From assembly GCF_028368995.1 (NCBI RefSeq), contig NZ_JAQNDL010000002.1, positions 545,724 to 609,723 on the forward strand: 64,000 nucleotides of DNA. Reading direction: 5' to 3'. Below are positions 1-64,000 of this stretch, piece after piece. How positions within the stretch are numbered: the first letter of the stretch is position 1; each line of letters begins with the position of its first letter. Under the pieces are notes generated by a model. That model was not told where the DNA came from. It searched no databases and was given only the letters and a program-made list of their open reading frames with translations. The DNA is from Nannocystis bainbridge (GTDB lineage: Bacteria; Myxococcota_A; Polyangia; Nannocystales; Nannocystaceae). A program made the position numbers and the translations under genes.

Positions 1-806
1 CAGCGCGCACGAGCGAGGCCCAGGCGCTCGCGCAGGTTGCCCCGCTCGCTCCACCACACCAGGCCGAAGTACTGCCAGGCGTGGAAGAAGTTCATGATGA
101 AGAACGCCTCGCCGAAGCTGTTGAAGCCCCAGGTGTAGAGCGAGCAGGCGCCGGTGAACACCAGCAGGGCGACCTTCTGCGGCGAGACCTGGTAGCCGCG
201 GCGGTGCAGTCGCACGTAGGCGAGCACGTAGACGAGCAGGTAGAGCGCGCCGCCGAAGAGCAGCGCGGGCGCCCACGAGGCCTGGTGTGCCTCGGCGAAG
301 ATGGGGATCTCGCGCACGGCCGTGGCGCCGACGTGCTCGAACGCGGCGAACGGCTCGAGGTGATCGAGCAGCGTCGCGCCGGCGAGGATCGGACCGACGT
401 ACAGCAGCAGGTTCAAGCCGAGGTCGAGGCGGCGGCCGGCGTCAGGCGGGTTGCCGCGACGCGCGTCGTAGATGCGTCCGAGCCCGAAGGTCTGCAGGCT
501 CGAATGCACGACATCCCACCAGACCGTCAGCACGATCGCCGTCGCCAGCAGCCAGTCGGACGCGCACAGCAGGAACAACAGTACGAACGGCACGGCGACG
601 AAGCGGCGCGGGTGGCGAGCGAAGATCTGCCGGTTCAGGTGACTGCGCACGAACACGAGCCCCAGGTGCGCGAAGATAAAACTGCCGATGAAGATGCTCG
701 TCACGGTGCCGTGCCGGCCCCACAGCTCGAGCTCTTCGTCGGCGAGCGGCGTGCCGGAGATCGTTATCCCGAGGCCCAGCGCCAGCAGCGGCGCACCGAT
801 GAACAT
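1..806 (-). CDS. multi-pass integral membrane protein, partial (C-terminus beyond window start)
   Basis: Reverse-complement translation from ATG (fwd cat 804-806) reads MFIGAPLLALGLGITISGTPLADEELELWGRHGTVTSIFIGSFIFAHLGLVFV...LLVYVLAYVRLHRRGYQ...FFIMNFFHAWQYFGLVWWSERGNLRERLG with no stop down to position 1. It has several hydrophobic helices. It is absent from the ORF track because it runs off the window. The + ORF 81..1103 is its antisense shadow. Confidence 0.55.
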   Translation of the reverse strand, partial: MFIGAPLLALGLGITISGTPLADEELELWGRHGTVTSIFIGSFIFAHLGLVFVRSHLNRQIFARHPRRFVAVPFVLLFLLCASDWLLATAIVLTVWWDVVHSSLQTFGLGRIYDARRGNPPDAGRRLDLGLNLLLYVGPILAGATLLDHLEPFAAFEHVGATAVREIPIFAEAHQASWAPALLFGGALYLLVYVLAYVRLHRRGYQVSPQKVALLVFTGACSLYTWGFNSFGEAFFIMNFFHAWQYFGLVWWSERGNLRERLGLARAR

Positions 807-1140
807 CACGGCGTCGTAAAACGGCCCGGCGATGAACGGCCCGCGCACCGTCGCAGTGTACCGGGCAACGACTTCGGGATCAGCTTCTCGCGCGTGTTCG
901 GGACCACGAGCATCACCGGCCAGGCCGGAGCGTACCTGCGCGACGTCTTCTGCGGGCCGACGACCGTGCCGTCCAGCAACGCGACGTCGCTCGACAACTA
1001 CGGCGTGCGGCCGATCGAGGCGCCTCCGCCAGGTCAGTGCGAGTTGTTAGCGAGCGAACGCGGCGGTCCTGGCAGCCGCAGGGGTGCCAGCTCGGCAGCT
1101 TGATCGCGGCCGCGGGCGAGCTCGGTGTAGGGGTGAGCTG

Positions 1141-1851
1141 TCACCAGTGCCACTTGCCCTTGCCCTTGTGCTTGTGCTTGCCCTTGTGCTTATGCTTGTG
1201 CTTGTGGATATGCACGGTCGGGACATCGATGACGATGACGCCGACATAGACCGGGCGGACCGCGAACAGCCAGCCGTAGAACGCCGGACCGCCCGTGACC
1301 ACGATCGTGTCGTTCTGGACGACGATCGGGACGTCGTAGTCGTACACGATCGTGTCGTGGCCGATGACGCAGGGCGCGTAGGTCGCCTTGACCACCAGGG
1401 TGTTCGTCGTCTTGTCCGGCGCGAAGTCGATGAAGGCGACGATCAGGGCGTTGTCCTTCTCCTCCTTCGACGACGGGATCACGTGCAGCTCGAACACGAT
1501 CTCGTCGTTCGGCTTCTTGACCTCGACGATCTGGATCTTGTCGAGCTTGCCGTCGCCGTCGATGTCGATGCTGTGCAGCTTCTCCTTGGGATTGTTGAGC
1601 TGCTTCTCCAGCACCTCGGCGTCCTTGACCTTACCCTTCTTGATCAAAAAGTTGATGGTCTCGAGGTCGAGCGCCTCGGGCTTGATCTGGGCCTCGACGT
1701 TCGCCTGCACATCGACGGCCGCGACCGCTGCGGGCTCGTCGGCCTGCTCCGAGACGGGTTCACCCTTGGACTTCGCCGCGATGACGGCGTCGCACGCGAA
1801 AGAGGAGGAGGTGGCGGCGACGATCAGTGCGCACAGGAAGGGCTTTGTCAT
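1141..1851 (-). CDS. lipoprotein with EF-hand-like DxDxDG loop and C-terminal His-Lys dipeptide repeat tail
   Basis: Signal peptide plus Cys (LIVAATSSSFAC), an IDIDGDGKLDKIQ Ca-binding-like loop, and C-terminus HIHKHKHKHKGKHKHKGKGKWHW. Composition is protein-like, unlike the antisense + ORFs. Confidence 0.75.
   Translation of the reverse strand: MTKPFLCALIVAATSSSFACDAVIAAKSKGEPVSEQADEPAAVAAVDVQANVEAQIKPEALDLETINFLIKKGKVKDAEVLEKQLNNPKEKLHSIDIDGDGKLDKIQIVEVKKPNDEIVFELHVIPSSKEEKDNALIVAFIDFAPDKTTNTLVVKATYAPCVIGHDTIVYDYDVPIVVQNDTIVVTGGPAFYGWLFAVRPVYVGVIVIDVPTVHIHKHKHKHKGKHKHKGKGKWHW
1147..1206 (-). repeat. hexanucleotide (CTTGYG)n coding microsatellite encoding the HK tail
   Basis: Forward strand reads cacttgcccttgcccttgtgcttgtgcttgcccttgtgcttatgcttgtgcttgtgg, about 9 units. 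Confidence 0.7.
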
Positions 1852-2282
1852 GGGGGACCTCGAGCGACAGTGCCTTCGACAGGCGCCGCCCTGGTCATTC
1901 TAAACGCAGATGCGGTGGCGAAAGCGCGACGAGCGGGCTCTGCCCGAGAGGGGCGCGGAGGTCGCATCGCCCATGCCCTCGCAGCAGCCGGCTCAATGCT
2001 CGCACACGCCGCCGAGCTGCATGCAATCACCAGGCATGCACGTATTCGAGTTCGGGCCGCGGTCGAGGCCCGCGGAAGTCGGAGGGTGCAGTACATGCGC
2101 CGCACTTCGTCGTTTGCGGGTCTCCATCTTCGAGCGCAGTCGTCGTCATGCATGGCGCCTCGCGGCCCGCTCGGTCTGCTCGCGACTCGCTCGGGGCCCT
2201 CGGTCCGCAATTCCATGCAACGGGCGATTCGCTCGGCGCGATGAAGGCGACGGCACGCGGCTGTCGCCGTCCGGGGGCGCGG

Positions 2283-3257
2283 CTATTGCCGGGTGTGGGC
2301 GACGCCTCGCAGCTCGGCGGTGAGCGGCGGAGTGACGCCGGTCCAGGTGAGGCCGTCGGGGCTGTAGGCGATGTTGCCGCCGACGCCGACGGCGACGTGG
2401 CGCTGGCCGTCGCTGGCGACGTCGTTCAGGTTGGTCAAAAATGGCGAGGGCCGGGCGACCCAGGTGATGGCGTCGGTGGAGGCGAGGATCTGGCCGCCGC
2501 CGCCGACGGAGATCCAGCCGCCGGGGCCGTAGGTGATGCCGCGCGGGTCGGCGGCGAGGTTGAAGAGCGGGGTGTAATTCCAGTTCAGGCCGTCGCCCGA
2601 ATAGGCGGACTTGATCGGGCCGAGCATGGCGAAATTGGGGGCACCGTGGCCGAGCGCGCCGTAGCGATCGCCGGTCGGGCTGCCGTCGATGCGCTGGACC
2701 CAGCCGACGCCGTCCTGCCAGTTGAAGGCGCCGAAGTTCATGGCGTCGGCCTGGTAGTTGCCGATGGCGACGAGGGTGACGCCGTCGCCGGCGAGGTCGA
2801 TGAGCATGTGCTTGGGCGCGGGCAGGTCAGGCCGGGTCCAGGTGATGCCGTCGTCGGACTGGAGCGTCTCGGCGCCGGCGCTGTAGTCGCCGCCGACTGC
2901 GATGAAGCGGGTGCCGTGCCAGCGCACGGCGTAGAGGTCGCGCGAGGAGGGGCTCGAGGAGGCGCTCCACTCGACGCCGTCGTCGGAGTGGAGGATCTTG
3001 CCGGCCTGGCCGACGGCGACGTACATCTCGGCGCCGTAGGCGACGTCGTTGAGGGCGGTGGTGATGCCGGAGGTGGAGATGGTCCACTGGGCGCCGTTGG
3101 CGGAGCGCACGATGGCGCCGGCGTCGCCCACGGCGATGAAGAGGTCGACGCCCACCGGGCCGCCGGTGCCGCTGTCGCTGTCGGTGTCGCCGGCAGGCGG
3201 GAAGAAGATGCAGCCGGAGACGGCGAGGACGAACGACGCGACGACGACGCGGAACAT
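2283..3257 (-). CDS. BNR/Asp-box repeat (sialidase-like beta-propeller, Ycf48-like) lipoprotein
   Basis: Lipoprotein signal VLAVSGC. Repeated SxDxGxTW Asp-boxes: HSDDGVEWSA, QSDDGITWTR, YSGDGLNWNY, YSPDGLTWTG, RSANGAQWTI. Confidence 0.8.
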   Translation of the reverse strand: MFRVVVASFVLAVSGCIFFPPAGDTDSDSGTGGPVGVDLFIAVGDAGAIVRSANGAQWTISTSGITTALNDVAYGAEMYVAVGQAGKILHSDDGVEWSASSSPSSRDLYAVRWHGTRFIAVGGDYSAGAETLQSDDGITWTRPDLPAPKHMLIDLAGDGVTLVAIGNYQADAMNFGAFNWQDGVGWVQRIDGSPTGDRYGALGHGAPNFAMLGPIKSAYSGDGLNWNYTPLFNLAADPRGITYGPGGWISVGGGGQILASTDAITWVARPSPFLTNLNDVASDGQRHVAVGVGGNIAYSPDGLTWTGVTPPLTAELRGVAHTRQ

Positions 3258-3583
3258 GGCCCGGCAAAGCTAGCCGCGCGCGCCACGGGTGTCGAGGCGC
3301 GGCGCGGCGCGGCGCGGCGGCCCGCGGTGACGCGCGCCGACGCGATACCGGCGACGGATGACGTGGGTCGACGTTCGGCGCGGGGAGTGAGCGTGACGAG
3401 GCGGAGCGCGTGGCCGCACCGAGCCGGGTCGAGGACGGATGCCGAGCTCCGCGCGGAGGCTTCACGTCACGCGTCGGAGCCCTGTGCGCGGTGAGGCTTC
3501 GCGCGGACGCTCGGGTCGTGCTCCTCACTCGCGGGCCAGCTGTCCCGAAGGACATGTGGGCCCGGAGCCGCTGCGGCGGCCCT

Positions 3584-4165
3584 CTAGCTGGTCGCCTGCG
3601 GCAGGCGGCGGGGGCGGCGGTAGGGGGTGTTCTCCAGCGGGTTGTCGCCGACCAGCGAGGGGCCGAGGAGGTGCTCCATCAGGTTGAGCAGCTCGATGCG
3701 CTCCTCGTCGGTGCCGCGGGCGCGCGCGAGGTCGTAGAAGAAGGCCGGGATGGTGAGGGCCATGAACATGGCCACGAGGCCCAGCTTGGGGCCGGTGAGG
3801 CCGGTGAGGCCGAGCCAGGCCAGGCTGGTGGCCCACATGATCCAGAAGCTGGCCTGGCGGGCGAACGGGCCGCGGGTGAAGCGACACTGCACGGCGGTCC
3901 CCTGGGGCATCGGCACGAGCTCGGCCTCGAGGGTCATGCGGCGCATGATGGCCGGGCCGGTGTCGACCACGCCGGCGGTGACGTTCTGGCACACGCGGAA
4001 CTTGCGCGCGCCGAGCTCGGCGAGGAACCGGCGGCGGCTGCGGCTGCGGGCCGGGAAGCCCTCGAGCACCTGGATGTTGGCGTCGCCGCGGAGCCGCGCC
4101 AGGACCTCGGGGGGCGCGAGGTCGACGTGGTAGGTCAGCGCTTCGGGCAGGGCGCGCAGGGGCAC
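3584..4165 (-). CDS. hypothetical protein with C-terminal hydrophobic helices
   Basis: 193-aa ORF with natural composition and a WIMWATSLAWLGLTGL...LVAMFMALTIPAFFY segment. It lies 90 bp downstream of the SEDS gene on the same strand. Confidence 0.5.
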   Translation of the reverse strand: MPLRALPEALTYHVDLAPPEVLARLRGDANIQVLEGFPARSRSRRRFLAELGARKFRVCQNVTAGVVDTGPAIMRRMTLEAELVPMPQGTAVQCRFTRGPFARQASFWIMWATSLAWLGLTGLTGPKLGLVAMFMALTIPAFFYDLARARGTDEERIELLNLMEHLLGPSLVGDNPLENTPYRRPRRLPQATS

Positions 4166-4256
4166 GTGCGCGCGAGTATTGGCGATTTCCCCGGCGCTCG
4201 CCAGCGACTCGCGGTTCGGGCGACGCGCAGCGGGCGTGCGCCCGCTCGGCGGCGGC

Positions 4257-5588
4257 TCAGGAGCGCGCGACGCGGGCGTTGCGGCGAGGGCCGGCGGTGA
4301 CGGTGGCGGCGCGCTTCCACGGCCACCAGGCGCGGCGCGGCGGCTCGGCGGAGCGCTGGCGCCGGTCGGTCCGCGCCGGGCGCTCGGCCGCGGGGGCGCG
4401 GCTGCGCTGGTCGCTGATCCGCCACGGGCGCGGGCGGCGGGAGATCGAGAGCAGGATCCCGGTCGCGCCCATGCTGACGAGCAGCGAGGAGCCGCCGTAC
4501 GACAGGAACGGCAGGGTGATGCCCTTGGCCGGGATCACGTCGAGGACGACCGAGATGTTGATCAGGGCCTGGAAGCCGAACAGGGCCGACAGGGCGACGG
4601 CGAGGTAGGTGCCGAAGCGGTCGGGGGCGCCGCGGGCGGCCACGAGCCCGCGCCAGACCAGCAGGCAGAACAGGCCGATCACGGTCCACACGCCGACCAG
4701 GCCGAGCTCCTCGGCGATGCTGGCGAGGATGAAGTCGGTGTGGTTCTCGGGCAAAAACCCGAGCTTCTGCCGGCCGGCGCCGAGCCCGAGGCCCCATGTG
4801 CCGCCCGAGCCGACGGCGATCAGCGACTGCTGGATCTGGTACGACTGCTCGCCCGAGAGGAAGTCGAGCAGGCGGCCCTTGCGGAAGCCGACGCCGACGA
4901 TCTGCGACCAGGCCAGCGGCGCGGCCAGCATCATGGCGGCGACCACGTAGGTGATCCGCGTGCCGGCGACGAACAGCGCGGTGAGCGTCACGGCGCCGAG
5001 GAGGATCGTGGTGCCGAGGTCCTTCTCGAGCAGGACCAGGACCATGGTCAGCGAGGCGATCAGGAGCGGCGGGAGGAAGCCGGCCTTGAAGCGGCGCACG
5101 CGCTCGCCCTGGCGGGCCAGCATGGCCGAGAGGAACATCGCCAGGAACACCTTGGCGAGCTCGCTCGGCTGGATGTTGATGCCGGGGGCGCGGATCCACC
5201 GGCGGGCGCCGTTGACCTCGTCGCCGACGGCGAGCACGAGCAGCAGGCCCATGAGGCCGATGCCCATCAGGTGCGGGGCGAAGCGGCGGAAGATCCGGTA
5301 GTCGAGCCGCGACGTGAGGACCATGACGCCGGTGCCGAGCGCGAACAGCACGCTCTGGCGGCCGAGGAAATACTCCCAGTCGTGGTAGCGCACCCGCGCG
5401 GTGTAGACGCTGGCGCTGTAGACCATGACGAGGCCGAGGCAGGCCAGCGACATGGCGGCGAAGAACAGCCAGGGGTCCATGGCCCGCCGCTCCTCGCCCG
5501 CGTCCGCGACGAGCGACGGCGAACCCTCCTCGGGGTCGGCGACGAGGTCGCATCCCGGGTCGGGGGCCGCGGTCTCGTTGGGGGTCAC
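4257..5588 (-). CDS. SEDS-family peptidoglycan glycosyltransferase (FtsW/RodA/SpoVE)
   Basis: Motifs SELAKVFLAMFL, QSYQIQQSLIAVGSGGTWGLGLGAGRQKLGFLPENHTDFILASIAEELG, and GATGILLSI. About 10 TM helices. An alternative start MDPWLFF lies at about 5480. Confidence 0.88.
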   Translation of the reverse strand: MTPNETAAPDPGCDLVADPEEGSPSLVADAGEERRAMDPWLFFAAMSLACLGLVMVYSASVYTARVRYHDWEYFLGRQSVLFALGTGVMVLTSRLDYRIFRRFAPHLMGIGLMGLLLVLAVGDEVNGARRWIRAPGINIQPSELAKVFLAMFLSAMLARQGERVRRFKAGFLPPLLIASLTMVLVLLEKDLGTTILLGAVTLTALFVAGTRITYVVAAMMLAAPLAWSQIVGVGFRKGRLLDFLSGEQSYQIQQSLIAVGSGGTWGLGLGAGRQKLGFLPENHTDFILASIAEELGLVGVWTVIGLFCLLVWRGLVAARGAPDRFGTYLAVALSALFGFQALINISVVLDVIPAKGITLPFLSYGGSSLLVSMGATGILLSISRRPRPWRISDQRSRAPAAERPARTDRRQRSAEPPRRAWWPWKRAATVTAGPRRNARVARS

Positions 5589-5800
5589 GCCCAGGGCCCT
5601 CGCACAGGTGCGCGCGCGAGGCGAGTTTTCGGCGCAAACCGGGGGGCGCGCGGGCGCGCAGCGCCAGGTTGACAGCCGGGCGTGTCAACTTGACCGGAGG
5701 TCGTGCCCAAATGGCGCCGGAGCGGCCTCGGAGGGGCTTTTTGACGCTGTCGGCGGGGACTTGCGCGAGCCGGGGGGGTCGCGTCATCCTCACGGAGTCC

Positions 5801-6952
5801 ATGCAGTTCTCGCGTCGTCCGCTCCACGGCCTGTGCGTCGTGCTCGCAGCCTCGCTGATGGCGCCGCCCGTGGCCGCCGCGCCAGCGAAGACCCAAGACG
5901 CGCCGGCCGGCACCGCCAGCTCGAGCCGGCCGATCGACGCCGACATGCCGGACGCCGGCGACGAGGCGATCCCCGACGACGCGCTCGAAGAGGGCCAGGT
6001 CGCGGCCGGCGCCCGCGCGACGTCCGGCGCGGGCCCGAAGACCGGCTCGGGCCTCTCGATGTCGCGCAAGCCCAATGTCGGCTCCGACACGCTGGCCCTG
6101 CAATTCGACGCCGAGGCGTCGGCCCGCTTCGACGAGGGCAACTACCGCGAGGCCGCCCGCATGTGGGTCAAGGCGCTCGACGTGCTGTCGGAGAACGAGT
6201 CGAACCACTCGGTCCGCTCGGCGATCCTGCTCAACGCGGTCACCGCCTACGAGCAGCTGTTCGTCGAGTCCGGCGACGTCGACATGCTCAAGCGCGGGCA
6301 GGTCATCATCGCGGACTACCTGCGCGCCTGCAAGAAGCGCTACGGGACCGCCTGCGAGCGCTACCCGGAGACGATGGACGCCCGCAAGCGCCTCGAGGAG
6401 CTGATCAAGCGCATCGAAGAGGTGCAGCCGAAGATCAAGAAGATCCCGCCCGAGATCGACACGGCGCCGGGCGGCCGGCCGTACAACCGGGCGATCACGC
6501 AGCCGTCGGCGCCGGCGTGGATGGGGGCGTCGTTCGCGGTCGGCGTGGCGCTGATCGGCGGCGGCGTGACGCTGGCCTACTGGGCCCGCACCAACCCGAA
6601 GTTCAAGGAGACGGACGCGGACGCGCTCGAGTCGCAGCTCATCCGCTTCCGCGACGAGACCGACACCGGCGGCACCGACGACACGGGGACCGACGGGACC
6701 GACGGGACCGACGGGACCGACGGCGCCCCGACGTCGGGGACGACGCAGATCGAGCTGGCCCCGAAGGTCCGCGGCGACCTGGCGACGGCCGCGGGGGTGT
6801 TCCTGGCCGTGGCCGGCCTCGGCCTCATCGTCATGGCGTCGGTCAAGCTGGCCAAGCACCGCCGGATCAACCGCGAGCGGGCGTCAGTGCTGTCGGTGTT
6901 CCCGGCGTTCACGCCCGGCGGCGGCGGGCTCGGGCTCACCGGGCGGTTCTAG
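5801..6952 (+). CDS. secreted/membrane-anchored hypothetical protein with (GTD)n repeat
   Basis: ATG at 5801. Signal peptide MQFSRRPLHGLCVVLAASLMAPPVAAAP, a TM segment (WMGASFAVGVALIGGGVTLAYW), a TDTGGTDDTGTDGTDGTDGTDG repeat and a second C-terminal TM. Confidence 0.7.
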   Translation: MQFSRRPLHGLCVVLAASLMAPPVAAAPAKTQDAPAGTASSSRPIDADMPDAGDEAIPDDALEEGQVAAGARATSGAGPKTGSGLSMSRKPNVGSDTLALQFDAEASARFDEGNYREAARMWVKALDVLSENESNHSVRSAILLNAVTAYEQLFVESGDVDMLKRGQVIIADYLRACKKRYGTACERYPETMDARKRLEELIKRIEEVQPKIKKIPPEIDTAPGGRPYNRAITQPSAPAWMGASFAVGVALIGGGVTLAYWARTNPKFKETDADALESQLIRFRDETDTGGTDDTGTDGTDGTDGTDGAPTSGTTQIELAPKVRGDLATAAGVFLAVAGLGLIVMASVKLAKHRRINRERASVLSVFPAFTPGGGGLGLTGRF

Positions 6953-7024
6953 GGCCTGTCCCCGCGGACAGGTGCGAGAGGGCATGTCCTGGCGGGCATG
7001 TTCTTGAGGGCAGGTGCCCGAGGG

Positions 7025-7206
7025 CATGTCCTCGGGGGCATGTCCTCGGAGCATGTCCTCGGAGCATGTCCTCGGAGCATGTCCTCGGAGCATGTCCTCG
7101 GAGCATGTCCTCGGAGCATGTCCTCGGAGCATGTCCTCGGAGCATGTCCTCGGAGCATGTCCTCGGAGCATGTCCTCGGAGCATGTCCTCGGAGCATGTC
7201 CTCGGG
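7025..7206 (+). repeat. 13-bp tandem array GCATGTCCTCGGA x ~13 (half-site of the GGACATGTCC palindrome), flanked by inverted-repeat hairpins
   Basis: Perfect units at 7038, 7051 ... 7194, with degenerate units upstream. The left flank has ggcctgtccccgcggacaggtgc and the right flank gacaggtgcgggggcacctctgtc. It is intergenic, between a stop at 6952 and the fghA start at 7319. Confidence 0.9.
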
Positions 7207-7318
7207 GACAGGTGCGGGGGCACCTCTGTCGCGGTGAGCAGGCTCGGCAGCAGCGGGCGGGCCGCGGCGCTCGCGGCGGGCTACCGCGCGGGGCCGCCCG
7301 GTGCTAGGGTCGCGGGTG

Positions 7319-8164
7319 ATGGATCTGCGGACGATCAGCGAGAGCCGCTGCTTCGGCGGCGTACAGGGGACCTACAGCCACGCTTCGACATCGACCGGGA
7401 CGGAGATGCGCCTGTCGGTGTTCGTGCCGGAGCAGGGCCGCTCGCGCGCGCTGCCGGCGGTGATCTTCCTGTCGGGGCTGTCGTGCACCGAGGAGAACTT
7501 CACGGTCAAGGCGGGCGCCCAGCGCTACGCGGCCGAGCTGGGGCTGATCCTGGTGGCGCCCGACACGAGCCCGCGCGGGCCGGGCGTGGCCGACGATCCC
7601 GCGTATGACCTGGGCCAGGGGGCCGGGTTTTACGTCGACGCGACGGAGTCGCCGTGGGAGCCGCATTTCCGCATGTACTCGTACGTGGCGACGGAGCTGC
7701 CGGGCCTGATCGCCGGCAACTTCCCGCTCCGCGCCGGGGCGCTCGGGATCATGGGCCACTCGATGGGCGGGCACGGGGCGCTGGTGGCGGGGCTACGCGA
7801 GCAGGCGACGTTCGGGTCGGTGTCGGCGCTGGCGCCGATCGCCACGCCGTCGCAAGTGCCGTGGGGGATCAAGGCGTTCTCGGCGTATCTGGGGCCGGAG
7901 GCGCAGCGGTGGCGCCCGTACGACGCGACGGCGCTGGTCGAGGACGGGCTCACGCGCAAGGACCCGATCCGCGTCGATCAAGGCGAGGCGGACAAGTTCC
8001 TCGGCGAGCAGCTGCGGCCGGAGGTGTTCGCGGCGGCGTGCGAGCGGGCCGGCCAGCCGGTGACGGTGCACCGGCACGCCGGCTACGACCACGGGTATTT
8101 CTTCGTGGCGACGCTGGTCGGCGAGCACCTGCGCCACCACGCCGAGCTGCTCGCGCGGCGCTGA
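7319..8164 (+). CDS. fghA: S-formylglutathione hydrolase (esterase D family)
   Basis: N-terminal MDLRTISESRCFGGVQGTYSHASTSTGTEMRLSVFVP and the active-site motif GHSMGGHGAL. About 280 aa, typical for this family. Confidence 0.85.
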   Translation: MDLRTISESRCFGGVQGTYSHASTSTGTEMRLSVFVPEQGRSRALPAVIFLSGLSCTEENFTVKAGAQRYAAELGLILVAPDTSPRGPGVADDPAYDLGQGAGFYVDATESPWEPHFRMYSYVATELPGLIAGNFPLRAGALGIMGHSMGGHGALVAGLREQATFGSVSALAPIATPSQVPWGIKAFSAYLGPEAQRWRPYDATALVEDGLTRKDPIRVDQGEADKFLGEQLRPEVFAAACERAGQPVTVHRHAGYDHGYFFVATLVGEHLRHHAELLARR

Positions 8165-8230
8165 GGCTTCGCGGCGGCGACGGGTCGTGAGGCGAGGTAT
8201 CGGGGGCGCGTGCTCCGCTAGTTCGGCTCT

Positions 8231-8336
8231 TGACCCGATGTCGTGAGCAGGACCGCGGGCAGGCAGACTCCCGAGCACGGCTCATGACGCGATGTCGTGA
8301 GCAGGACCGCAGGCAGGCGGACTCTCGAGCACGGCC
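8231..8336 (+). repeat. tandem direct repeat, ~54 bp x2
   Basis: tgacccgatgtcgtgagcaggaccgcgggcaggcagactcccgagcacggc is followed by tgacgcgatgtcgtgagcaggaccgcaggcaggcggactctcgagcacggc. It lies between convergent genes. Confidence 0.8.
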
Positions 8337-8362
8337 CGCGACCTCTCGGATGGCCTGGCAGA

Positions 8363-9103
8363 TCAGGGGAACACGAGCTCGATCGCAGTCGTGCCCGGGA
8401 AATCGAGCATGGCCTCGGCGACCCGCCCCGTGCCGGACAGCGTGCCCGTGAGCTCGCACCAGCCGTCTTCGTTGGCCGCGCAGGAGCAGTCGCCGCACTC
8501 GATCAGGGTGTCGCTGGCGAACGCCTCGAGGCCCAGGAGCCCGGGCGCGACCTGCTGCTCCTCGAGGCAGGACGTGTTGTCGCAGAATTCGCCCGCGCAG
8601 GCGGCGGGGACCGCGAATTCGACGAAGTGATTGCCGGTCCACACGAGGTCGAATCGGCCGCCCGGCTCGAGCCGCACGACCTCGGCGGAGCCGCAGCCGT
8701 CGCTGCAGCCGCACGAGGACTGCATGCCGGCGCAGGTCTCACAGGCCAGGGCATCGACCCGCAAAAGCCCGGCGTCGGCCGCCGCGAGGACCACGAACGG
8801 ACGATTGCCGCAGCCGTCGTCGGGCTGGAAAAACAGCGGGGTCATGCCGCCGTTGCGCAGGGTGAGCGTGACCTCCGGTCCGGCGGGGAGCGTCGAGGCG
8901 CCGCACTCGGCCGGGGTGTCGGTGGTGCCCGCGGTGCTGGTGGGATCGGCGTCGGTCGTGGGCGTGCCGGTATCGCCGGAGGTCGAGGGACCGTCCGTCG
9001 CGGTGATGGAATCCGAGGCGCTCTCGGTCGCCTGCTCTTTTTCACCGCACGCCGCGAACACGAGCCCGAAGAAGGCTGCCAGTCTGTAAAGATCAAGCTT
9101 CAT
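8363..9103 (-). CDS. cysteine-rich secreted lipoprotein
   Basis: Signal MKLDLYRLAAFFGLVFAAC, a Ser/Thr/Asp-rich linker, and a Cys-rich C-terminal domain (CETCAGMQSSCGCSDGCGSAE). Confidence 0.75.
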   Translation of the reverse strand: MKLDLYRLAAFFGLVFAACGEKEQATESASDSITATDGPSTSGDTGTPTTDADPTSTAGTTDTPAECGASTLPAGPEVTLTLRNGGMTPLFFQPDDGCGNRPFVVLAAADAGLLRVDALACETCAGMQSSCGCSDGCGSAEVVRLEPGGRFDLVWTGNHFVEFAVPAACAGEFCDNTSCLEEQQVAPGLLGLEAFASDTLIECGDCSCAANEDGWCELTGTLSGTGRVAEAMLDFPGTTAIELVFP

Positions 9104-9240
9104 GGCGGCATGTTAGGCCGAAGGGACCGCGGTGACGAGCGGCGGGAGTTTCGGCGACGCGTCGGGTGCGGTCGACGGCGCGGAGCTGCAGCGCCTCTCG
9201 GCGGGTGCGGTAAGACGTCTGGCTGCGCCCGCGCCGGCTG

Positions 9241-10329
9241 TCAGAGCGGGACCAGGCAGTGGCCGAAATTTTCGAGGTCGGGCGGGGCCTCGCCGTCGGC
9301 GTAAGGGGAGAGGCACATCAGCTCGGGCGGGCAGGCGGGCTGGGATAGGTCGCAGTACGGGGTGCAGCAGGACGGGTCGGCGGGATTGCAGGTGGGGACG
9401 TATTCGGTGGAGACGCACAGGTGGCCGGGATCGCAGTCGTTCGTGGCGGAGCAGACCTCGGTGTAGGCGCCGCCGTCGCCCGAGATGTCTGGGACGCAGA
9501 CCGGGTCGAGGCCGACACAGACCTGTCCCATAGGACAGGCTGCGGGGCCGGCGAGCGGATCGCAGGTCGGCTCGCACAGGTGGATCTCGAGCTCGTCGTC
9601 GCCCCAGACCTGGCAATGGGTGGCCGGGTCGGCGCATTCGGGCGCGTCGGGGCTGCCGGTGCAGCGCGCGGTGCAGATGCCCTGCGCGGTGTCGGCGTCG
9701 ACGCGGCTGCACACGGCTCCCGGGGCGCAGTCGCCCCACGACCACGAGCCGTCGGAGGTGACGGTGCAGGGCTCGCCGACGGGGACGCCGGGGGCCGGGA
9801 CGGGCACGCACGACCACCGGTCGGCGAAGGGGTCGTCGTCGCGCGAGACCGGCAAGCAGGTGGTGCCCTCGGTGCGGCAGGCGTCGGGATCCCAGGGGTC
9901 GCAGCGGTTGTTCTGGGCGCAGAGCACGGCGTCGCCGAACTCGCAGGGATCGGCGTAGCCGCACTGATAGCCGCCGCAGATCTGGTGGACGCAGTCGAGG
10001 CTGCAGATGGTGTGGCGATCGCAGCCAGGAGGCAGCGGTACGCACTGGACCTCGGGATAGCCGACGCAGGCGTCGTCGGCCCCGACCCACTGGCAGAACT
10101 CGTCAGGGCCACACATGGCGCACGGATGTTCGGCGCCGCCGGTCGACGAATCGTCGGTGGTCGAGTCGTCGCTCGTGCCGGTCGTCGCGTCCGAGCTGCT
10201 GCTGGTGGAGACGGCCTGCGGCTCGGTGGTGTCCGCCGTGTCGCTCTCGGTGGCCGGGGCCTGGGAGCAGGCGACCAGAAGGAGGACCAGTGAGCTCGAT
10301 AACGCGCGGAGCAAAGACGGGCGGTCCAT
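9241..10329 (-). CDS. cysteine-rich repeat lipoprotein (CDPW..C / FEDVGxCxLP family paralog)
   Basis: Signal LVLLLVAC, an acidic S/T linker, many paired Cys, and a C-terminus ENFGHCLVPL resembling the genes at 24182 and 25129. Confidence 0.8.
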   Translation of the reverse strand: MDRPSLLRALSSSLVLLLVACSQAPATESDTADTTEPQAVSTSSSSDATTGTSDDSTTDDSSTGGAEHPCAMCGPDEFCQWVGADDACVGYPEVQCVPLPPGCDRHTICSLDCVHQICGGYQCGYADPCEFGDAVLCAQNNRCDPWDPDACRTEGTTCLPVSRDDDPFADRWSCVPVPAPGVPVGEPCTVTSDGSWSWGDCAPGAVCSRVDADTAQGICTARCTGSPDAPECADPATHCQVWGDDELEIHLCEPTCDPLAGPAACPMGQVCVGLDPVCVPDISGDGGAYTEVCSATNDCDPGHLCVSTEYVPTCNPADPSCCTPYCDLSQPACPPELMCLSPYADGEAPPDLENFGHCLVPL

Positions 10330-10729
10330 CTTTGTCAGTTTCGTTGGCTTTCAAGGCGAGCGCAACTATAAATTCTCGGCGCGGGTTCGCGCTAGCGGAA
10401 CAAGGATTCGCCAGGGGCCCGGCGCAAGAGCTGTCTCAAAGTTCAGGTGTGGTCGGCGGGCGTTCGGCTGGTTTACCTGTCCGAAGAGGCAGGTAATCCG
10501 GATGGTCGGGCTGAGGCTGTCCGAGCGTCGAGATCGTGAGCGGCACAGCCGGCATGACGCCCCGGCGGTTCCTGCTCGAGGCGGACGGGTCGAGCCGGGA
10601 CGACTGACGGCAGGTTTCACGCGCGTCGAGCCCGGTCGCGGGCATGCGACTGCCACTTCGAGTGGAAGGCTCGCTTGCTCGCCAAGCTCGCAACGGATAC
10701 CTTTCTCACTCCAGGTTCAGGACAAAGAG

Positions 10730-11062
10730 ATGTCGAGCTCGAATGTACTCACGTTCACGGAGCAGAATTTCGAGCAGGAGGTCGTCCAGGCGTCCTGGTT
10801 CGTGCCTGTGTTGGTGGTATTCACGGCGACCTGGGCCGGGCGCTGTAGCGAGCTCTTGCCGATCGTCGAGAAGATCGCGGACGACTACCAGGGCAAGGTC
10901 AAGGTGGGCATCCTGGACATCGACGGTGCCCCCGAGACCACTCAGAAGAACGGGGTCAAATCCGTCCCGACCTCCATCGCGTTCAGAGGCGGGAGCAAGG
11001 TGAGCATCGAGCCGGGCCTCACGAGCCGCGAAGTCCTGCTCAGCATGCTGAGCTTGGCATAG
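10730..11062 (+). CDS. thioredoxin-fold protein with degenerate active site (WAGRC instead of WCGPC)
   Basis: MSSSNVLTFTEQNFEQEVVQASWFVPVLVVFTATWAGRCSELLPIVEKIADDYQGKVKVGILDIDG...VPTSIAFRGG has thioredoxin topology. ATG at 10730 is preceded by a lower-GC leader. Confidence 0.7.
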   Translation: MSSSNVLTFTEQNFEQEVVQASWFVPVLVVFTATWAGRCSELLPIVEKIADDYQGKVKVGILDIDGAPETTQKNGVKSVPTSIAFRGGSKVSIEPGLTSREVLLSMLSLA

Positions 11063-11318
11063 CCAGGACGGCGGCGTTGTGGGGTAGTGGATCGATCCCG
11101 CCGCCAACGACGCTCGCCTCGAGCGTGGCTCGCAGCGTGACCGCCGAAGGAAAGGGCCCGCGAAAGCGATGAGCCGCATGGCTGACGAGCGCAGCCTGGG
11201 CATCCTGGACTTTCATCGATGCCCACCCGGGCATCGCTGTGCCATGCGAAGCGTGGTCCCGCCGTCTCTCGTGTACCTGCCTGAAGAGACAGGTGGTACT
11301 GCTGGGCTCACTGACCGA

Positions 11319-11336
11319 AGAGACAGGGCTCTGTCT
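11319..11336 (-). terminator. perfect hairpin GAGACAG-GGCT-CTGTCTC downstream of the minus-strand gene ending at 11391
   Basis: Seen in sequence. There is no U-tract, which is common in high-GC genomes. Confidence 0.25.
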
Positions 11337-11390
11337 CCCCGGCCGTGCGCGGCCGCCCGCGGCTCGAGGGGCGGCCCGCGAGGGCTCCGC

Positions 11391-12260
11391 TCAGACCGGG
11401 CAGCCGGGCTCGCCCATGTCGCAGCAGAGGCAGGCGGACGTGCCCATCTCTTCGCCGCAGAAGCCGTGGTCGTAGAGGGCCATCATGTCGTCGCCGACCT
11501 CGGTGCACTGGATGAAGCAGTCGAACTCGGCCAGCTTGCCGTAGATGCAGGTGTTGAGGTTGACCTCGTCGGCGCAGGAGGCCGGGTCGCTGTTCTCGCA
11601 GGCGGTGCCGGGGCCATCGCCGCAGATGAACTCGACCGACTTGCCGTTGTCGATGCAGCCGTAGGCGAAGTCGTAGCCGTCGAAGTTGCAGCTGTCCTTG
11701 GCGAGGTTGGGCTCGAGGACCCAGGTGTCGCCGTCGCAGCGGTAGATCTGGCTGCCCTCGGGGCCGCAGGCCTCGGTCATCGTGCACCAGAACTGGCCGT
11801 TTTTGCAGCTGTCGGGCGGCGGCTGCTCGCCGCGACACTCCTCGACGCCGGTGGTGGTGCTCTCGCTGGTGTCGCTGGTCTCGGTGGTGCTCGCCGTCTC
11901 GTCCGTGGTGCTCGTGGAGGAGGTGGCCGGGATCGTGGTCGAGTCGGTGTCGGTCGAGTCGGTGGTGGTGGTGGTCGGCTCGCTGGTCGAGGTCGGCTCG
12001 ACGGTGGTGGTGCCGACGCTCGGCGACGAGGTGGTGTCCGCGACGGGACAGCACGACAGGTCGTCGGGGTCGTCGGTGCAGTACTCGAAGCCGTCGTTGC
12101 AGTAGCAGTCCTCGCCGTCGAGGTACGCGTTGGGATCGTCGCACACGAACTGGCCGGTGTCGGAGTCGGTGCTGGTCGTGGTGTTGCCGCTCGTGAAGAC
12201 GCAGGCCGGCGAGAGCGCCAGGAGGGCCAGGAGGGCGATTTTGCGAGGTAAGCGAGCCAT
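11391..12260 (-). CDS. cysteine-rich secreted lipoprotein
   Basis: Signal LLALLALSPAC, a long T/S/D/E-rich linker, and a Cys-rich C-terminal domain. Confidence 0.75.
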   Translation of the reverse strand: MARLPRKIALLALLALSPACVFTSGNTTTSTDSDTGQFVCDDPNAYLDGEDCYCNDGFEYCTDDPDDLSCCPVADTTSSPSVGTTTVEPTSTSEPTTTTTDSTDTDSTTIPATSSTSTTDETASTTETSDTSESTTTGVEECRGEQPPPDSCKNGQFWCTMTEACGPEGSQIYRCDGDTWVLEPNLAKDSCNFDGYDFAYGCIDNGKSVEFICGDGPGTACENSDPASCADEVNLNTCIYGKLAEFDCFIQCTEVGDDMMALYDHGFCGEEMGTSACLCCDMGEPGCPV

Positions 12261-12292
12261 GGCGAAAAAAATGACACAACCCGCCGCGCGCG

Positions 12293-13504
12293 TCAGGGCA
12301 ATTTATCGCCCGTGTCGCACAGGAAGCGGAAGCTGTAGCCGCCAGGCGCGGGCAGGGCCTTGTAGCTCTTCACGCTGCCGTCCTGGTTCCACTGGTAGAG
12401 CATCGAGCAGCCCTCGCACGCGCCGAGCTCGTCGGGCTCGCCGCTGCCGACGGCGACGTCGCTGACGTACCAGGCCTCGTCGTCGCCGGCGCGCCACTCG
12501 GGACAGTCGAGCCCGTTGAGCGGCGCGTCGACGCAGCTCTGCCCCGCGGTGACCGGATAGATCCCCAGAATCTGCAAGTAGTCGGCGCCGCTCTTCACCG
12601 CCCCGCCGCCGACGGGTTCGAGGTCCTCGCCGGTGACGACCTGCCAGGCGGCTTCGAGGTGGGCCGGGCTGCGCGGGGTGAACAGCTGCATGCCCCACTC
12701 GTTGCAGGTGGTCTCGGCCTTGGTGGCGGTGGCGGGGCTGGGGTTCATGCCGGCGGCGACGTCGACCTTGAGGAAGGTGTAGCCGCCGCCGTCGGTGGCC
12801 TCGTCGAGGGCGCACCAGACCTGGATCGAGTCGGCGACGCCCTCGCGGCGCACGCTGAAGATGCCGCTGACGGCCGCGGGGTCGGCCTCCTGCCACTCGC
12901 GGCAGCTGTGGGCGTACTGGCACGAGGGCAGGCAGTCGGGGCCGTCCTCGCAGTCCTCGAGCTCGGGCTCGACCACGCCGTCGCCGCAGCCGGGGCCGGC
13001 GGCGCTGCAGTCGGCGAGGCAGCCGCCGTAGCTGCCGTCGTTGACGCCGTCGTCGCAGACCTCGCCGCCGTTGAGGACACCGTCGCCGCAGGCGGGGACG
13101 CGGCACTCGGTCGTGCAGGCGCCGTCGTCGGCGTTGTCGGGGCCGAGGTCGCACTCCTCGGCGGCCTTGTTGACGAGGCCGTCGCCGCAGGTGGCGTTGA
13201 GGCAGGCGGTGGTGCAGTCGCCGTCGTCGGCGTTGGCGGGCCCGAGGTCGCACTGCTCGCCGGGGTCGACGAAGCCGTCGCCGCAGGCGGGCCCGGCGGT
13301 GGTGGAGGTCGGGCCCGCGGTCGGGTCGTCAGTGGTGGAGCTGGTGGTCTGGGGCGGCGGCTGGGTGGTCCCGATGTCGGTCGTGCCGATGTCCGAGGTC
13401 GCGTTCGACTCGGTCTCGGTGTTGGCGTTGGGGTCGAGGCACGCAGGCAGGGCCGTGACGCTCAACAGGGGCAGCGAGATCCAGAGGCGCGACGCGATGG
13501 GCAT
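12293..13504 (-). CDS. lipoprotein with Cys-rich CGDG...ECD repeats and C-terminal fibrinogen-related-like domain
   Basis: Start MPIASRLWISLPLLSVTALPAC. Repeats ACGDGFVDPGEQCDLG...DCTTAC (x4). C-terminal VWCALDEATDGGGYTFLKVD resembles the FReD core C[DM]xxxxGGGWT. Confidence 0.7.
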   Translation of the reverse strand: MPIASRLWISLPLLSVTALPACLDPNANTETESNATSDIGTTDIGTTQPPPQTTSSTTDDPTAGPTSTTAGPACGDGFVDPGEQCDLGPANADDGDCTTACLNATCGDGLVNKAAEECDLGPDNADDGACTTECRVPACGDGVLNGGEVCDDGVNDGSYGGCLADCSAAGPGCGDGVVEPELEDCEDGPDCLPSCQYAHSCREWQEADPAAVSGIFSVRREGVADSIQVWCALDEATDGGGYTFLKVDVAAGMNPSPATATKAETTCNEWGMQLFTPRSPAHLEAAWQVVTGEDLEPVGGGAVKSGADYLQILGIYPVTAGQSCVDAPLNGLDCPEWRAGDDEAWYVSDVAVGSGEPDELGACEGCSMLYQWNQDGSVKSYKALPAPGGYSFRFLCDTGDKLP

Positions 13505-13724
13505 GGGCGCCAGGATTTGTCCACGATTCAGCCTGGGCCGCAAGAGGCGCCGGCGCGCGCGGGGGCGGCGAGCTGATTCAAAAGACAGGCCGCGGCGATG
13601 ACGTGGGGTGACTGCGACCGGGCCGGGGGTGGGTTCGGGCGAACTCGAAGTCGTGGGCTGCACATACGACGAGGCCGCGGGCCCTGGGGGGGCGCGCGGC
13701 CTCGTCGGCGGCCTCGGAGCCGCG

Positions 13725-16700
13725 TCAGCGCGATTTGACTTCGAAGCCGAGGGCGCGCCGGGCCCCGACGTAGGCCGGGCTGACGGCGAACACCAGCAGG
13801 TCGCGCAGGTCGGCGTCGTGGGCGGCGCGGGCCTTGAGGGCGGCGCTGCGTTCACCTGGCTCTTGGGGCAGGCCGAGGATGTCGAGCGCGGCGCCGAGGT
13901 TGCGCGACAGGCACAGGCCGACGCGGTCGCCGGAGCGCTGGACCCACGCGCGCCAGTCGCGGCTGTCGAAGCCCTCCTGCTCGCGCTCCTTGAACTGGCC
14001 GCTGAGCTGGCGCGCCAGCCGGATCGGCAGCTTGCGCGCGAGGGTCTGGCCGAGCCGCGTGGCCAGGTCGGCCTCGTCGCGGGTGCGCACGCGCCGGGTG
14101 TGGCGCGGGTGGAACGCCTGCAGCGCGGCCGCGAGGACCCCGGCGAACAACGGCCGCGGCAGGCCGGCGACCAGGATCGCGGCCGGGCGGGTGAAGAACA
14201 GCGCGCGGCCGAGGGCGAAGCGCAGGCGCGGCGCGGTGGTCTCGGCGCGGGCGGCCGGGCCGACGAGGATCACCGGCGAGTGCACGCACGAGACGCTGGT
14301 CCAGCCGCCCTCGACGTGCATCTCGGGGAGCAGGCCGACATCGGCGAGGCGCACGCCCTGGGCGGCCATCTGGGTCCCGAGCTCGGTCCAGACCTTCCAC
14401 AGCAGGGTGTCCTTGTCGGTCTCGGCCTCGATCCAGGCGGCCTCGTTGAACTGCGGGCGCGGCAGCTCCTCGGCCAGCAGCTCGGCGGCGCCCTCCCACA
14501 GCGCGGTCATGGCCGGGACCACGCCGGCGTCGGCGGGGGCCGGCTCGACGACGGTGGCCGGGTCGAGCTTGCCGCCGCGGACCGACAGCAGCTCGTGGCT
14601 GGTGAGGAAGGCGCCGGCCTCGGCGTGGCCGGGGCTGACGATGCGCAGCAGCTGATGGATGGCGTGGGCGCGGTGCTCCTCGCCGGCCTCGGCGCAGTGG
14701 CGGGCCAGGGCGGCCAGGCTGGCCTCGTCGAGCGGATCGAGGTGCAGCAGGGCGTCGGAGTTGGTGCGCACCTGCGGGCCCTGGATCTTCTCGTCGGCGT
14801 AGAGCTTGGCGAGCTGGCGCCGCGGGGCCAGGCCGAGGCCGGTCGGGTCGAGCTCGGCGGCCCGCTCGAGCAGCCGGATCGCCTGCGCGGGGCGGCTGTC
14901 CTTCGGGTCAGGCGATGGCTCGGCCTGGACCACGAGATCGGCCAGACGGACCAGCAGGCGCTGGCGATCGCGGGCCTCGCGTGGGTCACCAGGCGGCTTC
15001 TGGACGCTCTCGCGGGCCAGGTAGGCGCGCACCGCCGGCTCGATCTCGTCGACCGCACCGGTGGCCCGCAGGGCGTCGACGAGGCCGTGGATCGGGGCGG
15101 CGGCGTCGGGCAGCAGCGGGGCGGCGGCGCGGGCGTAGGCGAGCGCGCGCGCGGGGTCGCCGGGCTCGCCGCGCTGGAGGGCGATCTTGACGCCCTCGAG
15201 CAGGAAGCCGACGCGCTTGGCGTCGCGCAGGTCGGGGTGGTGGAGCAGGCGGTCGAGGCAGCCGAGGGCGATGCCGGCGTTGCGGGTGACGGCGGTCCAG
15301 AAGGCGGCCTCGAGCTGGCGGCGGTCGAGCACCGGGTGCGGGATGTGCTGGATCAGCGCGAGGCCGGCCTGGACCGCCTCGAAGGCGGCGCCGAGGATCT
15401 TCTGCGCCGAGGCGCTGACGACCGTCTCTTCGCCGGACTCGGCGGCGGCCCCGGCGGCCTCGTGGAACAGCATGCCGGCGGCGAGCAGGGCCCGGCCGCG
15501 GGCCTCGGGGTCCTGCTCGAGGTCGGCGAGCGCGAGGGTGTGGTCGGCGGCGTCGACCAGCCGGCCCGACTCCTGGGCCAGCTGGGCCAGGGCGGCGCGG
15601 GCCTTGCGGTGGCGGGGGGCCAGCTCGAGCGCGCGGGCGTAGCGGGCCGCCAGGCGGTCGGTGGGGGCGTTCTGCTTGGCGTCGCACTCGGCGGCGAGGA
15701 TCAGCAGATCGGCGACCACCGAAGCCCGCTCGGGCGCGACCGGGGTGCCGGCGGCGAGGCGCTGCTCGACCGGCTCGAGGGCGGCCACGGCGTCGCGGTA
15801 ACGACCGGCGGCGGCGCGGTTGTGGGCCATGCCGGCGCGGATCTCGAGGTCGTCGGGGACGTGGCGCAGGGCCATCGAGAGCCGGCGGTAGGCCTCGTTG
15901 GCGCGGTCGGTCTGCTCGAACAGGCGCGCCAGCATCAGCAGGCCCTCGACCAGGCGCGGCTGGTCGCGGGTCAGGCCGAACGCCTCGACCGCGGCCTCGA
16001 GCGTGGCCTCGGCCTCGGCGTGCAGGCCGGCGTCGATGAGGGCGGCGCCGAGGGCCAGGCGCGCGGGCGCGTGGTCGGGGTCGGCGGCGAGGGCCGCCTC
16101 GAAGCGCTGGCGGGCGCGGGCGAACTCCTGGCCGCCGCGCAGGAGGGCGCGGCCGCTCTCGGTGAGGATCCGGGCCCGGATCTCGGGGTCGTCGATCTGG
16201 GCCAGCTGGGCGTCGAGCAGGGCGTCGGCGCCGTCGAGGTCGCCGGCGGCCAGGCGCAGGCCGACCAGGCCCTCGATCGCCTGCGACAGCCGGCGGCTGC
16301 GCTGCGGGGCGCCGGGGGCCAGCTCGGCGAGCACGCGGGTGAACAGCTGGGCGGCCAGCTCGGGCTCGTGAAGGCGGTCGCGGGCGATCGCGGCGGCCTC
16401 GAGGATGCCGTCGGGCTCGCCGACGGCGGCGAGGCTGACGGTGAGGGCCCGGTCGTCGCCGAGGGCCCGCGCGAGCGCGACGCGGCGCTGCTGCAGGCCG
16501 AGGGCGGCCTCCGGCGGGGCGTCGGCGAGGGCCTCGTCGAGGGTCTCGAGCGCGCCGCGGGGGTCACCTGCCTCTTCGGCCAGGGCGGTCGCCAGCGCCT
16601 CGGCGATCCGCACCCGGCGGGCCGCCAGCGCCGGCGAGACCGGCTCGGGGATGTCGAACGGCAGCGGCTCCTCCGCGAGCGGCTCGTTGCGCACCTCCAT

Positions 16701-19700
16701 GTCGCTGACGATCTCGGCCAGGCGCCGGCGCAGCATCTCGATGCCGTCGTCCATGCGCCCGCCCTTGCGGTAGAGGCGGGACAGGCCGAGCACGACGTCG
16801 TCGTTCTCGGGGGCCTCGGCGGCCAGCGTCTCGAGCGTCTCGAGCGCGGCGGTCTCGTCGCCCTGGCCCTCTTGCAGGGCCCGCGCCTTGACGACCAGGA
16901 GGGCGATGCGAGCGTCGCGGTCGCCGGGGCCGACCTGGGCCAGGCGGCGGTCGAGGATCGGCAGCAGCTTGGCGTACTGCTCGCTGCGCAGGTAGAGGCT
17001 CTGCAGGCGCGCCAGCGCGTCGGGGTCGCCGGGGTTGTGGTCGAGGACCTCGGACCAGCCGGCGATCGCGGCGTCGAGCTGGCCGAGGCGCTCCTCGGTG
17101 AGGGTGGCGGCGCGGGCCAGGCAGCGCACGCGCGCGTCGGGGTTGGGCACCACCTCGGCGGCGGTGCGCAGGGCCTCGACCGCGCGGACCCACAGGCCCT
17201 CGCGCTGGAGGATCTCGATCAGCTCGGCGTGGACGTCGGCGGTCTCCGGGGTCTCTTTGACCAGGGCCTCGAGCCGACGGATGGCCTCGAGCGAGCGGTC
17301 GGCCCGGTAGGCGAGGTCGCGCGCGAGCTGGAGGACGCGGGGGATCCGCTCCGCGAGCGGGAGGCCGTCGGCCTCGACGTCGTAGAGCCGCGCCGAGGCC
17401 TCGGCGGCCTCGCGCTCGCGCCCGGTCTTGGCGTGCAGCGCGGCCAGGCTGCGCAGCGCGCCGAGGTGCTTCGGCGAGACCGCGAGCACGCCGCGGTACT
17501 GCTCCTCGGCGCGCTCGGGCTGACCTGTCTGTTCGTACAGGTCGGCGAGGCGCGAGTGATAGGCGACGATGTGCTCGGGCAGGGTGAGGTCGGACAGCAG
17601 GCGCGAGAGCGCGGCGATCAGGCGCTCGGGGTCGGCTGTCCGTTCGGCCATGTGGACGAGGCCGGTGAGCGCGGCCGCGTCGTCGGGCACCAGGGCCAGG
17701 GCCTCTTCGTAGCGCTCGAGCGCGGCGTCGGGCCGGCCGGCGCCCTCGTCCCACAGGCGGGCGAGCAGGCGCTGCAGGCCGGCGCGCTCGGACTTGCTGG
17801 CGGGGACCACCGAGGCGTAGGCGTGGGCGAGCTCGTGCCAGGCGCTGCTGGCGGCGGGGCGGACCGGCACGACCGGGGCCTCGAGCTCGGGCAGGGCCGG
17901 CAGGCCGGCGGTGACGGCGTCGATGAGCTCGCGGCTGGCGACCGGCGGCGGCGGGGGCAAGCTGGCCGCGGGGACAGGTTCGGGCGGGCGCGACGGCGGC
18001 GGCGGGGCGGCGGGCCGGCGGGTCGGCGGCGGGGCCTTGGCGAGCGGCTTGCCGCCCGGCGGGCGCGGCGGGGTCGGCCCCCGCGGCTTGGCGGCGGGCC
18101 GCGGCAGCGAGCGCTTGTGAGACACAGGCCGCGGGGCGTCGTCGTCGAGCTCGAGCATCTCGTCGAGGTCGAGCACGCCGGACACCTCGGCGCTCGGGCG
18201 CTTCGGCGCCGGACCGACCAGGCTGTCCTCGATCGGCTCGAAGTCGGCGAGGTCGAACACGCCGGACTCTTGCCGCGGCAGGCCGGCCGCGCGCACGCTG
18301 ACCGAGCCCGAGGCCTCGAGCGGCTCGAGCTCGGCGATGTCGACGATGTCGGTCTCGCCGCGGCTCGGCCGCGGGGCGCGGACCTTGATCGCGGTGGCCG
18401 ACAGCTCGACGGGCTCGAGGTCGGCGAGGTCGACGATGTTGGTGTGCGTCTCGCTGCGGAAGGTCTTGCCGGGGCGGGCGACGACCTCCTTGCCGCCGCC
18501 GCGCCGCAGCTCCTCGAGCGGCTCGAGCTCGGACAGCTGGATCTCGGCGGTCGGGCGCGACAGCTCCTCGAGGTCGTCGAGCTCCATCACGCTCGACTCC
18601 TCTTTCTTGCGGGCCTTGACGGCCATGCGCGGGGCGAGCGTGTCGGGGTCGAGGCCGAGCTTGCGCCACTGGTCGCGGTCGGCCAGCTCGGGTGGGGCGA
18701 TCTGCGGCCACAGCAGCGGATCGCGGGCCTGCGGCGGGCTGGTGTAGGTGCCGGTCAGGCCGGCGAGGTGCCACATCTTGGCGTGCGCGGGCCCGAGCTC
18801 ACCTGTCTCGGGGGGCAGGTCGCCCTGCAGCTTCCAGGCGGCGATCCGGGCCCGCAGCGCGTACTCGGGCCGGCCGAGGCAGTTCTCGTAGAGCTCGGCG
18901 ATCTGGGTCAGCAGCTTGCCCTGCTGGGCCTTGCCGGTCCCGAAGTGCAGCTCGCTCGCGGGCGCGAGCAGGAGCAGGTGCCACAGGTTGTCGCGCTCGG
19001 CCAGGCGGTCGAGCTCGAAGCGGGCCTCCTCGTGGCCGGGGTGGAGCGCGAGGGCCCGCAGCCACTCGGCGATCGCGCCGGCGGTGTCGCCGAGGCCGGC
19101 GCGCAGCTCGGCGCGGCGCTTGAGCAATTGCAGCTTGAGCGCGGGATCGACGGTCTGGCCGATGATCTGCTGGGTGACCGAGAGCAGGGTCAGGGCGCCG
19201 GTCGGCGGGGTGTCGGGGCTCTTGTTCTCGTCGACCTTGGCGGCCATCGCCTCGATCGCGGGCATCAGCGCGGTGCCGTCGCGATCGTAAGCGACGCCGA
19301 GCCGCAGGGTGCGCAGCGAGGCCAGCGGATCCTGGCGCTTCTCGTAGTCGATGCGGGCCGAGTCCTTGAGCTGATTGAGGCCGCCGCGTTCGTTGCGCTG
19401 CAGCTTGGCGAGCGCGAGGCCGCGGTGATGATCGGCGAGCTCGGGCCACAGTTGATGGCGCTGGGCCAGCTCGGTCATCAGGCCGGCGGCCTCCTCGGCG
19501 AGCGAGGGGTCGGCCGGGCGCAGGTCGGTCTCGGCGCGGCGCAACCACTGGAAGGCGCGCTTCGGATCGTGGAGGTGGCGCTCGTAGATCTTGGCGATCG
19601 CGGCGCAGGCGTCGAAGCGGCCGAGGCCGGTCCGGGCGCGGGCGAGCTTGGCCTCTTGCAGGTCGACCAGCGCCTGCCACATCTGATGCTGTTCGCCGAG

Positions 19701-22700
19701 GGCCTCGATCTGGCGCCCGAGGTCCTCGTCGTCGGGCCGCAGCTTGTAGGCGCGCTGCAGGTAGCCGATCGCGCGCGCGGGGTCGCCGAGGCGCTCGCGG
19801 GCGATCTCGGCGGCCGAGATCAGCAGGGTGATGGTGCCGAAGTCGCCGTAGTTGGGGGTCTTCTCCTGGAAGGCCAGCTCCTGCTCGCTGACGTCGAGCA
19901 TCTGCGGCCACAGGCCGTGGGCCTGGGCCAGACCCTCGAGGCGAGCTTGCACGGCGCCGGCGTCGAGGCCGGCGCGCAGGGCCACGAAGTAGGCCTTGCG
20001 GCCCCAGGCGAAGGCGAGGTCGGGGTCGCCGATCTTCTTCTCGGCGGTGGCGGAGGCGCCGAGGCACAGGTCGATCTGGCCGCGGCTCTCGGCGCGCGCG
20101 CTCATCTCGGTGAAGCGCTCGCCGTAGACGACGAGCAGGTCCTTGTACATGCCGTGGCGCTCGGCGAACGCCTCGATCTTGGTCTTGAGGTCGCGGCTGC
20201 CGGGGGCGATGCCGAGGGCCCGCCCGAGCAGCGCGAGCGCCCGCTTGGCGTGGCCGAGCCCGAACTCGCACACCTCGGCCATCTGCTCGAGGGTGACGAC
20301 CTGCTGGGCGGCGTCGGTGAGGCTCTCGAGCCGCTTGCCGAGAGTGTCGAGGGTGGCCTGGTGATCGCCGGCCAGCGCCTGCAGCTCGCCGAGGACCTTG
20401 AGGCCCTCGCCGTCGTCGGGCTCCTCGCGCATGAACCGCTGGAACGCGGCGGTGGCCTTGTGCGGGGCGCCGAGGTTGACGACGTAGGTGCGGGCGATCA
20501 GCGAGAACAGCTCGCGCCGCTCCTCGGTCTCGAGCGCCGACAGCAGCAGCACCTCGGCGTGGCGGATCAGGCGGTCGAACTGGCCGGCGCGCTCGTACAG
20601 CTCGAGCAGCTTGAGGGCGACGTCGCGGTTGCCGATGGCGGTGGTCGACGCGAGCTGCTCGAGCACGCGGATGGCGGCGGCCGGGTTGTCGAGCCGGTCG
20701 GCCAGCACCTCGGCGCGCTCCCAGCCGATGCCGAGCGCCTCCTCGTCGCTGTCGGCCATCTCCTGCAGGGTGCCGAGCGAGGCGGCCAGACCGTGCCAGC
20801 TGCCGAGGTTGCGGTAGAGGCGGGTCAGCGCCTCGGTCGCGCCGCGGTGGTCGCGGTGGATCCGGAGCGCGCGCTCGAAGGCCGAGCAGGCCAGGTCGGC
20901 GTCGCCGAGCGACGACTCGGCGACGTGGCCCAGGCGCATGAGGTAGTCGAGCTGGCGGATCGGCGGGGTGCGGGCCGAACTGGCGGCCTTGCCGAGCAAG
21001 TTGGCCAGCTCCTCGCGGTTGCCGAGCGCCTCGTAGGCGGCGATCAGCTTGTCGGTGACCTCGAGGTTGTGCGGGTCGCCGGCCTGCAGCTGCGTCCACG
21101 CCTGGGCCGAGCGCTGCGGGTCCTGCAGCTTGCGGTCGGCGACGTCGGCCATGCGGCGGATGATGCGGGTCCGCTGGGCCGGCTCGCCGACCAGGCCGAG
21201 CTCGCGCGACAGGGCTTCGTGCTCGCCGCCGGCGTCACCGAGCTCGGCCGACAGGCCCTGCATGCGGTGCACGGCGTCGATGTCGGAGGGGCTGTAGCCG
21301 AGGATCTGCTCGCAGGCCCACAGCGCTTCGCGCGGGCTGTGCAGCTCGTGCTGCCACAGCTCGGCCATGCGCCGCAGCAGGACCACGCGCTGCGAGATGC
21401 TGCGGGTGACGTCGTGCTGGCGCCGCAGCAGGTCGATGACCTGGTCGTAAGCACCTGTCCTCTCGTACATCTCGGCGAGCGCGCGCAGGGCCCCCTCGTG
21501 GCCGGGCGCGAGCGCCAGCATCTCCTGCAGCAGGACGATGGTGCGCTGCGGGTCGGTCATGCGCTCGCGGTGGGCCTGCGACAGCCGGCGCAGGACCTCG
21601 AAGCGGCGCTGCGGATCGACGGTGCGCTGCAGCTCGGCCTCGAGGGTGGCGAGGTTGGCGTCGAGCATGCGCGCGCGCTTGTCGATGCGCGCGATCTGGT
21701 CGCGCGGGCGCCAGTCGTTGGGGTAGGCGAGAGCGAGCCGGTTCCAGGCGTCGAGGGCCCCGGCGAGGTCGCCGAGGCGGCGCTCGTAGATCTCGGCGAG
21801 CTCGACGAAGTGCTCGGCGAACTCGCTGCGCGCCAGCGGGCTGTCGGCGCCGCCGCCCATCTGCAGCGCTTGATCGACCTGGTAGAGGATGAGGCCGGCC
21901 AGGTGCGACCAGTTGTTCTTGCGCCGCCAGTGCTCCTTGTAGCCCTCGAACGCCTCGTGGTTGAAGGGCTCGCGCTCGAGCACGCGGTAGAAGCTGACGG
22001 CGGCCCGCTCCTCGTCGCCGAGGTCCTCGCGGGCGACGCGGGCGGCCCACAGCAGCTTGTCGGTCGGCAGGCCGCCAGGGTCCTGCTCGGACCAGCGCTC
22101 GTAGAGGCCGACGAGGCCGTGGTTGTCGCCGAGCTCGACGAGCAGCGCCTCGAGCCGCAACCACGCGTCGCCGCCAGGCCGCTCGAGCCGCGAGGCCTGC
22201 TCGTAGCAGGCGCGCGCCTCTTCGCGACGGGCGAGGCGAGTCTCGAGCAGCTCGCCGCGCGAGAGCCACAGGCCGTAGCTGTCGGCCTCGGTGACGTAGC
22301 CGATCCACGCCCCGTAGAGGTCGTCGAGCTCCATCCACTTCTCCTGCGCCATCAGCAGCTCGGCCAGCGCGTTGCCGGCCTCGTGGTGATCGGGGCGCAG
22401 GCTCATGGCCCGACGCAGGAGGCTGTAGGCGATCTTTTCGTCGCCCTGGCTGCGCGCCAGCTTGGCGGCGCGGAAGAACACGTCGGCGGCCTTTTGCAGG
22501 CCCTCGTCGCTGGCCTTGCCGCTGCCGAGGTAGAGGGCGCCGAAGGCCCGCAGGGCGGCGACGTCGTCAGGGTTGGCCTTGAGCGCGGCCTGGAGGTGGA
22601 GGGCCGCGGAGGGGATGTTCTCGAGCTGCTCGGCCTCGATGCGGGCGAGCCGGAGATGGAGGGAGGCGAAGCGGTCGCGCTCGCGGACGCTGTCGGTGCG

Positions 22701-23372
22701 CGCGAGCTCGACGTTGATCAGATCGATGACGCGCAGCCAGGCGCCGGCCTGGAGATGGAGGCGAATGAGCTGGTCGCTGGCGTCGCGCTCGCCATGGTTG
22801 ATCTCGAGCGCGGCTCTGTAGCAAGCGATCGCCTCGTCGACCTGGCACCGCTGCTCGTCGACCTTGCCGAGCTCGACGAGCGCGCCCGGGACGGCGGCGC
22901 GATCGTGCCGCCGCAGATGATCGAGGCGAAACTTGAGGAGGGTGGCGAGCTCGTCGAGGCTGCCGAGCTCGCCGTAGACCTTGCGCAACTGCTCGTAGGC
23001 GCGGTTGTTGTGCGGCTCGGCCTGGAGGGCGCGCACGAGGGCGTAGGCGGCCTGGGCCTTGTCCTTGACGCGGTCGTTCCACAGCTCGAAGGCCTGGACA
23101 CAGAGCTCGGCGACCTTGGGCGGGCCAGTGATGGCGGCGGCGTGGACGACGAGCAGGGTGGCGAGGCCGCTCCAGTTCTCGGCCTCGCGGAAGGCCCGCC
23201 GCAGCTTCAAGAAGGCGTCGTCGCTGGGCTTGGCGCGAAACGCCGTCAGCTCGGGCGGCTCTCCAGGAGCCACCGGCGGCAACGGGCAAGGCAGATCGTG
23301 AGGCGAGGGCTGGCGCTTGGGCGCGACGGCAGTTTCGGGCATGGGCTTGGTGCCGCGAGCGGGGCCGCCCAA
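13725..23372 (-). CDS. giant tetratricopeptide-repeat (TPR) protein, 3215 aa, with central Pro-rich linker
   Basis: One uninterrupted ORF, Leu/Ala/Glu/Arg-rich, with dozens of TPR-like units (LADLYEQTGQPERAEEQYRGVLAVSP and similar) and a PRPAAKPRGPTPPRPPGGKPLAKAPPPTRRPAAPPPPSRPPEP segment. The + ORF 13608..23417 is its antisense shadow. Confidence 0.85.
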   Translation of the reverse strand: MGGPARGTKPMPETAVAPKRQPSPHDLPCPLPPVAPGEPPELTAFRAKPSDDAFLKLRRAFREAENWSGLATLLVVHAAAITGPPKVAELCVQAFELWNDRVKDKAQAAYALVRALQAEPHNNRAYEQLRKVYGELGSLDELATLLKFRLDHLRRHDRAAVPGALVELGKVDEQRCQVDEAIACYRAALEINHGERDASDQLIRLHLQAGAWLRVIDLINVELARTDSVRERDRFASLHLRLARIEAEQLENIPSAALHLQAALKANPDDVAALRAFGALYLGSGKASDEGLQKAADVFFRAAKLARSQGDEKIAYSLLRRAMSLRPDHHEAGNALAELLMAQEKWMELDDLYGAWIGYVTEADSYGLWLSRGELLETRLARREEARACYEQASRLERPGGDAWLRLEALLVELGDNHGLVGLYERWSEQDPGGLPTDKLLWAARVAREDLGDEERAAVSFYRVLEREPFNHEAFEGYKEHWRRKNNWSHLAGLILYQVDQALQMGGGADSPLARSEFAEHFVELAEIYERRLGDLAGALDAWNRLALAYPNDWRPRDQIARIDKRARMLDANLATLEAELQRTVDPQRRFEVLRRLSQAHRERMTDPQRTIVLLQEMLALAPGHEGALRALAEMYERTGAYDQVIDLLRRQHDVTRSISQRVVLLRRMAELWQHELHSPREALWACEQILGYSPSDIDAVHRMQGLSAELGDAGGEHEALSRELGLVGEPAQRTRIIRRMADVADRKLQDPQRSAQAWTQLQAGDPHNLEVTDKLIAAYEALGNREELANLLGKAASSARTPPIRQLDYLMRLGHVAESSLGDADLACSAFERALRIHRDHRGATEALTRLYRNLGSWHGLAASLGTLQEMADSDEEALGIGWERAEVLADRLDNPAAAIRVLEQLASTTAIGNRDVALKLLELYERAGQFDRLIRHAEVLLLSALETEERRELFSLIARTYVVNLGAPHKATAAFQRFMREEPDDGEGLKVLGELQALAGDHQATLDTLGKRLESLTDAAQQVVTLEQMAEVCEFGLGHAKRALALLGRALGIAPGSRDLKTKIEAFAERHGMYKDLLVVYGERFTEMSARAESRGQIDLCLGASATAEKKIGDPDLAFAWGRKAYFVALRAGLDAGAVQARLEGLAQAHGLWPQMLDVSEQELAFQEKTPNYGDFGTITLLISAAEIARERLGDPARAIGYLQRAYKLRPDDEDLGRQIEALGEQHQMWQALVDLQEAKLARARTGLGRFDACAAIAKIYERHLHDPKRAFQWLRRAETDLRPADPSLAEEAAGLMTELAQRHQLWPELADHHRGLALAKLQRNERGGLNQLKDSARIDYEKRQDPLASLRTLRLGVAYDRDGTALMPAIEAMAAKVDENKSPDTPPTGALTLLSVTQQIIGQTVDPALKLQLLKRRAELRAGLGDTAGAIAEWLRALALHPGHEEARFELDRLAERDNLWHLLLLAPASELHFGTGKAQQGKLLTQIAELYENCLGRPEYALRARIAAWKLQGDLPPETGELGPAHAKMWHLAGLTGTYTSPPQARDPLLWPQIAPPELADRDQWRKLGLDPDTLAPRMAVKARKKEESSVMELDDLEELSRPTAEIQLSELEPLEELRRGGGKEVVARPGKTFRSETHTNIVDLADLEPVELSATAIKVRAPRPSRGETDIVDIAELEPLEASGSVSVRAAGLPRQESGVFDLADFEPIEDSLVGPAPKRPSAEVSGVLDLDEMLELDDDAPRPVSHKRSLPRPAAKPRGPTPPRPPGGKPLAKAPPPTRRPAAPPPPSRPPEPVPAASLPPPPPVASRELIDAVTAGLPALPELEAPVVPVRPAASSAWHELAHAYASVVPASKSERAGLQRLLARLWDEGAGRPDAALERYEEALALVPDDAAALTGLVHMAERTADPERLIAALSRLLSDLTLPEHIVAYHSRLADLYEQTGQPERAEEQYRGVLAVSPKHLGALRSLAALHAKTGREREAAEASARLYDVEADGLPLAERIPRVLQLARDLAYRADRSLEAIRRLEALVKETPETADVHAELIEILQREGLWVRAVEALRTAAEVVPNPDARVRCLARAATLTEERLGQLDAAIAGWSEVLDHNPGDPDALARLQSLYLRSEQYAKLLPILDRRLAQVGPGDRDARIALLVVKARALQEGQGDETAALETLETLAAEAPENDDVVLGLSRLYRKGGRMDDGIEMLRRRLAEIVSDMEVRNEPLAEEPLPFDIPEPVSPALAARRVRIAEALATALAEEAGDPRGALETLDEALADAPPEAALGLQQRRVALARALGDDRALTVSLAAVGEPDGILEAAAIARDRLHEPELAAQLFTRVLAELAPGAPQRSRRLSQAIEGLVGLRLAAGDLDGADALLDAQLAQIDDPEIRARILTESGRALLRGGQEFARARQRFEAALAADPDHAPARLALGAALIDAGLHAEAEATLEAAVEAFGLTRDQPRLVEGLLMLARLFEQTDRANEAYRRLSMALRHVPDDLEIRAGMAHNRAAAGRYRDAVAALEPVEQRLAAGTPVAPERASVVADLLILAAECDAKQNAPTDRLAARYARALELAPRHRKARAALAQLAQESGRLVDAADHTLALADLEQDPEARGRALLAAGMLFHEAAGAAAESGEETVVSASAQKILGAAFEAVQAGLALIQHIPHPVLDRRQLEAAFWTAVTRNAGIALGCLDRLLHHPDLRDAKRVGFLLEGVKIALQRGEPGDPARALAYARAAAPLLPDAAAPIHGLVDALRATGAVDEIEPAVRAYLARESVQKPPGDPREARDRQRLLVRLADLVVQAEPSPDPKDSRPAQAIRLLERAAELDPTGLGLAPRRQLAKLYADEKIQGPQVRTNSDALLHLDPLDEASLAALARHCAEAGEEHRAHAIHQLLRIVSPGHAEAGAFLTSHELLSVRGGKLDPATVVEPAPADAGVVPAMTALWEGAAELLAEELPRPQFNEAAWIEAETDKDTLLWKVWTELGTQMAAQGVRLADVGLLPEMHVEGGWTSVSCVHSPVILVGPAARAETTAPRLRFALGRALFFTRPAAILVAGLPRPLFAGVLAAALQAFHPRHTRRVRTRDEADLATRLGQTLARKLPIRLARQLSGQFKEREQEGFDSRDWRAWVQRSGDRVGLCLSRNLGAALDILGLPQEPGERSAALKARAAHDADLRDLLVFAVSPAYVGARRALGFEVKSR

Positions 23373-23819
23373 AATACCACGGCCGCGCAGGCGTGTGGTT
23401 TGCGGGCGGACAGGTGACCGTGAACAGCGCGGGGCGCAGGCGGCGCTCGGAGAGGTCGGTGATGGGGGCGGGGAGCCTCAAGGCCGGGGCGGTTCCGCGC
23501 GAGGAGGGTCGCGGTTGTGGCTTCGCGAATTGCCGGCGGCGCCTCGCTGGGGGTCCGGGGAAGGATCGTCGTCGAGTTCAGCGGCTGGATGGGCGTTCGT
23601 GCCTCACGCCCATCCCGCCTCGTATTCGACGTCGACCCTTCCCCGGACCCCCGGCACGGCTGCAGCCGTGAGAGGCCCGCGCGCCGGTCCCGGCTCCGCT
23701 GGCGATCTCGGAGGGGCGGGGGCCGGAGGGCGGCTGTTCGACGGCCAGGGCTGGCCGCCGAACAGCCGCCATCTGGGAGTCCTCGCCGCGGCGTGCGTTC
23801 GCCGGCGGGGAGACGATCG

Positions 23820-23960
23820 CGGGGAATGTGGAGAGTTGAAGGCGGCGGCGGAACAGGCGGGCCTTGAATGTGAGTAGGGGGTGAACGTGAGGGGCGGCGA
23901 ATGGGGAGGTTGAGAATGTTGGTAGTCGTTCACGGTGGCTGTAGTGATTCGCTGTTTGCC
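23820..23960 (+). other. purine-rich, lower-GC element with repeated GAATGTGAG-like motifs in an 800-bp divergent intergenic region
   Basis: ggggaatgtggagagttgaagg ... gaatgtgagtagggggtgaacgtgagg ... gaatggggaggttgagaatgttgg, with strand-asymmetric G/A content. Confidence 0.5.
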
Positions 23961-24181
23961 GGAGAGAATATTGGCGTGGGTCGCGGGGCGGTGCGTGGTG
24001 TGCAGCGCGTCCGCGGGCGCGGATGTCCGAGCGGTGCGCGAACGGGGCGTGGTGATTTGTTTCGTGCGAAGCAGCGAGCGCGGCGTGAGGGGGCGGCTCG
24101 CGGTCGGTCGTCGAGGAGCGAGCTTCGGGGTCCGCAGGCCAATGATTCCCGAACGTGCCGGACAAGAACGGCGCGACGATC

Positions 24182-25060
24182 ATGCAGCGATATATTCTGT
24201 GGTTCTCTGTGATGTCCGGCGCGCTGGTCGCCGGCTGCTCCGAAGCTTCGAACTCCGCGACGGAGGCGGCGCCGTCGACGACGGATGATGCGACGAGCAC
24301 AGGCGCGCCGACGACGGCGGGCCCGACGGGCGAGTCCACCGAGACGGGCGCGGCGCCGACCAGCAGCGGCGGCGAGGAGCTCGGGCAGTGCGATCCGTGG
24401 CTGCAGGACTGCCCGGAGGGGCACAAGTGCATGGCGTTCGCGCCGGAGGGCGAGGGGGCGTTCACGGGCACGAAGTGCACGCCGGTGGCGGCGAACCCGG
24501 GCTCGCTCGGAGATCCATGCAAGGTCGAGGACGGCTGGTGGAGCGGGGTCGATGATTGTGATCACGGGCTCGCGTGCTGGGACGTCGACCCGGCCGACAA
24601 CTCGGGGCAGTGCGTGGCGCTGTGCCGGGGTAGCGAGGACGATCACGGCTGTCCCGGGTCGGACGATGTATGCGTGTTTTGGGTCCCGGGGGTGGCGCAC
24701 GTGTGTCTGCAAGGCTGCGACCCGCTGCTGCAAGATTGCGCGGAGGGGCAGGGCTGCTTGCCGAACTGGGCCAATGGCGGCCAGGATTTCGTGTGCCAGG
24801 CGGAGTATTCAGCGGAGGAGGGCCAGGTGTTCGACCCCTGCGAATTCACCAACGCGTGCGATCCGGGGCTGCTGTGCTGGGGGCCGGGCAGCGCCCTGGA
24901 ATGTGAACAGGATGCGATCGGGTGCTGCCTGCCGTTCTGCGACTTGAAAGATCCGCAGTGCACGGGCGAGGGGGCGGTGTGCACGTCGTTTTACGAGGCG
25001 GCGGGCAGCGAGCCGTTGCCGCAGTTCGAGGATGTGGGGATCTGCGTGCTGCCGGGCTGA
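24182..25060 (+). CDS. cysteine-rich repeat lipoprotein (CDPW family)
   Basis: MQRYILWFSVMSGALVAGC, then QCDPWLQDCPEGHKC, ending FEDVGICVLPG. Confidence 0.8.
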   Translation: MQRYILWFSVMSGALVAGCSEASNSATEAAPSTTDDATSTGAPTTAGPTGESTETGAAPTSSGGEELGQCDPWLQDCPEGHKCMAFAPEGEGAFTGTKCTPVAANPGSLGDPCKVEDGWWSGVDDCDHGLACWDVDPADNSGQCVALCRGSEDDHGCPGSDDVCVFWVPGVAHVCLQGCDPLLQDCAEGQGCLPNWANGGQDFVCQAEYSAEEGQVFDPCEFTNACDPGLLCWGPGSALECEQDAIGCCLPFCDLKDPQCTGEGAVCTSFYEAAGSEPLPQFEDVGICVLPG

Positions 25061-25128
25061 GGTCCCGACTGTGGAAGGGCGAACTTGCGCGGCGGAACAG
25101 CCTCGCTGTTTTGTGGTATTTCGTCGTC

Positions 25129-26109
25129 ATGGCCTCGCCGTCTCGCCGCCGAATCGTGTGGTTCTCTCTCGCCTTCGCCTGCGCTTGCGGCCCCAAACCG
25201 GCTGCCGAGACGACCGACGCCACTGACTCGGCGAGCACTGCCGAGCCGGGGAGCACCACCGGCGATACCACGGTCGTCGAGACCACCTCGACGACCGGCG
25301 GTACTTCGACGACCGCCGGCTCCACCGCGCCGAACCCTACCACCGCGAGTCCCACCACGAGCGACAGCGGCGATTCGACCGGCGCCACCGGTACTCCCTT
25401 CATCACGCCTCCCGACCTCGGCGGCGGAGGCTGTCCCAGAGCCGCCGCCAGCTCCTGCGACCCATGGACGCAGAATTGCCCCTCTGACGACAAGTGCGCG
25501 CCTTCGGGGGGCGGCTGCGGCGTCTTCACCAGAACAGTCTGCCACGAGCTGCCCGACCAGCCGGTGCCGCTCGGCGGCATCTGCGAATCGGAGGGTCATC
25601 CGCTGAGCGGCCGCAATGATTGCGAGCTCGGCACCACCTGCTGGTTCATCGATCCCGAGACCTTGATCGGCACCTGCGTCAGCCTGTGCCACGGTTCCCC
25701 CGTGGCCCCCGATTGCTCGCATGTCCCCGGCACCGCCTGCGTGCTCGTCCACGACGGCCTCGACGCCCCGCTGTGCCTGCCGACCTGCGACCCCTTCGCG
25801 CTGACCTGTCCCGAAGGACATCACTGCCACCCGAGCGCGCTCACCCCCGCGCTGTTCGCCTGCACCCCCGACGCCTCGCTCGGCGCCGCCTTCGAGGCGT
25901 GCGACAAGGCCGATTGCGCCGCCGGCCTGCTGTGCAGCGAGTCGGAGGCGGCCGCCGTCGAGTGCGCCCCCGACACGAACTGCTGCACCCCGCTGTGCGA
26001 CCTCGATACCCCCGATTGCCCCGGCGTCGGCCAGGTCTGCCTGCCGTACTACGAGATGGGCCAGGCGCCCGCCGGGCTCGAGGACGTCGGACGCTGCGGC
26101 CTGCCGTGA
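25129..26109 (+). CDS. cysteine-rich repeat lipoprotein (CDPW family paralog)
   Basis: MASPSRRRIVWFSLAFACACG, then SCDPWTQNCPSDDKC, ending LEDVGRCGLP. It lies 68 bp after the previous paralog, so the two are probably an operon. Confidence 0.8.
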   Translation: MASPSRRRIVWFSLAFACACGPKPAAETTDATDSASTAEPGSTTGDTTVVETTSTTGGTSTTAGSTAPNPTTASPTTSDSGDSTGATGTPFITPPDLGGGGCPRAAASSCDPWTQNCPSDDKCAPSGGGCGVFTRTVCHELPDQPVPLGGICESEGHPLSGRNDCELGTTCWFIDPETLIGTCVSLCHGSPVAPDCSHVPGTACVLVHDGLDAPLCLPTCDPFALTCPEGHHCHPSALTPALFACTPDASLGAAFEACDKADCAAGLLCSESEAAAVECAPDTNCCTPLCDLDTPDCPGVGQVCLPYYEMGQAPAGLEDVGRCGLP

Positions 26110-26139
26110 TTCGACCAGGGGGATGAGGGGCGGAATGCA

Positions 26140-26215
26140 GTCCGTGTTGCGAGGCGGCGAGCAGCGAGCCGTCGCCGCAGTTCGAGGATGTGGGGAGCTG
26201 CGTGCTGCCGGGCTG
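26140..26215 (+). pseudogene. duplicated 3'-end fragment of the Cys-rich lipoprotein gene (copy of ~24990-25060)
   Basis: gcgagcagcgagccgtcgccgcagttcgaggatgtggggagctgcgtgctgccgggctgagg matches the last ~70 nt of gene 24182..25060 with about 5 mismatches. There is no upstream ORF body. Confidence 0.7.
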
Positions 26216-26432
26216 AGGCTTAAAAAGCGGAGCCAGGGCGCGCCGTCGACCGCAGGCGTGCCGGGGCGGCTCGATGGACGCGGGCGGGGAGACCTGGGAA
26301 GATGCCGGGGAGCGTGTCTCTTCAGGCGGTCATCCTTCGACGATCTGCGGCCTCTCGGGCGCTGCCCTGGCCGGTCGGGAGGTCGGCCGAAGCGAAGAGC
26401 TTGGACGGTGCCGGGCATCGAGAGGTGATCCG

Positions 26433-26996
26433 ATGAGAGCTGCGATGGCGATCCTGGGGATATGCGTGCAGGCCCTGCTGGCGTGCGACAAGGGCGACGG
26501 CAAGACCACGGACACGGCGAGCTCGGCGAGCTCGACGAGCACCACCGGCGACGACGGCCCGACCAGCGGCGGGACCACCGAGGCGAGCGCGAGCTCGACC
26601 GAGGCGGGTTCGAGCACCAGCGGCCCGATGGCCTGCGAGTTGGTCGTCGGGCCGTCGGACGAGTTCGAGGTCGAGGATCCCGACGGGTGCTTCGCAGCGG
26701 CGGACGAGGCGGGCTGTCTCGCTGTCGAGAGCCAGTGCACGGCCCTCTACGGGGTGCCGATGACGTGCACGGACGACACGTGGTGCGCGCCCGATGGCGC
26801 GGCCTCCGTGTATCTCGGGTGCCGCCCGTTCACGATATGCAAGCTGAACGCGAAGGCGGTCTGCCGGAAGGGCCCGAGCGGGGTCGAGGGCTTCTGGACG
26901 ATGACCTGCACCCCCGAGGGCTTCGGTCTCTGCGCCCCGAACCTGCAGGAGACGGAGGCCAGCGCCCCACCCGACGCCCCGCCCACGTGTGAATGA
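26433..26996 (+). CDS. cysteine-rich secreted lipoprotein
   Basis: MRAAMAILGICVQALLAC lipobox, an S/T-rich linker, and a Cys-rich domain. Confidence 0.7.
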   Translation: MRAAMAILGICVQALLACDKGDGKTTDTASSASSTSTTGDDGPTSGGTTEASASSTEAGSSTSGPMACELVVGPSDEFEVEDPDGCFAAADEAGCLAVESQCTALYGVPMTCTDDTWCAPDGAASVYLGCRPFTICKLNAKAVCRKGPSGVEGFWTMTCTPEGFGLCAPNLQETEASAPPDAPPTCE

Positions 26997-27041
26997 ACGA
27001 TGCCGGCGCGGCAGCCTTCGTGCCGCGCAGGCGCGAGAGGT

Positions 27042-27800
27042 TCAGAAGCGGCCGGTGAGGCTGACGAGGGCGCCGCGCGGGGTGGGGTTCATGCCGGCGG
27101 AGAAGCGACGGGCGCGGTCGTTGCGGTGGAGCAGGGGGATGAGGGTGCCGATGGCGGTGCCGGCGAGGGAGCCGAACAGGACGTCGGTCCAGAAGTGTTT
27201 GCCGGCCTCGACGCGCAGGACGGCGGTGGCGGCGGCGAGGCCCATCGCGCCCAGCCACAGGGGGACGGCGGCGCGGGCCCGCGGGTGGCGCAGAGTGAAG
27301 ATGGTGGCCCAGGCGCTCATCATGGCGAAGGCGGTCGAGGTGTGACCTGAATAAAAGGACAGGCGGGCCTCCTCGGCGTTGACGTCGCCGAGCTCGCTCT
27401 CGGGCTCGTAGCTGTAGGGCCGCGGGCGCCGGACGGCGAGCTTGACGAGGTTGTTGAGGCCGACGTTGACGGTGAGGACCTCGAACAGGACGACGACGTC
27501 GCGGGCCCAACCGGCCGCGGCGTGCCGGTAGGAGCCGGGGGCGCGCCGGCCGGTGACGAGGGTGTCGGCGAGGTCGGCGAGCACGGGGATGGCGATGGCG
27601 CCGTAGAGGAGGGCGTCGGAGGCGTGGGCGGCGGCGAGGTTCTGATTGCCGAGGACGCGCCGGTCGAGGGCGTTGATGTGGCTGCGATCGCAGGCGCTGC
27701 AGCCGGGCCAGCGCATGTCGCGAGCGGCGAGATCGATGCCGATGGCGGTGACGAGGCCGAGGGTGATGACGGGGACGTCGACGGCGGGCCGCAGGCGCAT
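27042..27800 (-). CDS. PAP2-family phosphatase (phosphatidic acid phosphatase type 2)
   Basis: Motifs KLAVRRPRPY (KxxxxxxRP), SFYSGHTS (PSGH) and RVEAGKHFWTDV (SRxxxxxHxxxD). Start taken at MRLRPAVDV. An alternative upstream start (28178) adds a signal-peptide-like MPRRLLSALLVVLTASPAAA plus a linker that is the translation of the hairpin repeats. Confidence 0.75.
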   Translation of the reverse strand: MRLRPAVDVPVITLGLVTAIGIDLAARDMRWPGCSACDRSHINALDRRVLGNQNLAAAHASDALLYGAIAIPVLADLADTLVTGRRAPGSYRHAAAGWARDVVVLFEVLTVNVGLNNLVKLAVRRPRPYSYEPESELGDVNAEEARLSFYSGHTSTAFAMMSAWATIFTLRHPRARAAVPLWLGAMGLAAATAVLRVEAGKHFWTDVLFGSLAGTAIGTLIPLLHRNDRARRFSAGMNPTPRGALVSLTGRF

Positions 27801-27902
27801 GAGGTGCGGCGGGAGTGATGGAGGAGGGGGCGGGAGCGGGGGAGCGGCGGCGGGGACGATGCCCGCGGGCGTGTCGGCGGTGGGCGGAGCGTCGGGGGCT
27901 GC

Positions 27903-28060
27903 GCTGTCGGACATGTCTTCGGGGACATGTTCGGAGGGGCCGGTGGGTGTGGTGGTCGTTTCGGACATGTCTTCGGGGACATGTACGGAAGGACCGGTCG
28001 GTGCGGCGGACTTGGCGGACATGTCTGGGGAGACATGTGCGGAGGGACCGGTGGGCTGCC
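27903..28060 (+). repeat. ~54-bp tandem repeat x3, each unit carrying a double hairpin GGACATGTCTTCGGGGACATGTWCGG
   Basis: tcggacatgtcttcggggacatgttcgg... / tcggacatgtcttcggggacatgtacgg... / ggacatgtctggggagacatgtgcgg. It lies between the divergent PAP2 gene (-) and the gene starting near 28370 (+). Confidence 0.85.
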
Positions 28061-28369
28061 AGGCGCCGAGTGACTCGCGAGTCGGGGCCAGCGCGGTCCG
28101 GGCGGGGACGAGCGGGTGGGCGGCGGCCGGCGAGGCGGTCAAGACCACGAGCAGGGCGGAGAGCAGGCGGCGCGGCATCGCGGGTCGGCCGAGTATGCCC
28201 GGTCGCGGCGGGACCGGGCAGCCGCGAGATGGTCTTCGGGACAGGTGAACCCATGCGGTCCGCGGCGAGGAGTGGCGGCTCGGGGGATTCGCGGGCGAAG
28301 CACGATGTTTGCGTCGATCGCGCGCGGCTGGCGGCGGGCGCACGCGTCGCGGTAGATTGCGTCTCTGGC

Positions 28370-29689
28370 ATGCAGACCGAGACGTACGCGGAGCTCGAGG
28401 CACGGTTGACGACGGCGGTTGCGAGCGCGGCGGGCGGGGACGCGGCGGCGGCGGAGCGGCTGGCGGACGAGCTGGAGGCGCTGGCGAAGGCGCCTCCGTG
28501 CCGCGAGGGCTGGCCGCGGCCGGGCAGCGTGGCGTACATGACGTTCGACGCGTTCCTCAAGGTCGAGGGAGCAGGCCGGGCGCCGCTGGAGCGGCTCGCG
28601 GGGCCGTTTTTGCGGGCGATCGCGGCCCACCCGGAGACGCTGGGGGTGCCGCATCGGTTCGCGCCGGCGACGATGCTCGGGCCGTCGGCGATCCCGCTGC
28701 TGCTGGCGCTGCTGGACCGCGGGCTGCGATCGACGTCGCGGGCGACGATCGAGGCGCTCGGCGAGTACAACCCGGGTAACGAGGTGGGGTTCAAGCTGGC
28801 GAGCGAAGCGGTGGCACGATTGCTGGCGTACACCGACGGTGAGGCGGTCGCGGCGGGGTTGCTGGGGCTCGAATGGAACGACGAGCGCATGTGGCTGCTG
28901 TTCCGGGTGCTGACGGAGGCGAACGCGCTGCGGCCGGGCGAGGTCGAGCCGGGGGCCGCGGCGGCGCTGCGGGGGCTGGTGGCAGGGACGGCGACGATCT
29001 CGGGCTCGGGGGCGGACCGGCTGCGGGCGCTGCTGCTGCGGGCGAAGATCATCCCGAAGTCGATGGCGCCGGCGATCCGTCTGGCGACGCTGCCGAAGCA
29101 GCTGCCGCAGACGGTGGCGGAGGCGCTGGCGCTGATGGGCACGTGGGGGCTGTCGGCGGCCGACGTGGAGGCGAAGGGTCCGGCGAGGCCGCGCGAGATC
29201 GAGGCGCTGGCGAAGCAGGTGAAGCCGCGGCTGCCGAAGGCGCTGACGCAATTGCTGGGCACGCACGCGAAGCTCGGCAACCGCGACCTCGGGCCGCCGG
29301 CGCGCATGCGGGCGCTGATCGGGGAATTGGCGGAGATGCTCGAGGAGCACGAGGAAGACGCGGACGAGGCCGAAATGGGCCGCGGGCAATACGACGTGCG
29401 TGGCTTCGATCCGGGGAAGAAGGCGATCCCGCTCGGTACCGATCCGTCCGGCGACCTGTTCTTCCTGGCGACGGGGGCGAAGTCGGCGGCCGGGACGGCG
29501 CCGGTGATCCGCTTTCGCCACGACCAGACGCTGGTGGGGACGATCGCGGCCGACTCGCTCGGCGAGTACGTGGCGCTGATCCTCGCCCGCGCGTACGCCC
29601 GCCGCGAGGGCCTGGAGTCGCAGCTGGACAGGCTCGAGGGGCGCAAGCGGACGATCGTGTCAGGGTACAAGCCGCCGAAGCGGGCGTGA
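28370..29689 (+). CDS. hypothetical protein (possible SMI1/KNR4-like C-terminal region)
   Basis: Natural composition from MQTETYAELEARL onward. The upstream part of ORF 27815.. is translated repeat DNA (TCLRGHV...). Alternative starts lie at 28229 and 28253. C-terminus reads GFDPGKKAIPLGTDPSGDLFFLATG. Confidence 0.55.
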   Translation: MQTETYAELEARLTTAVASAAGGDAAAAERLADELEALAKAPPCREGWPRPGSVAYMTFDAFLKVEGAGRAPLERLAGPFLRAIAAHPETLGVPHRFAPATMLGPSAIPLLLALLDRGLRSTSRATIEALGEYNPGNEVGFKLASEAVARLLAYTDGEAVAAGLLGLEWNDERMWLLFRVLTEANALRPGEVEPGAAAALRGLVAGTATISGSGADRLRALLLRAKIIPKSMAPAIRLATLPKQLPQTVAEALALMGTWGLSAADVEAKGPARPREIEALAKQVKPRLPKALTQLLGTHAKLGNRDLGPPARMRALIGELAEMLEEHEEDADEAEMGRGQYDVRGFDPGKKAIPLGTDPSGDLFFLATGAKSAAGTAPVIRFRHDQTLVGTIAADSLGEYVALILARAYARREGLESQLDRLEGRKRTIVSGYKPPKRA

Positions 29690-29774
29690 GCGGCCGGGTC
29701 GCACGCGAGGCGGAGGTCGGCCCACGGAGGCGACGGAGGGGGCGCGGGCGGCCGTGGGGGGTCGTGGCCGCTCG

Positions 29775-29833
29775 CTGCACAAACATGGCGATGTGTGCAA
29801 TGGCGGCTTGCACAAATGTGCCGCGGTGTGCAA
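29775..29833 (+). promoter_or_regulatory. two operator-like inverted repeats (TGCACA-N12-TGTGCA and TTGCACA-N12-TGTGCAA) directly upstream of the TetR gene
   Basis: ctgcacaaacatggcgatgtgtgcaatggcggcttgcacaaatgtgccgcggtgtgcaacc. Confidence 0.6.
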
Positions 29834-29837
29834 CCGT

Positions 29838-30779
29838 GTGACGGTGGACGGGGCGCGGGGCAACGGCGAGACGCGGGAGGCGATCCTCGACGCGACCGAT
29901 CGGCTGCTGACGAGCCGGGGCTTCCGCGAGGTGACGATGGACGACATCGCGGCCGAGGCGGGGGTCAGCCGGCGCACGATCTACATGTACTTCCCGAGCA
30001 AGATCGAGGTCGGGCTGTCGTCGATCGACCGGGTGGTGGCGCAGACGTTCGCGCGGCTGACGGCGCTGGCGAGCAGGGGCGGCGACCCGGCCGAGGTGCT
30101 GCGCGCGGTGCTGGTCGAGCGGGTGCTGCGGCGGTTCGACAGCGTGAGCGCGTATCGTCAGAGCCTGGACGAGCTGTTCGAGGCGGTGCGGCCGGCATAC
30201 ATGGCCCGAAGGACAGCCCACATGGCGCGCGAGGTGGCGCTGGTGGCGGAGGTGCTGGCGGCCGGGCGGGCGTGCGGGCGGTTCGAGCTCGACGACGCGG
30301 CGGCGACGGCCTCGTCGCTGGTAAAGGCGACGAACGCGTTCCTGCCGTACAGCCTGAGCGTGGTCGAGCTCGGGGAGCGAGCGAAGATCGAGGTGGAGGT
30401 CCGGCGCATGGCGGCGCTGCTGCTGCGGAGCGTGATGACGCCGGCGGGGCTGCACGCGGGGGCAGGGACGAAGAGCGCGGCGCAGACGAAGGGCGCGGCG
30501 CAGACGAAGGGCGCGGCGCAGACGAAGGCAGCGGCGACGACAGCGGCGACGACGAAGGCAGCGGCGAAGACTGCGGTGACGACGAAGGCAGCGGCGACGA
30601 CTGCGGCGACGAAGAAGCCTGCGGCGACGACGAAGGCCGCGGCGACGAAGAAGCCTGCGGCGAAGGGGACGACTTCGACGACGGAACCTGCGGCGACGAG
30701 GAAGCTCGCCGCGACGACGAAGACTGCGGCGAAGGTCGCGGCGCGGGTGAAGGGTCGGGGCCGCGAGCGGGCGGGGTGA
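29838..30779 (+). CDS. TetR-family transcriptional regulator with histone-H1-like Ala/Lys/Thr-rich C-terminal tail
   Basis: HTH TREAILDATDRLLTSRGFREVTMDDIAAEAGVSRRTIYMYFPSK. Tail AAQTKGAAQTKGAAQTKAAATTAATTKAAAKTAVTTKAAATTAATKKPAATTKAAATKKPAAKG. GTG start placed after the operators. Confidence 0.75.
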   Translation: MTVDGARGNGETREAILDATDRLLTSRGFREVTMDDIAAEAGVSRRTIYMYFPSKIEVGLSSIDRVVAQTFARLTALASRGGDPAEVLRAVLVERVLRRFDSVSAYRQSLDELFEAVRPAYMARRTAHMAREVALVAEVLAAGRACGRFELDDAAATASSLVKATNAFLPYSLSVVELGERAKIEVEVRRMAALLLRSVMTPAGLHAGAGTKSAAQTKGAAQTKGAAQTKAAATTAATTKAAAKTAVTTKAAATTAATKKPAATTKAAATKKPAAKGTTSTTEPAATRKLAATTKTAAKVAARVKGRGRERAG

Positions 30780-30794
30780 CGAAAGGCGACGGAG

Positions 30795-31922
30795 GTGAAG
30801 ATGCGATTGTCGACGGTGATTCTCGGGTGGTTGTCCGTGTCCACGTTGCTCGGCTGTGCTTCGGCGGCAGCGGCTGCGCCGGCGCCACCGTCACCTGCGG
30901 GGCCGCAGATGGCGGTGCCGGTGACGCCGCCGCCGCGGGGGCCGGATGGGCCGATCACGGCGGCCGAGCGCGACGAGGCGATCGAGGCGATCGCGCGCGA
31001 GCTGACTGCGAAGTACGTGTTCCCGGCCAAGGCGAACGAGGTGGTGAAGTCGATCCGGGCCCGCCACAAGCGCGGCGAGTACGACAAGCTGACGACGGGG
31101 CACGCGCTGGCGACGACGTTGACCGATCACGTGAACGCGGTGCTGCGCGACGCGCACTTCAACATCCGCTTCAGCAAGGAGACGCTGCCGCCGATGCAGG
31201 GCGGGGACACGCTGTCGCCGGAGGAGCAGGCCCGCTTCGAGGTGTTCAGCCGGCGCATGAACGGCGGGTTCGAGAAGGTCGAGCGGCTGCCGGGCAACCT
31301 CGGCTATCTCGAGGTGCGCGGGTTCGGGTTCCCCGGCCGCGGATTCGAGGCGGCGGCGGCGGCGATGGCGTTCCTGCAGGATACGGACGCGCTCATCATC
31401 GACATCCGTCGCAACGGCGGCGGCGACCCGTCGGTGGTGGCGTACCTCTGCAGCTATCTGTTCGCCGATCGGGTGCACCTGAACGACCTGTACTTTCGGC
31501 CAGCCGACGAGACGCACCAGTTCTGGACGTCACCGGTGCCGGGCAAGGCGTACACGGGCCGCGAGGTCTATGTGCTGACGAGCAAGCAGACGGGCTCGGC
31601 GGCGGAGGAGTTCGCGTACAACCTGCAGAACCTGCGGCGCGCGACGATCGTCGGCGAGGTGACGTGGGGCGGGGCGAACCCGGGCGAGATGGTCCGCCTC
31701 GGCGCGCACTTCTCGGCGTTCGTGCCGACGGGGCGGGCGATAAGCCCGATCACGAAGACGAACTGGGAGGGCGTGGGCGTGCAGCCCGATATCGCGACGC
31801 CGCCGGACGATGCGCTGCGCGTGGCGCAGGTCAAGCTGCTGGAGAAGCAGCTGGCGAAGGTGACCGAGCCGGAGCTGAAGGCGGGCCTGGAGGCGCGACT
31901 GCGCGAGCTGCAGCCGCAATGA
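30795..31922 (+). CDS. S41-family peptidase (C-terminal processing protease-like) lipoprotein
   Basis: Signal LLGCASA, the S41 core ALIIDIRRNGGGDP, and YVLTSKQTGSAAEEFAY. Confidence 0.75.
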   Translation: MKMRLSTVILGWLSVSTLLGCASAAAAAPAPPSPAGPQMAVPVTPPPRGPDGPITAAERDEAIEAIARELTAKYVFPAKANEVVKSIRARHKRGEYDKLTTGHALATTLTDHVNAVLRDAHFNIRFSKETLPPMQGGDTLSPEEQARFEVFSRRMNGGFEKVERLPGNLGYLEVRGFGFPGRGFEAAAAAMAFLQDTDALIIDIRRNGGGDPSVVAYLCSYLFADRVHLNDLYFRPADETHQFWTSPVPGKAYTGREVYVLTSKQTGSAAEEFAYNLQNLRRATIVGEVTWGGANPGEMVRLGAHFSAFVPTGRAISPITKTNWEGVGVQPDIATPPDDALRVAQVKLLEKQLAKVTEPELKAGLEARLRELQPQ

Positions 31923-31959
31923 CGCGGACGCCCGCGGATGACGCGGGCCGAGGTCGAGC

Positions 31960-32240
31960 TGTCGGAGTCACTGGCGAACGTGATGGAGCAGGGCCTCGCG
32001 GCGCGAGGATGACGACGCCCGCGGACGGCCCGTTGCGTGGAGTTCACGGCGAACTGGTGGAGAAACCGGCGAGGGCGTCAGAGTCGTGGCTCGAGCCGCG
32101 GCTGCGATGATGACCACGCCGCAGACGACGGGCGTGGGGCCCAGGGCGAGCTCGGGAGAAACCGGCGAGGGCGACGGATTCGCGGCTCGAGCTGCGGCTG
32201 CGATGACGACGACTCCGCAGACGACGGGCGTGGCCCAGGT
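31960..32240 (+). repeat. ~97-bp tandem direct repeat (about 2.5 copies) in the intergenic region upstream of the LysM gene
   Basis: gagaaaccggcgagggcgtcagagtcgtggctcgagccgcggctgcgatgatgaccacgccgcagacgacgggcgtgg is repeated with minor changes. ORF 32037..32297 is its translation artefact. Confidence 0.8.
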
Positions 32241-32487
32241 CGTGCGAGTCGCGCGGTGCGTGAGTCCGCCCGGGGGCCGCGGAAGCGCCGGTCGTAGCGA
32301 GGTCGATGATTGGTATCGGTGGGCCCGAGTTCGGGGTGGGCCGATTCCCGTGAAGCGGGTGTCGTCATTCGAAAGCGCGCCCGAATGCGCGCACCCACGA
32401 TACGGTCCGCGCAATCACGCGCGAGGCGAGCGGAACGCAGCATTGACGGCGCTCGCCAGAGGGGAGTAACCGTGACGGTCGCCTGTC

Positions 32488-33123
32488 ATGCCGAAGCAGC
32501 GCAAGGTCGAGCCGGGAGATTGCCTGTCCAGCATCGCCTATGAGCACGGCTTCTTCAGCGCGACGGTGTGGAACGCGGGCGCCAACGCGGGGCTGCGGAG
32601 CGCGCGGCGGGAGCCCAACTTGCTGGTGCCCGGCGACGTGGTGGTGATCCCCGATCGGCGTGACAAGGGCGTCGGGTGCCCGACCGATCAGCGGACCCTG
32701 TTTCGGCGCCGCGGCGTGCCGGCCCGGCTCAACCTGGGGTTCGTCGAGGACGAGGAGCCGTGCGCGGACACGCCGTACGTGCTGCTGGTCGACGGGGCGC
32801 GCTTCGAGGGGGTGACCGACGGGGAGGGCCGGCTGTCGGTGCCGATCTCGCCGGCGGCCCGGCAGGCGCGGGTGATCCTCGGCGTCGGGCCGGAGGCCGT
32901 CGAGTACACGTTCAACCTCGGCCGGCTGCTGCCGCCCGATCAGGACGACGGCGTGCGCGCGCGGCTCGAGAACTTCGGCCACTCGTGCGGCGGCGAGACC
33001 GGGCCGCTCGGGCCGCAGACGGCGGCGGCGCTGCGCAACTTCCAGGTCGAGCAGGGGCTGGCGCCGAGCGGGATCGTCGACGACGAGACGCGCGCGCGGC
33101 TGTCGGCGCACCATGGCTCTTAG
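32488..33123 (+). CDS. LysM domain plus peptidoglycan-binding (PGBD_1) domain protein
   Basis: LysM: VEPGDCLSSIAYEHGFFSATVWNAGANAGLRSARREPNLLVPGDVVVIP. PGBD: GPLGPQTAAALRNFQVEQGLAPSGIVDDETRARL. It ends 12 bp before the next gene. Confidence 0.8.
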   Translation: MPKQRKVEPGDCLSSIAYEHGFFSATVWNAGANAGLRSARREPNLLVPGDVVVIPDRRDKGVGCPTDQRTLFRRRGVPARLNLGFVEDEEPCADTPYVLLVDGARFEGVTDGEGRLSVPISPAARQARVILGVGPEAVEYTFNLGRLLPPDQDDGVRARLENFGHSCGGETGPLGPQTAAALRNFQVEQGLAPSGIVDDETRARLSAHHGS

Positions 33124-33135
33124 GACAGGTGACAC

Positions 33136-36100
33136 ATGACGCGGTGGGTCGACACGATCGATAAGCGTGAGGTCCCGCGCCAGACCGCTGGCCGGCTGAC
33201 CTGGAGCGACCTCGACGATCTGCGCACGCCCGGACGGGCGCTGTCGGAGGACCTCGTGGCCTACGCGGTCGAGGATTTCTTGGGGGTCAAGCAGGATCGC
33301 GTGACGTGGGTCCGGCCGATCCTTCCGGTGCCGGACGGCGCGCTCGACGTCGACGATCACGCTGCGCCGCGGCTGACCTGTCGCGTGCTTTGCCACGGTC
33401 ACTACAGCTTGCTGGTGCTCGATCGCCACACGGGCGAATTGCTGCACCTCGATACGGCCAACCGGAATCACAACAACGCCCAGGCCGAGGCGCTGGTCGG
33501 CGGTGGGGGGCGGATCACGCACGCGGCGTGGGTGCCGAAGCAGCAGTCGGGGAGCAACAATTGCGGGCCGATGGTGGCGCTGATGCTGGCGGCGATCGCC
33601 GGGACCGACGGCGCGCCCGCCAACGTCCGCCGGGCGATCACGGGCGGGGTCTCCAACGACGCGGCGGAGCGGCTGCGCCGGGCGCTGCTCGATCACTTCA
33701 AGCCGATGTTCGTCGAGGACGACGAGGACGACGACGGCGCGCTCGAGGATGAGGCGCGGGGCGAGGCGCCGCGCGAGAGCTCCGGTGAGCCGCCGCCGGT
33801 GCTGTTGGACGAGGCGCCGGGCGAGATCGTCGACGACGTCGCGGAGGAGGACGAGCCGGGTGAGCCGCCGCCGGTGCTGTTGGACGATGCGCCGGACGAG
33901 ATCGTCGACGACGTCGCGGAGGAGGACGAGCCGGGTGAGCCGGTCGCCGAGGAGATCGACGTGGTGGTCGCGCGCGCGCCGTGGCTGCCGCCGGCGATCG
34001 ACTACGCGGGGTTCGTCGATCTGCGGCCGGTGCCGCCAGTGCCCGAGTCGTCGAACGTGCACGACGTGCCGCGCAGCGAGCACGCGGCGGAGGTCCGCTC
34101 GACGCACGCGCGCTCGCGCCTGCAGCTGGAGGCGCTCTACCTCGAGGACGCGGACGGGCAGCGCTCGCGGGCGTACCGCTACCCCGCCGACGTCGATCAC
34201 GCCGCGCCGGCGGAGGATCAGCGGTTCGCGTTCCGGGTCGACGATCCGGCGCCGCAGTCGATCCGCTGGCGGATCCGTCACGCGAAGCCGCTGCGGCGCG
34301 GGGTGCTCGAGCTGTTCGTGGCCGGTCGCGCCGAGCCGGTGTGGTCGCGCGCGCTGTCGGCGGAGGAGCTCCGAACCTCGCCCGGGGGCGAGCGCAGCGA
34401 CGGCAGCACGGTCGAGGGCGGGCTCGCGTGGACGGGCAGCTTCGCCGGCGGGGCGCCGGCAGACGGCCGGGTCCGCGCCGGCGAATCGCCGTACAAGCTC
34501 AAGCTGACGATCTTCAGCAAGACCGGCGCGGTGGTGGCGAAGCGGCAGGCGTGGACGTACTTCGACGTCCCGTATCAACACAAGTACGCGCTGCTGAGCT
34601 ACGTGCCGAGCACCGAGTTCGGCTGCTTCGGCGTCCGCTTCGATCCGGCGCGGGCGCGGCTCGACGTGTTCATCGACGCGATGTTCGCGTTCCTGCCGGT
34701 GACGCCGGTCGAGGCGGCGTGGGATCCGGGTCGCAAGGCGGAGATCGTCGCCAATTATCCGCGACGGATCCACGCCGACTGGAGCGGGCACTACGATCTG
34801 AGCTGCGACGGGGTCCGGGCCGCGCCGGTCATCGTCTTGAGCGGGCGGCACGTCCAGGACCTGCCCGCGATGGAGGGCACGGACAACCCGCTCAGCGTCG
34901 AACCGGCGCTGGTGCGCCGCATGGACCGGGACTCGCTCCACTTCTTCGCGTGGTTCCGCGACGGGATCGGGCGCTCGGGGCTGATGCTCCACCCGCTCAG
35001 CGCGAGCGTGAATCTGTTCGCGCCCTCGGCCTTCGACGAGGATCAAGCGAGCATGATGCTCAGCAGTCCGACGATCCGCGAGGACCTGCAACGGGCGCAG
35101 CGGAGCGTGCTCGAAGCGCTGCGCGAGGACGCGGGCTTCGCCGCGACCGGGGCTCGCATCGAGGTGCTCGATGAAGGCAGGCCCGACGCGCGGCCGCGGA
35201 TCGTGCTGCCGTTCGCGTCCAGGGTCGAGGAGCTCGATCCGGCGACGCACCGGGTCGCGCTCGACCGCCTGGTGACGGTGCTCAACGCGATCCGCGGCGA
35301 GCTCAACACCGACGTGCCGGTGTTCGTGACCGGCTGCATGAAGCGGAGCGAGCGCAGCAAGCTGCTGCGGCGACAGCACCACGACCGGGAGCGCGCGGCG
35401 CACGTGTCGGCGTACTTGCGCCGCGAGGGCGGGCTGGCGGCGCCAGCGTACCCCGAGGGGGCGACGGCGCGGCAGATGGTCGCGGGGCGCGGCTACGTGG
35501 TGCAGGCGAAGGACGGTCAGATCCGCGAGCAGGGCGGCGTCGAGATCGAGATCGGTTACACCGACGACGCCGAGTACTCGCAGGTGATGGTCGGGCGGAC
35601 GGCCTACTGCGCGCTCGTCCACGAATTCGGGCACATGCTGGGGATCCCCGACGAGTACATGACGTACGAGTTCGACACGTCGACCTGCAGCATCGCTTCG
35701 AGCCAGCCGCGGCTGCGGGAGATGTGCCTCGACAAGGGGATCGCGGCGCCGGAGTTCCCCCGCGAGGGCGCGAACCTGTTCCACGCGGCGTTGATGTCGG
35801 CGGGGGTGCGGTTCTACGAGCGCTACTACCTGACGATCGCCGAGGCGGTGGAGAAGGCGACGACGCTGGCGATGGGGGCGCCGCGGCGGTGGGACATCGG
35901 CGCGAACGAGACGGTGGCCGAGGCGACCGACGAGGCGTTTCACCAGCGGTACGACCATTTCGGGTTGATCGAGGCGCTGCACAGGGCGCGGCGGGCGGTG
36001 CAGCGGCACGAGGTGGCGCCGGTGCGGCTCCTGGCGTCGATCCGGCGGAAGATCCTGCGGACCGTCGCGGGGGCCAGGATCGCGTATCTGCGGGTGGTCA

Positions 36101-38478
36101 GCCGCGACACGCTGGCGCCGGTCCATCGCGTGGGGCCGGTGCGGGTGCTGATCGGGGTCGGTGTGTTCGACGGCGACGAGGTGCTGCACGCCAGCATCCA
36201 CGCGCGCCAGTGGCCGCTCACCTGCACCATCGCGCTGCCGCTGGGGACGCAGGTCGTGGAGGGGGTACACTTGCCCGCGACGGGCGACGGTCGCGTGCCA
36301 GTGACGCTGCGGTCGCGCTGGGCGTTCGAGGGGACCGGCGTGTTCACCTGCTCGACGCTGCGGGTGCGGTTCTTCGCGACCGCCGACGGCGATGCGCCGC
36401 TCGACGTGTTCGCCGGCCACACGCTGCGCGGGCGCGACCTCGGCAGCGCCGAGGGCGTGGTGCTGTACATGGAGGGCGAGCCCCAGGGGGCGGAGTTGGG
36501 GCTGCAGCTACGCTCCGACACGCACCTCTTGAGCCCCGACGTGGCCCGCGTCGAGCTCGGGAGCACGCGCGCCGCGCTCGACGTGTACGCGCCGGTCCAC
36601 GAGCCGCCGGCGGTGCCGCAGCCGCTGTCGGCCGCCGATCGGCTCGCTCCCGGCGCCGTCGTGCTGCTCGATCACGAGGACGCGCGTCGACCCCGGACCC
36701 TCGTCACCGTGCATCGCCCGCACGGGGCCACGCGGCGGCTGCGGCTGCGGCTGCGGGGCGGCAAGGTCGATCTGTTCGCGGCCGAGCGGGCCACGCCGGG
36801 CGAGGCGAAGCTGGGGGCCGAGCGGCGGCGCGGCGACGATGTCGCGTGGGAGTACGTGATCCCCGACGAGCGCTTCGACGCCAGGGGCCGCGCGTCGTTC
36901 TGGCTGGCCGGCGCGGCGGTCAGCGGGGCCGCCCGCGACGCCAGCGTGGAGCTGCGCTGGGAGGGCAAGCAGCTCGAGCTGGCCAGCGCGAGGCTGACGG
37001 TGGTGGACGTGACGCTGACGGCCACGGTGCCGGCGACGCGGGCCCGCACCGAGCGAACGGTCTCGCTGCGGCCGGTGACGGTGGGCGCGAATCAATTGCT
37101 GATCGCCCGCGACGGTGAGCGGCGGCGGGCGACCACCGACGATCAGGTGTTCGACGCGGCGCGGATGGGCGCGTCGCGGCTGGCGAAGATCCGGGCGACG
37201 CATCCGTACGCCACGACGGACTTCGACAAGAACCCGCCGCTGGTGCTGATCCGCGGGTCGCTCGGGGACTCGCAGGTCCGCGTCGATCTGGCGATCGCGC
37301 CGGCCGAGCTGGCGCCGGCCGTCGCGTGGGACATCGCGCGCGCGGCCGACGACACCATCGACGAGGCGCCGCCGGTGCTCAACCCGGGGGGCCTGCGCTG
37401 TACGTTCGGCGACGGGGCGACCGGTTCGTTCCACGTGCGGGCGCTGCTCGGCGGACGACCGCTGGCGGTCCTCAACCTCGTGATGGTGGCTGCGACGCTG
37501 CAGCCCGACGGCGACGGCGAGGACGAGCGGTCGCGGGCGGGGGTGGAGATAGCCCGACCGCACGAGATCGACGGGGATTCGATCGACAACGCGATGGCCC
37601 GCGAGTTTGGGCAGCCGCAGATCGTGCGGATCAAGAGCGGTGACTTCGGGGCCCAGCCGTGCGTGCGCCTGCGCGGCAAGGTGCGCCTGATCAGCGGCGG
37701 GCCGAGGGGGCGTCGCGGCCTCGATCAGGTGGCGGCAGGGTGGGTGCAGAACTTGACCCACGTGCTGGTGCGCTCGCGCTACGAGGGCGGGCGGCAGATC
37801 GAGCTGGGCCACGTGCACAACAAGGAGGGCGCGTCGATCCTGCGCCCGTTCATGCCCGGCGCCGACGCAGGGGACAGCTACTTCGTCGGCGCCGACGTCG
37901 CTATCGCGCTCGAGCAGGACGTCGGGGTCGACACGCCGATCCTGGACACGGGCCTCATGGGCCAGGGCGGCGCCGACTCGGTGCTGGGGAACAGCAAGTT
38001 CGAGGAGGTCTGGAACGCCCACGGGTTGGAGCTCCGGGTCGAGGCGCTCGACGCCCCGGCGACCGAGTTCTTCGTCCACTACCCGGGCCAGCCAGAGGCG
38101 CTGCTGACCCGGATCCGCTACGAGCACGACTTCCGCGCCTATCTGTGCGTGTGGACCAATTGCATCGGGGCGGCGGCGTCGAACAAGACCGAGTTCCGCG
38201 CGGCCAGCTACGCCGCCGACCGCTGCGTGGCGGTGCTCCGCCGCGTCGACTGGTCGCTGAAAGGACGCTGGCGGGTCCGCTGGGAGGGGCTCGTCGAGGG
38301 CGAGATCGCCGGGCCGGGCTGGGCGACGAAGATCCGGATCGAGCCGCTCGCGCCGGAGGACGAGCTGCGGGCGGTGCTGGACGCCACGATCGATGAAGCG
38401 AGGCCGGCGCGCGACGCGGGGGTCGAGCTGTACTACCCGACCGAGCTGCAGGTGTTCGCCTGGCAGGGCAGCGAGTGA
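33136..38478 (+). CDS. 1780-aa multidomain protein: N-terminal Ulp1/C48-like cysteine protease, acidic 28-aa tandem repeat, internal snapalysin-like HExxHxxGxxD metzincin motif
   Basis: HYSLLVLDRHTGELLHLDTAN aligns to the Ulp1 motif HWxLxvIDxxxxxIxYxDS. VPKQQSGSNNCGPMV aligns to QQxNGxDCG, giving His-Asp-Gln-Cys order. Repeat EDEPGEPPPVLLDEAPGEIVDDVAE x2. ALVHEFGHMLGIPDEY matches HExxHxxGxxD. There is no signal peptide. Confidence 0.8.
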   Translation: MTRWVDTIDKREVPRQTAGRLTWSDLDDLRTPGRALSEDLVAYAVEDFLGVKQDRVTWVRPILPVPDGALDVDDHAAPRLTCRVLCHGHYSLLVLDRHTGELLHLDTANRNHNNAQAEALVGGGGRITHAAWVPKQQSGSNNCGPMVALMLAAIAGTDGAPANVRRAITGGVSNDAAERLRRALLDHFKPMFVEDDEDDDGALEDEARGEAPRESSGEPPPVLLDEAPGEIVDDVAEEDEPGEPPPVLLDDAPDEIVDDVAEEDEPGEPVAEEIDVVVARAPWLPPAIDYAGFVDLRPVPPVPESSNVHDVPRSEHAAEVRSTHARSRLQLEALYLEDADGQRSRAYRYPADVDHAAPAEDQRFAFRVDDPAPQSIRWRIRHAKPLRRGVLELFVAGRAEPVWSRALSAEELRTSPGGERSDGSTVEGGLAWTGSFAGGAPADGRVRAGESPYKLKLTIFSKTGAVVAKRQAWTYFDVPYQHKYALLSYVPSTEFGCFGVRFDPARARLDVFIDAMFAFLPVTPVEAAWDPGRKAEIVANYPRRIHADWSGHYDLSCDGVRAAPVIVLSGRHVQDLPAMEGTDNPLSVEPALVRRMDRDSLHFFAWFRDGIGRSGLMLHPLSASVNLFAPSAFDEDQASMMLSSPTIREDLQRAQRSVLEALREDAGFAATGARIEVLDEGRPDARPRIVLPFASRVEELDPATHRVALDRLVTVLNAIRGELNTDVPVFVTGCMKRSERSKLLRRQHHDRERAAHVSAYLRREGGLAAPAYPEGATARQMVAGRGYVVQAKDGQIREQGGVEIEIGYTDDAEYSQVMVGRTAYCALVHEFGHMLGIPDEYMTYEFDTSTCSIASSQPRLREMCLDKGIAAPEFPREGANLFHAALMSAGVRFYERYYLTIAEAVEKATTLAMGAPRRWDIGANETVAEATDEAFHQRYDHFGLIEALHRARRAVQRHEVAPVRLLASIRRKILRTVAGARIAYLRVVSRDTLAPVHRVGPVRVLIGVGVFDGDEVLHASIHARQWPLTCTIALPLGTQVVEGVHLPATGDGRVPVTLRSRWAFEGTGVFTCSTLRVRFFATADGDAPLDVFAGHTLRGRDLGSAEGVVLYMEGEPQGAELGLQLRSDTHLLSPDVARVELGSTRAALDVYAPVHEPPAVPQPLSAADRLAPGAVVLLDHEDARRPRTLVTVHRPHGATRRLRLRLRGGKVDLFAAERATPGEAKLGAERRRGDDVAWEYVIPDERFDARGRASFWLAGAAVSGAARDASVELRWEGKQLELASARLTVVDVTLTATVPATRARTERTVSLRPVTVGANQLLIARDGERRRATTDDQVFDAARMGASRLAKIRATHPYATTDFDKNPPLVLIRGSLGDSQVRVDLAIAPAELAPAVAWDIARAADDTIDEAPPVLNPGGLRCTFGDGATGSFHVRALLGGRPLAVLNLVMVAATLQPDGDGEDERSRAGVEIARPHEIDGDSIDNAMAREFGQPQIVRIKSGDFGAQPCVRLRGKVRLISGGPRGRRGLDQVAAGWVQNLTHVLVRSRYEGGRQIELGHVHNKEGASILRPFMPGADAGDSYFVGADVAIALEQDVGVDTPILDTGLMGQGGADSVLGNSKFEEVWNAHGLELRVEALDAPATEFFVHYPGQPEALLTRIRYEHDFRAYLCVWTNCIGAAASNKTEFRAASYAADRCVAVLRRVDWSLKGRWRVRWEGLVEGEIAGPGWATKIRIEPLAPEDELRAVLDATIDEARPARDAGVELYYPTELQVFAWQGSE

Positions 38479-38572
38479 ACGACATGTCTCATGGGACATG
38501 CCTACAATGACATATCGTGAATGACATGTCGTGGAGAGCATGTCCACAAGGACATGCTCTTCGGGGCAGCCT
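38478..38572 (+). repeat. cluster of GACATGTC-type hairpin elements between convergent genes
   Basis: gacatgtctcatgggacatgcc ... atgacatatcgtgaatgacatgtcgtggagagcatgtccacaaggacatgctcttcgggg. Confidence 0.8.
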
Positions 38573-38575
38573 CGC

Positions 38576-39340
38576 TCAGGCCGACAGCTGGGCGCCGTCG
38601 AGCGCGAGCGAGTGGCCGGTGATGAACGAGGCGTCGTCGCTGGACAGCCAGGCGATGGCGCGGCCGACCTCGTCGGCGCGGCCGGGGCGGCCCATCGGGA
38701 TGGCGGCGATCACGGGCTCCATCACGGCGGGGAAGTGAGCGAGGGCGCTGTCGACCATCGGCGTGCCGGTGATGGCGGTGGGGGCGACGCAGTTGACGCG
38801 GATGTTCTGCCTGGCGTGGCCGAGGGCGGCCGAGCGGGTGATGCCGAGCACGGCGTGCTTGGTGGCGACGTAGGCGGAGCCGGTGGGGGTGCCGACGTGC
38901 GAGAGGATCGAGGCGACGTTGACGATGCTGCCGCCGCCGCCCTGGGCGACCATCTGCCGCAGCTGGTGCTTCATGCCGAGCAGGGTGCCGCGGACGTTGA
39001 CGGCCATCATGCGATCGAAGGCGTCGCCGTCGACGTCGGTGACGGGGCCGAAGTCCTCGCAGACGCCGGCCGAGTTGACGGCGCAGTCGAGCCGACCATA
39101 GGCGGCGACGGTGGCGGCGACGCCGGCGACGATGTCTTGCTCGACGGTGACGTCGAGGGTGATGAACATCGCGGCCGCGCCGCGGGCCCGCAGCTGCTCG
39201 GCGACCTCCTCGCCCTCGGCCCGGCGCCGGGCGGCGATCACGACTTTGGCCCCGGCGTCGGCGAAGGCGAAGGCGGTCGCCTTGCCGATGCCCGAATTGC
39301 CCCCGATGATCAGCGCGACCCTGTCTCGCAACGATTGCAT
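38576..39340 (-). CDS. short-chain dehydrogenase/reductase (SDR)
   Basis: IIGGNSGIGKA (TGxxxGxG), NSAG, and YVATKHAV (YxxxK). Start at MQSLRDRVALII. Confidence 0.85.
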   Translation of the reverse strand: MQSLRDRVALIIGGNSGIGKATAFAFADAGAKVVIAARRRAEGEEVAEQLRARGAAAMFITLDVTVEQDIVAGVAATVAAYGRLDCAVNSAGVCEDFGPVTDVDGDAFDRMMAVNVRGTLLGMKHQLRQMVAQGGGGSIVNVASILSHVGTPTGSAYVATKHAVLGITRSAALGHARQNIRVNCVAPTAITGTPMVDSALAHFPAVMEPVIAAIPMGRPGRADEVGRAIAWLSSDDASFITGHSLALDGAQLSA

Positions 39341-39469
39341 GCGGCGTTGTCCTCCCGGCCGAGGATAACCGGAGGCGAGCGCGTGGCGGCGGTGCGCGGG
39401 CTGGGCGAGCTCTCGCGGCGGTTCGGTGGACGGCGTCACGCGGGCCGGGGAGGCGCCGCGAGGGCGAGT

Positions 39470-41317
39470 TCACGGCGCGGGCACGGGCTCGGCCCCGAGG
39501 TCGCGGGCGAGGTCGGCGAGCTCGCCGATGGGGACCTGCAGGGCGGGCAGGCGGGTGATGTCGGTCCGCGCGGCCTGGGCGATGGTCTCGCTGGCGCGCA
39601 TGACGAGGCCGCCGTGGGGATCGGCGACCACGGTGTAGCCGGCCTTGCGCAGGCGGGTGAGGCGAGCCTGGGCCGAGGGCGAGAGGTCGGTGGCGGTGAT
39701 GCGCAGGGAGGGCACGCGGCCGGGCCAGATGGCGGCGAGGTAGGCGGTGATCCGCGGGGGGTAGACGACGCCGCCGGCTGTCTTTTCGTTCAGGTGAACG
39801 TCGACCAGAGCGGGGTAGCCGCTGACGTCGCAGCGCACGGCGCCGTGGAGGTGGCTGGTCCACATGGCCTCGGGGCTGACAGGCGCGGGCCACAGGCCGT
39901 CGAACCACGCGGCGATGGCGTCGTAGCTGGGCAGGCGCTGGCCGCCGAGGGCGTCGCCGAGGCGCTGGACCTCGGCGCCGAACCGCTCGCCGCGCTCCTC
40001 ACGACGCAGGCGCAGGAAGATCGCAAGCACGGCGATCGCCGCGGCGAGGTACCACAGGCCGAACAGCAGCAGGCCGCCGCAGACGATGGCGACGAACAGC
40101 AGGCCGAGGCCGCCGCCCTGGACCTGCTGCTGGCGCCGCTCGTCGGCGTGGCGGGCCAGGAGGGCGCGGCGGGCCACGGCGAGGGCGCTGGCGGGGATCC
40201 GCCCCTCGGGCTCGGGTTCGGCGGCGTCGGGCCGGTCGGGGAGGATCGAGCGGACGGCGGCGAAGAGGGCGTGGGTGGCGACGGCGGGCTGGCCGTCGGC
40301 AGGCTCGCGCACGGCGGCGACGAGCAGCGGGGCCTCGGCCAGGCCGCCGGGCGGAGGGGCGAGCGCCGCGGTCTGGGCGGGCGCGCTCTGGCTGGCGCCA
40401 GGGCGGTTGTAGAGGATGGAGAGCAGCGAGGAGTTCGAGGGGTTGATCGCGGCGCCGGGGAGGGTGTCGCTGGCGCTGGTGCGAGCGGTCGGGTCGCGCG
40501 CGAGGCTGGCCCCGAAGACAGGTGCGTCGGCGGGCGCGGGCAGCGGGCCGGACAGGACGGCGGGGTCGAGGCGGGCGGCGGGATCGGGATCGGTGTCGGG
40601 GCCGGAGATGTCCGCAGGGACAGGTGGGGGCGGGAGGCCGGCGGGCAGGGTCTGCGCGGCGATGGGGATGTCCGCGGGGACAGGTTGGATGTCCGCGGGG
40701 ACAGGTGAGATGTCCACGAGGACAGGTGAATACGAGCTGTCTGCGGGGACATGTGAGATGTCCGCGGGGACATGTGAGATGTCCTCGGGGACAGGTGCGT
40801 CGGCGGCAGCACGTTCGCGGACGGCGTGCTCGGCGGCGGCGGGCCGGGGGCCGGGCGGGCGGCCGGGGCGTGAGCCGGGCTGGACGGCGGCGGCCGGGCC
40901 CTGCAGGGTGTCGCCGGGGTGGGGCGGGGCTTCGCCGGCGAGGTCGATGTCCTTGAGGACAGGTCGCACCGGGGCGGGGTCGGCAGGGGCGGGGGCGGGG
41001 CCGATCGAGAGCAGGGTGGTCGGCGGGACGGGCGCGGCGAGCAGGCTGGCGGCGAGCCCGGGCTGGTGGCGCACGCGGACCGGCGCGGCGAACTCGAGGT
41101 CGGGATCAGGGCTGTCTTTGGGGACAGGTGACCCCTGGACCAGGTCGCGCACGGCCTGCTGGATGGCCCGCTCGTAGAGGGCGAGGGCGTCGGCGACGGC
41201 CGGCGGCAGCCCATGCGATCGAGCGCACGCGGGGCAGTCAGCGGCGCCGCGGATGTCGTCGAGCGAGAGCGCGTGCTGACAGTGCGGGCAGCGCAACGCG
41301 AGGGTCGGAGAGAGCAC
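39470..41317 (-). CDS. zinc-ribbon / Pro-rich linker / single-TM / C-terminal domain protein
   Basis: CPHCQHALSLDDIRGAADCPACARSH (CxxC...CxxC), TM LGLLFVAIVCGGLLLFGLWYLAAAIAVLAIF. The linker contains PEDISHVPADISHVPADSSY, encoded by the hairpin repeats at 40600-40810. Confidence 0.65.
   Translation of the reverse strand: MLSPTLALRCPHCQHALSLDDIRGAADCPACARSHGLPPAVADALALYERAIQQAVRDLVQGSPVPKDSPDPDLEFAAPVRVRHQPGLAASLLAAPVPPTTLLSIGPAPAPADPAPVRPVLKDIDLAGEAPPHPGDTLQGPAAAVQPGSRPGRPPGPRPAAAEHAVRERAAADAPVPEDISHVPADISHVPADSSYSPVLVDISPVPADIQPVPADIPIAAQTLPAGLPPPPVPADISGPDTDPDPAARLDPAVLSGPLPAPADAPVFGASLARDPTARTSASDTLPGAAINPSNSSLLSILYNRPGASQSAPAQTAALAPPPGGLAEAPLLVAAVREPADGQPAVATHALFAAVRSILPDRPDAAEPEPEGRIPASALAVARRALLARHADERRQQQVQGGGLGLLFVAIVCGGLLLFGLWYLAAAIAVLAIFLRLRREERGERFGAEVQRLGDALGGQRLPSYDAIAAWFDGLWPAPVSPEAMWTSHLHGAVRCDVSGYPALVDVHLNEKTAGGVVYPPRITAYLAAIWPGRVPSLRITATDLSPSAQARLTRLRKAGYTVVADPHGGLVMRASETIAQAARTDITRLPALQVPIGELADLARDLGAEPVPAP
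40600..40810 (+). repeat. tandem hairpin units GAGATGTCC-NCGGG-GACAKGT (~19 bp, about 8 copies) embedded in frame in a coding linker
   Basis: ggatgtccgcggggacaggtgagatgtccacgaggacaggtgaa...ggggacatgtgagatgtccgcggggacatgtgagatgtcctcggggacaggtg. Confidence 0.85.
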
Positions 41318-41695
41318 GGCGCGACGATACCGCAGAACGCGGGGGCGGGGCCTGTCCGGCGGACGCGAGCGTGGGCGCGCAGACGGGCGCGGCGCGGCCG
41401 ACGAGGCGGCGGGCTGGTCGAGCGCGGCAGATGTCGCGTGCGCGAGGTCCGGGATCGACCACGGCGAGGCAAGGTGACGAGATCGTCAGGATGCAGCGAC
41501 GCGGGGAGATGGCTCGGTGAGGTGCAGTCGCGGTCGGTCGAGTCGCCGGCGCATGATGTCGAGTACGCGAGCACGGGCCAGGCCGAGGCGGTGAACGAGC
41601 AGGGACGAGGGAGTGCATGCGTCCGCGCGACCGGCAGACCCGCATGGGCTTCACGGGCCCCGCTCCCGGGTGCGCGGGCCATCGGGTCGCTGTCG

Positions 41696-41818
41696 CCATG
41701 GGCGAGCGAGAGCGGTCGTTCGGGACGGCGCGGCGAGAGCGATGTTTTGGAAACCTCGACCGGGCGCGGAGGCCATGGGCGAGCGAGGGCGGTCGTTCGG
41801 GACGGCGCGGCGAGAGCG
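41696..41818 (+). repeat. 45-bp direct repeat x2 (77-bp period) in the 700-bp leader of the M16 peptidase gene
   Basis: catgggcgagcgagagcggtcgttcgggacggcgcggcgagagcg and catgggcgagcgagggcggtcgttcgggacggcgcggcgagagcg. Confidence 0.8.
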
Positions 41819-42038
41819 GGGTCAGGTTCAAAAAAACACGACCGGGGGCGGGGGCCGGTGCGGGCGAGATCGGCGGAACGAAGGTCAGGGCCCGGGAATG
41901 CGGGCCGAGGGCGCGGCAGTCGGGGCCCGCGCTCGGGCGCGGAACGGCGGCTCCGGGCCGTTTTGGCGGTGTCTGGGGCGCTTGCGGCTGGGTCCGCCGG
42001 ACGCGCGGGCGAGGATGCGCGCGGCGGCGAGTCGCGGT

Positions 42039-44792
42039 ATGAGGAGGCGCCGCGCGCGACCGCGGGCGGCGAGCTTTACCGTGCCCGATCTGCCCGTCTC
42101 GCCTCCCTCGCCCCGCGGCCTCGCCCTTCCGGGGGCCGCCACTTCCTTCGCGCCGCTCGTCGACGAGCGGCTGGCCAACGGCGCCCGCCTGCTGATCCTG
42201 CCGGGCCGCCCGACCGGCTCCGGGCCGGCGGCGGTGCAGCTATGGGTCGGCTCGGGCACGGCGGCCGAGCGCCCGGACGAGCACGGCTGCGCCCACCTGC
42301 TCGAGCACATGCTCTTCAAGCCATGTGCTTTGGGACATGGCCCAAAGAGCATCCGCGCGCGCCTGGCCGCGGCCGGGCTGCGGCGCGCCGAGGAGGCGCT
42401 CGACCTGGCGGGGGCGATCGAGGCGCTCGGCGGCGACATCAACGCGTTCACCAGCCACGACGAGACGGTGGTGCACGTGACGGCGCCGGCGGCCCGCGCG
42501 GCCGAGGCGGCGGCGATCATCTCGGCGGCGGCGCTGTTCCCGACGCTGGACCCGGCCACGCTGGCGCAGGAGCGCGAGGTGGTGATCGAGGAGATCAAGC
42601 AGTACGACGACGATCCGGGCCAGCGGGTGACGCAGGCGGCGCTGTCGCGGGTGTACGGGGCGCACGCGTACGCGCGGCCGGTGCTGGGGCTCGAGGCGGA
42701 GGTCGCGGGGCACACGGCGGCGCGGCTGCGTGGGTATCACCGGCGGGCTTACGCGGGTGAGCGGCTGACGCTGGTGGCGGTCGGGCCGGTCGACGTGGCG
42801 GCGCTGCGCAAGGTGGCGCGGGCGATCGTCGGGGCGGTGCCGGCAGCCAAGGCGCGCGCGTCGGCGGGCGAGCCGGGGGTCAAGCCGGGGGTGACGCTGC
42901 GCCGGGCCGAGGTCCAGGAGACCTACGCGCTGCTGGCCTGGCCGGCGCCGGAGGCCGGGGCGGCGGAGGCGGCGGCGATCGACGCGGCGTCAGTGGTGCT
43001 CGGCAACGGCGAGTCGTCGCGCCTGGTCGCCGAGACTCGGCGCAAAGACCAGGTCGTCTCGGACATCCAGGCCCACTGCGACTCGCTGCGCCACGGCGGG
43101 ACGGTGATGGTGTCGGCGCGCACGACCGCGAAGCAGACGACGGCGGCGGTGACGGCGGTGCTGGCCCAGGTGCGGCGGCTGGCGGACGCGGCGGTGTCGG
43201 CGGAGGAGCTGGCGCGGGCCAAGGCGATCCTCGAGAGCGACCTGGTCTATCGGCGCGAGACGGTGCAGGGCCAGGCGCACGCGCTCGGGGCCTGCGCGAC
43301 GCTGTTCGGCGATCTGGCCCGCGAGCGCGAGTACTACGCGGCCCTGGCGGCGCTGACCCCCGAGGCGGTCCGCTCGGCCTGCGCGCGCTGGCTCGACCCG
43401 GCGCGCGCGTGCGTCAGCCTCGAGCTGCCGCGCGCGGAGGTGGATGTAGCGACGGCCAAATCCCTGAAGGCCGCCGTGAGCGAGGCGCTGAAGCCGGCGC
43501 CGGCGCGGGCGCGCGGCGGGGTGACGCCGAAGCGGGCCAGCGACGGGATCGAGACGGTGACGCTGTCGAGCGGGCTGCGCCTGCTGGCGCGGGTCGAGCC
43601 GGCGGTGCCGGTGGCGGCGGGCTGGCTGATCTGGCCGGGCGGGCTGCGGCGCGAGCCGGCGGCGCTGGCCGGGGCGAACTCGCAGATCGCGGCGCTGCTG
43701 ACCCGCGGCAACGCGCGCACCAGCGGCGAGGCGCTGAGCCAGGCGATCGACGGCATGGCGGCGGGGCTCGACGGGTTCGCCGGCCGCAACAGTCTGGGCC
43801 TGCATTTCGAGTGCCTGGCGCGCCACTTCCCGGCGGTGCTCGGGCACGCGCTCGATTGCGCGACGACGCCGAAGTTCGCGGCCGAGGAGCTCGAGGAGGA
43901 GCGCCGGGTGGCGCTGCAAGACCTGGCGTCCGAGGTCGACGATCCGGGCCAGGTGGCCAGCCGCGGGCTGGCCGCGATCCTCTACGGCGAGCACCCGTTC
44001 AGCCGCCCGGGCCGCGGGACGCCGGCGGGGCTGCGGGCGCTGACGCCGGCCAAGCTGCGCGGGCTGTGGCGCCGCGACTACCCGATCGGGCAGGCGGTGC
44101 TGGCCCTGGCCGGCGACATCGACGTGGCGGCGGCGGCGGCCCAGGTCGAGGCGGCGCTGCGCGAGGCTGGCCTTCAGGACAGGCTGTCCTCGGGGCCAGG
44201 TGCGCTCAAGAAGTTCGGCGCGCCGACCGGGCCGCGCGAGCGCGAGATCTTCCAGGACCGCGAGCAGGCCCACATCGCCCTCGGGTGGCCGGGGATCGCT
44301 GTCGGCGATCCGCGCGAGCCGACGCTCGACGTGCTCAGCGCGGTGCTCGGCGGGCAGACCGGGCGGCTGTTCACGGCGCTGCGCGAGGTCCAGGGGCTGG
44401 TGTACGAGGTGTCGATGAGCAGCGTCGAGGGCCTCGACGCCGGCCACGTGGCGATCCACGCGTCGACGAGCCAGGACAAGCTGCCGAAGGCGCTGGCCGC
44501 GATCGCGGCGGAGGTCGAGCGCGCGATGCGAGAGCCGCCGACGGCGGCGGAGGTCGAGCGCGCCAAGGCGTGGCTGGTCGGCCAGTTCGAGCTGGGGCAG
44601 CAGCGCCGCAGCCGGATGGCGTCGCTGCTGGCGCTGTCCGAGGTCTACGGGCTGCCGCGCGCGCGGGCGTTCGCGTACCCGCAGCGGGTGGGGGCGGTGA
44701 CGACAGACGGGGTGTGGGCATTGGCCCGGACGCTGTTCCGCCCGCAATGGGCGGCGCGCTGCGTGGTCCGGGCGCGCCGGCGCAAGGGCTGA
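42039..44792 (+). CDS. two-unit M16-family (pitrilysin/insulinase-like) zinc peptidase
   Basis: Inverted zincin motif HGCAHLLEHMLFK (HxxEH), N-terminal FAPLVDERLANGARLLILPG, and a second inactive M16 repeat downstream. Alternative in-frame starts at 42015 and 41613. Confidence 0.8.
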   Translation: MRRRRARPRAASFTVPDLPVSPPSPRGLALPGAATSFAPLVDERLANGARLLILPGRPTGSGPAAVQLWVGSGTAAERPDEHGCAHLLEHMLFKPCALGHGPKSIRARLAAAGLRRAEEALDLAGAIEALGGDINAFTSHDETVVHVTAPAARAAEAAAIISAAALFPTLDPATLAQEREVVIEEIKQYDDDPGQRVTQAALSRVYGAHAYARPVLGLEAEVAGHTAARLRGYHRRAYAGERLTLVAVGPVDVAALRKVARAIVGAVPAAKARASAGEPGVKPGVTLRRAEVQETYALLAWPAPEAGAAEAAAIDAASVVLGNGESSRLVAETRRKDQVVSDIQAHCDSLRHGGTVMVSARTTAKQTTAAVTAVLAQVRRLADAAVSAEELARAKAILESDLVYRRETVQGQAHALGACATLFGDLAREREYYAALAALTPEAVRSACARWLDPARACVSLELPRAEVDVATAKSLKAAVSEALKPAPARARGGVTPKRASDGIETVTLSSGLRLLARVEPAVPVAAGWLIWPGGLRREPAALAGANSQIAALLTRGNARTSGEALSQAIDGMAAGLDGFAGRNSLGLHFECLARHFPAVLGHALDCATTPKFAAEELEEERRVALQDLASEVDDPGQVASRGLAAILYGEHPFSRPGRGTPAGLRALTPAKLRGLWRRDYPIGQAVLALAGDIDVAAAAAQVEAALREAGLQDRLSSGPGALKKFGAPTGPREREIFQDREQAHIALGWPGIAVGDPREPTLDVLSAVLGGQTGRLFTALREVQGLVYEVSMSSVEGLDAGHVAIHASTSQDKLPKALAAIAAEVERAMREPPTAAEVERAKAWLVGQFELGQQRRSRMASLLALSEVYGLPRARAFAYPQRVGAVTTDGVWALARTLFRPQWAARCVVRARRRKG

Positions 44793-44799
44793 GAGGCCA

Positions 44800-45060
44800 G
44801 GGTGAGGGGCCTGTCCTTCGGGACAGGCGGGGCGCGGTGCGGACGGGGGCATGGGATGTCCCGAAGGACATGTCCTTCGGGATGAGACGCGGCGACGCTG
44901 GTGAGAGCGCGGGATGTCCCGGAGGACATGCTCTTGGGGACATTGTCAATAGTCACCGGCGTGGGATGTCCCGGAGGACATGTCCCTCAAGACATGCACG
45001 GGCCGGCGAGTCCGTGGTGGCGCGCGGACAAGCATGTCCCTCAGGACATGTCCTCAGGGC
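44800..45060 (+). repeat. BIME-like cluster of palindromic elements (core GGACATGTCC; 24-bp perfect palindrome TCCCGAAGGACATGTCCTTCGGGA)
   Basis: ggcctgtccttcgggacagg; gggatgtcccgaaggacatgtccttcgggatg; gggatgtcccggaggacatgctcttggggacat; gggatgtcccggaggacatgtccctcaagacatg; gcatgtccctcaggacatgtcctcagg. Confidence 0.9.
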
Positions 45061-45269
45061 CAGTCGTCGAGATCGAGGCCGCGGGACAGCTCGGGGTCGT
45101 CGGCCAGGAGGTCGCGCAGGGTCGCCTCGCGCAGGCCGAGGGCGCGGGCGCCGGCGCTCACGCTGGCCTGGGCGGCGAGCACGGCCCGGACCTCGCGGCG
45201 GAAGGCGAGCGGGTCGGTGCGGCGCAGGGCCAGCAGCAGCGGTTCACGAGGCTCGGCGGGCAAGGTCAC
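45054..45269 (-). CDS. possible small Fis-like HTH protein (71 aa)
   Basis: LAAQASVSAGARALGLREATLRDLLADDPEL resembles a Fis-type HTH. It could be a GC-driven spurious ORF. Confidence 0.25.
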   Translation of the reverse strand: MTLPAEPREPLLLALRRTDPLAFRREVRAVLAAQASVSAGARALGLREATLRDLLADDPELSRGLDLDDWP

Positions 45270-45323
45270 GCGCGAGGACTGTAGCGCTTGTCGTGGCGCG
45301 GGCGGGCGTGTTCAATGGGCGCG

Positions 45324-45950
45324 ATGCCAGGACGACGGGCCGACGCGTGGATCTTGCTGGGGCTGCTGCTGGGCGGGTGCGACCCGAAAGCGCAGAGAGA
45401 GCTGGAGGCGGCGCGGGAAGAGCTGGCGGCGATGTCGACGCGGCTGCGAGACCGCGGGCTCGAGATCGAGGCGCTGACGGTCGAGCTCGACAAGGTCCGG
45501 GCGGCCCGCGCAGCGTGCGAGACGGAGCGGGCCAGGCCGGTGGAGACCGACGGTGCGCCGCCCGCCGAGGCCCCGCCGGCGGGCGAGCCGCCGCCCGCGG
45601 GAGAGGCGACGCTGACGCCGATCTGCACCGACGGGGTGTGCGTGGTGAAGCGGGGCGAGATCGAGGCGTTCCTGGCCAGGCCGGAGGCGGTGGTCCGGAT
45701 GGCGCGCGTGATCCCGGCGATCGAAGCGGGCAATTCGGTCGGCTTCAAGCTGTTCGCGATCCGTCCCGAGTCGCCGCTGGCCCTGGTGGGGTTTAAAAAT
45801 GGGGACCTGGTGCGCACGGTGGGGGGGCAGGAGGTCCATGACATGGAGGCGATGCTGCGCGCCTATACGCAGCTGCGCACGCTCGACCGCTGGACGTTCA
45901 CCGGCACGCGCAAGAGCGGGCCGTTCGAGGTGACGATCGTGGTCCAGTGA
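45324..45950 (+). CDS. lipoprotein with coiled coil and C-terminal PDZ-like domain
   Basis: MPGRRADAWILLGLLLGGC, coiled-coil ELEAAREELAAMSTRLRDRGLEIEALTVELDKVRAAR, and AIEAGNSVGFKLFAIRPESPLALVGFKNGDLVRTVGGQEV. Confidence 0.6.
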   Translation: MPGRRADAWILLGLLLGGCDPKAQRELEAAREELAAMSTRLRDRGLEIEALTVELDKVRAARAACETERARPVETDGAPPAEAPPAGEPPPAGEATLTPICTDGVCVVKRGEIEAFLARPEAVVRMARVIPAIEAGNSVGFKLFAIRPESPLALVGFKNGDLVRTVGGQEVHDMEAMLRAYTQLRTLDRWTFTGTRKSGPFEVTIVVQ

Positions 45951-45986
45951 TGTCCAAAAGGACAGGCTGGCTGTTCGCAGGGACAG

Positions 45987-46214
45987 TCACCGGGCGTCGG
46001 GGTCGAACTGGAACACGGCCTCGAGCGGGACGGCGAACACGAGGGCGATCCGGAACGCGACCTCGAGCGAGGGGGCATACTTGCCGCCCTCGATGGCGTT
46101 GACGGTCTGACGACTGACGCCGATCCGCTCGGCCAGCTCCTGCTGGGTCATCTCGCCGCGCTCGAAGCGGAGCTGGCGGATCCGGTTTTTGACGCTGCCG
46201 CGCGCGGGCTCCAC
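45987..46214 (-). CDS. XRE-family helix-turn-helix transcriptional regulator (~76 aa)
   Basis: IRQLRFERGEMTQQELAERIGVSRQTVNAIEGGKYAPSLEVAFRIALVF. GTG start lies 2 nt after the stop of the upstream membrane-protein gene. Confidence 0.65.
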   Translation of the reverse strand: MEPARGSVKNRIRQLRFERGEMTQQELAERIGVSRQTVNAIEGGKYAPSLEVAFRIALVFAVPLEAVFQFDPDAR

Positions 46215-46216
46215 GG

Positions 46217-46672
46217 CTAGATCCCGCGCCGGTAGTAGACGAGCTGCAAGCCGAGGCGGGCCAGCTCCGAGAGGTACAGCGAGAGCAGCAGCAGGTGCGC
46301 GACCCACACCGGCTCGACGGCGACGACGAGGGCGCCGATGGCCCCGATGACGCCGGTGGCGAGGATCCAGCCGGTGCGGCTCTCGGCGCGCCACTCGATC
46401 TCGTGGTCGCGGACGTCGGCCGGCTCGGGACGACCGACGAGCGCGGCGACGAGGTGGCCGCCGACGAGGATCGCGACCAGGAGGACGACGGCGACGACGA
46501 ACACGCCGGCGAAGGCGGGCAAGATCGTGATGCCGCTGGCGAGCATCCAGCCGGCGACGACGAAGTAGGCACCCAGGGCGAGGGCGACGCCGACGAGCTG
46601 GATCCAGACGCTGCGCTCCTCGAACGAGGCGCCCGGGCGAGGCTCGCGGGTGACAGCTTGGCTTGACATCAT
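46217..46672 (-). CDS. small multi-TM membrane protein co-transcribed with the XRE regulator
   Basis: MMSSQAVTREPRPGASFEERSVWIQLVGVALALGAYFVVAGWMLASGITILPAFAGVFVVAVVLLVAILVGG..., with 3-4 TM helices. Confidence 0.6.
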   Translation of the reverse strand: MMSSQAVTREPRPGASFEERSVWIQLVGVALALGAYFVVAGWMLASGITILPAFAGVFVVAVVLLVAILVGGHLVAALVGRPEPADVRDHEIEWRAESRTGWILATGVIGAIGALVVAVEPVWVAHLLLLSLYLSELARLGLQLVYYRRGI

Positions 46673-46722
46673 GTCAAAGATACGCGACACGCCGGCCGTG
46701 TCAAGCCGGCTTGACATGGATC
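46660..46722 (-). promoter_or_regulatory. two perfect palindromes with TTGACA -35-like arms (TTGACAT-C-ATGTCAA over the start codon; TGTCAAGCCGGCTTGACA upstream)
   Basis: ggcttgacatcatgtcaaagatacgcgacacgccggccgtgtcaagccggcttgacatgg. Confidence 0.6.
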
Positions 46723-47173
46723 GGCAAAGGTCGCGGAACGCCTGGCCTGCAGGCGCTGGCGTCGATGCGGGCGCGAGTGAACACGGAAGTAAAGTTCGCG
46801 GAGATGTGGCACGGGGCACACAGATCTGCTCCAAGCGCGAGCGAGCGCGACGGCGCGCCTGGGCCGTGGCTCATCTCGTACAGGCGAGCGAAGTACGGTG
46901 GCTCTCGAGGGCCGCCGTACCTGACTCTTGGGGCAGGTCACATGCTGGCTCGCGGATGATGATCGGGGCGTTCACGCGGGTTGTGTTGGGTGACGCCACG
47001 CGGTGGGTCGTGGTCGCGCCGAATTGCGAGGTCGAGCCGGATGGCCCATGGGACATGTTCGTGCGGACAGGTAGCGAGCATGCAGCCGTCTCGCTACCCG
47101 TCCTACGAGGCGCAGGCGAGCCGGTGTTGGCATGACCTCGCGCTGCGGGCTCAGGCGGCGCGGGCGCGGGCGT

Positions 47174-48982
47174 TCACGCGGCGGAGGCGACGCCGAGGGT
47201 GCGGGCGAGGGCGCGGGCGACGGCGAGGGGGCGGCCCTTGAACACGCGGACGTAGGGGATCGTGCTGGCCCGGGCGGCGCGGGCGAGGATGCCGTCGATG
47301 TTGTGGGCCTGGAAGCCGGTGGCGATCAGCACGTAGTCGTAGCTGTGGCGCGAGATGCTCTCGCACTGGGCCTGGACCTTGCGGGCGTTGCCGTCGCACC
47401 AGGTGATGTCGAGGCCGAGCGACTCCTCGAGCTTGGACTTGAGGTCCGGGTCCTCGCGGTTGCTGACGAACAGGACCCGCTTGCCCTCGACCTTGGGTCG
47501 GACCTGGGCCACCAGGTGCGCGCCCGGATCGTCGACGTCGTCGTTCTCTTCCTCGGTGTCGTGGTCGCTGTCGGTCGGCAGCACGCCGAGCTCGCCGCGC
47601 TTGAGCACGTCTTGCAGGCCGGTGAGGCGGCGGCGCATGCGGCGGTCCTCGAACAGGTCGGGCCGCAGGGCGTCGATGCGCGGGCGGATCGGCTGGATCA
47701 GCGACGCGACCTCGGGGGTGTTGTGGGCGTCGAAGGCCCGGCCCAGGAAGGCCAGCAAGGTCTCGTCGTCGAAGCCGTCGACGCCGGCGAGGGCGTCGCG
47801 CTCCGCTCGCACGGCGGCCTGTTGCTGGCGCACCTGGTCGGCCGAGGGGCCGGTCTTGGCGCGCTCGGGCGGCGGGATGAAGTCGGGGTCGAGCCAGCGC
47901 CGCAATTGCGGCAGGCGCTCGCCGAGGCGCCCCGCGAGCCAGCGCAGGCGGCCCATCACGGCGCCCCAGGTCTCGGGCTCCTCGGCGGCGATAAAGCGCC
48001 GGATGTCGCGCAGCGCCTGGGCGTGCTTGACGAGCGCGTCGAGCTGGTCGTTGGGGAGCTCCTCGGGCGGCGTGGTGAGGTGCCGCGGCGGCGGGTCGGT
48101 GACGTTGCCGGCGATGGCCTCGACGGCGCGCTGGGCCTCGCGCAGGAGGGTCCGCGGCGGGCCCGGCGGGGCCTTGCGCGGGCGGTCGGCCCAGCCGTAG
48201 TCGTCGACGGGAACCTCGCTGGTCATCGCCCGCTCGCGGTGGTTCTGCACGAACTCGTGGGCCTCGGCCCAGGTCTTGGGCGCGTGCAAGGTCTTGAGCC
48301 CGAGCTCGGCGACCACACACGCGGGCACGGCATTCATCTGCAGCGCCTGGACCGAGCCGGGCCACAAGGTCTTGCTGAGGTTGGTCAGCTCGTGGGCGAT
48401 CCGCCGCACCAGCACGGTGATCTTGTGCTCGCCCTGGAACTGCTCGTCGAAGCTGCGCGCGCGCGAGATCCAGGCCAGCATGTAGACCTTTTGATAGCGC
48501 GGGGACATCAGCGCGAAGTCGGGCCGCATGTCCTGGATGTCCTTGAGGATCTCTTCGAGGGTCTCGCGCGCCTCGGCGACCGCGGCCGCGGGATAGGTCG
48601 GCAGCTGGATCCGTCCGACGATCGGGCTGCGCGGCAGCTCGGGCTCGGGCGCGGGGGCGGGCGTGGGCGTGGGCGTGGGCGTGGGCGGAGGGGGCGGGAT
48701 AACTTCGGCGGATACGGGGGCGCTGACCGGCGCGGGCTGCGGACGGGCTGGCTCCTGGGCGAGGCCGTCGCGGAAGCGATCGAACAGCTGACGCGCGGCG
48801 GCCGAGGGGAACATCTGCGTCAGCGCGTCTTCGAGGGCGCTGTCGCGGTCGGAGCCGCGGCCGAGCCAGCGCTCCGTGTCGCGCCAGATCAGCACCTCGG
48901 TCCACTGATGGGTATACGTCGCGTGGCGGTAGCCGCTGTCCGCGAGAAACTTGGGTAGCCAGCGCGCGCCGTCGTCGTGCAT
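47174..48982 (-). CDS. hypothetical protein (602 aa) with Pro-rich linker
   Basis: Natural composition. PPPPPTPTPTPTPAPAPEP linker. C-terminal KRVLFVSNREDPDLKSKLEESLGLDITWCDG...YDYVLIATGFQAHNIDGILARAARASTIPYVRV looks like a Rossmann-like fold. Confidence 0.65.
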   Translation of the reverse strand: MHDDGARWLPKFLADSGYRHATYTHQWTEVLIWRDTERWLGRGSDRDSALEDALTQMFPSAAARQLFDRFRDGLAQEPARPQPAPVSAPVSAEVIPPPPPTPTPTPTPAPAPEPELPRSPIVGRIQLPTYPAAAVAEARETLEEILKDIQDMRPDFALMSPRYQKVYMLAWISRARSFDEQFQGEHKITVLVRRIAHELTNLSKTLWPGSVQALQMNAVPACVVAELGLKTLHAPKTWAEAHEFVQNHRERAMTSEVPVDDYGWADRPRKAPPGPPRTLLREAQRAVEAIAGNVTDPPPRHLTTPPEELPNDQLDALVKHAQALRDIRRFIAAEEPETWGAVMGRLRWLAGRLGERLPQLRRWLDPDFIPPPERAKTGPSADQVRQQQAAVRAERDALAGVDGFDDETLLAFLGRAFDAHNTPEVASLIQPIRPRIDALRPDLFEDRRMRRRLTGLQDVLKRGELGVLPTDSDHDTEEENDDVDDPGAHLVAQVRPKVEGKRVLFVSNREDPDLKSKLEESLGLDITWCDGNARKVQAQCESISRHSYDYVLIATGFQAHNIDGILARAARASTIPYVRVFKGRPLAVARALARTLGVASAA

Positions 48983-49508
48983 CGCCCGTTACGCTAGTCT
49001 TTTCGCGCTGCTGCTGCAACGAAGGGACAAAATGCCGCGCGCGGCCCGAGGTCCGCGCGGGCAGGGTGAGGGCCTGCCGTGGCGGAGGCTGTTCAGCGCC
49101 GCGCGCGCCGTCGCGGACGCCGTTCGCCGCCAGTGAGGCCCGAGCAAGACGGCGTGCAGCGGTTCGGCTGCCGATGACCGCGCCGACGTCGACGCTCGAG
49201 ATGGCGCCGCGGATGAAAGTCGACTTGTCGTCAGCCAAGAAGCGACAAAGGCGAGCGATGTCGTCAGGCTCCCCCGCGCGGACGACCGGGTGTGATCGAT
49301 CAGCGACTGACAGTCCTTCTCGGGGATGCTCTCGTCCGGTGGCGGATGTGCCAGCGGCGGACGTCCCGGCAGTCACCTGTCCGGACCTCAGTCCGCTCGC
49401 TGGGGCGGGTCAGATCTGCGAGGCGGCCGGCGAGCCCCTCGACGAGGGACGCGACGCCGGCCTCGCCGCCGAGCAATGCTCGTGCACCTGCTTCGAGCGG
49501 CTGCTCGC

Positions 49509-50780
49509 TCAGCGACGGCGCGCCTGGATCGCATCGAGCGCGGCGTGTTCGTACGCGCGACCGGAGGCGGCGGCGGCGGCGTCGCCCTCGGCGAGCACGA
49601 GCGAGCCGTCGGCGAGGGCGCGGAGGATCGTGTGCGCGGGGGCGGCGATGACGTGAGCGTCCTGGGAATCGGTGGGGAGCGCGACGAACCGAACTTCGAG
49701 ATCGAGGGCCTCGCACAGAGTGTTGAGCAGGCCGATCACGGCGGGCACGTCGAGCCAGTCCGACCGGTCGCCGGCGACGATCTCGAATGTGCAGTCGGGC
49801 AGGAACGCTCGCAGGCGATAGGCGTCGCGCAGCTGATCGGGATCCGCGTCGTCGTCGTCGTCGTCGTCGTCCGACTCGACATGGGAGACCTCTTCGAACA
49901 AGACTTCGTCGAGCGCCGGCGCGACGAGGTCGGCGAGCCGGCGCAGCAGGTGATCGTGGCGGTTGGGCCAGGCGTCGGTCTCGGTGTCGAAGACGAGACC
50001 CTGGCCGATGGGCACGCCGGAGTCACTCGGAGGCGGCGCGTCGTAATCGTCGTCGTCCGCGCCGCTCGCGGGCGGCGCGGTGTGTCTCGCCAGCGCGTCG
50101 AGCAGGCACCGGCGGTTGTCGTCGTCACGCACGACCTCGAGCATCGCCTGCAGCTCGGCGGTGACGGCGGGGCGCGCCAGCCGGCCGAGCGCGCGGGCGG
50201 CGGCCGCCAGCGCGGGGTTCCAGTCGCCGGGGAGGGCCGCGTTTGCGACTGCGATCATGCGGGCGAGCGGGAGGCGCTCCAGCGAGCGCTGCGAGCCGCC
50301 GAAGTAAGCGGCGCAGGTCGGGTCGTCGACGAGCCGTGACGCGAACAGGGCGTCGAGGGTGGGTTCCGGCGGGATCCGCGGCTCGCTCGCGATGGCCTTT
50401 GCGAGGCCCGTGCGTACGCCGGGGGGAATTCCGTCGTCCGCGAGGCAGCGCGCGAGCCAGGCGGAGAGCGGGGCGAGCAGAGGCGGCTCGCGCAGGAGCT
50501 CGGCGACGATCGAACCGTACACATACCCGACGTCGCGCGCCTCGTCGGGCGCGACGGTGACGAGGGCGCGCACGAGGTCGTCGAGCGCACCGAGGTCGCC
50601 GCGGCGGATCCGGTGGGCGAGCAGACCGGTCGGTGCGTGCTGCGACGAATACGAGTCGAGCGCGGCGTGAGTGGTGGCGAGTTCCAGGTCGAGCCGCGGG
50701 GCCCGTCCCGGGGTCGGCTGGACTTCGAGGTACAGGAACGGGGAATCGTGCTCGCGGCGGATCGGGGTCGGCTCGTCCAC
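49509..50780 (-). CDS. hypothetical protein (423 aa) with poly-Asp tract
   Basis: Natural composition. The D8 run is encoded by a (GTC)8 repeat on the forward strand near 49845-49870. Confidence 0.6.
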   Translation of the reverse strand: MDEPTPIRREHDSPFLYLEVQPTPGRAPRLDLELATTHAALDSYSSQHAPTGLLAHRIRRGDLGALDDLVRALVTVAPDEARDVGYVYGSIVAELLREPPLLAPLSAWLARCLADDGIPPGVRTGLAKAIASEPRIPPEPTLDALFASRLVDDPTCAAYFGGSQRSLERLPLARMIAVANAALPGDWNPALAAAARALGRLARPAVTAELQAMLEVVRDDDNRRCLLDALARHTAPPASGADDDDYDAPPPSDSGVPIGQGLVFDTETDAWPNRHDHLLRRLADLVAPALDEVLFEEVSHVESDDDDDDDDADPDQLRDAYRLRAFLPDCTFEIVAGDRSDWLDVPAVIGLLNTLCEALDLEVRFVALPTDSQDAHVIAAPAHTILRALADGSLVLAEGDAAAAASGRAYEHAALDAIQARRR

Positions 50781-50894
50781 GGACCGAGGGTACTGCGATC
50801 CGCGGATTGTGCGAAGGCGCCCGGGGTCACGAATCGCGCCGGCATTGCATTGGTGCGCTGACGCGTCCGCCGGCTTGTGGCACCCTCATCGAGG

Positions 50895-51602
50895 ATGCGG
50901 CGGCGATGGGTCCACCTCTCGAGGTGCGCGACGATCCTCGCCGGCTGCGGTGCGTGCACGCGGCCGACCGTGAGCCGTCCGCCCGTGGTCGCGTCGGAGA
51001 GCCGCCCGATCGAGCCGCGCGTCGATGTCGACGACGTGAACGCTGATGGCGCCGCGGCTGCCGAAGCAGAGCCGGAGCGTCACGGCAAGGTCGTGAGGTT
51101 GGACCCACCCGAGCCGCCCGCGCGCGACGAGTACGACGTCTGGGGCGACGTCGAAGGCACGCCGGTCGGCGAGGTCTACGGCGCCGGCGGGCTCGGCTGC
51201 CCTCGCGGAGTCGAGCCGTCGCCTCCCTCTTCGACGCGGCACGGTCGTCGGCCCGTCGCGCGCTTGCGGTCGCTCGAGGCCGAGGGCGCACTGTCCCACG
51301 GCGCGGCCTCGTCGAGCTTCCGCGGGCGCGCCGACAGCCTCCGCGATTGTCAACTCGCGGCCATGGAGGAGCAGCCGGAGCTCGCCGGACGGCTGCGCTT
51401 GCGAATCGACATCGGCGCCGACGGACGCGTGCTCACGGCCGCGAGCGACGGGCTCGATGCGATCGCCGGCTGCGTCCGCGAGGTCGCGCTGCGCTGGCGG
51501 TTCGCACCGGCGGACGCGGGCTCGCGGATCGCCGCAGAGTTCGACCTGCGCACCGAACCCGCCGCGCCCGAGCGTCCGCGACCGCCTTCCTGTCGGAGGT
51601 GA
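50895..51602 (+). CDS. lipoprotein with TonB C-terminal-like domain
   Basis: Lipobox ILAGCGAC. C-terminal LRLRIDIGADGRVLTAASDGLDAIAGCVREVALRWRFAPA fits a TonB-C fold. Confidence 0.6.
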   Translation: MRRRWVHLSRCATILAGCGACTRPTVSRPPVVASESRPIEPRVDVDDVNADGAAAAEAEPERHGKVVRLDPPEPPARDEYDVWGDVEGTPVGEVYGAGGLGCPRGVEPSPPSSTRHGRRPVARLRSLEAEGALSHGAASSSFRGRADSLRDCQLAAMEEQPELAGRLRLRIDIGADGRVLTAASDGLDAIAGCVREVALRWRFAPADAGSRIAAEFDLRTEPAAPERPRPPSCRR

Positions 51603-51832
51603 TGCGCTCCGTCCGCCGCTCGTCGCGCCCCGCCGAGCCGGCCCCGCGCGATCACCAGAGCCCCACGGGGATAGCCCCACCGCGCCCGGGCTGCATGCCC
51701 GCGCCGCGGACGCGAGGTGGGCAGGCGGGCTTTGGGTGGCCGCCTGCGAGCGCAGCCCCGCGCAACCTCACGCTCTCGGGCTGGCCTTTGGTGCAGGCGA
51801 CCCTCGCGGCCTCTCGGTACGCTCGCCGCCCC

Positions 51833-52612
51833 ATGACAAGCACCAATTCACCGCGGATCGCCATCGTCACCGGCGGCGGCAACGGCATCGGCCGGGCCAC
51901 TGCCCTCATGCTCGCCGAGGCCGGCTATGCCGTCGCCGTGTGGGACCTGGCCGAACAGGCAACCGAGGAGGTCGTCTCCGCGATCACGGCCGCGGGCGGC
52001 GTCGCCATCGCGCGCAAGGTCGACGTCAGCAAGCCGGAGGACTGCGCCGCCGGGGCCGCCGCGGTGGTCGAGCGGTTCGGCCGGATCGACGTCCTGATCA
52101 ACAACGCCGGCGTCGTGCGCGACGGCCAGCTGGTCAAGGTCAAGGACGGCCAGGTCGTCGGCCAGATGAGCGCCGAGCAATTCCAGTTCGTCCTCGATGT
52201 CTGCCTCAAGGGCGTGTTCAACTGCACCCAGGCGGTCGTGCCGACGATGATCGCGCAGAAGTACGGCCGGATTGTGAGCACCAGCTCGGTGGTGGCGCTG
52301 TACGGCAACTTCGGCCAGACCAACTACGTCGCGGCCAAGGCCGGCGTGATCGGCATGACGCGCGTGTGGGCGCGCGAGCTCGGCCGCTACGGCATCACCG
52401 CCAACGCGATCGCGCCGGGTTTCATCGCTACGGCGATGGTGCAGAGCATGCCGGAGAAGGTCCTGCAGTCGATGATCGACCACACCCCGGTCGGCCGCGC
52501 GGGTCAGCCGGACGACATCGCCCGGGCCTTCGCCTTCCTCGCCGACGAGAAGTCGAGCTTCATCAACGGCGCGGTCCTCAGCGTCGACGGCGGCTCGGTC
52601 CTCGGGACCTGA
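51833..52612 (+). CDS. SDR-family oxidoreductase, 3-oxoacyl-ACP reductase (FabG)-like
   Basis: IVTGGGNGIGRA, NNAG, YVAAKAG and PGFIATAM. Confidence 0.85.
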   Translation: MTSTNSPRIAIVTGGGNGIGRATALMLAEAGYAVAVWDLAEQATEEVVSAITAAGGVAIARKVDVSKPEDCAAGAAAVVERFGRIDVLINNAGVVRDGQLVKVKDGQVVGQMSAEQFQFVLDVCLKGVFNCTQAVVPTMIAQKYGRIVSTSSVVALYGNFGQTNYVAAKAGVIGMTRVWARELGRYGITANAIAPGFIATAMVQSMPEKVLQSMIDHTPVGRAGQPDDIARAFAFLADEKSSFINGAVLSVDGGSVLGT

Positions 52613-53339
52613 GCGCGCCCGTCGAGGACGCCGGCGCGCCGTCGATGCGATGGCGCGCGGCGCTGCGGGGTGTCGCTCGCCCCGCGCTGAGCCGCACGAG
52701 GGATCGTTCCGGTTCACGCGGGCTGCGAACTCAAGGCGGTGTCGAGGCCGGCCCACAACTGTACGGCGCGCGGCGAGGGCAGGCCGAGCGCGACGAGCTT
52801 TGCCTGCTCCGATGCTTCGGCGGCGGTCCGCCGCACGGTAGCGACCGCGAGCCGGCCGGTGAAGTCGAGCTGTCCGATGAGCCAGGCGTCGAACATTCGC
52901 GGGCGAGCTCGCAGATCAGCGCATTCCGTAAACGACACTGCCGGTGGTGCTGCCGCCGGCAGACACGGAATCACCAGAGTCTGTGGTCGTGGCGCCCATG
53001 ACGGTGGAATCCATGGTGCCCGAATCGGTGGAGGTGCTCGTGTTCGCGGTGGGGGAATCCGTGGTGTCGAATCGGTAGAGGTGCTCGTCCGGGGCAGGCG
53101 TGCGCGCGGAAGCCCGAGGGCACCCGACCTCGATTCGTCGCGCAAGCGAGCTGCCAGGGCAAGTCCGAGCAAAAAATCGTGACGAGCATGGCGAGAGCAT
53201 GGCCGCGCGGAGCGGGCTGTCAGGTTGCCGGGAAGGGTCGGGTAAGGGCGCCGGTGAGCCCTCGCCAGGGTCGCGGAGAATGAGGGCTCGGATCCGCTGC
53301 GCTGGTCTTCGCAGACAAATCGGATTATCGTGCGAGGCG

Positions 53340-53516
53340 ATGGCATTTCCGACCGCAGTCAACGCTCAGATCACCGACGAACTCGTTCAGACGGCCCTCC
53401 GCGCGGGCGTCGAGCAAGACACCGCCCGCAAAGTCGTCGAGTCGATCCTCGATCACCTGGCGAGCCGGGACGTCCTGCTCAGGGAAGGCAGCCCCACGCC
53501 TCAGGCCGCGGATTAG
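53340..53516 (+). CDS. possible small protein (58 aa)
   Basis: MAFPTAVNAQITDELVQTALRAGVEQDTARKVVESILDHLASRDVLL lies 115 bp upstream of the secreted-protein gene. Support is weak. Confidence 0.25.
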   Translation: MAFPTAVNAQITDELVQTALRAGVEQDTARKVVESILDHLASRDVLLREGSPTPQAAD

Positions 53517-53629
53517 CGCATGAAGGCGCCGAGCAGGCGCGAGCGACCGAACGCCCGGCCTGCGGGCCGGGCGGTCCTGAGCGCGGATGGACCAGCCGCG
53601 GCCGACGCGGGCGTGATAGAGGTGAGAAA

Positions 53630-55054
53630 ATGCCTCGACTGTTTGCGCCCGCCCTGGTGATCGCGTCGTGTCTGTTCTCGAGTCCCGCCTGGGCCGTGCA
53701 GACCGACACCGAATTGGTCTGTCTACTGGTCGGAAAGGACTATCACAACGGGACCGATCCGACGTCGGCGCATCAGCCGGACCTGCGGCTGTTCGGCACC
53801 GACCTCGGGTTCTCGTTCCGCCACGACGACAGCGTGGTGATGCTGTTCGGCGACACGTGGATCGAGGAGGACTTCATTTGCGAGCCGCCGAGCTTCACCG
53901 ACGATTCGCTGGCGTTCATCGACCTCGCGGAGGACGACGACCCGGAGGATTGCCTCGACCTGGTGTTCCCGACCGACCTCGCCGACGTGCCGCTGCCGAT
54001 CGAGGTGTGGCAGTCGGGCGTGCTGCAGAACATGGGGCCGCTGCGCACGCCGCTGACGGGCTTCAGCGATGGGCGCCAACTATACGGGATGTTCACCGGC
54101 GACGCGCAGACGTGCCTGGCGGCGCCGGTGTGCCCGGAGGGCCTGACCTGCGTGGGCGGTCTGTGCGGCGACGCGACGAGCTCGCAGGCGGGGTTCGGGA
54201 CGCTGGCGTTTCGCGTCAAGATCGCGTCGGCGACATCGTCGAACCCGACGGTGTTCAACGTCGGCCACGAGTGGCCGACCAACAAGTTCGTCAACCCGAC
54301 CAGCCGCGCGATCGGGGCGCTCGACGAGCGAGATCCGGACAACAACGACTACGAGCCCGGCGAGGAGCCGGACGAGCTGCTGGTGTGGGGGCGACCGGGG
54401 TTCGCGGCCGCGGGCACGGGCACGGCGGATCTTTACCTGCTGCATCACCCGCTGAGCACGCTGAACGGGCCGGGCACGACCATCAATTGGACGCCGCGTT
54501 ACTTCGCGGGGATGAGCGGGTCGGTGCCGACGTGGTCGTCGACGCAGACGGACGCGGTGCCGGTGATCGCGCTGGAGGATGTCGATCCGGTGCTTCACTC
54601 GTCGGTGGCGTATGTGCCGGCGATCCAGAAGTGGGTGCTGCTTTACAGCGGGCGGTGGCCGGGCACGGCGTCGACGCCGACGACGGGGGTGTACATGCGC
54701 ACGGCGCCGCACCCGTGGGGTCCGTGGAGCGAGGCGGACCTGATCTGGCACGCGGTCGACGACGGGGCCTACGATTGCCCGGGCGGGTTCATGTACGACG
54801 AAGAGAGCGTCGGGATGTCCTGCACGCCGACCGATCCGTATCGACCGGGTGCGTTCGAAGCGTGCCCCGCGGAGTCGGCGGATCCGAACGGGGACCTCGG
54901 GGTCGAGTACGGGATCAACATCCTCGACACGTTCACCGCGAGCGGCATGGCCATCGACACGGCGACGATCTACTGGAACCTCTCGACGTGGAACCCGTAC
55001 CGCGTGGTGCTGATGAAGACGGACCTCGACGACAGCGTGATCATCCCGCCGTGA
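53630..55054 (+). CDS. secreted hypothetical protein (475 aa)
   Basis: Signal MPRLFAPALVIASCLFSSPAWA, VMLFGDTWIEEDF, and several Cys pairs. GC is slightly below the window average. Confidence 0.7.
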   Translation: MPRLFAPALVIASCLFSSPAWAVQTDTELVCLLVGKDYHNGTDPTSAHQPDLRLFGTDLGFSFRHDDSVVMLFGDTWIEEDFICEPPSFTDDSLAFIDLAEDDDPEDCLDLVFPTDLADVPLPIEVWQSGVLQNMGPLRTPLTGFSDGRQLYGMFTGDAQTCLAAPVCPEGLTCVGGLCGDATSSQAGFGTLAFRVKIASATSSNPTVFNVGHEWPTNKFVNPTSRAIGALDERDPDNNDYEPGEEPDELLVWGRPGFAAAGTGTADLYLLHHPLSTLNGPGTTINWTPRYFAGMSGSVPTWSSTQTDAVPVIALEDVDPVLHSSVAYVPAIQKWVLLYSGRWPGTASTPTTGVYMRTAPHPWGPWSEADLIWHAVDDGAYDCPGGFMYDEESVGMSCTPTDPYRPGAFEACPAESADPNGDLGVEYGINILDTFTASGMAIDTATIYWNLSTWNPYRVVLMKTDLDDSVIIPP

Positions 55055-55147
55055 GCCGGCGAGCGCGGTGAGCCTTTCGCGGCGACTGCGAAAAAAAATC
55101 GAAGAATTTTGGATCGGGCGGGCGGCCAGCTCACCTATCCCCTTTGC

Positions 55148-55759
55148 ATGAAGACCATCCTGACCGCCTCGCTCTTCGCTGCGTCCCTGGCCTACGGCCA
55201 GCTCCCGGGGCGTGATTCCGACCTGGGCCCGGAGCGCGACGCCGGGTCCGAAGCGCGCCTCCACGCTCCGGAGCCCGCCAGGGCGTCCGCGGAGGCGCCG
55301 CAGGGGAACCAACCCGGCAGCCTCTGCATCATGCCGGGGGTATCCGCGAGCGTGGCGAAGGCCAACCCGGGCACCCAGTACCCTCTGGGCGGAATGAGAC
55401 CGCCCGCCGTGTCATGCCACGACAACAAGGGCAAGCACGCCGTCGGGTACCACTTCAAGCTCTACGTCGGCCCGGGCACCGACTGGCCCGACGCCGTCTG
55501 CAGAGTCGACTACCTCCACAAGCCCGAGGAGCTCACGAGCGCGTGCTGGAACGCCTGCATCGAGCAGAAGAAAGCTTGTTACGCGAAGTTCAGCGGCAAA
55601 AAGGGCAAGCAGCAATGCGATGAGCAACTCATTGCATGCAAGGCCGTCAACGACTCGAAGAAGCACCCGGCCATCCTTCAAGAGCGTTCGAACAGTTTCT
55701 GCAAGCAGCCGGCGCCACCATTCCCGCAGCCGCCGGCGCTCACGGTGACCCCGCCGTAG
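55148..55759 (+). CDS. small secreted Cys/Lys-rich protein in a low-GC segment
   Basis: Signal MKTILTASLFAASLAYGQ, 8 Cys, and a K-rich C-terminal half. A/T-ending codons (aaa, caa, tgt, ttc) are atypical for this genome. An AT-rich leader gcgaaaaaaaatcgaagaattttgg precedes it. Confidence 0.65.
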   Translation: MKTILTASLFAASLAYGQLPGRDSDLGPERDAGSEARLHAPEPARASAEAPQGNQPGSLCIMPGVSASVAKANPGTQYPLGGMRPPAVSCHDNKGKHAVGYHFKLYVGPGTDWPDAVCRVDYLHKPEELTSACWNACIEQKKACYAKFSGKKGKQQCDEQLIACKAVNDSKKHPAILQERSNSFCKQPAPPFPQPPALTVTPP

Positions 55760-56133
55760 AAGCGCGGCCGGGATTTTCGCGCCGCGCTCTGGCCCTGCGG
55801 GTGTGTCGACGCGGCCGACCGCTCGAGCGCGGCCGGCGGCGACGCAGTCCTCGACCTCGCGCGCGATGGCGCTGCCGCCCGCGGCGGTGATCGCGGACAC
55901 GAAGTCCGGGGCTGCCTGTTCGGCCAGGTCTCGTGACGATGGCGATCCGCGGCCGCTCGCTGTCGTCATGGCGAGGCACCGAGAGGCCGCAGGACCCGCC
56001 GCAATACCAAAAGGGGCGAAGATGTGAGCTTGCGCCCTGTCCGTGGCCTGGAGCACGCGGCTCGGGTGGCCACGGAGGACGATGACTGCTGCTTGTCGTC
56101 TCCAGGGCGTTCCCCGTAGGATGCGCCGACCCC

Positions 56134-56421
56134 ATGACAGATGCCGCCCCGCCCGACGCGCTGGTCCGCGAGATCAAGGAGCTCATCATCGAGGCCCTGA
56201 TGCTGCAGGACATGACCCCCGAGGACATCGACCCCGAGGCGCCGCTGCTGGTCGAGGGGCTGGGTCTGGACTCGATCGACGTGCTCGAGCTGGCGATGGC
56301 GATCGGCAAGAAGTACGGCGTCAAGACCCGGGCCGATGACGCGCAGAACCGGCACATCTTCGCCAGCGTGACCAACCTGGCCCGCTTCGTCCAAGAACAG
56401 CGCGCTGCGGCGGCGGGCTGA
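56134..56421 (+). CDS. acyl carrier protein
   Basis: Phosphopantetheine attachment motif LGLDSIDVLEL. 95 aa, acidic. Confidence 0.85.
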   Translation: MTDAAPPDALVREIKELIIEALMLQDMTPEDIDPEAPLLVEGLGLDSIDVLELAMAIGKKYGVKTRADDAQNRHIFASVTNLARFVQEQRAAAAG

Positions 56422-56429
56422 GGCCGGGC

Positions 56430-57080
56430 ATGGCGGACCCTGGTGGCGAGCCGCGGCGAGCCGCGGGGGTCCCGAGGTGGATTCCGGCGGTGCTGCGATC
56501 GATCGTGATCGGCGGCTATCCGCTGGTGGTCTACTTCGGCATGACGCGCTGGAACCCGCGCACGCTGGCGCTGGTGCTCGCGGTCGCGCTGCTGCCGGGG
56601 CTGGTGCTGCGCCTGCGCGAGGCCCGGCGCGAGGACCTGTGGCCGGTGCTGCGGGTGCCGCTGTCGCTGTTCGGGCTGTTCGCCGTGGCGGCGCTGTCGG
56701 GCGAGCAGCGGCTGTTCATGGCCCTGCCGGTGCTGGTCAACCTCGGGCTGCTCGCCAACTTCGCGGCCAGCCTGCGGGGGCCGGTGTCGCTGGTCGAACG
56801 GTTCGCGCGCCTGCAGGAGCCCGAGCTGCCGCCGGGCGGGCCGGCGTACTGCCGCACCTGGACCAAGATCTGGTGCGGGTTCTTCGTCGCCAACGCGGCG
56901 GTCAGCGCCGGCCTGGCGCTGTGGGCCCCGGCGTCGTGGTGGATGCTCTACACCGGGCTTTTGGGGTACCTGCTGATCGGGGTAATGTTCACCGTCGAGT
57001 TCATCGTCCGCAAAGTGACGTTCCGTCGCTTCGGCGACGGGCTGCCCGACCGCCTGCTCCGCCGCTTGCTCCGCGCATGA
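56430..57080 (+). CDS. integral membrane protein (cluster-associated, unknown function)
   Basis: Five to six TM helices. Its stop overlaps the next start (ATGA). Confidence 0.65.
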   Translation: MADPGGEPRRAAGVPRWIPAVLRSIVIGGYPLVVYFGMTRWNPRTLALVLAVALLPGLVLRLREARREDLWPVLRVPLSLFGLFAVAALSGEQRLFMALPVLVNLGLLANFAASLRGPVSLVERFARLQEPELPPGGPAYCRTWTKIWCGFFVANAAVSAGLALWAPASWWMLYTGLLGYLLIGVMFTVEFIVRKVTFRRFGDGLPDRLLRRLLRA

Positions 57081-58999
57081 GGTCCTTCGTCCCGCTCGTC
57101 CACACCGATCCCGCGGCGCCGGTCGCCGTGGGCGAGGCCGTGCGCACGGCGGGCGAGCTGATGCGCGACGCGCGAGCGGTGGCTGCCAGGCTGCCGGCGG
57201 CGACCGCGGGCAGCGAGGTGCTGGTGGTCTGCGGCGATCGCTACCACCTGGCAGTGACGACCCTGGCGGCGTGGCTGCGCGGCCACGCGGTCGCGCTGCC
57301 GCCCAACGCCCAGCCGGCGGCGGTGCGCGCGCTGGCCGGGCGAGCCTCGGTGGTCGCGCTGCTGCACGACTCGGACCTGGCTGACGCGCAGGACGTCCGC
57401 GAGTGGCTCCCGGAGCATGTCCCCGGGGACATGACCGATCCGACATGGCCCGAAGCGCTGGCGGCGGACCGCCGGCTGGCGGTGGTGTACACCTCGGGCA
57501 GCACCGGCGACCACCAGCCGTGCGTCAAGACGGCGGCGCAGCTGCTCGGCGAGGCGCAGACGCTGGCGGCCACGTTCGCGCTGCGGGCCGGCGAGGTGGC
57601 GCTGGCGACGGTGCCGCCGTATCACCTGTACGGGCTGCTGTTCGGGATCCTGGCGCCGCTGGCCGCCGGGGCGGCGTTCGCCCGCGAGACGCCGCTGCAC
57701 GCCGAGACGGTGGCCCACGTGGCGCGTCAGGTGGCGGCGACGGTGCTGGTCAGCACGCCGGCGCACCTGCGCGGGCTGACGGTGCTGCAGCGCGGCGACC
57801 TGCCGCCGCTGTCGCGGGTGTTCTCGTCGGGCGCGCCGCTGCCGCGGGCGACCGCGGACGAGCTGTTGACGGGGCTCGGGCTGCAGGTGACCGAGGTGTA
57901 CGGCTCGTCCGAGACCGGCGGGATCGGCTGGCGTCGGCACGAGGATGTCTCGGGGGACATGTCCCCGGAGACAGCCTGGGCGCCGCTGCCGGGGGTCGCG
58001 GCCGAGGTAGCGAGCGACGGGCGGCTGCTGCTGCGCTCGCCGTTCCTGGCCCCGGACGCGCCGGTGCCGTACCCGTGCGAGGACCGGATCGAGCTCGACG
58101 CGCGCGGCGGGTTCCACCTGCGCGGGCGGCTCGACGGGGTGGTGAAGATCGCCGGCAAGCGGGTGGCGGTCGCCGAGGTCGAGCAGCGGCTGCTGGCGCT
58201 GACGGCGGTGGCCGACGCGGCGGTGGTGGCGGTCGAGTCGCCGGGGGCCCGCGGGCACGAGCTGGTGGCCGCGATCGTGGGCCGCGAGGCCGGGCGCGAC
58301 GCCGGCGAGCTGGTCGCGGAGCTGCGCCGGGCGCTGCTGCCGTGGTTCGACCCGGTGGTGGTGCCGCGGCGGATCAAGGTGGTGCCGGCGCTGCCGCGCG
58401 AGCCGAGCGGGAAGCTGACGCGGCGCAAGCTGCACGCGCTGCTCGGGCTCGACGCGCCAGCGGGCGCGGAGAATGAAGGCACGGCGGCCGGGCGAGGTGG
58501 CGCGAGGGACATGTCCGCGGGGACAGCCAACGAGGCCGCAGGCGGCGTGAAGGACATGTCCTCGGGGACAGCCGCGGCGGGCACGCCGGCGACCGAAGGA
58601 GATGGCGCGAGGGACATGTCCTCCGGGACATCGAGTGAGACCCGCGCGTTCGCGCTGCGCGGGCACGTGCGGCGCGACGACGGCGAGGCTTCGGTGCACG
58701 AGGTCGAGGTCGGGGTGCCGGTCGACCTGGCGTTCTTCCGCGGGCACTTCGAGGGGCGGCCGGTGCTGCCGGGGGTGGCGCAGCTGACGGCGCTGGTGGT
58801 GCCGCAGGTGGCGGCGCTGCGGCCGGAGCTGGGGCGGCTGCGGCGGGCGGCGCGGCTCAAGTTCACCCGGCCGATCGCGCCGGGCGACGCGCTGGTGCTG
58901 CGGCTCGAGGTCCGCGGGACGCAGGTTCGCTTCTCGCTGGCGCGCGCGGGCGAGGTGGTCACGGCGGGCGCGCTCGAGTACGACGCGCGCGGTGGTTGA
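57077..58999 (+). CDS. AMP-dependent synthetase/ligase fused to C-terminal FabZ/FabA-like hotdog dehydratase
   Basis: AMP-binding motif VVYTSGSTGDHQPC and EVYGSSETGG. C-terminal FFRGHFEGRPVLPGVAQLTAL. The interdomain linker carries RDMSAGT/KDMSSGT/RDMSSGT copies of the palindromic element. Confidence 0.8.
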   Translation: MRSFVPLVHTDPAAPVAVGEAVRTAGELMRDARAVAARLPAATAGSEVLVVCGDRYHLAVTTLAAWLRGHAVALPPNAQPAAVRALAGRASVVALLHDSDLADAQDVREWLPEHVPGDMTDPTWPEALAADRRLAVVYTSGSTGDHQPCVKTAAQLLGEAQTLAATFALRAGEVALATVPPYHLYGLLFGILAPLAAGAAFARETPLHAETVAHVARQVAATVLVSTPAHLRGLTVLQRGDLPPLSRVFSSGAPLPRATADELLTGLGLQVTEVYGSSETGGIGWRRHEDVSGDMSPETAWAPLPGVAAEVASDGRLLLRSPFLAPDAPVPYPCEDRIELDARGGFHLRGRLDGVVKIAGKRVAVAEVEQRLLALTAVADAAVVAVESPGARGHELVAAIVGREAGRDAGELVAELRRALLPWFDPVVVPRRIKVVPALPREPSGKLTRRKLHALLGLDAPAGAENEGTAAGRGGARDMSAGTANEAAGGVKDMSSGTAAAGTPATEGDGARDMSSGTSSETRAFALRGHVRRDDGEASVHEVEVGVPVDLAFFRGHFEGRPVLPGVAQLTALVVPQVAALRPELGRLRRAARLKFTRPIAPGDALVLRLEVRGTQVRFSLARAGEVVTAGALEYDARGG

Positions 59000-59027
59000 T
59001 ATGGTCGGAGGGACGGACGAGCGCGAG

Positions 59028-59825
59028 ATGGCCCGAGGGCCAGGTGACGTGTCCGCCGGGACAGCCGCGTTCCGGCCGTGCGCGCTGATCCCGACCTACG
59101 ACAACCCGCGGACGGTGCGCGACGTGGTGCTGCGGGTCAAGGCGCACCTGCCCGCCGTGGTGGTGATCGACGACGGCTCGGGCCCGGAGGGGCGGGCGGC
59201 GGTCGAGGCGATCGGGGCCGAGGGGCTGGCGCACGTGCGCCGGCGGACGCAAAACGGCGGCAAGGGGGCGGCGGTCAAGACCGGGTTCCAGTTCGCCCAC
59301 GAGCTCGGCTACACCCACGCGCTGCAGGTCGACGCCGACGGGCAACATGACCTCGGGGACATCCCGCGCTTCCTCGCGACCGCGCAGGCGCGGCCGGACG
59401 CGCTGGTGCTGGGGGCCCCGGTGTACGACGCCTCGGCGCCGAAGGGCCGGCTCATCGCCCGCAAGATCACCCTGTTCTGGACCGACTTCGAGGCCGGGCG
59501 CGGCGTCATCACCGACCCGATGTGCGGCTTCCGGGTCTACCCGCTGACGCCGGCGCTGGCGCTCGGGCGCACCGGCGACCGCATGGACTTCGACATCGAG
59601 ATCGCGGTGCGGCTGGTGTGGGCCGGGGTGCCGGTGATCAACCTGCCGACGAAGGTCCGCTATATCGGCCGCGACGAGGGCGGGGTGTCGCACTTCCGGG
59701 TGTTCGGCGACAACGTCAAGATCTCGTGGCTGCACACCCGGCTGTCGTTCCAGCGGGTGATGGTGCGCCCGTGGCTCGACCTCTACCGCCGCCTGCGCCG
59801 CCCGGCGCTGCCAGCCGGCCGCTGA
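59028..59825 (+). CDS. family-2 glycosyltransferase
   Basis: CALIPTYDNPRTVRDVVLRV...VVVIDDGSGPEG...QVDADGQHD has the GT2 DxD architecture. Confidence 0.75.
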   Translation: MARGPGDVSAGTAAFRPCALIPTYDNPRTVRDVVLRVKAHLPAVVVIDDGSGPEGRAAVEAIGAEGLAHVRRRTQNGGKGAAVKTGFQFAHELGYTHALQVDADGQHDLGDIPRFLATAQARPDALVLGAPVYDASAPKGRLIARKITLFWTDFEAGRGVITDPMCGFRVYPLTPALALGRTGDRMDFDIEIAVRLVWAGVPVINLPTKVRYIGRDEGGVSHFRVFGDNVKISWLHTRLSFQRVMVRPWLDLYRRLRRPALPAGR

Positions 59826-60083
59826 CCGAGAGGACAGGTTCGATCGGCCATGGCGCAGCAGGCAGGTTTGAAAGGACATGTCCCGGGGGACAGCCGCGAC
59901 GAGGCCGCGAGCGGCGGAGCGGCGGCCGGCGCGGGCGGAGCGAACGGGCGCGGGGCGATGGTCGGCGCGGGCGGCGGGGCAGCGGCCGGTGATGCGAGCG
60001 AGCGCGGGCCGATGGTCGTGGCGAGCGGCGGTGGGGAGAGCCAGGCGGCGGTCGTCGCGGGCGCGGGCGGCGATCGGGCGTGG

Positions 60084-60962
60084 ATGACCCGGCCCGAGCG
60101 CGGGACGGTGCTGGGGATCCGGGCGACGCTGCTGTTCTGCCGGGTGTTCGGGCGCCGCGGGGCGGGGGCGCTGCTGGCGGTGATCACGTTCTACTACGCG
60201 CTGTTCGCCGGGGCCGCGCGCCGGGCCTCGCAGGACTACCTGCGGCGGATCGGCCAGCCGCATGGCTTTTGGGCCAGCTGGCGCCACATCTACACGTTCG
60301 CCCGCTGCGCGCTCGACCGCGTGTTCCTGGTCCGCGGCGAGACCTCGCGGTTCCGCGTGACGCACACGGGCATCGAGCACCTGCGGGCGCTGCAGCAGCA
60401 GGGCAAGGGGGCGCTGCTGCTCGGGGCGCACCTCGGCTCGTTCGAGGCGATGCGGGCCAGCAGCGTCGACAAGCGGCTGCCGATCCACATCCTCGCGTAC
60501 TGGCAGAACGCGAAGATGATCAACGATTTCTTGCGCACCGTCGGGGCCGACTTCGACGTGCGCGTGATCCCGATCGACCCGCGTGACACCAGCTACATCC
60601 TGGCGGCGAAGGAGGCGATCGAGCGGGGCGAGCTGGTGGCCGTGCTCGGCGACCGGGTCGGGGTCAACGACAAGACCTGCACGGCCGACTTCCTGGGCGC
60701 TCCGGCGCGCTTCCCGACCGGGCCGTACACCCTCGCGGCGCTGCTAAAGTGCCCGATTTACTTGACTTTCGGGCTTTACCACGGGCCCGACCGCTACGAT
60801 CTTTATTGCGAGCCCTTCGCCGAACAATTAGAACTGCCCAGAGGCCGCCGCGAGGCCGCCACCGCCGCCCATGTCCAGCGCTACGCCGAACGCCTCGAGC
60901 ACTACTGCCGCCTCGCGCCGCTCAACTGGTTCAACTTCTACGAGTTCTGGAGGGCGGAGTGA
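60084..60962 (+). CDS. LpxL/HtrB-like lipid A biosynthesis (lauroyl) acyltransferase family protein
   Basis: TVLGIRATLLFCRVFGRRGAGALLAVITFYYALF...GALLLGAHLGSFEAM...IHILAYWQNAKMIN. An N-terminal Gly/Ala-rich extension (59850-60083) is probably untranslated. Confidence 0.7.
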   Translation: MTRPERGTVLGIRATLLFCRVFGRRGAGALLAVITFYYALFAGAARRASQDYLRRIGQPHGFWASWRHIYTFARCALDRVFLVRGETSRFRVTHTGIEHLRALQQQGKGALLLGAHLGSFEAMRASSVDKRLPIHILAYWQNAKMINDFLRTVGADFDVRVIPIDPRDTSYILAAKEAIERGELVAVLGDRVGVNDKTCTADFLGAPARFPTGPYTLAALLKCPIYLTFGLYHGPDRYDLYCEPFAEQLELPRGRREAATAAHVQRYAERLEHYCRLAPLNWFNFYEFWRAE

Positions 60963-62488
60963 GTAACGCGCGCGTGCTGCTGGTGGGGCCCGCCGGGCTC
61001 GGCCTCGACGACGTGATCCAGCTGGCCGAAGGGACAGCCTTCCCGGCGCTCGACGACGCGCCGGAGTACCGGGCGCTGTTGGCCCGCGGCGCCGATCACC
61101 TGGCGCGGCGGCTGGCCGCGGGCGAGGTCGTGTACGGGGTCACGACCGGGTTCGGCGACTCGTGCGAGACGGCGGTGCCGGCCGAGCACGTGCCGTCGAT
61201 GCCGGTCAACCTGATGCGCTTCCACGGCTGCGGCACCGGGCGGATCCTCGACGAGGTCGAGGCGGCCGCGGTGGTCGCGGTGCGGCTGGTGGCGCTGGCG
61301 CGCGGCTGGTCGGGCGTGCGGGTCGAGGTGCTCGAGCGGCTGTGCGACTTGCTGAGGCACCGCCTGTTGCCGCGGATCCCCGCCGAGGGCTCGGTCGGGG
61401 CCAGCGGCGACCTGACGCCGCTGTCGTACGTGGTCGCGGCGCTGGTCGGCGAGCGCGAGGTCTGGTTCAAGGGACAGGTGGCGCCGGCGGCCGAGGCCCT
61501 GCGCGCGGCCGGCATCCCGCAGCTGACGCTGCAGCCCAAGGAGAGCCTGGCGCTGATGAACGGGACCAGCGTCATGGTCGGGCTCGGTTGCCTGGCGGTC
61601 GCCCGCGCGCAGCGGCTGGCGCGCCTGTGCGCGGCGCTGACGGCGATGGGCAGCGACGTGCTCGGCGGCAACCCCGCTCACTTCGACGACCGCATCTTCG
61701 CCGCCAAGCCGCACCCGGGCCAGAGAGCCGTGGCGGGGTGGATCCGCGAGGATATCGAGTTCCCGCGGCCCGCAGCCCCCGCGCGCATCCAGGACCGTTA
61801 TTCGATCCGCTGCGCCCCGCACGTGATCGGGGTCCTCGTCGACGCGCTACCCTGGGTCCGGCAGTGGCTCGAGGTCGAGATCGTCGGCGCCAACGACAAC
61901 CCGCTGGTCGACCCGGAGACCGGCGAGGTGCTGCACGGCGGCAACTTCTACGGCGGGCACGCCTGCTTCGCGCTCGACGCCCTGAAGACGGCGGTGGCCA
62001 ACCTCGCCGACCTCGTCGATCGCCAGGTCGCGCTGGTCTGCAACCCCGACACGAACGCGGGCCTGCCGGCCAACCTGGTCGCGCGCACCGGCCCCGATCG
62101 CGCGGCGCATCACGGCTTCAAGGCGATGCAGATCTCGACCTCGGCGCTGGCGGCCGAGGCGTTGAAGCTGACGATGCCGGCCAGCGTCTTCAGCCGCAGC
62201 ACCGAATGCCACAACCAGGACAAGGTGAGCATGGGCACGATCGCGGCGCGCGACTGCCTGCGGATCGTCGAGCTGACCGAGACGGTCGCCGCGATCGGGC
62301 TGCTCACCATGTGCCAGGCGGTCGACCTGCGCTCGGGTCACAACGTGCACGCGCGGGCGCGCACGCTCCACGAGGCGGTCCGCAGGGTGGTGCCGATGGT
62401 CGACGCCGACCGCCGCCAGGACCACGACATCGCCGCGGTGTTGACGCTGATGCGCGCGGGCGCGTTGCCGATCGGAGCGCTGCCGTGA
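60959..62488 (+). CDS. MIO-dependent aromatic amino-acid ammonia-lyase (HAL/PAL/TAL family)
   Basis: MIO motif GSVGASGDLTPLSYVVAALVG, NGTSVMVGLG, and GGNFYGGHACFALD. GTG start overlaps the preceding stop (GTGA). Confidence 0.88.
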   Translation: MSNARVLLVGPAGLGLDDVIQLAEGTAFPALDDAPEYRALLARGADHLARRLAAGEVVYGVTTGFGDSCETAVPAEHVPSMPVNLMRFHGCGTGRILDEVEAAAVVAVRLVALARGWSGVRVEVLERLCDLLRHRLLPRIPAEGSVGASGDLTPLSYVVAALVGEREVWFKGQVAPAAEALRAAGIPQLTLQPKESLALMNGTSVMVGLGCLAVARAQRLARLCAALTAMGSDVLGGNPAHFDDRIFAAKPHPGQRAVAGWIREDIEFPRPAAPARIQDRYSIRCAPHVIGVLVDALPWVRQWLEVEIVGANDNPLVDPETGEVLHGGNFYGGHACFALDALKTAVANLADLVDRQVALVCNPDTNAGLPANLVARTGPDRAAHHGFKAMQISTSALAAEALKLTMPASVFSRSTECHNQDKVSMGTIAARDCLRIVELTETVAAIGLLTMCQAVDLRSGHNVHARARTLHEAVRRVVPMVDADRRQDHDIAAVLTLMRAGALPIGALP

Positions 62489-62889
62489 GCCGCCTTCACG
62501 AGGTCTCGGTCGAGTTCGAGGTCCCGTTCCACGATGTCGACATCCTCAACATCGTCTGGCACGGGCACTACTACAAGTACATGGAGATCGGCCGGACCGC
62601 GCTGATGCGCTCGCGCGGGCTCGACGTCGCCGACATCCGCGGCGCGGGTTACGCCCTGCTGCTGGTCGACAGCCACTGCCGCTACACCTACCCGCTGCGC
62701 TACGCCGACCGCGCCCGCGTCGACGCGTGGTTCGTCGCGGTTGCGCCGCGCCTGGTCGTGGCCTATCGCATCCGCAACCTCAAGGACGACCGCTGCTCGG
62801 CTCGCGGGCAGACGATCCTCGTCACCACCGACCAGGATGGTCGCCTCTTGCAGGAGACGCCCGATGCTCTGCTCCAGCGGCTGGTATAG
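62485..62889 (+). CDS. 4-hydroxybenzoyl-CoA thioesterase-like hotdog thioesterase
   Basis: VSRLHEVSVEFEVPFHDVDILNIVWHGHYYKYMEIGRTALM has the YbgC/4HBT fold signature. GTG start overlaps the ammonia-lyase stop. Confidence 0.7.
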   Translation: MSRLHEVSVEFEVPFHDVDILNIVWHGHYYKYMEIGRTALMRSRGLDVADIRGAGYALLLVDSHCRYTYPLRYADRARVDAWFVAVAPRLVVAYRIRNLKDDRCSARGQTILVTTDQDGRLLQETPDALLQRLV

Positions 62890-62944
62890 CCCACGCTCCC
62901 GTCTGTCCTTCCGGACAGGTCTTTTCAGACATGTCCTCACGGTC

Positions 62945-63637
62945 ATGGCGGTCACGATCGCCGCGGTCGCGCCGCTCGGCCAGGCCCAGGCGGTCGAGCC
63001 GCTGCCGGTGACGGTCGCGGCGCCGCTGGTCACCAGCATCACGCTCGACCAACTGCTGGGCCAGTTCGCCGGCATGAGCGGGCTGCAGGCGACGTTCCGC
63101 GAGGAGAAGCGGATGGCGCTGCTGGCGGCGCCGCTGGTCAACGAGGGCACCATCTATTTCGTGCCGAACGGCAAGAAGCCGCGCCTGGCCCGCCACACGG
63201 CCAAGCCGGCGCGCTCGGTGGTGGTGATCGACGGCTCGGCGCTCAAGCTGGCCGACGACGCCGGCCGCGAGGAGATCGCGCTCGACAAGAGCCCGATGGT
63301 GCGGCTGTTCATCGACTCGTTCATCAAGATCTTCGCCGGCGACCGCGAGGCGCTGACGAACATGTACGCGATGGACCTGCAGGCCGAGGGCCAGCGCTGG
63401 ACGCTGAAGCTGAAGCCGAAGCTGACGCCGCTCGACAAGCTGATCGAGCGGGTCGAGATCGCCGGCGACGGGGTCGTGATCGCGTCGATGCGGGTGGTCG
63501 AGGTCGGCGGCGACGAGGCCGTGACCACGTTCTCGGCCGTCGACGCGACCCGCAAGTTCTCCACCGAGGAGCTGACGGCGCTGTTCAGCCTGCCGCCGAA
63601 GCCGGCCCCGGTCGCGGCCGCGCCGGCGAGCCGCTGA
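62945..63637 (+). CDS. LolA-like outer-membrane lipoprotein carrier family protein
   Basis: MAVTIAAVAPLGQAQA then TFREEKRMALLAAPLVNEGTIYFVPNGKKPRLA...RWTLKLKPK. A hairpin CTGTCC-TTCC-GGACAG sits immediately upstream. Confidence 0.65.
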   Translation: MAVTIAAVAPLGQAQAVEPLPVTVAAPLVTSITLDQLLGQFAGMSGLQATFREEKRMALLAAPLVNEGTIYFVPNGKKPRLARHTAKPARSVVVIDGSALKLADDAGREEIALDKSPMVRLFIDSFIKIFAGDREALTNMYAMDLQAEGQRWTLKLKPKLTPLDKLIERVEIAGDGVVIASMRVVEVGGDEAVTTFSAVDATRKFSTEELTALFSLPPKPAPVAAAPASR

Positions 63638-63658
63638 GGCGGCCTTCCGCACCTGCTC

Positions 63659-64000
63659 CATGGAACCTGCCCGATCAGACAGGCCGAGCGCATGGCGGGC
63701 GGGGATCGGCGCGGCGATCGTCGCCGGGCTGGCGGCGTTCTGCGCCCTGCGCCTGCAGGTGGTCACCGACATCACCGCGTTCATGGCCGACGTCGCCGAC
63801 CCCAAGCTGGCGGCGCTGTCGCGCGGGATGGCCAGCTCGGAGCTGACGCGCACGCTGGTGCTGTCGGTCTCGGACGAGCGCGGCGAGCCGGACGTGGCGA
63901 TCGCCGGGGCGCGGGCGCTGGCCGATCGGCTGCAGAACCGGCCCGAGGTGGCGTGGCTGCGCACGGGGCCGGGCGAGCTGCACGCCGAGGCGATCCACAA
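63659..64000 (+). CDS. MMPL/RND-type exporter, partial (continues beyond window end)
   Basis: MEPARSDRPSAWRAGIGAAIVAGLAAFCALRLQVVTDITAFMADVADPKLAALSRGMASSELTRTLVLSV matches the N-terminus of aryl-polyene-cluster exporters. Confidence 0.65.

Follow-up and report, generated by a model that had tools for sequence, protein, structure and literature searches.

An array of a lineage-wide REP-like palindromic repeat between two convergent genes of Nannocystis bainbridge

The gap between the stop codons of an M16 peptidase gene and a convergent 71-aa gene, 261 bp at 44793-45053 of the window (the whole 64-kb stretch of Nannocystis bainbridge DNA that was analyzed), almost certainly holds an array of a REP-like repeat that is spread through Nannocystis and its closest relatives. 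This array is REP-like in its unit and BIME-like in its architecture, and the repeat is apparently an undescribed family of a known kind. The reading that we favor overall, a REP-like array with a role as hairpins at the 3' ends of transcripts, has in our estimate a probability of about 0.55. That the 3'-end hairpin function is the main role of the repeat is proposed more tentatively, from position and folding, and we place it somewhat below an even chance.

Results

The array and its neighboring genes

On re-inspection, the sequence at 44800-45062 agreed with the original prediction, which had described a cluster of palindromes here, and the perfect 24-bp palindrome TCCCGAAGGACATGTCCTTCGGGA is present at 44859-44882, with 12-nt arms that are 100% complementary and directly adjoin each other. 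No perfect palindrome in the window is longer, and a first-order Markov simulation gives an expectation of 0.03 palindromes per window with arms of at least 12 nt. The array consists of five sites, one single unit and four head-to-tail doublets, that is, nine 14-nt units of the form TGTCC-N4-GGACA (Table 1); five of them are exact, two carry one arm mismatch and two carry two. Furthermore, GGGATGTCCCGRAGGACATG is found three times (at 44853, 44911 and 44963), and a 49-nt repeat family extends across the array with an identity of 63-73% that is confined to the units. When the linkers between the units (32, 24 and 40 nt) were compared, no common motif appeared. A stretch of 22 nt from doublet 4 (44967-44988) is repeated at 58609-58630, on the minus strand, within a coding linker.

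The start of the M16 gene was chosen by homology to the 903-aa ortholog of N. pusilla, to which the gene is 93% identical, and 20 nt separate its stop codon from the first repeat unit. The array had been placed between the M16 stop and a lipoprotein gene; the M16 side of this description holds, but the neighbor on the other side is the convergent 71-aa gene, and the lipoprotein gene, which has a weak PDZ match, comes beyond it. The 71-aa product had no match in Pfam, and a look-up of the exact protein gave no record; a counterpart of 69-71 aa is called in four other Nannocystis assemblies, including those of N. pusilla, N. radixulma and N. exedens.

Table 1. Coordinates of the array sites, of other copies of the repeat in the window and of the genes flanking the array.
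Feature	Position	Strand	Remarks
M16 (pitrilysin-family) peptidase gene	42081..44792	+	Pfam Peptidase_M16 and M16_C
Array unit 1, single, core TGTCCTTCGGGACA at 44812-44825	44809..44828	.	8-bp stem, UUCG loop on + strand
Array doublet 2, TGTCCCGAAGGACA + TGTCCTTCGGGAtg	44857..44884	.	includes the 24-bp palindrome; fold -18.7 kcal/mol (+), -17.1 (-)
Array doublet 3, TGTCCCGGAGGACA + TGctCTTGGGGACA	44915..44942	.	second unit degenerate, 2 arm mismatches; fold -17.6 kcal/mol (+), -12.1 (-)
Array doublet 4, TGTCCCGGAGGACA + TGTCCCTCAaGACA	44967..44994	.	fold -13.8 kcal/mol (+), -16.6 (-)
Array doublet 5, TGTCCCTCAGGACA + TGTCCTCAGGGcCA	45035..45062	.	second unit (45049-62) overlaps stop codon of 71-aa gene
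71-aa convergent gene, ends ...DDWP*	45054..45269	-	from ORF list
Intergenic cluster, units and 13-nt microsatellite GCATGTCCTCGGA x13.9 at 7024-7205	6957..7210	.	starts 5 nt past a stop codon
Two units in 97-nt convergent gap	38485..38554	.	
Seven exact or near-exact in-frame units	40609..40793	-	inside gene 39470-41317; 21-nt period, PVPADI-type heptads
Two units filling 36-nt convergent gap	45951..45985	.	between stops of PDZ lipoprotein gene and HTH gene
Three in-frame RDMSxGT copies	58498..58630	+	inter-domain linker of AMP-binding/hotdog protein gene 57077-58999
Two units 28 nt apart	62904..62945	.	between thioesterase and LolA genes; position kept in three species

The repeat unit

The unit can be written as (CA)TGTCC-N4-GGACA(TG), in its sequence form CATGTCCTTCGGGACATG, with invariant arms of 5-7 nt around exactly four free central bases; many units are directly followed by another. 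In about 40% of the copies the flanks widen the palindrome to (A)CA...TG(T), which brings it to 18-20 nt. The window contains 26 exact units and 26 more with one mismatch, against about 0.05 exact units expected, a value calculated from the roughly 51 occurrences per 64 kb that are expected for each 5-mer arm; TGTCCCGRAGGACATG with up to three mismatches gave 52 matches where 0.9 were expected. TGTCC/GGACA is the most over-represented 5-mer of the window (172 vs 95.8 expected, z 7.8), and on the + strand TGTCC was counted 81 times and GGACA 91 times, each against an expectation of about 51.

The two arms are spaced by 4 nt in 26 of 27 pairs. Since the excess of half-sites is accounted for by the 26 N4 pairs together with the 13-nt array, the palindrome and not the single word is the unit. 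The loops are nearly free, with 36 distinct ones among 50 oriented units and none dominant, and their outer bases are complementary in merely 21% of the units, vs about 30% by chance, so that the four central bases can be taken as a genuine loop. Compensated variants of the arms are scarce (about 19 vs 149 exact units); therefore, it is the sequence of the arms that is kept, and not the pairing alone. The orientation of a unit is undefinable because the arms are self-complementary and only the free loop carries orientation. No head of the GTAG type (GTAG/GTGG) was found beside the hairpin, the flank consensus being the symmetric (A)CA...TG(T). The array doublet at 44857-44884 has complementary loops, whereas most doublets elsewhere have loops that are unrelated or identical.

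Position with respect to genes

Densities were determined on gene positions from a GC3-based gene caller, both for an unbiased set (the window and protein-anchored Nannocystis loci) and for a larger set comprising all Nannocystis loci. Convergent gaps carry 6.08 units/kb in the unbiased set (4.31 in the larger one), same-direction gaps 0.97 (1.23), divergent gaps 0.12 (0.39) and coding sequence 0.25 (0.20). In the unbiased set, units are thus about 50 times denser in convergent than in divergent gaps. The nearest stop codon is found at a median distance of about 25 nt from the unit, and 13 of the 41 genes of the window, about a third, have a unit no more than 120 nt past their stop. In same-direction gaps the skew toward the upstream stop was not significant (18 vs 16). 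The repeat is extragenic by density (6.1/kb in convergent gaps vs 0.25/kb in coding sequence), yet 13 of the 26 exact copies in the window fall in predicted genes. It was also observed that units overlap stop and start codons and lie in frame in linkers.

Copies inside genes

The density of units in coding sequence is about 240 times that expected by chance, and three genes with such copies were looked at in detail. In the minus-strand gene 39470-41317, a linker rich in Pro and Ala contains about nine modules of the PVPADI type; among orthologs this linker is hypervariable and rich in indels, with one to nine VPxD modules, and both flanking domains are conserved. The AMP-binding/hotdog protein is 100% identical to a protein of N. 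bainbridge. Its inter-domain linker measures about 10 aa in distant homologs and reaches 30-100 aa, with two to four modules, only in the group of N. pusilla, N. punicea, N. exedens and N. bainbridge. In addition, gene 27042-28403 (minus strand) codes for a protein in which three 18-aa repeats, all containing HVPEDMS, come after a signal peptide. Copies of the unit were also seen within an aryl-polyene-type biosynthetic gene.

Folding and search for terminator signals

The array region folds far more stably than dinucleotide shuffles on both strands (z-scores of -6.65 and -6.70 for + and -, respectively), with the individual sites at -11.7 to -18.7 kcal/mol; the RNA fold of unit 1 (-16.7 kcal/mol) makes up 99% of the ensemble. 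A scan of 44000-46200 returned no canonical terminators or promoters. No U-tract follows the hairpins, and the 3' flank consensus in sense orientation is TGTCC, which is not T-rich. The composition of the oriented loops showed no significant strand asymmetry relative to transcription, and the enrichment of G-U-compatible variants (9 sense vs 5 antisense) was not significant either. Because neither feature shows strand asymmetry, nothing ties the constraint specifically to RNA.

Distribution of the family

The doublet pattern was scanned over one genome per species for 185,579 species. This gave 49 loci, of which 32 belong to Nannocystis, 14 to Mesorhizobium and 3 are strays. The Mesorhizobium loci are another element, a fixed 44-nt perfect palindrome. 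Those of Nannocystis come from five named species (among them N. punicea, N. pusilla, N. exedens and N. radixulma), from strain RBIL2 and from several MAGs, and together they hold 109 exact units in 225 kb. The unit was present in each Nannocystis species sampled, and by extrapolation its copy number would be in the thousands per 12-13-Mb genome. In a MAG with an M16 protein of 59% identity there are 7 exact units, and no exact or one-mismatch unit occurred in the protein-anchored loci of Enhygromyxa salina (13 kb) and Nannocystaceae ST9 (22.8 kb).

In Rfam no family reached its gathering score, and the two matches to miRNA hairpins (21-24 bits vs thresholds of 93-105) were spurious. The literature that we searched contained no REP-type family in Nannocystis or myxobacteria, no link of RAYT or REPIN with Myxococcota, and not the motif itself. 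A phmmer search with the E. coli RayT against all 3313 ORFs of the sequences collected, of which about 0.4 Mb are Nannocystis DNA (<4% of one genome), gave no match with E<10.

Evolution and turnover

In N. pusilla and N. radixulma a single unit lies past the M16 stop, with loops that differ, and extra genes precede the 71-aa gene, one in N. pusilla and three in N. radixulma. At the M16 locus of a more distant MAG, all units are degenerate. Judging from these loci, the five-site array is specific to the N. bainbridge lineage; a segment of doublet 5, TGTCCTCAGGGCCAgtcgtcga, is kept in N. pusilla, N. radixulma and N. exedens. Two ideas on the origin of such clusters were discarded. The 141-142-aa genes beside clusters in N. 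pusilla and N. radixulma, considered as mobile genes, are mutually unrelated and have no transposase domain. Moreover, the array is not a remnant of the N. pusilla 142-aa gene, of which neither tblastn nor blastn found a trace, and it has no homology to the N. pusilla gap. As a side observation, clusters of units coincide with gene-content indels between species.

A contig from a sequencing run, 99.15% identical to the window, retains the array. Of the 50 differences that distinguish this strain, 7 fall in the 261-bp gap, which is about 3.5 times the surrounding rate, and two of these 7 hit arms, so there is no sign of constraint at the time scale of 99%-identical strains. No unit was present in one strain and absent from the other in the 5.9 kb common to the window and this sister strain.

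The presence of the clustered architecture at other loci had been set beforehand as a test, and it was borne out in N. exedens and N. radixulma, where five-unit clusters follow the PDZ gene and fill a 600-nt convergent gap. The pair at 45951..45985 has an orthologous pair in N. pusilla with other loops and other spacing, and in the thioesterase-LolA spacer of three species the arms are identical and the loops of the first unit read TTCC, GCCA and GTGC. Over 33 orthologous unit pairs the arms differ at 8 of 330 sites (2.4%), the loops at 45 of 132 and the flanks at 233 of 578 (34-40% for loops and flanks), although this conservation of the arms is inflated to an unknown degree, as the aligner anchors on shared arms and some pairs are non-independent. 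Tandem arrays were found with periods of 13 nt (x13.9), 21 nt (x6) and 54 nt (x2.8), and exact 14-nt duplications make up 4 of the 33 Nannocystis doublets (32 loci, one of them with two doublets).

Discussion

Comparison with known repeats

REP/BIME biology has been known since the 1980s; the REP sequences and BIME clusters of E. coli and Salmonella were reportedly described by Stern in 1984 and by Gilson in 1991. REP hairpins without U-tracts protect upstream mRNA in E. coli, where BIME-2 binds gyrase and BIME-1 binds IHF, with Pol I as a further protein partner of such elements, and BIMEs are defined by conserved linker motifs. The Nannocystis unit is, like a REP, a short stem-loop palindrome, dispersed and in high copy. 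It further resembles the elements of E. coli and Salmonella in being GC-rich, with conserved stems and a variable loop, in its enrichment behind genes and in convergent gaps as singles, pairs and clusters, and in forming stable hairpins without U-tracts. In contrast, its core measures 14 nt (18-20 with flanks) vs the 35-40 nt of an E. coli REP, its arms form a perfect palindrome that leaves no orientation, linker motifs and a GTAG-type head are absent, about half of the copies are intragenic, and there is no sequence similarity. The proposal of a BIME-like cluster built from REP sequences was therefore upheld in part: the dispersed, high-copy, extragenic-enriched palindromes and the multi-unit clusters in convergent gaps speak for it, but conserved linkers, the head and a definable orientation are lacking, and the intragenic half of the copies does not fit.

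Within the REPIN populations of Pseudomonas and enterobacteria, sequences group about a master that comprises both loop and spacer (Bertels & Rainey 2011, PMC3116915; Nunvar 2010). As in the REPIN-RAYT system, the two units of a Nannocystis doublet fold into one longer hairpin, and the family persists vertically and is restricted to its lineage. Unlike REPINs, its loops are near-random, its doublets are spacer-free, and no RAYT was found in the approximately 0.4 Mb searched.

Other families share particular features with the repeat. The Rickettsia palindromic elements (RPE), which are said to be about 100-150 bp long and to encode 30-50 aa (this is attributed to Ogata, 2000), are likewise palindromic repeats in frame within genes, tolerated in surface or linker segments, where they add peptide modules and appear as indels with respect to orthologs. 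The Nannocystis unit differs from them in that it adds only about 5-7 aa (VPxD(I/M), DMSxGT) and is mainly intergenic by density, and there is no relationship in sequence or size. The DUS of Neisseria and the USS of Haemophilus are abundant fixed words, over-represented as single words and present as inverted pairs at terminators. The Nannocystis repeat also has a short fixed word, inverted pairs with a variable center behind genes, and a presence in particular reading frames. However, a model of the DUS/USS kind, with a single word as the element, was rejected, as the excess of half-sites is accounted for by the 4-nt-spaced pairs. We know of no natural competence in Nannocystis. Finally, hairpins without U-tracts, termed 'I-shaped', and the TRIT repeated terminator motifs of mycobacteria have reportedly been described for high-GC bacteria (by Gardner, in 2011), and termination by I-shaped hairpins is disputed. 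Here the likeness is in GC-rich hairpins without a U-tail straight after stop codons, in a genome of >70% GC, and in a motif repeated at 3' ends, and the difference is that in Nannocystis the sequence of the arms is fixed and copies are also intragenic.

A possible role at transcript ends

We favor a bidirectional role at 3' ends for the intergenic copies, since these lie close to stop codons, are far denser in convergent than in divergent gaps and form stable tetraloop hairpins whichever strand is read. Transcripts from either convergent gene would fold into such hairpins just past the stop codon, and the doublets would fold into longer ones. These hairpins could act as bidirectional 3'-end barriers, both for U-tract-independent termination or pausing and for protection against 3'-5' exonucleases, so that the mRNA of the M16 peptidase and that of the 71-aa gene would be insulated from each other. 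The maintenance across species of the arm sequence, and not only of the pairing, implies sequence-specific recognition; a factor that recognizes the arms might be a RAYT-like enzyme or a nucleic-acid-binding protein of the host. The arrays would expand and contract by local duplication and slippage, and the present one would have grown in the N. bainbridge lineage.

The 3'-end role is put forward with reserve because the constraint is not tied to RNA, the U-tract is absent and the coding copies need another explanation. It should be noted that a structural role alone would not need a fixed arm sequence, which counts against the hairpin reading. Against it stand, too, the lack of a significant skew toward the upstream stop in same-direction gaps, the differences that hit arms between the 99%-identical strains, and the facts that only about a third of the genes carry a unit and that about half of the copies are intragenic, where such a role makes no sense.

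Several of these observations would be accommodated by a selfish or neutral repeat without host function, the array being a tolerant spot that filled up. Such a repeat could have spread by transposition (with a RAYT-like or other hairpin-specific enzyme), by ectopic gene conversion or by replication slippage into convergent gaps, operon spacers and disordered linkers. Copy number and position differ between species at the same locus, in-frame copies lie in hypervariable linkers with lineage-specific expansion, there are microsatellite-like and tandem arrays in addition to doublets that are exact 14-nt duplications, and the array shares its 22-nt stretch with a coding linker. The coding density is inexplicable by a 3'-end function, tolerance alone predicts the avoidance of divergent promoter gaps, and between the 99%-identical strains the array decays faster than its surroundings. 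We nevertheless consider a purely selfish origin unlikely, if clearly worth keeping in view. The near-random loops (36 different ones among 50 units) are not what copy-paste replication faithful to a master sequence would produce, the approximately 0.4 Mb of Nannocystis DNA yielded no transposase candidate, and the 5.9 kb common to the sister strain showed no presence/absence polymorphism. Furthermore, orthologous copies keep their arms when loops and flanks diverge, which neutral relics would not do unless they were homogenized.

The same conservation of the arms could be read at the level of double-stranded DNA: an abundant host protein would bind the 14-bp palindrome as a dimer, through two 5-bp half-sites that lie a helical turn from each other. 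Invariant half-sites, a fixed 4-bp spacing and a free center are the classic signature of a dimer operator; moreover, sequence is conserved over pairing with few compensatory variants, strand asymmetry is not seen, and the arms are kept in coding copies too. The protein might be a nucleoid, topology or roadblock factor acting where convergent transcription collides, the array would then be a high-occupancy platform, and the density does peak in convergent gaps, where positive supercoils accumulate. However, no candidate protein is known, and the complementarity of the outer loop bases below chance suggests that the loop is really single-stranded. Sites in the thousands, many of them in frame, would also not be typical of selective maintenance, and the slippage arrays point toward hairpin extrusion; on these grounds we judge a dimer site improbable. 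Least probable is a BIME in the strict sense of E. coli, with alternating REPs, conserved linker motifs and mobilization by a RAYT, a transposase of the Y1/HUH type. In its favor are the clustering of palindromes between two genes, the genome-wide dispersal of the family and the long, REPIN-like hairpin of one doublet. On the other side, the 32-, 24- and 40-nt linkers have no common motif and the 63-73% identity is confined to the units, the self-complementary arms define no orientation, the flank consensus is CA/TG in place of a GTAG-type head, the search of about 0.4 Mb of Nannocystis DNA found no RAYT, and many copies are intragenic.

Implications

Myxobacteria with genomes of 12-13 Mb and 72% GC do not have recognizable U-tract terminators. 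A fixed 14-nt hairpin behind a third of the genes is then a candidate for a signal of transcript ends and of insulation between convergent genes in Nannocystis. The repeat is in addition usable as a strain-typing marker, and gene calls that involve it should be treated with caution. It may also drive local plasticity of the genome and of protein linkers, a possibility that we raise because the clusters match gene-content indels and copies are found in an aryl-polyene-type biosynthetic gene.

A more speculative idea, to which we assign a low probability, is that the invariant arms are the recognition site of a Nannocystis-specific machinery other than a classical RAYT. This could be a factor that binds the hairpin or the palindrome, for termination or insulation of transcription without U-tracts, or else an enzyme of cleavage and gene conversion that homogenizes the thousands of copies, swapping loops and preserving arms, and the VPxD(I/M) and DMSxGT peptide modules in linkers would be a by-product of its action. 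If this were true, a non-coding repeat would become a generator of protein length variation.

Units within and at the edges of genes

In-frame palindromic units (TGTCC-N4-GGACA) were found within the coding sequence of three window genes (Table), where they encode heptads of the PVPADI type, RDMSxGT modules and HVPEDMS repeats located in disordered linkers. The number of in-frame copies varies among Nannocystis species, and these units behave similarly to the Rickettsia palindromic elements. Units were observed both between and within genes of an aryl-polyene-type biosynthetic cluster that occupies the right end of the window (compare the gene calls of the N. exedens locus L058 and the N. radixulma locus L059). 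Its products include a carrier protein, a fusion of an AMP-ligase with an ApeI-like hotdog domain, a GT2 glycosyltransferase, a lipid A-type acyltransferase, an aromatic ammonia-lyase, a 4HBT thioesterase, and LolA-like and MMPL proteins.

Gene boundaries are also frequently abutted or overlapped by units. The ACATGTCC flank of the unit provides an ATG start and, because of this, the N-terminus of the N. radixulma glycosyltransferase is MSAGT. At the other end of genes, stop codons immediately precede or overlap units, as in TGA-TGTCC at window position 45948 and ...TGGCCCTGA at 45054. Such placement of units at gene boundaries is a hazard when start codons are annotated.

Other repeats

A 13-nt microsatellite, GCATGTCCTCGGA (13.9 copies, 98% identity), is built from a degenerate palindromic unit and sits in the gap 3' of gene 5783-6952, with intact units on either side (6957 and 7197). 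Several long-period tandem repeats (54, 99, 96 and 75 nt), in or near large genes, are unrelated to the palindromic unit.

Outside Nannocystis, Mesorhizobium spp. genomes carry a distinct repeat, CCCCCCTCTGTCCTGCCGGACATGTCCGGCAGGACAGAGGGGGG. This fixed perfect palindrome of 44 nt has only the GGACATGTCC centre in common with the Nannocystis unit. In L043, a contig binned as Acidobacteria (MAG), three tandem units TGTCCC(A/G)GCGGACA were found; either these belong to a convergent family or the contig was binned wrongly.

Table. Positions of the repeats and loci discussed (L, comparison loci from other genomes)
Feature	Positions	Strand
In-frame units, gene 39470-41317	40609-41126	minus
In-frame units, gene 57077-58999	57418-58630	plus
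In-frame units, gene 27042-28403	27909-28049	minus
Units at gene boundaries	L059 7856-7918; window 62932-62949; L020 3780-3807	
13-nt microsatellite	window 7024-7205	
Long-period tandem repeats, about 2 copies each	window 8224-8335, 13052-13291, 32059-32233, 33784-33942	
Mesorhizobium 44-nt palindrome	L003, L005, L007, L011, L015, L029, L031, L034, L040, L041, L044, L045, L047, L049	
Acidobacteria-binned tandem units	L043 5130-5175	
Aryl-polyene-type cluster	window, about 55100-64000	
Loci compared for gene content	window 44793-45053, 45951-46636; L050 6713-7471; L051 6710-9645; L058 1537-2137; L059 1521-2144	

Unit clusters and gene content

Unit clusters coincide with differences in gene content between Nannocystis species. 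The M16 peptidase gene is separated from the 71-aa gene by one additional 142-aa gene in N. pusilla and by three additional genes in N. radixulma. On the 3' side of the PDZ lipoprotein gene, N. bainbridge and N. pusilla present an HTH gene and a 139-aa gene, which in N. exedens and N. radixulma are replaced by a 600-nt gap with five units. The palindromic units may be markers of recombination or indel hot spots.

Follow-up and report, generated by a model that had tools for sequence, protein, structure and literature searches.

We observed that the 64-kb window (64,000 nucleotides, the whole stretch of Nannocystis bainbridge DNA analysed) ends in an operon whose genes are homologues of apeE, G, H, I, J, K, L and M of E. 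coli CFT073 and stand in the same order, a strain whose aryl-polyene cluster has been studied experimentally. In our estimation (a probability of about 0.68), this operon is a conserved myxobacterial variant of the ape system, with the genes for loading, anchoring and export but without the type II polyketide elongation block. Judged from the encoded proteins, its product would most likely be an exported glycolipid derived from a cinnamoyl or coumaroyl group.

Operon layout and comparison with the E. coli ape genes

The nine genes between 56134 and 64000 are co-directional with overlapping junctions (as seen from a GC3 frame plot and the ORF calls), and GC3 was 0.86-0.94 in 7 of the 9 reading frames passing the ORF filter. 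The ApeG-like and ligase genes meet in an ATGA at 57077, while a GTGA joins the acyltransferase to the ammonia-lyase (60959) and the ammonia-lyase to the thioesterase (62485). The ligase and GT2 genes overlap by 8 nt (at 58992) and the thioesterase and LolA-like genes by 26 nt (at 62864), and the other gaps are 8, 24 and 22 nt. Domains were assigned by Pfam and NCBIfam profile searches. Together, these data confirmed the operon that the sequence-only reading had described from the contiguous same-strand genes and their stop-start overlaps, and its genes are intact within the window.

Table 1. Genes of the operon, in order, and the two linked upstream genes.
Feature	Position	Strand	Profile or other support	Identity to E. 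coli protein
Conserved 604-aa protein, no assigned function	47174-48988	-	homologues beside the module in relatives	
FabG-like 3-oxoacyl-ACP reductase, 259 aa	51833-52612	+	adh_short_C2 7.5e-62	ApeQ 34%
ACP, ApeE-like	56134-56421	+	PP-binding 2.5e-9; NF006617 106.6 bits (cutoff 70, exceeded)	ApeE 53%, 6e-27
ApeG-like integral membrane protein, 216 aa	56430-57080	+		ApeG 38%, 4.6e-23
ApeH-like adenylating (aryl-acid:ACP ligase) domain plus ApeI-like hotdog dehydratase domain, 640 aa	57077-58999	+	Pfam: AMP-binding 1.2e-29, AMP-binding_C 2.3e-10, FabA 7.2e-7	ApeH 32%, 3.9e-42; ApeI 36%, 3.2e-8
Family-2 glycosyltransferase (GT2)	58992-59825	+	Glycos_transf_2 2.6e-13	ApeJ residues 2-232, 44%, 1.4e-59
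Lipid A-type/lysophospholipid acyltransferase	59850-60962	+	Lip_A_acyltrans 5.5e-12	ApeJ residues 250-550, 35%, 4.3e-54
MIO-dependent aromatic amino-acid ammonia-lyase, PAL/TAL type, 509 aa	60959-62488	+	Lyase_aromatic 1.4e-156	
Hotdog (4HBT/YbgC-type) thioesterase, ApeK-like	62485-62889	+	4HBT_2 1.1e-12	ApeK 33%, 8e-26
LolA-like periplasmic lipid carrier, ApeL-like	62864-63637	+	LolA_3 7.3e-11	ApeL 24%, 1.7e-8
MMPL/RND lipid exporter, ApeM-like, first 113 codons	63660-64000	+	cut by window end	

The earlier assignment to the aryl-polyene family was supported by the collinearity from apeE to apeM, and by more distant myxobacterial relatives that have the same genes beside a KS-CLF-ApeP-KR-KS block. 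The comparison supports an ape-family lipid cluster, whose genes correspond one by one to the part of the bacterial aryl-polyene pigment cluster that serves loading, lipid anchoring and export. The flexirubin/xanthomonadin membership that had also been proposed was not supported, since the flexirubin-specific NCBIfam models scored far under their cutoffs.

The catalytic motif of the ACP (Ser in GLDSID) is intact. The 216-aa protein gave no Pfam match; its gene lies between those for the ACP and the ligase, the same place as ApeG in E. coli. The start codon of the LolA-like protein is ambiguous (62864 or 62945). The 113-aa MMPL fragment alone gave no Pfam match. The full-length MMPL proteins of N. 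pusilla and N. exedens have 794-795 aa, and the fragment shares 94.7% identity with their N-termini. Both carry PF03176, and the N. exedens protein matches E. coli ApeM (6.6e-42) as well as the HAE3/HpnN families.

In the 640-aa protein, which matches a database protein of Nannocystis bainbridge at 100% identity, the ApeH-like and ApeI-like domains are joined via a low-complexity linker. The ligase motifs (TSGSTG, YGSSE, GRLDGVVK and PREPSGK) and the catalytic motif of the hotdog domain (GHFEGRPVLPGV) are intact, and the ApeI-like model scored 27 bits, slightly below its cutoff of 28.5. This fusion had been taken as an unusual organisation; however, it is common, since among the top 120 homologues in the database 100 combine an AMP-binding and an ApeI-like domain in a single protein.

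E. coli ApeJ is one protein, whereas in N. bainbridge its N-terminal half (GT2) and C-terminal half (acyltransferase) are separate genes. The GT2 retains the catalytic motif DAD, and its best NCBIfam model was PpgS, a polyprenyl-phospho-GalNAc synthase (9.2e-16, below cutoff). The acyltransferase retains the motif HLGSFE and has a Gly/Ala-rich N-terminal extension, with GC3 of at least 0.95 across most of it and a dip in the first ~100 nt. It had been described as LpxL-like; by its match to E. coli ApeJ it corresponds to the C-terminal half of that protein and not to ApeD.

The ammonia-lyase and a proposed aryl starter

The ammonia-lyase contains the ASG (MIO) motif, a switch region NLMRFHGCGTG (Phe-His) and HNQD at motif 2. 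At this motif, Gln is found in PAL/TAL enzymes and Glu in HAL (PMC3992019). As the lyase has the Gln, an aryl starter of the cinnamate or coumarate type appears reasonable. This part of the sequence-only reading stood in kind (fold, MIO motif and Gln at motif 2), and either Phe or Tyr may be the substrate. The closest solved structures were the TAL entries 2o78/2o6y of R. sphaeroides and tyrosine aminomutases, and the HAL models TIGR01225 and NF006871 were below cutoff.

We also evaluated a role outside lipid synthesis, in which the operon would supply a 4-coumaroyl thioester for a photoactive-yellow-protein (PYP) chromophore or as the starter of another polyketide (e.g. phenylnannolone), or would serve aromatic acid catabolism. 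The best NCBIfam model for the fusion is the PYP-type TIGR02372 (4-coumarate-CoA ligase), and some homologue records are so named, but the score (141 bits) is far from the cutoff of 334.7 and the operon has no PYP gene. The phenylnannolones of Nannocystis do start from cinnamate, but the feeding data point to a route without an ammonia-lyase (PMC5577590). The lyase and the ligase are, moreover, translationally coupled to homologues of ApeG/J/K/L/M, and we give such a role hardly any weight.

Ketosynthase absence, linked genes and selection

No KS, CLF or ApeP homologue was found in the window by tblastn with queries from E. coli and from two myxobacterial MAGs (L006 and L015). In E. coli, apeN-O-P-Q-R come directly after apeM, and KS/CLF/KR genes had been expected just beyond 64 kb. 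As the window ends inside the MMPL gene, the downstream order was read from related loci, namely N. pusilla (L007, L008), N. exedens (L009, L010), L011, L012, L014, L004 and L005. In these loci the operon ends after the MMPL and DUF3261 (ApeN) genes and unrelated genes follow. These relatives do not support the expectation, since no KS, CLF or ApeP lay beside the operon in N. exedens, N. pusilla or the five more distant relatives, with sequence past DUF3261 of 1.7-2.5 kb in N. exedens, N. pusilla, L011, L012 and L014, and of ~7 kb in L004 and L005. The N. exedens and N. pusilla loci are syntenic with the window (ligase 81-86% identical, flanks ~90% DNA identity), and the genes that come after DUF3261 there (GST, TPR and hypothetical) are on the opposite strand. 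Among the more distant relatives the genes at this place differ.

The two MAGs have a KS-CLF-ApeP-KR-KS block downstream of DUF3261, separated from it by two CsgG-like genes (L006) or by 4.4 kb of other genes (L015). In the five loci with a reach of 1.7-2.5 kb, a KS block could lie a few kb further out, as it does in L015.

Three proteins of the KS-less form (the thioesterase, the FabG-like type of reductase and the 600-aa protein) had no match in L006 and L015. As the KS-less loci share these (the thioesterase was found in every KS-less relative), there appear to be two distinct architectures. A complete canonical cluster, with KS, CLF, a second dehydratase, ApeQ and a second KS just past the window and an ordinary yellow lipid as its product, would fit the E. 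coli gene order and the two MAGs. However, given the opposite-strand genes in the syntenic loci, the lack of a KS match in the ~7 kb of L004 and L005 and the genes peculiar to the KS-less form, we consider it improbable.

The reductase exceeded the cutoff of NF009466 (229.6 bits; cutoff 222) and stayed below that of TIGR01830 (266.5 bits; cutoff 297.75). It shares 90-92% identity with its counterpart in N. pusilla and N. exedens, which is there divergent beside the ACP, and 37% with ApeQ of L006 and L015. The reductase belongs to the module and is inverted and displaced in N. bainbridge, where an intact copy survived the local rearrangement. A homologue of the 604-aa protein adjoins KR/ACP in L004, L007, L009, L011 and L012, and adjoins the ACP operon in L014, where the KR is absent. 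Its position in relatives, next to the reductase gene and divergent from the ACP genes, links it to the module. Five aligned sequences had a mean column identity of 75%, and dN/dS was 0.13 against N. exedens. The protein gave no significant match in Pfam, NCBIfam or PDB. A single-sequence model of low confidence is mostly helical with a terminal alpha/beta domain, which is unlike a ketosynthase.

All ten module genes compared are under purifying selection (dN/dS of 0.13-0.58 in the comparison with N. exedens and of 0.21-0.70 in that with L012). This bears on whether the operon is a functionless leftover of an aryl-polyene cluster, decaying after deletion of the polyketide synthase block. In favour of this, apeC, apeO, apeP and apeR, essential core genes in E. 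coli (PMC8253772), are missing. In addition, L005 looks degenerate (the hotdog His motif is lost, and the lyase and thioesterase matches are fragmented), and L007 has frame breaks in the GT2 and acyltransferase genes. However, the breaks are absent from L008, a second assembly with an identical ligase, and are probably assembly errors. Every gene is undamaged in the window and in L008, L009/L010, L011, L012 and L014, the catalytic motifs are conserved, and the architecture is kept across lineages with ligases only 48-70% identical and differing flanking genes. With every dN/dS well below 1, decay is very unlikely.

A proposed pathway to an aryl glycolipid

The pathway roles of the Ape proteins have been described (PMC8253772). 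The ammonia-lyase would deaminate Phe or Tyr to cinnamate or 4-coumarate. The ApeH-like domain would then adenylate the aryl acid and load it directly on the adjacent ApeE-like ACP, by analogy with ApeH of Xenorhabdus and E. coli (PMC8253772). The ApeI-like hotdog domain and the FabG-like reductase may act on beta-hydroxy and beta-keto ACP intermediates, with a KS most likely encoded elsewhere (e.g. in fatty-acid synthesis) for a few or several extension rounds. In E. coli and Xenorhabdus, ApeI is partnered by ApeP during aryl-polyene synthesis, whereas no ApeP is present in the N. bainbridge window; according to work by Grammbitter et al. from 2019, the two reportedly act as a heterocomplex.

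Zero chain extension appears nearly as likely as a KS from elsewhere. The polyene synthase would in that case have been lost, and the lyase product itself put on the lipid anchor, either as cinnamoyl/4-coumaroyl or, if the hotdog domain and reductase modified the enoyl-ACP in the manner of beta-oxidative cinnamate processing, as hydrated or oxidised 3-hydroxy- or 3-oxo-3-arylpropanoyl. The thioesterase would control release, and a UV-absorbing aryl lipid would result rather than a polyene pigment. KS, CLF and ApeP were found neither at eight related loci nor in the window, and the loss of the KS block coincides with the thioesterase and a non-ApeQ reductase. No Nannocystis protein was among the 22 matches to an APE-type CLF query (an insensitive search) or among the best 120 matches listed for the KS query, all at least 53% identical. 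The N. bainbridge description paper (antiSMASH on eight Nannocystis genomes) has no 'arylpolyene' in its text and one supplement, and a study of 46 Myxococcota bins assigns aryl polyenes to Polyangiales and Palsa-1104, with the Nannocystales bin not named. The purifying selection indicates that the module works without a linked KS. Nonetheless, the absence of a KS covers the loci and the window rather than the whole genome, and a retained 3-oxoacyl-ACP reductase and a dehydratase that has kept its catalytic His motif fit ongoing condensation cycles most simply. It is speculation that FabZ-like and FabG-like enzymes act in reverse (hydration and oxidation) on cinnamoyl-ACP, and we regard this KS-independent route as a plausible alternative, though less likely than not.

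The ApeK-like thioesterase may proofread or release the acyl chain. The GT2 and the acyltransferase would make a sugar-phosphate anchor lipid and join the aryl-acyl group to this anchor, since the GT2 is PpgS-like and the final lipid solved in Xenorhabdus is a GalNAc-phosphate-glycerol aryl-polyene lipid (bioRxiv 10.1101/2020.12.19.423268). By homology, the ApeG-like protein, the LolA-like carrier, the MMPL pump and DUF3261/ApeN (its gene placed just past the window end) would take the lipid to the outer membrane. N. bainbridge would have an ordinary aryl-polyene system in a less ordinary, KS-less form.

The operon and its likeness to the ape cluster

The G+C content of the window is about 72%, a composition at which raw ORF lists are noisy, and third-position GC and frame plots were used to pick out nine co-directional genes. 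The frame plots, the gene junctions and the Pfam/NCBIfam matches confirmed the overlapping nine-gene operon that had been read from the sequence alone. The catalytic motifs were intact in all operon genes examined. A promoter/terminator scan of 55600-56200 gave no matches, and a tandem-repeat scan of 56000-64000 found short, low-scoring repeats only, without evident significance.

Features of the operon, its surroundings and the related loci, with family evidence and E. coli CFT073 counterparts (window positions unless a locus is named)
Feature	Position (strand)	Family evidence or content	Ape counterpart
Operon, running off the window end within the MMPL gene	56134-64000 (+)	nine genes
ACP		PP-binding domain (Pfam, NCBIfam); NF006617 above cutoff	ApeE, 53% identical, 6e-27
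Membrane protein, 216 aa		without Pfam match of its own; ApeG-like by comparison	ApeG, 38%, 4.6e-23
Ligase-dehydratase fusion		AMP-binding enzyme and C-terminal FabA/ApeI-like hotdog domain (Pfam/NCBIfam)	N-terminal part, ApeH, 32% over 470 aa, 3.9e-42; C-terminal part, ApeI, 3.2e-8
Linker of the fusion	58400-58560	low complexity; repeated (A/V)(R/K)DMS(A/S)GT motifs
GT2		Pfam/NCBIfam	ApeJ N-terminal half, 1.4e-59
Lipid-A-type acyltransferase		Pfam/NCBIfam	ApeJ C-terminal half, 4.3e-54
Aromatic amino-acid lyase		Pfam/NCBIfam, 1.4e-156; ASG motif
4HBT thioesterase		Pfam/NCBIfam	ApeK, 8e-26
LolA-like protein		Pfam/NCBIfam	ApeL, 1.7e-8
Last gene, 113 codons before window end		without Pfam match of its own; MMPL N-terminus by comparison, 94.7% identical to congeners' MMPL proteins	ApeM, 6.6e-42 (N. 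exedens orthologue)
DUF3261 protein of N. exedens		seen in congeners, past the window end	ApeN, 2.3e-4
Junction	57077	ATGA
Junction	58992	8-nt overlap
Junction	60959	GTGA
Junction	62485	GTGA
Junction	62864	26-nt overlap
Remaining intergenic gaps		8, 24 and 22 nt
FabG-like reductase	51833-52612 (+)
Intact inverted reductase copy	51760-52612
Reductase remnants	49163-49332; 55805-55970
N. bainbridge-specific segment	49333-55804	DUF4185 protein, AgmX/PglI-tail protein, hypothetical genes
604-aa protein	47174-48988 (-)
3250-aa protein	13725-23477 (-)	single frame, largely TPR repeats
1781-aa protein	33133-38478 (+)	high GC3, no Pfam match
671-aa protein	39470-41485 (-)	high GC3, no Pfam match
628-aa protein	27803-29689 (+)	high GC3, no Pfam match
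Degenerate-looking stretch	L005:3400-9700
Frame breaks, N. pusilla GCA_026626665	L007:12020-15423	GT2 and acyltransferase genes; acyltransferase fused to lyase in the gene call
Member of ~830-aa protein family	L013:10001-12493	ligase domain joined to O-methyltransferase
Halogenase-like gene	L015:14350-15576	flavin-dependent type, directly after the second ketosynthase

We compared every protein with the experimentally studied ape cluster of E. coli CFT073. The gene order E-G-H/I-J-K-L-M(-N), known from the apeA-apeR clusters of E. coli CFT073 and Xenorhabdus doucetiae, was common to E. coli and to the window with its congeners. The homology and the shared order with apeE-apeM indicate that the aryl-polyene family assignment is right for the loading, anchoring and export half of the cluster. 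This half comprises the ACP, the ApeH-type ligase (its activity predicted from sequence), ApeJ-type lipid attachment and the export set ApeG/L/M, together with ApeN in the congeners. In the ape cluster, a synthetase loads the aryl acid on a dedicated ACP, the glycosyltransferase/acyltransferase attaches it to a lipid, and LolA-like, MMPL and DUF3261 proteins serve export (PMC8253772); the operon follows the same logic of loading, lipid attachment and export.

Several differences were also observed. E. coli apeH and apeI are adjacent separate genes, whereas in the window they are fused; conversely, the single ApeJ protein of E. coli is split into two genes here. The sole reductase, encoded outside the operon, is FabG-like and shares 34% identity with ApeQ. 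No homologues of ApeA, B, C, D (including any counterpart of the ApeD acyltransferase), F, O, P or R were found in the 64-kb window. ApeP was also missing from the relatives that lack ketosynthases, and the dehydratase pair of ApeI and ApeP is therefore incomplete.

An ammonia-lyase gene is inserted between the J and K counterparts. This insertion points to an aryl starter from Phe or Tyr, unlike the ape cluster, where 4-hydroxybenzoate is derived from chorismate. The best solved relatives of the lyase were the Rhodobacter sphaeroides TAL and tyrosine aminomutases. It fell below the cutoff of the HAL models, and its best NCBIfam model, the BagA/FevW TAL, was also below cutoff. The ASG (MIO) triad is present, and motif 2 is HNQD, with the Gln of PAL/TAL and not the Glu of HAL, under the rules of PMC3992019 that separate these groups. 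At motif 1 the window and six relatives (L004, L009, L011, L012, L014 and L015) have Phe-His, a pair that differs from those of PAL, TAL and HAL alike, and L006 has Leu-His. The flexirubin TAL FlxA itself has a HAL-like motif 1, and specificity was considered unreadable from sequence in that paper (PMC3992019). Judged by its motifs, the protein is predicted to be an aromatic amino-acid ammonia-lyase with Phe or Tyr as the substrate, so that the lyase-derived aryl starter proposed earlier was right in kind. We also considered the lyase as a source of the phenylnannolone starter and rejected this link, as published work favours starter supply with no ammonia-lyase involved (PMC5577590).

In the flexirubin cluster of Chitinophaga/Flavobacterium (FlxA TAL, FlxY 4CL, DarA/DarB), an aromatic amino acid likewise enters an aryl-polyene-type pathway through an ammonia-lyase and an adenylating enzyme (PMC3992019). 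Both systems also have LolA-like and SDR components, similar in kind. The flexirubin models were, however, far below cutoff (FlxA 306 against 700, LolA2_flexi 43 against 125, FlxB 189 against 340), and Pfam scans, which covered most of the larger window proteins, recognised no DarA/DarB dialkylresorcinol genes. The flexirubin membership suggested by the sequence-only reading was thus not borne out. The xanthomonadin cluster makes a brominated aryl polyene from a chorismate-derived 3-/4-hydroxybenzoate starter (XanB2), whereas here the ammonia-lyase takes the role of starter supply; no halogenase was seen among the window proteins scanned.

Enterocin biosynthesis in Streptomyces maritimus (EncP/EncH/EncI/EncJ) uses a beta-oxidative route from cinnamate to a benzoyl thioester. 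The enzyme classes are the same minus the thiolase (PAL, acid-thiol ligase, hydratase/dehydratase, 3-hydroxyacyl dehydrogenase/reductase and thioesterase), a likeness by class only. In the window, by contrast, an ACP serves as carrier, and the genes stand among those for lipid anchoring and export.

The ligase-dehydratase fusion, which had been regarded as an unusual organisation, proved to be common: the AMP-binding and ApeI-like domains occurred in one protein in 100 of the 120 best homologues, with named carriers among MAGs of Myxococcales, Polyangia, Deltaproteobacteria and Planctomycetes. The window protein matches one of N. bainbridge at 100% identity and is 80-86% identical to its homologues in N. 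pusilla, N. punicea, N. exedens and N. radixulma. Across Nannocystis species the size of the fusion protein varies (608-675 aa), and most of this spread is probably due to linkers of different length. The hotdog domain carries the GHF..P.LPGV motif, and its His motif is kept in members with and without ketosynthases, being lost only in L005 (a Nannocystaceae MAG). The ligase is ApeH-like and probably loads an ACP rather than acting as a CoA ligase. The PYP-type 4-coumarate-CoA ligase model TIGR02372 was rejected, as it scored 141.2 bits against a cutoff of 334.7 and the operon has no PYP gene. In a separate family of ~830-aa proteins, a ligase domain ~60% identical is joined to an O-methyltransferase and not to a dehydratase; these fusions (P0051) were dismissed as relatives of the module, since their context is unrelated, with no ape genes around.

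The end of the operon and the search for ketosynthases

Since the window stops within the MMPL gene, the sequence downstream was read in syntenic loci. DNA alignment of the window with the loci of N. pusilla (L007, L008) and N. exedens (L009, L010) gave ~90% identity. In both species MMPL and DUF3261 genes are followed by the end of the operon, and opposite-strand GST, TPR and hypothetical genes come next. We observed the same operon end in L011 (a 236-kb metagenome contig; ligase 64% identical), L012 (a Logan contig; 70%), L014 (GCA_030429545; 48%), L004 (a Nannocystis sp. MAG) and L005, with flanking genes that vary by locus in these five. The sequence reached 1.7-2.5 kb past DUF3261 in L007, L009, L011, L012 and L014, and ~7 kb only in L004 and L005, where no ketosynthase (KS) match was found within that distance. 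Metagenome scans for sequence downstream of L011 found nothing. As the operons of the relatives end at DUF3261, the expectation of KS, chain-length factor (CLF) and KR genes just past 64 kb is probably wrong.

In tblastn searches (E<=1e-3), the KS and CLF of L006, L015 and E. coli matched nothing in the 64-kb window, and neither protein had a match in L004, L005, L007, L009, L011, L012 or L014. The ApeP of L006 and L015 was likewise without a match in the window. An APE-type CLF query from L006 retrieved 22 homologues in all, none of them from Nannocystis, and the corresponding KS query retrieved no Nannocystis protein among its best 120 matches, all of at least 53% identity. These searches, which are of low sensitivity, are only suggestive of the lack of an APE-type KS or CLF in Nannocystis. 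The description of N. bainbridge applied antiSMASH to eight Nannocystis genomes, and the term arylpolyene is absent from its text and one supplement. A survey of Myxococcota bins reported aryl polyenes in Polyangiales and Palsa-1104, with no Nannocystales bin named. Both sources lend weak support to the lack of APE-type ketosynthases in Nannocystis. In the searchable literature we found no account of an aryl polyene from Nannocystis or of an ape cluster without ketosynthases.

Lyase-containing loci with and without ketosynthases

Two MAG loci of uncultured Myxococcota, L006 (Deltaproteobacteria, nzgw248) and L015 (Polyangia, GCA_036268875), were found to be full aryl-polyene clusters that contain the lyase. 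They share with the window, in the same order, the ACP, fusion, GT2, acyltransferase, lyase, LolA-like, MMPL and DUF3261 genes; the L006 proteins are 47-65% identical to those of the window, and L015 covers the part from acyltransferase to DUF3261 only. Unlike the KS-less relatives of the window, both continue with KS, CLF (PF13723), ApeP, an ApeQ-type KR and a second KS, after two CsgG-like genes in L006 and after 4.4 kb of other genes in L015. The ApeG-like membrane protein had no match in L006, and L015 lacks coverage there. L015 adds the halogenase-like gene, which hints at a halogenated aryl polyene.

Three genes showed a different distribution across the ten loci compared. The 4HBT thioesterase was present in all KS-less loci, the 600-aa protein in all but L005, and the window-type FabG-like reductase, divergent beside the ACP, in all but L014 and L005; none of the three had a match in L006 or L015. 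This distribution relative to the KS block argues that the KS-less form is a distinct recurrent module of ~12 genes, and thus would not be a random truncation. Among the lyase-containing loci (L006 and L015 against L004, L007, L009, L011, L012 and L014), those with the KS block gave no match to the ApeK-like thioesterase, and vice versa; E. coli has both.

The dN/dS values were below 1 for all ten module genes compared (0.13-0.58 against N. exedens, 0.21-0.70 against L012). We regard them as overestimates, if anything, since synonymous change is restricted by the extreme GC3. On these comparisons, the KS-less module is taken to be maintained by selection. Two loci had irregular genes. The L005 stretch looks degenerate, with the hotdog His motif missing, the lyase and thioesterase matches fragmented, and no reductase or 600-aa gene. 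The frame breaks in N. pusilla L007 are probably assembly errors and not pseudogenes; the Logan contig L008 encodes an identical ligase and has GT2, acyltransferase and lyase all intact.

The window reductase is 34-37% identical to the ApeQ proteins of E. coli, L006 and L015. It scored 266 bits with TIGR01830 and passed the cutoff of NF009466; with NF004200 it reached 194 bits, against 337 for the true ApeQ of L015 and a cutoff of 273. Compared with N. exedens and N. pusilla, the ancestral position of the reductase is broken in N. bainbridge by a species-specific segment of ~6.5 kb with a G+C of ~0.68, lower than that of the window.

The 604-aa protein, which is the 600-aa protein of the relatives, belongs to no recognisable family. 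It is conserved beside the reductase/ACP operon in six relatives, with a dN/dS of 0.13. A Pro-rich linker is present, and the C-terminal domain bears a weak likeness to DUF2325 (E 0.25). A single-sequence model of low confidence (pLDDT 49) was helical throughout its first 500 residues and ended in a small alpha/beta domain. The idea of a hidden condensing enzyme was rejected; no significant family or PDB match was found.

A possible pathway and its significance

The locus is best filed, from its gene content, as a KS-less, thioesterase- and FabG-bearing variant of the known aryl-polyene lipid cluster. The roles below are taken from the Ape protein assignments in PMC8253772, and all steps are inferred from homology. 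The lyase would make cinnamate or 4-coumarate, which the ApeH-like domain would load on the ACP. The GT2 and the ApeJ-type acyltransferase would build the anchor and acylate it, and the ApeG-like, LolA-like, MMPL and DUF3261 proteins would export the lipid. The best NCBIfam match of the GT2 was a polyprenyl-phospho-GalNAc synthase (below cutoff), in keeping with the anchor solved for the aryl-polyene lipid of Xenorhabdus, GalNAc-phosphate-glycerol (bioRxiv 10.1101/2020.12.19.423268).

A 3-oxoacyl-ACP reductase and a dehydratase have been retained, which suggests that intermediates with a beta-keto group still occur; a KS encoded elsewhere would then be needed. Alternatively, the reductase and hotdog domain may hydrate and oxidise an enoyl-ACP, or be dispensable, and the product would be a short aryl-acyl lipid. 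To a KS-independent pathway in Nannocystis and its relatives we would give only about three chances in ten. In such a pathway, the lyase product on the ACP may be hydrated or oxidised by the hotdog domain and the reductase, and would be gated by the thioesterase, esterified to a sugar-phosphate glycerolipid and exported to the outer membrane. If true, the products would form a class of short aryl-acyl lipids of the outer membrane that has not been described before and that KS-based mining rules would miss.

[quoted passage not shown] Such tools would miss a conserved variant under selection that retains all loading, anchoring and export genes and has no linked KS, and the gene set alone is an unsafe basis for predicting a pigment. 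The anchoring and export machinery may be separable as a module able to serve a different and shorter aryl acyl group; alternatively, the polyene synthase may be provided in trans. Both outcomes bear on the poorly understood lipid-attachment half of the pathway, for which the locus would offer a natural 'minimal' system for the functions of ApeG, J, K, L, M and N.

What the first reader, a model, noticed from the sequence alone, without database searches (positions are those of the whole stretch)
57411..58630. In-frame insertions of the palindromic element inside a biosynthetic enzyme (AMP-ligase-dehydratase fusion)
Copies of GGGGACATGTCC fall within the ORF: EHVPGDMTDP (about 57411), EDVSGDMSPETA (about 57941), and three copies in the interdomain linker as RDMSAGT, KDMSSGT and RDMSSGT (58500-58630). 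The same happens in the Zn-ribbon protein linker (40600-40810, PEDISHVPADISHVPAD). It also happens at the N-termini of the GT2 (RGPGDVSAGTAA) and the giant protease. This is analogous to Rickettsia palindromic elements, which insert into coding sequences.
Basis: partly seen in the sequence, partly recalled or inferred. Interest (0 to 1): 0.7.

Follow-up and report, generated by a model that had tools for sequence, protein, structure and literature searches.

The report
Nannocystis short palindromic repeat in genes
A 14-base palindrome (TGTCC-4 bases-GGACA) is scattered very densely through Nannocystis DNA, mostly just after genes. Some copies sit in frame inside proteins, including this enzyme, where they add short peptide repeats to floppy linkers and loops.

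Summary
The window is Nannocystis bainbridge. That unit is a 14-bp inverted repeat, TGTCC-N4-GGACA, with invariant arms, a strict 4-nt spacer and a free loop (26 exact copies vs 0.05 expected).

It is the only outlier among all 1024 palindromes of this design. A scan of 185,579 species' genomes found it almost only in Nannocystis and Nannocystaceae.

Copies lie mainly downstream of genes: 1.18/kb in convergent, 0.60/kb in tandem and 0.03/kb in divergent intergenic DNA, against 0.10/kb in genes.

In the AMP-ligase/dehydratase:
- Three copies lie in a disordered interdomain linker. This linker varies between species and is absent in a close relative and in all distant homologues.
- Two older copies lie in loops. 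One corresponds to a 6-7 aa insertion relative to outgroups.

The same DNA is read as DMSxGT, HVxxDM or PVPADI in different proteins, so it is a DNA-level repeat, not a peptide motif.

Verdict: an undescribed REP-like repeat family with tolerated in-frame coding copies. The Rickettsia palindromic element (RPE) analogy holds for the outcome, not the anatomy. The spreading mechanism and function are not established.

The parts
57077..58999 (+). AMP-ligase / FabA-ApeI-like dehydratase fusion gene (640 aa), host of the coding copies
   Evidence: Pfam AMP-binding, AMP-binding_C, FabA (the ApeI-like hit scored 27.0 bits, below its 28.5 cut-off); 100% identical to N. bainbridge P0001; GC3 frame plot
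57416..57433 (+). Site 1: single unit CATGTCC-CCGG-GGACATG, read as H114-V-P-G-D-M119
   Evidence: At the orthologous position in other Nannocystis species, with the left arm partly decayed. Coil, pLDDT about 62
57946..57973 (+). Site 2: two abutting units (each with 1 mismatch) forming a 28-bp near-palindrome around GGACATGTCC, read as D290-VSGDMSPE-T299
   Evidence: Hairpin -14.1 kcal/mol, z = -4.6. 6-7 aa insertion relative to outgroups, kept in Nannocystaceae. Coil loop between strands 284-287 and 301-303
58507..58525 (+). Linker copy 1: GGACA|TGTCC-GCGG-GGACA, read as R-D-M479-S-A-G-T
   Evidence: linker residues 461-522 have pLDDT < 50
58552..58570 (+). Linker copy 2: GGACA|TGTCC-TCGG-GGACA, read as K-D-M494-S-S-G-T
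58612..58630 (+). Linker copy 3: GGACA|TGTCC-TCCG-GGACA, read as R-D-M514-S-S-G-T
   Evidence: The linker insert is 177 bp here, 168 bp in N. pusilla and 279 bp in N. exedens. It is 105 bp without intact copies in N. radixulma and 0 bp in L005, L006 and L007
59002..59063 (+). Ligase/GT2 junction: two decayed units plus one exact unit (59050-59063), read as N-terminal extension of GT2
   Evidence: In relatives the ATG inside the unit is the only start codon available before the conserved FRPCALIP
59874..59892 (+). Copy at the 5' end of the LpxL-like acyltransferase (GHVPGD); translation uncertain
62904..62945 (+). Intergenic copies between the thioesterase and LolA-like genes (one exact, one with 1 mismatch)
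   Evidence: Orthologous in four species with identical arms and four different loops
40609..40961 (-). Array in the Pro/Ala-rich linker of the Zn-ribbon membrane protein (21-bp period x6, plus solo copies at 40609 and 40948), read as PVPADI / HVPADIS
   Evidence: Orthologues carry 2-8 PVPAD(S/I)-type repeats in a hypervariable linker
27905..28055 (-). 54-bp x2.8 array in the N-terminal region of a PAP2 phosphatase gene (27042-28178), read as HV(S/P)(P/E)DMS x3
6957..7210 (.). Intergenic cluster: a solo unit 5 nt after a stop codon, decayed units, then a 13-bp x14 tandem array (GCATGTCCTCGGA) ending in an exact unit
38481..38554 (.). Cluster between convergent genes, including a 10-11 bp stem hairpin GAGCATGTCC-ACAA-GGACATGCTC
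   Evidence: fold -12.7 kcal/mol, z = -7.6
44812..45062 (.). Cluster of five exact units (three of them abutting doublets) downstream of the M16 peptidase stop codon
45951..45964 (.). Solo unit immediately after the stop codon of the PDZ-protein gene (convergent spacer)

Best explanation
The DMS/HVxxDM segments are coding-region copies of a Nannocystis-specific, very abundant short palindromic DNA repeat. Its unit is RSM-TGTCC-N4-GGACA-KSY: invariant 5-bp arms, a strict 4-nt spacer and a free loop. By extrapolation there are about 1,700-4,900 exact copies per 12-Mb genome.

Shown:
- It is a DNA-level family whose main habitat is the spacer downstream of genes.
- Units occur alone, abutted (which creates GGACATGTCC) and in tandem arrays.
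- Arms stay conserved at orthologous sites while loops and flanks diverge.
- In genes, copies persist in disordered linkers, surface loops and N-terminal regions. They are in frame, with array periods that are multiples of 3, and mostly in the two frames that avoid Cys-Pro.

Inferred:
- The element acts or is tolerated as a transcribed 3'-end hairpin, or as a site for a sequence-specific factor (REP-like).
- It multiplies mainly by local duplication or slippage, plus an unidentified copying process.
- The coding copies are tolerated passengers that lengthen linkers. They are not functional peptide motifs.
For: Enrichment and design:
- 26 copies vs 0.05 expected, with only the N4 spacing used.
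- Sole outlier among all 5-N4-5 palindromes at 512-540x. Compensated arm variants occur at chance level.

Taxonomic range:
- About 4 copies per 10 kb in five Nannocystis loci, 0.5 in a Nannocystaceae MAG and 0 in a Myxococcales MAG.
- Of the 80 listed stretches (85 found) in a scan of 185,579 species' genomes, 77 are Nannocystis, Nannocystaceae or one unclassified Myxococcales MAG; 3 are strays.

Location:
- Convergent 1.18/kb, tandem 0.60/kb and divergent 0.03/kb of intergenic DNA; genic 0.10/kb.
- Loops are pyrimidine-rich on the transcribed strand, 120:64.

Conservation: arms 92% vs loops 55% vs flanks 61-71% at orthologous sites. Excluding the reference species, the figures are 86, 54 and 67%.

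Coding copies:
- Three frames give DMSxGT, HVxxDM/PVPADI and CPxGH, with counts of 25, 41 and 7.
- The ligase linker copies are lineage-specific and vary in number.
- The Zn-ribbon linker behaves likewise.
- AlphaFold places all ligase copies in coil or low-confidence regions.
Against: - No transposase, RAYT (REP-associated tyrosine transposase) or other copying enzyme was found. No clean empty-site/filled-site pair or target duplication was seen.
- Most copies lack a U-tract, so they are not canonical intrinsic terminators.
- A 5-bp stem alone is weak; linker copies fold no better than shuffled sequence.
- Site 2 is kept even in a 55%-identical homologue whose genome has few copies, which hints that this copy or its peptide may matter locally.
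- Gene calls were my own GC3-based heuristic.
- Copies within arrays are not independent, so the p-values are optimistic.
- Only 9 orthologous sites underlie the conservation figures.
Confidence: 0.8

Rival explanations
1. An RPE-like selfish mobile element that transposes as a discrete unit into genes and spacers, or a REPIN mobilised by a RAYT (REP-associated tyrosine transposase).
For: - High copy number and genus specificity.
- The same 21-bp unit GATGTCCGCGGGGACAGGTGA forms arrays at unrelated loci: the Zn-ribbon linker in the window and the GT2 start in L005.
- Abutting doublets form 28-30 bp palindromes resembling REPIN doublets.
- REPIN populations persist by vertical inheritance (PMC3116915; bioRxiv 10.1101/2022.05.22.493013).
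Against: - Nothing is conserved beyond about 8 bp per arm, and there is no GTAG/CGTC tag.
- Loops have no master sequence: the commonest loop pair is 17 of 144.
- Arms are conserved in place at orthologous sites while loops drift, which dead selfish copies would not show.
- No RAYT-like ORF lies in about 0.9 Mb of held DNA.
- No target-site duplications were seen.
Confidence: 0.2
2. A double-stranded DNA site for an abundant sequence-specific protein acting at gene 3' ends (for example topoisomerase/gyrase recruitment or a nucleoid protein), rather than an RNA hairpin.
For: - Invariant arms, strict N4 spacing and free spacer sequence are typical of a dimeric DNA-binding protein.
- There is no stem covariation.
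- The 2:1:0 distribution (convergent: tandem: divergent) matches where positive supercoils accumulate.
- E. coli REP/BIMEs are reported to bind gyrase and IHF (own knowledge; PMC3479197 mentions IHF recruitment).
Against: - The loop composition is biased with respect to the transcribed strand, which a symmetric duplex site does not predict.
- No candidate protein was identified.
Confidence: 0.2
3. A word kept abundant by a genome-wide process, like cyanobacterial HIP1 (methylation- or repair-linked) or Neisseria/Haemophilus DNA uptake sequences.
For: - It is short, genus-specific and present in both genes and spacers, with biased reading frames in tolerant protein regions.
- Uptake sequences also form inverted pairs downstream of genes (own knowledge).
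Against: - Intergenic density is 6-12 times the genic density, and copies are nearly absent from divergent spacers.
- The unit is a spaced palindrome, not an oriented 9-12-mer or a contiguous word.
- Tandem arrays are common.
Confidence: 0.08
4. Ordinary conserved protein sequence, or operator sites of a transcription-factor regulon.
For: - Sites 1 and 2 are conserved in the genus.
- One-mismatch look-alikes in GT2 (QHDLGDIP) and the lyase (QLAEGTAF) are ordinary conserved sequence.
Against: - The same DNA is read in three frames and on both strands, and most copies are non-coding.
- Outgroups lack the segments.
- Only 1-2 copies lie in 32 kb of divergent promoter spacers.
Confidence: 0.02

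Closest known systems
REP / BIME / REPIN repeats of Enterobacteria and Pseudomonas
   Same: - Short hairpin-forming palindromes in hundreds to thousands of copies.
- Lineage-specific sequence.
- Extragenic but transcribed positions after or between genes.
- Clusters and doublets.
- Stems conserved while loops vary.
- Long-term vertical persistence.
   Different: - The unit is only 14-20 bp.
- There is no GTAG/CGTC tag.
- No RAYT (REP-associated tyrosine transposase) was found.
- Head-to-tail abutting arrays have a 13-14 bp period.
- A sizeable minority of copies lies in frame inside genes.
Rickettsia palindromic elements (RPE)
   Same: A palindromic repeat found in frame inside protein-coding genes, adding peptide segments at positions that do not disturb the fold.
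   Different: - RPEs are discrete 100-150 bp elements encoding about 30-50 aa.
- Here the unit encodes 5-7 aa and expands as arrays.
- Its main habitat is 3' intergenic DNA.
- There is no sequence relationship to RPEs.
DNA uptake sequences (Neisseria DUS, Haemophilus USS) in coding regions
   Same: - Genus-specific short words at about one per 1-5 kb.
- Often inverted pairs downstream of genes.
- Coding copies concentrated in poorly conserved protein regions and in preferred reading frames.
   Different: - Uptake sequences are oriented and non-palindromic.
- They have a known receptor-based function.
- Nothing links this element to DNA uptake.
HIP1 (GCGATCGC) of cyanobacteria
   Same: A highly iterated short palindrome conserved at orthologous sites beyond neutral expectation, present in genes and spacers.
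   Different: - HIP1 is contiguous with no spacer or hairpin.
- It is not concentrated at gene 3' ends.
- It does not form arrays.

Membership tests
REP/REPIN-RAYT | Short imperfect palindrome able to form a stem-loop | tested here: met
   Arms of 5 bp (up to 8-11 bp with the extension) and a 4-nt loop. Folds of -5 to -14 kcal/mol for intergenic copies.
REP/REPIN-RAYT | High copy number, predominantly extragenic | tested here: met
   1.4-4 exact copies per 10 kb. Intergenic density is 0.6-1.2/kb against 0.10/kb genic.
REP/REPIN-RAYT | Conserved 5' tetranucleotide tag (GTAG or CGTC) | tested here: not met
   The flank profile shows only a palindromic R-S-M / K-S-Y extension and no tag.
REP/REPIN-RAYT | Cognate RAYT (Y1 transposase) gene flanked by inverted copies | tested here: inconclusive
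   tblastn with approximate RayT and IS200 TnpA sequences found nothing significant in about 0.9 Mb of held DNA. A complete genome could not be searched.
REP/REPIN-RAYT | Doublets of inverted REPs (REPINs) as the replicating unit | tested here: inconclusive
   Abutting doublets exist. Some form 28-bp palindromes with complementary loops (44857-44884); others are direct duplications (45035-45062).
Rickettsia palindromic elements | Discrete element of about 100-150 bp with conserved internal sequence | tested here: not met
   No conservation beyond +/-8 bp of the core.
Rickettsia palindromic elements | In-frame presence in ORFs at surface, loop or linker positions | tested here: met
Intrinsic (Rho-independent) terminators | G+C-rich stem followed by a U-tract | tested here: not met
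   Only a few of 46 oriented intergenic copies are followed by a T-run. The stem sequence is invariant rather than merely G+C-rich.
HIP1-like iterated palindromes | Comparable abundance in coding and non-coding DNA | tested here: not met
   Intergenic excess of 6-12 fold, with divergent spacers nearly empty.
DNA uptake sequences | Oriented non-palindromic 9-12-mer recognised by the uptake machinery | tested here: not met
   The unit is a spaced palindrome. Uptake specificity cannot be tested with these tools.

The most novel reading that the evidence does not exclude
TGTCC-N4-GGACA is the recognition site of an unknown sequence-specific factor confined to Nannocystaceae that acts at the ends of transcription units. 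This could be a hairpin- or duplex-binding termination, RNA-stability or supercoil-management system. Selection for that function would keep thousands of arms intact in place. Under this reading the element is not a RAYT-type selfish repeat, and its spill-over is a steady source of new peptide linkers and even start codons.
Probability: 0.25. Interest if true: 0.75.

Novelty: new variant of a known kind. Interest (0 to 1): 0.55.

Why it matters
- The element gives large-genome myxobacteria, a major source of natural products, a previously undescribed genome-wide sequence feature.
- It explains odd low-complexity segments and N-terminal extensions in Nannocystis proteins, and likely start-codon mis-calls, because the unit contains an ATG.
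- It offers a compact, well-defined motif (10 fixed bases) for finding the factor that recognises it.
- Its 2:1:0 distribution over convergent, tandem and divergent spacers, with arms conserved in place, makes the old question of whether REP-like repeats are host-functional or selfish directly testable in a new lineage.
- It also shows how a non-coding repeat can lengthen interdomain linkers of biosynthetic enzymes without harm.

Tried and rejected
- **Source contig:** looking up the window's own contig through P0001 failed, as it is not on record. Gene maps for the window are therefore my own GC3-based calls. An earlier local-frame classifier was unreliable inside the arrays and was replaced.
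- **PAP2 array:** I first read the 27905-28055 array as non-coding in the plus-strand ORF, which gave an implausible Arg/Cys/Trp peptide. It is coding on the minus strand in a PAP2 gene.
- **One-mismatch look-alikes:** those inside conserved GT2 and lyase sequence are not insertions.
- **RAYT/IS200 search:** tblastn with sequences recalled from memory found nothing.
- **Rfam:** no hit in the whole window.
- **Literature:** searches for the motif, for Nannocystis palindromes and for myxobacterial REPs found only p53 papers or irrelevant hits.
- **Longer elements:** I looked for a MITE-like element around the core and found none.
- **Block A alignment:** the arm-conservation test on intergenic arrays in block A was noisy because array copies cannot be aligned reliably.
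- **Operator hypothesis:** rejected because divergent spacers are nearly empty.
- **parS/CsrA resemblance:** a likeness to parS (TGTTCC-ACGT-GGAACA) and to CsrA sites was considered from memory only and not pursued.
Full report
**Source and gene**

The window has about 72% G+C. The ORF under the finding is 100% identical to an AMP-binding protein of Nannocystis bainbridge (P0001).
- The stop-to-stop ORF 56477-58999 over-extends. The GC3 frame plot and orthologues put the start at 57077 (MRSFVPLV...).
- The 640-aa protein carries AMP-binding, AMP-binding_C and a FabA-like dehydratase domain; the ApeI-like model also hit, just below its curated cut-off.
- It sits in a conserved cluster: ACP, ligase-dehydratase, GT2, LpxL-like acyltransferase, aromatic amino-acid lyase, thioesterase, LolA-like, MMPL. 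From my own knowledge this is a flexirubin/aryl-polyene-type lipid cluster.

**Checking the observation**

All the quoted peptides are present.
- GGACATGTCC occurs 8 times against 0.09 expected, and GACATGTC 14 times against 0.84.
- The site near 57411 is CATGTCCCCGGGGACATG, which does not contain GGACATGTCC.
- No copy lies at the N-termini of the M16 peptidase or the 3216-aa protein.

**The real unit**

Marking half-sites in every cluster shows one recurring design: TGTCC, four free bases, GGACA.
- There are 26 exact copies against 0.05 expected, plus 26 one-mismatch copies against 1.3 expected.
- The spacer is strictly 4 nt; other spacings of 0-15 give 0-1 copies.
- The reverse arrangement with a 4-nt spacer is at chance.
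- GGACATGTCC is what appears when two units abut (GGACA|TGTCC). Seven of the 8 copies have an exact N4 partner, while 19 of the 26 units stand alone.
- The 13-bp x14 array at 7024-7205 is a tandem run of a decayed unit.
- Among all 1024 possible 5-N4-5 palindromes this one is the sole outlier at 512-540 times expectation. Variants with a compensated base-pair change are at chance. The arm sequence itself matters, not merely the ability to pair.
- Flanks extend the palindrome weakly to R-S-M / K-S-Y. Nothing is conserved further out, and loops have no master sequence.

**Distribution among organisms**

- Orthologous loci of N. pusilla, N. radixulma, N. exedens and two read-archive assemblies (L002, L005) carry about 4 copies per 10 kb, like the window. 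A 55%-identical Nannocystaceae MAG carries 0.5, and a Myxococcales MAG none.
- A scan of one genome from each of 185,579 species for GGACATGTCC-N4-GGACATGTCC found 85 stretches. Of the 80 listed, 77 are Nannocystis, Nannocystaceae or one unclassified Myxococcales MAG, and 3 are strays.
- Away from the ascertained sites, cultured Nannocystis genomes carry 1.4-2.3 further copies per 10 kb.
- Extrapolated, this means roughly 1,700-4,900 exact copies per 12-Mb genome.
- I found no description of the element in the searchable literature and no Rfam family.

**Where copies sit**

I used my own GC3-based gene calls on 776 kb of Nannocystis DNA.
- Density is 1.18/kb in convergent spacers, 0.60/kb in tandem spacers, 0.03/kb in divergent spacers and 0.10/kb in genes.
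- Adding the pattern-ascertained loci gives 62 convergent, 71 tandem (+16 at gene 5' ends), 2 divergent (+3) and 54 genic copies.
- This 2:1:0 pattern follows the number of gene 3' ends facing the spacer.
- The first copy often lies 2-30 nt after a stop codon.
- In tandem spacers, loops oriented with transcription are pyrimidine-rich, 120:64. Copies within arrays are not independent, so this is a trend rather than a firm probability.
- Few copies are followed by a T-run, so they are not canonical intrinsic terminators.

**Conservation in place**

I aligned window 55.7-64 kb with three other species.
- Copies sit at orthologous positions with arms 92% identical, loops 55% and flanks 61-71%.
- Comparing only the species not used to pick the site gives arms 86%, loops 54% and flanks 67% (9 sites).
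- The copy upstream of the LolA-like gene has identical arms and four different loops in four species.
- This argues for constraint on, or continual restoration of, the arm sequence. Decaying selfish copies would not show it.

**The coding copies**

A palindromic unit can be read in only three ways:
- nTG TCC NNN NGG ACA gives (M)SxxT.
- nnT GTC CNN NNG GAC Ann gives (H/P)VxxD(M/I/S).
- TGT CCN NNN GGA CAN gives CPxG(H/Q).

Genic copies use these 25, 41 and 7 times respectively, so the Cys-Pro frame is avoided.

In the ligase (positions):
- Site 1 (H114-M119) and site 2 (D290-T299) use the second frame.
- The three linker copies (M479, M494, M514) use the first frame.

In other genes the same DNA gives different peptides:
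- PVPADI/HVPADIS x6 in the Zn-ribbon protein on the other strand.
- HVPEDMS x3 in a PAP2 phosphatase.

Coding arrays have periods of 21, 45, 54 or 60 bp, all multiples of 3. The 13-14 bp arrays occur only outside genes.

- In alignment A1 the interdomain linker is short in all distant homologues and in the 77%-identical P0011. In seven Nannocystis proteins it is expanded by 105-279 bp carrying 2-5 DMSxGT copies. N. radixulma has an expansion with only a decayed trace, RDSADAGT. Spacers between copies are not alignable between species.
- Site 2 corresponds to a 6-7 aa insertion relative to outgroups P0050, P0052 and P0098. It is retained through Nannocystaceae, including an exact copy in L006.
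- Site 1 is retained in the Nannocystis clade with a drifting left arm.
- The Zn-ribbon protein's linker likewise carries 2-8 PVPAD(S/I) repeats that differ between species.

**Structure**

An AlphaFold2 model (mean pLDDT 81.8) puts residues 461-522 below pLDDT 50. Sites 1 and 2 lie in coil with pLDDT about 62-65.

**Interpretation**

Shown: this is a DNA-level, genus-specific repeat family whose coding copies are in-frame, lineage-variable additions at structurally tolerant positions.

Inferred:
- The 3'-end habitat, the strand-biased loops and the in-place conservation of invariant arms point to a REP-like role. That role could be a transcribed hairpin or a site for a sequence-specific factor.
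- Local duplication generates the arrays.
- Coding copies are passengers filtered by selection on frame and location.

Limits of the family assignments:
- It is not a REP in the strict sense, because the GTAG/CGTC tag is absent and no RAYT (REP-associated tyrosine transposase) was found (inconclusive).
- It is not an RPE (Rickettsia palindromic element), because it is not a discrete 100-150 bp element.
- How it spreads between loci remains open. The identical 21-bp unit forms arrays at unrelated loci.

**Verdict**

The motif needed redefining, one cited example fails, and the RPE analogy holds only for the outcome. The element appears undescribed, and I rate it a new variant of the REP-like kind.

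Noticed in passing
window 58992-59063; L003 11856-11930; L005 2560-2660: At the ligase/GT2 junction the only start codons before the conserved FRPCALIPTYDNP are ATG/GTG triplets inside element copies (for example MSAGTGE x4 in L005). Outgroups instead have overlapping stop and start codons. The repeat seems to have supplied the GT2 start codon and a 20-35 aa N-terminal extension.
   Followed up: partly
window 7024-7205: A 13-bp x14 near-perfect (98%) tandem array (GCATGTCCTCGGA) fills the spacer before an esterase gene (7301-8164). It could vary in copy number between strains.
   Followed up: no
protein P0129 (N. pusilla orthologue of window 39470-41317), alignment A2 columns about 200-400: This orthologue's linker reads LSPRT.../HLSPRTAYLSPRT instead of PVPADS and rejoins the common sequence downstream. 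The same repeat array appears to be translated in another frame, through either a double frameshift or an assembly error.
   Followed up: no
proteins P0023, P0024, P0028, P0046 (distant ligase homologues), C-termini: These carry a C-terminal extension ending ...(L/A)SDM(S/A)GG(S/T)CV, i.e. another DMS-type copy at a different place in the same enzyme in a more distant clade.
   Followed up: no
window about 49500-55700: About 6 kb (several genes between the 603-aa protein gene and the short-chain dehydrogenase/ACP genes) has no counterpart in the syntenic loci of N. pusilla, N. radixulma or N. exedens. It is a lineage-specific insertion next to the biosynthetic cluster.
   Followed up: no
window about 41700-41870: Upstream of the M16 peptidase, an unrelated direct repeat of roughly 50 bp (CCATGGGCGAGCGAGRGCGGTCGTTCGGGACGGCGCGGCGAGAGCG) occurs twice.
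   Followed up: no
L001 4639-4860 and 20276-20690; L047 3248-4642: Long intergenic arrays hold the unit at periods of about 58-110 bp (about 69 bp in the first array) with partly conserved spacers. Longer composite repeats built around the unit therefore exist in other Nannocystis genomes.
   Followed up: no
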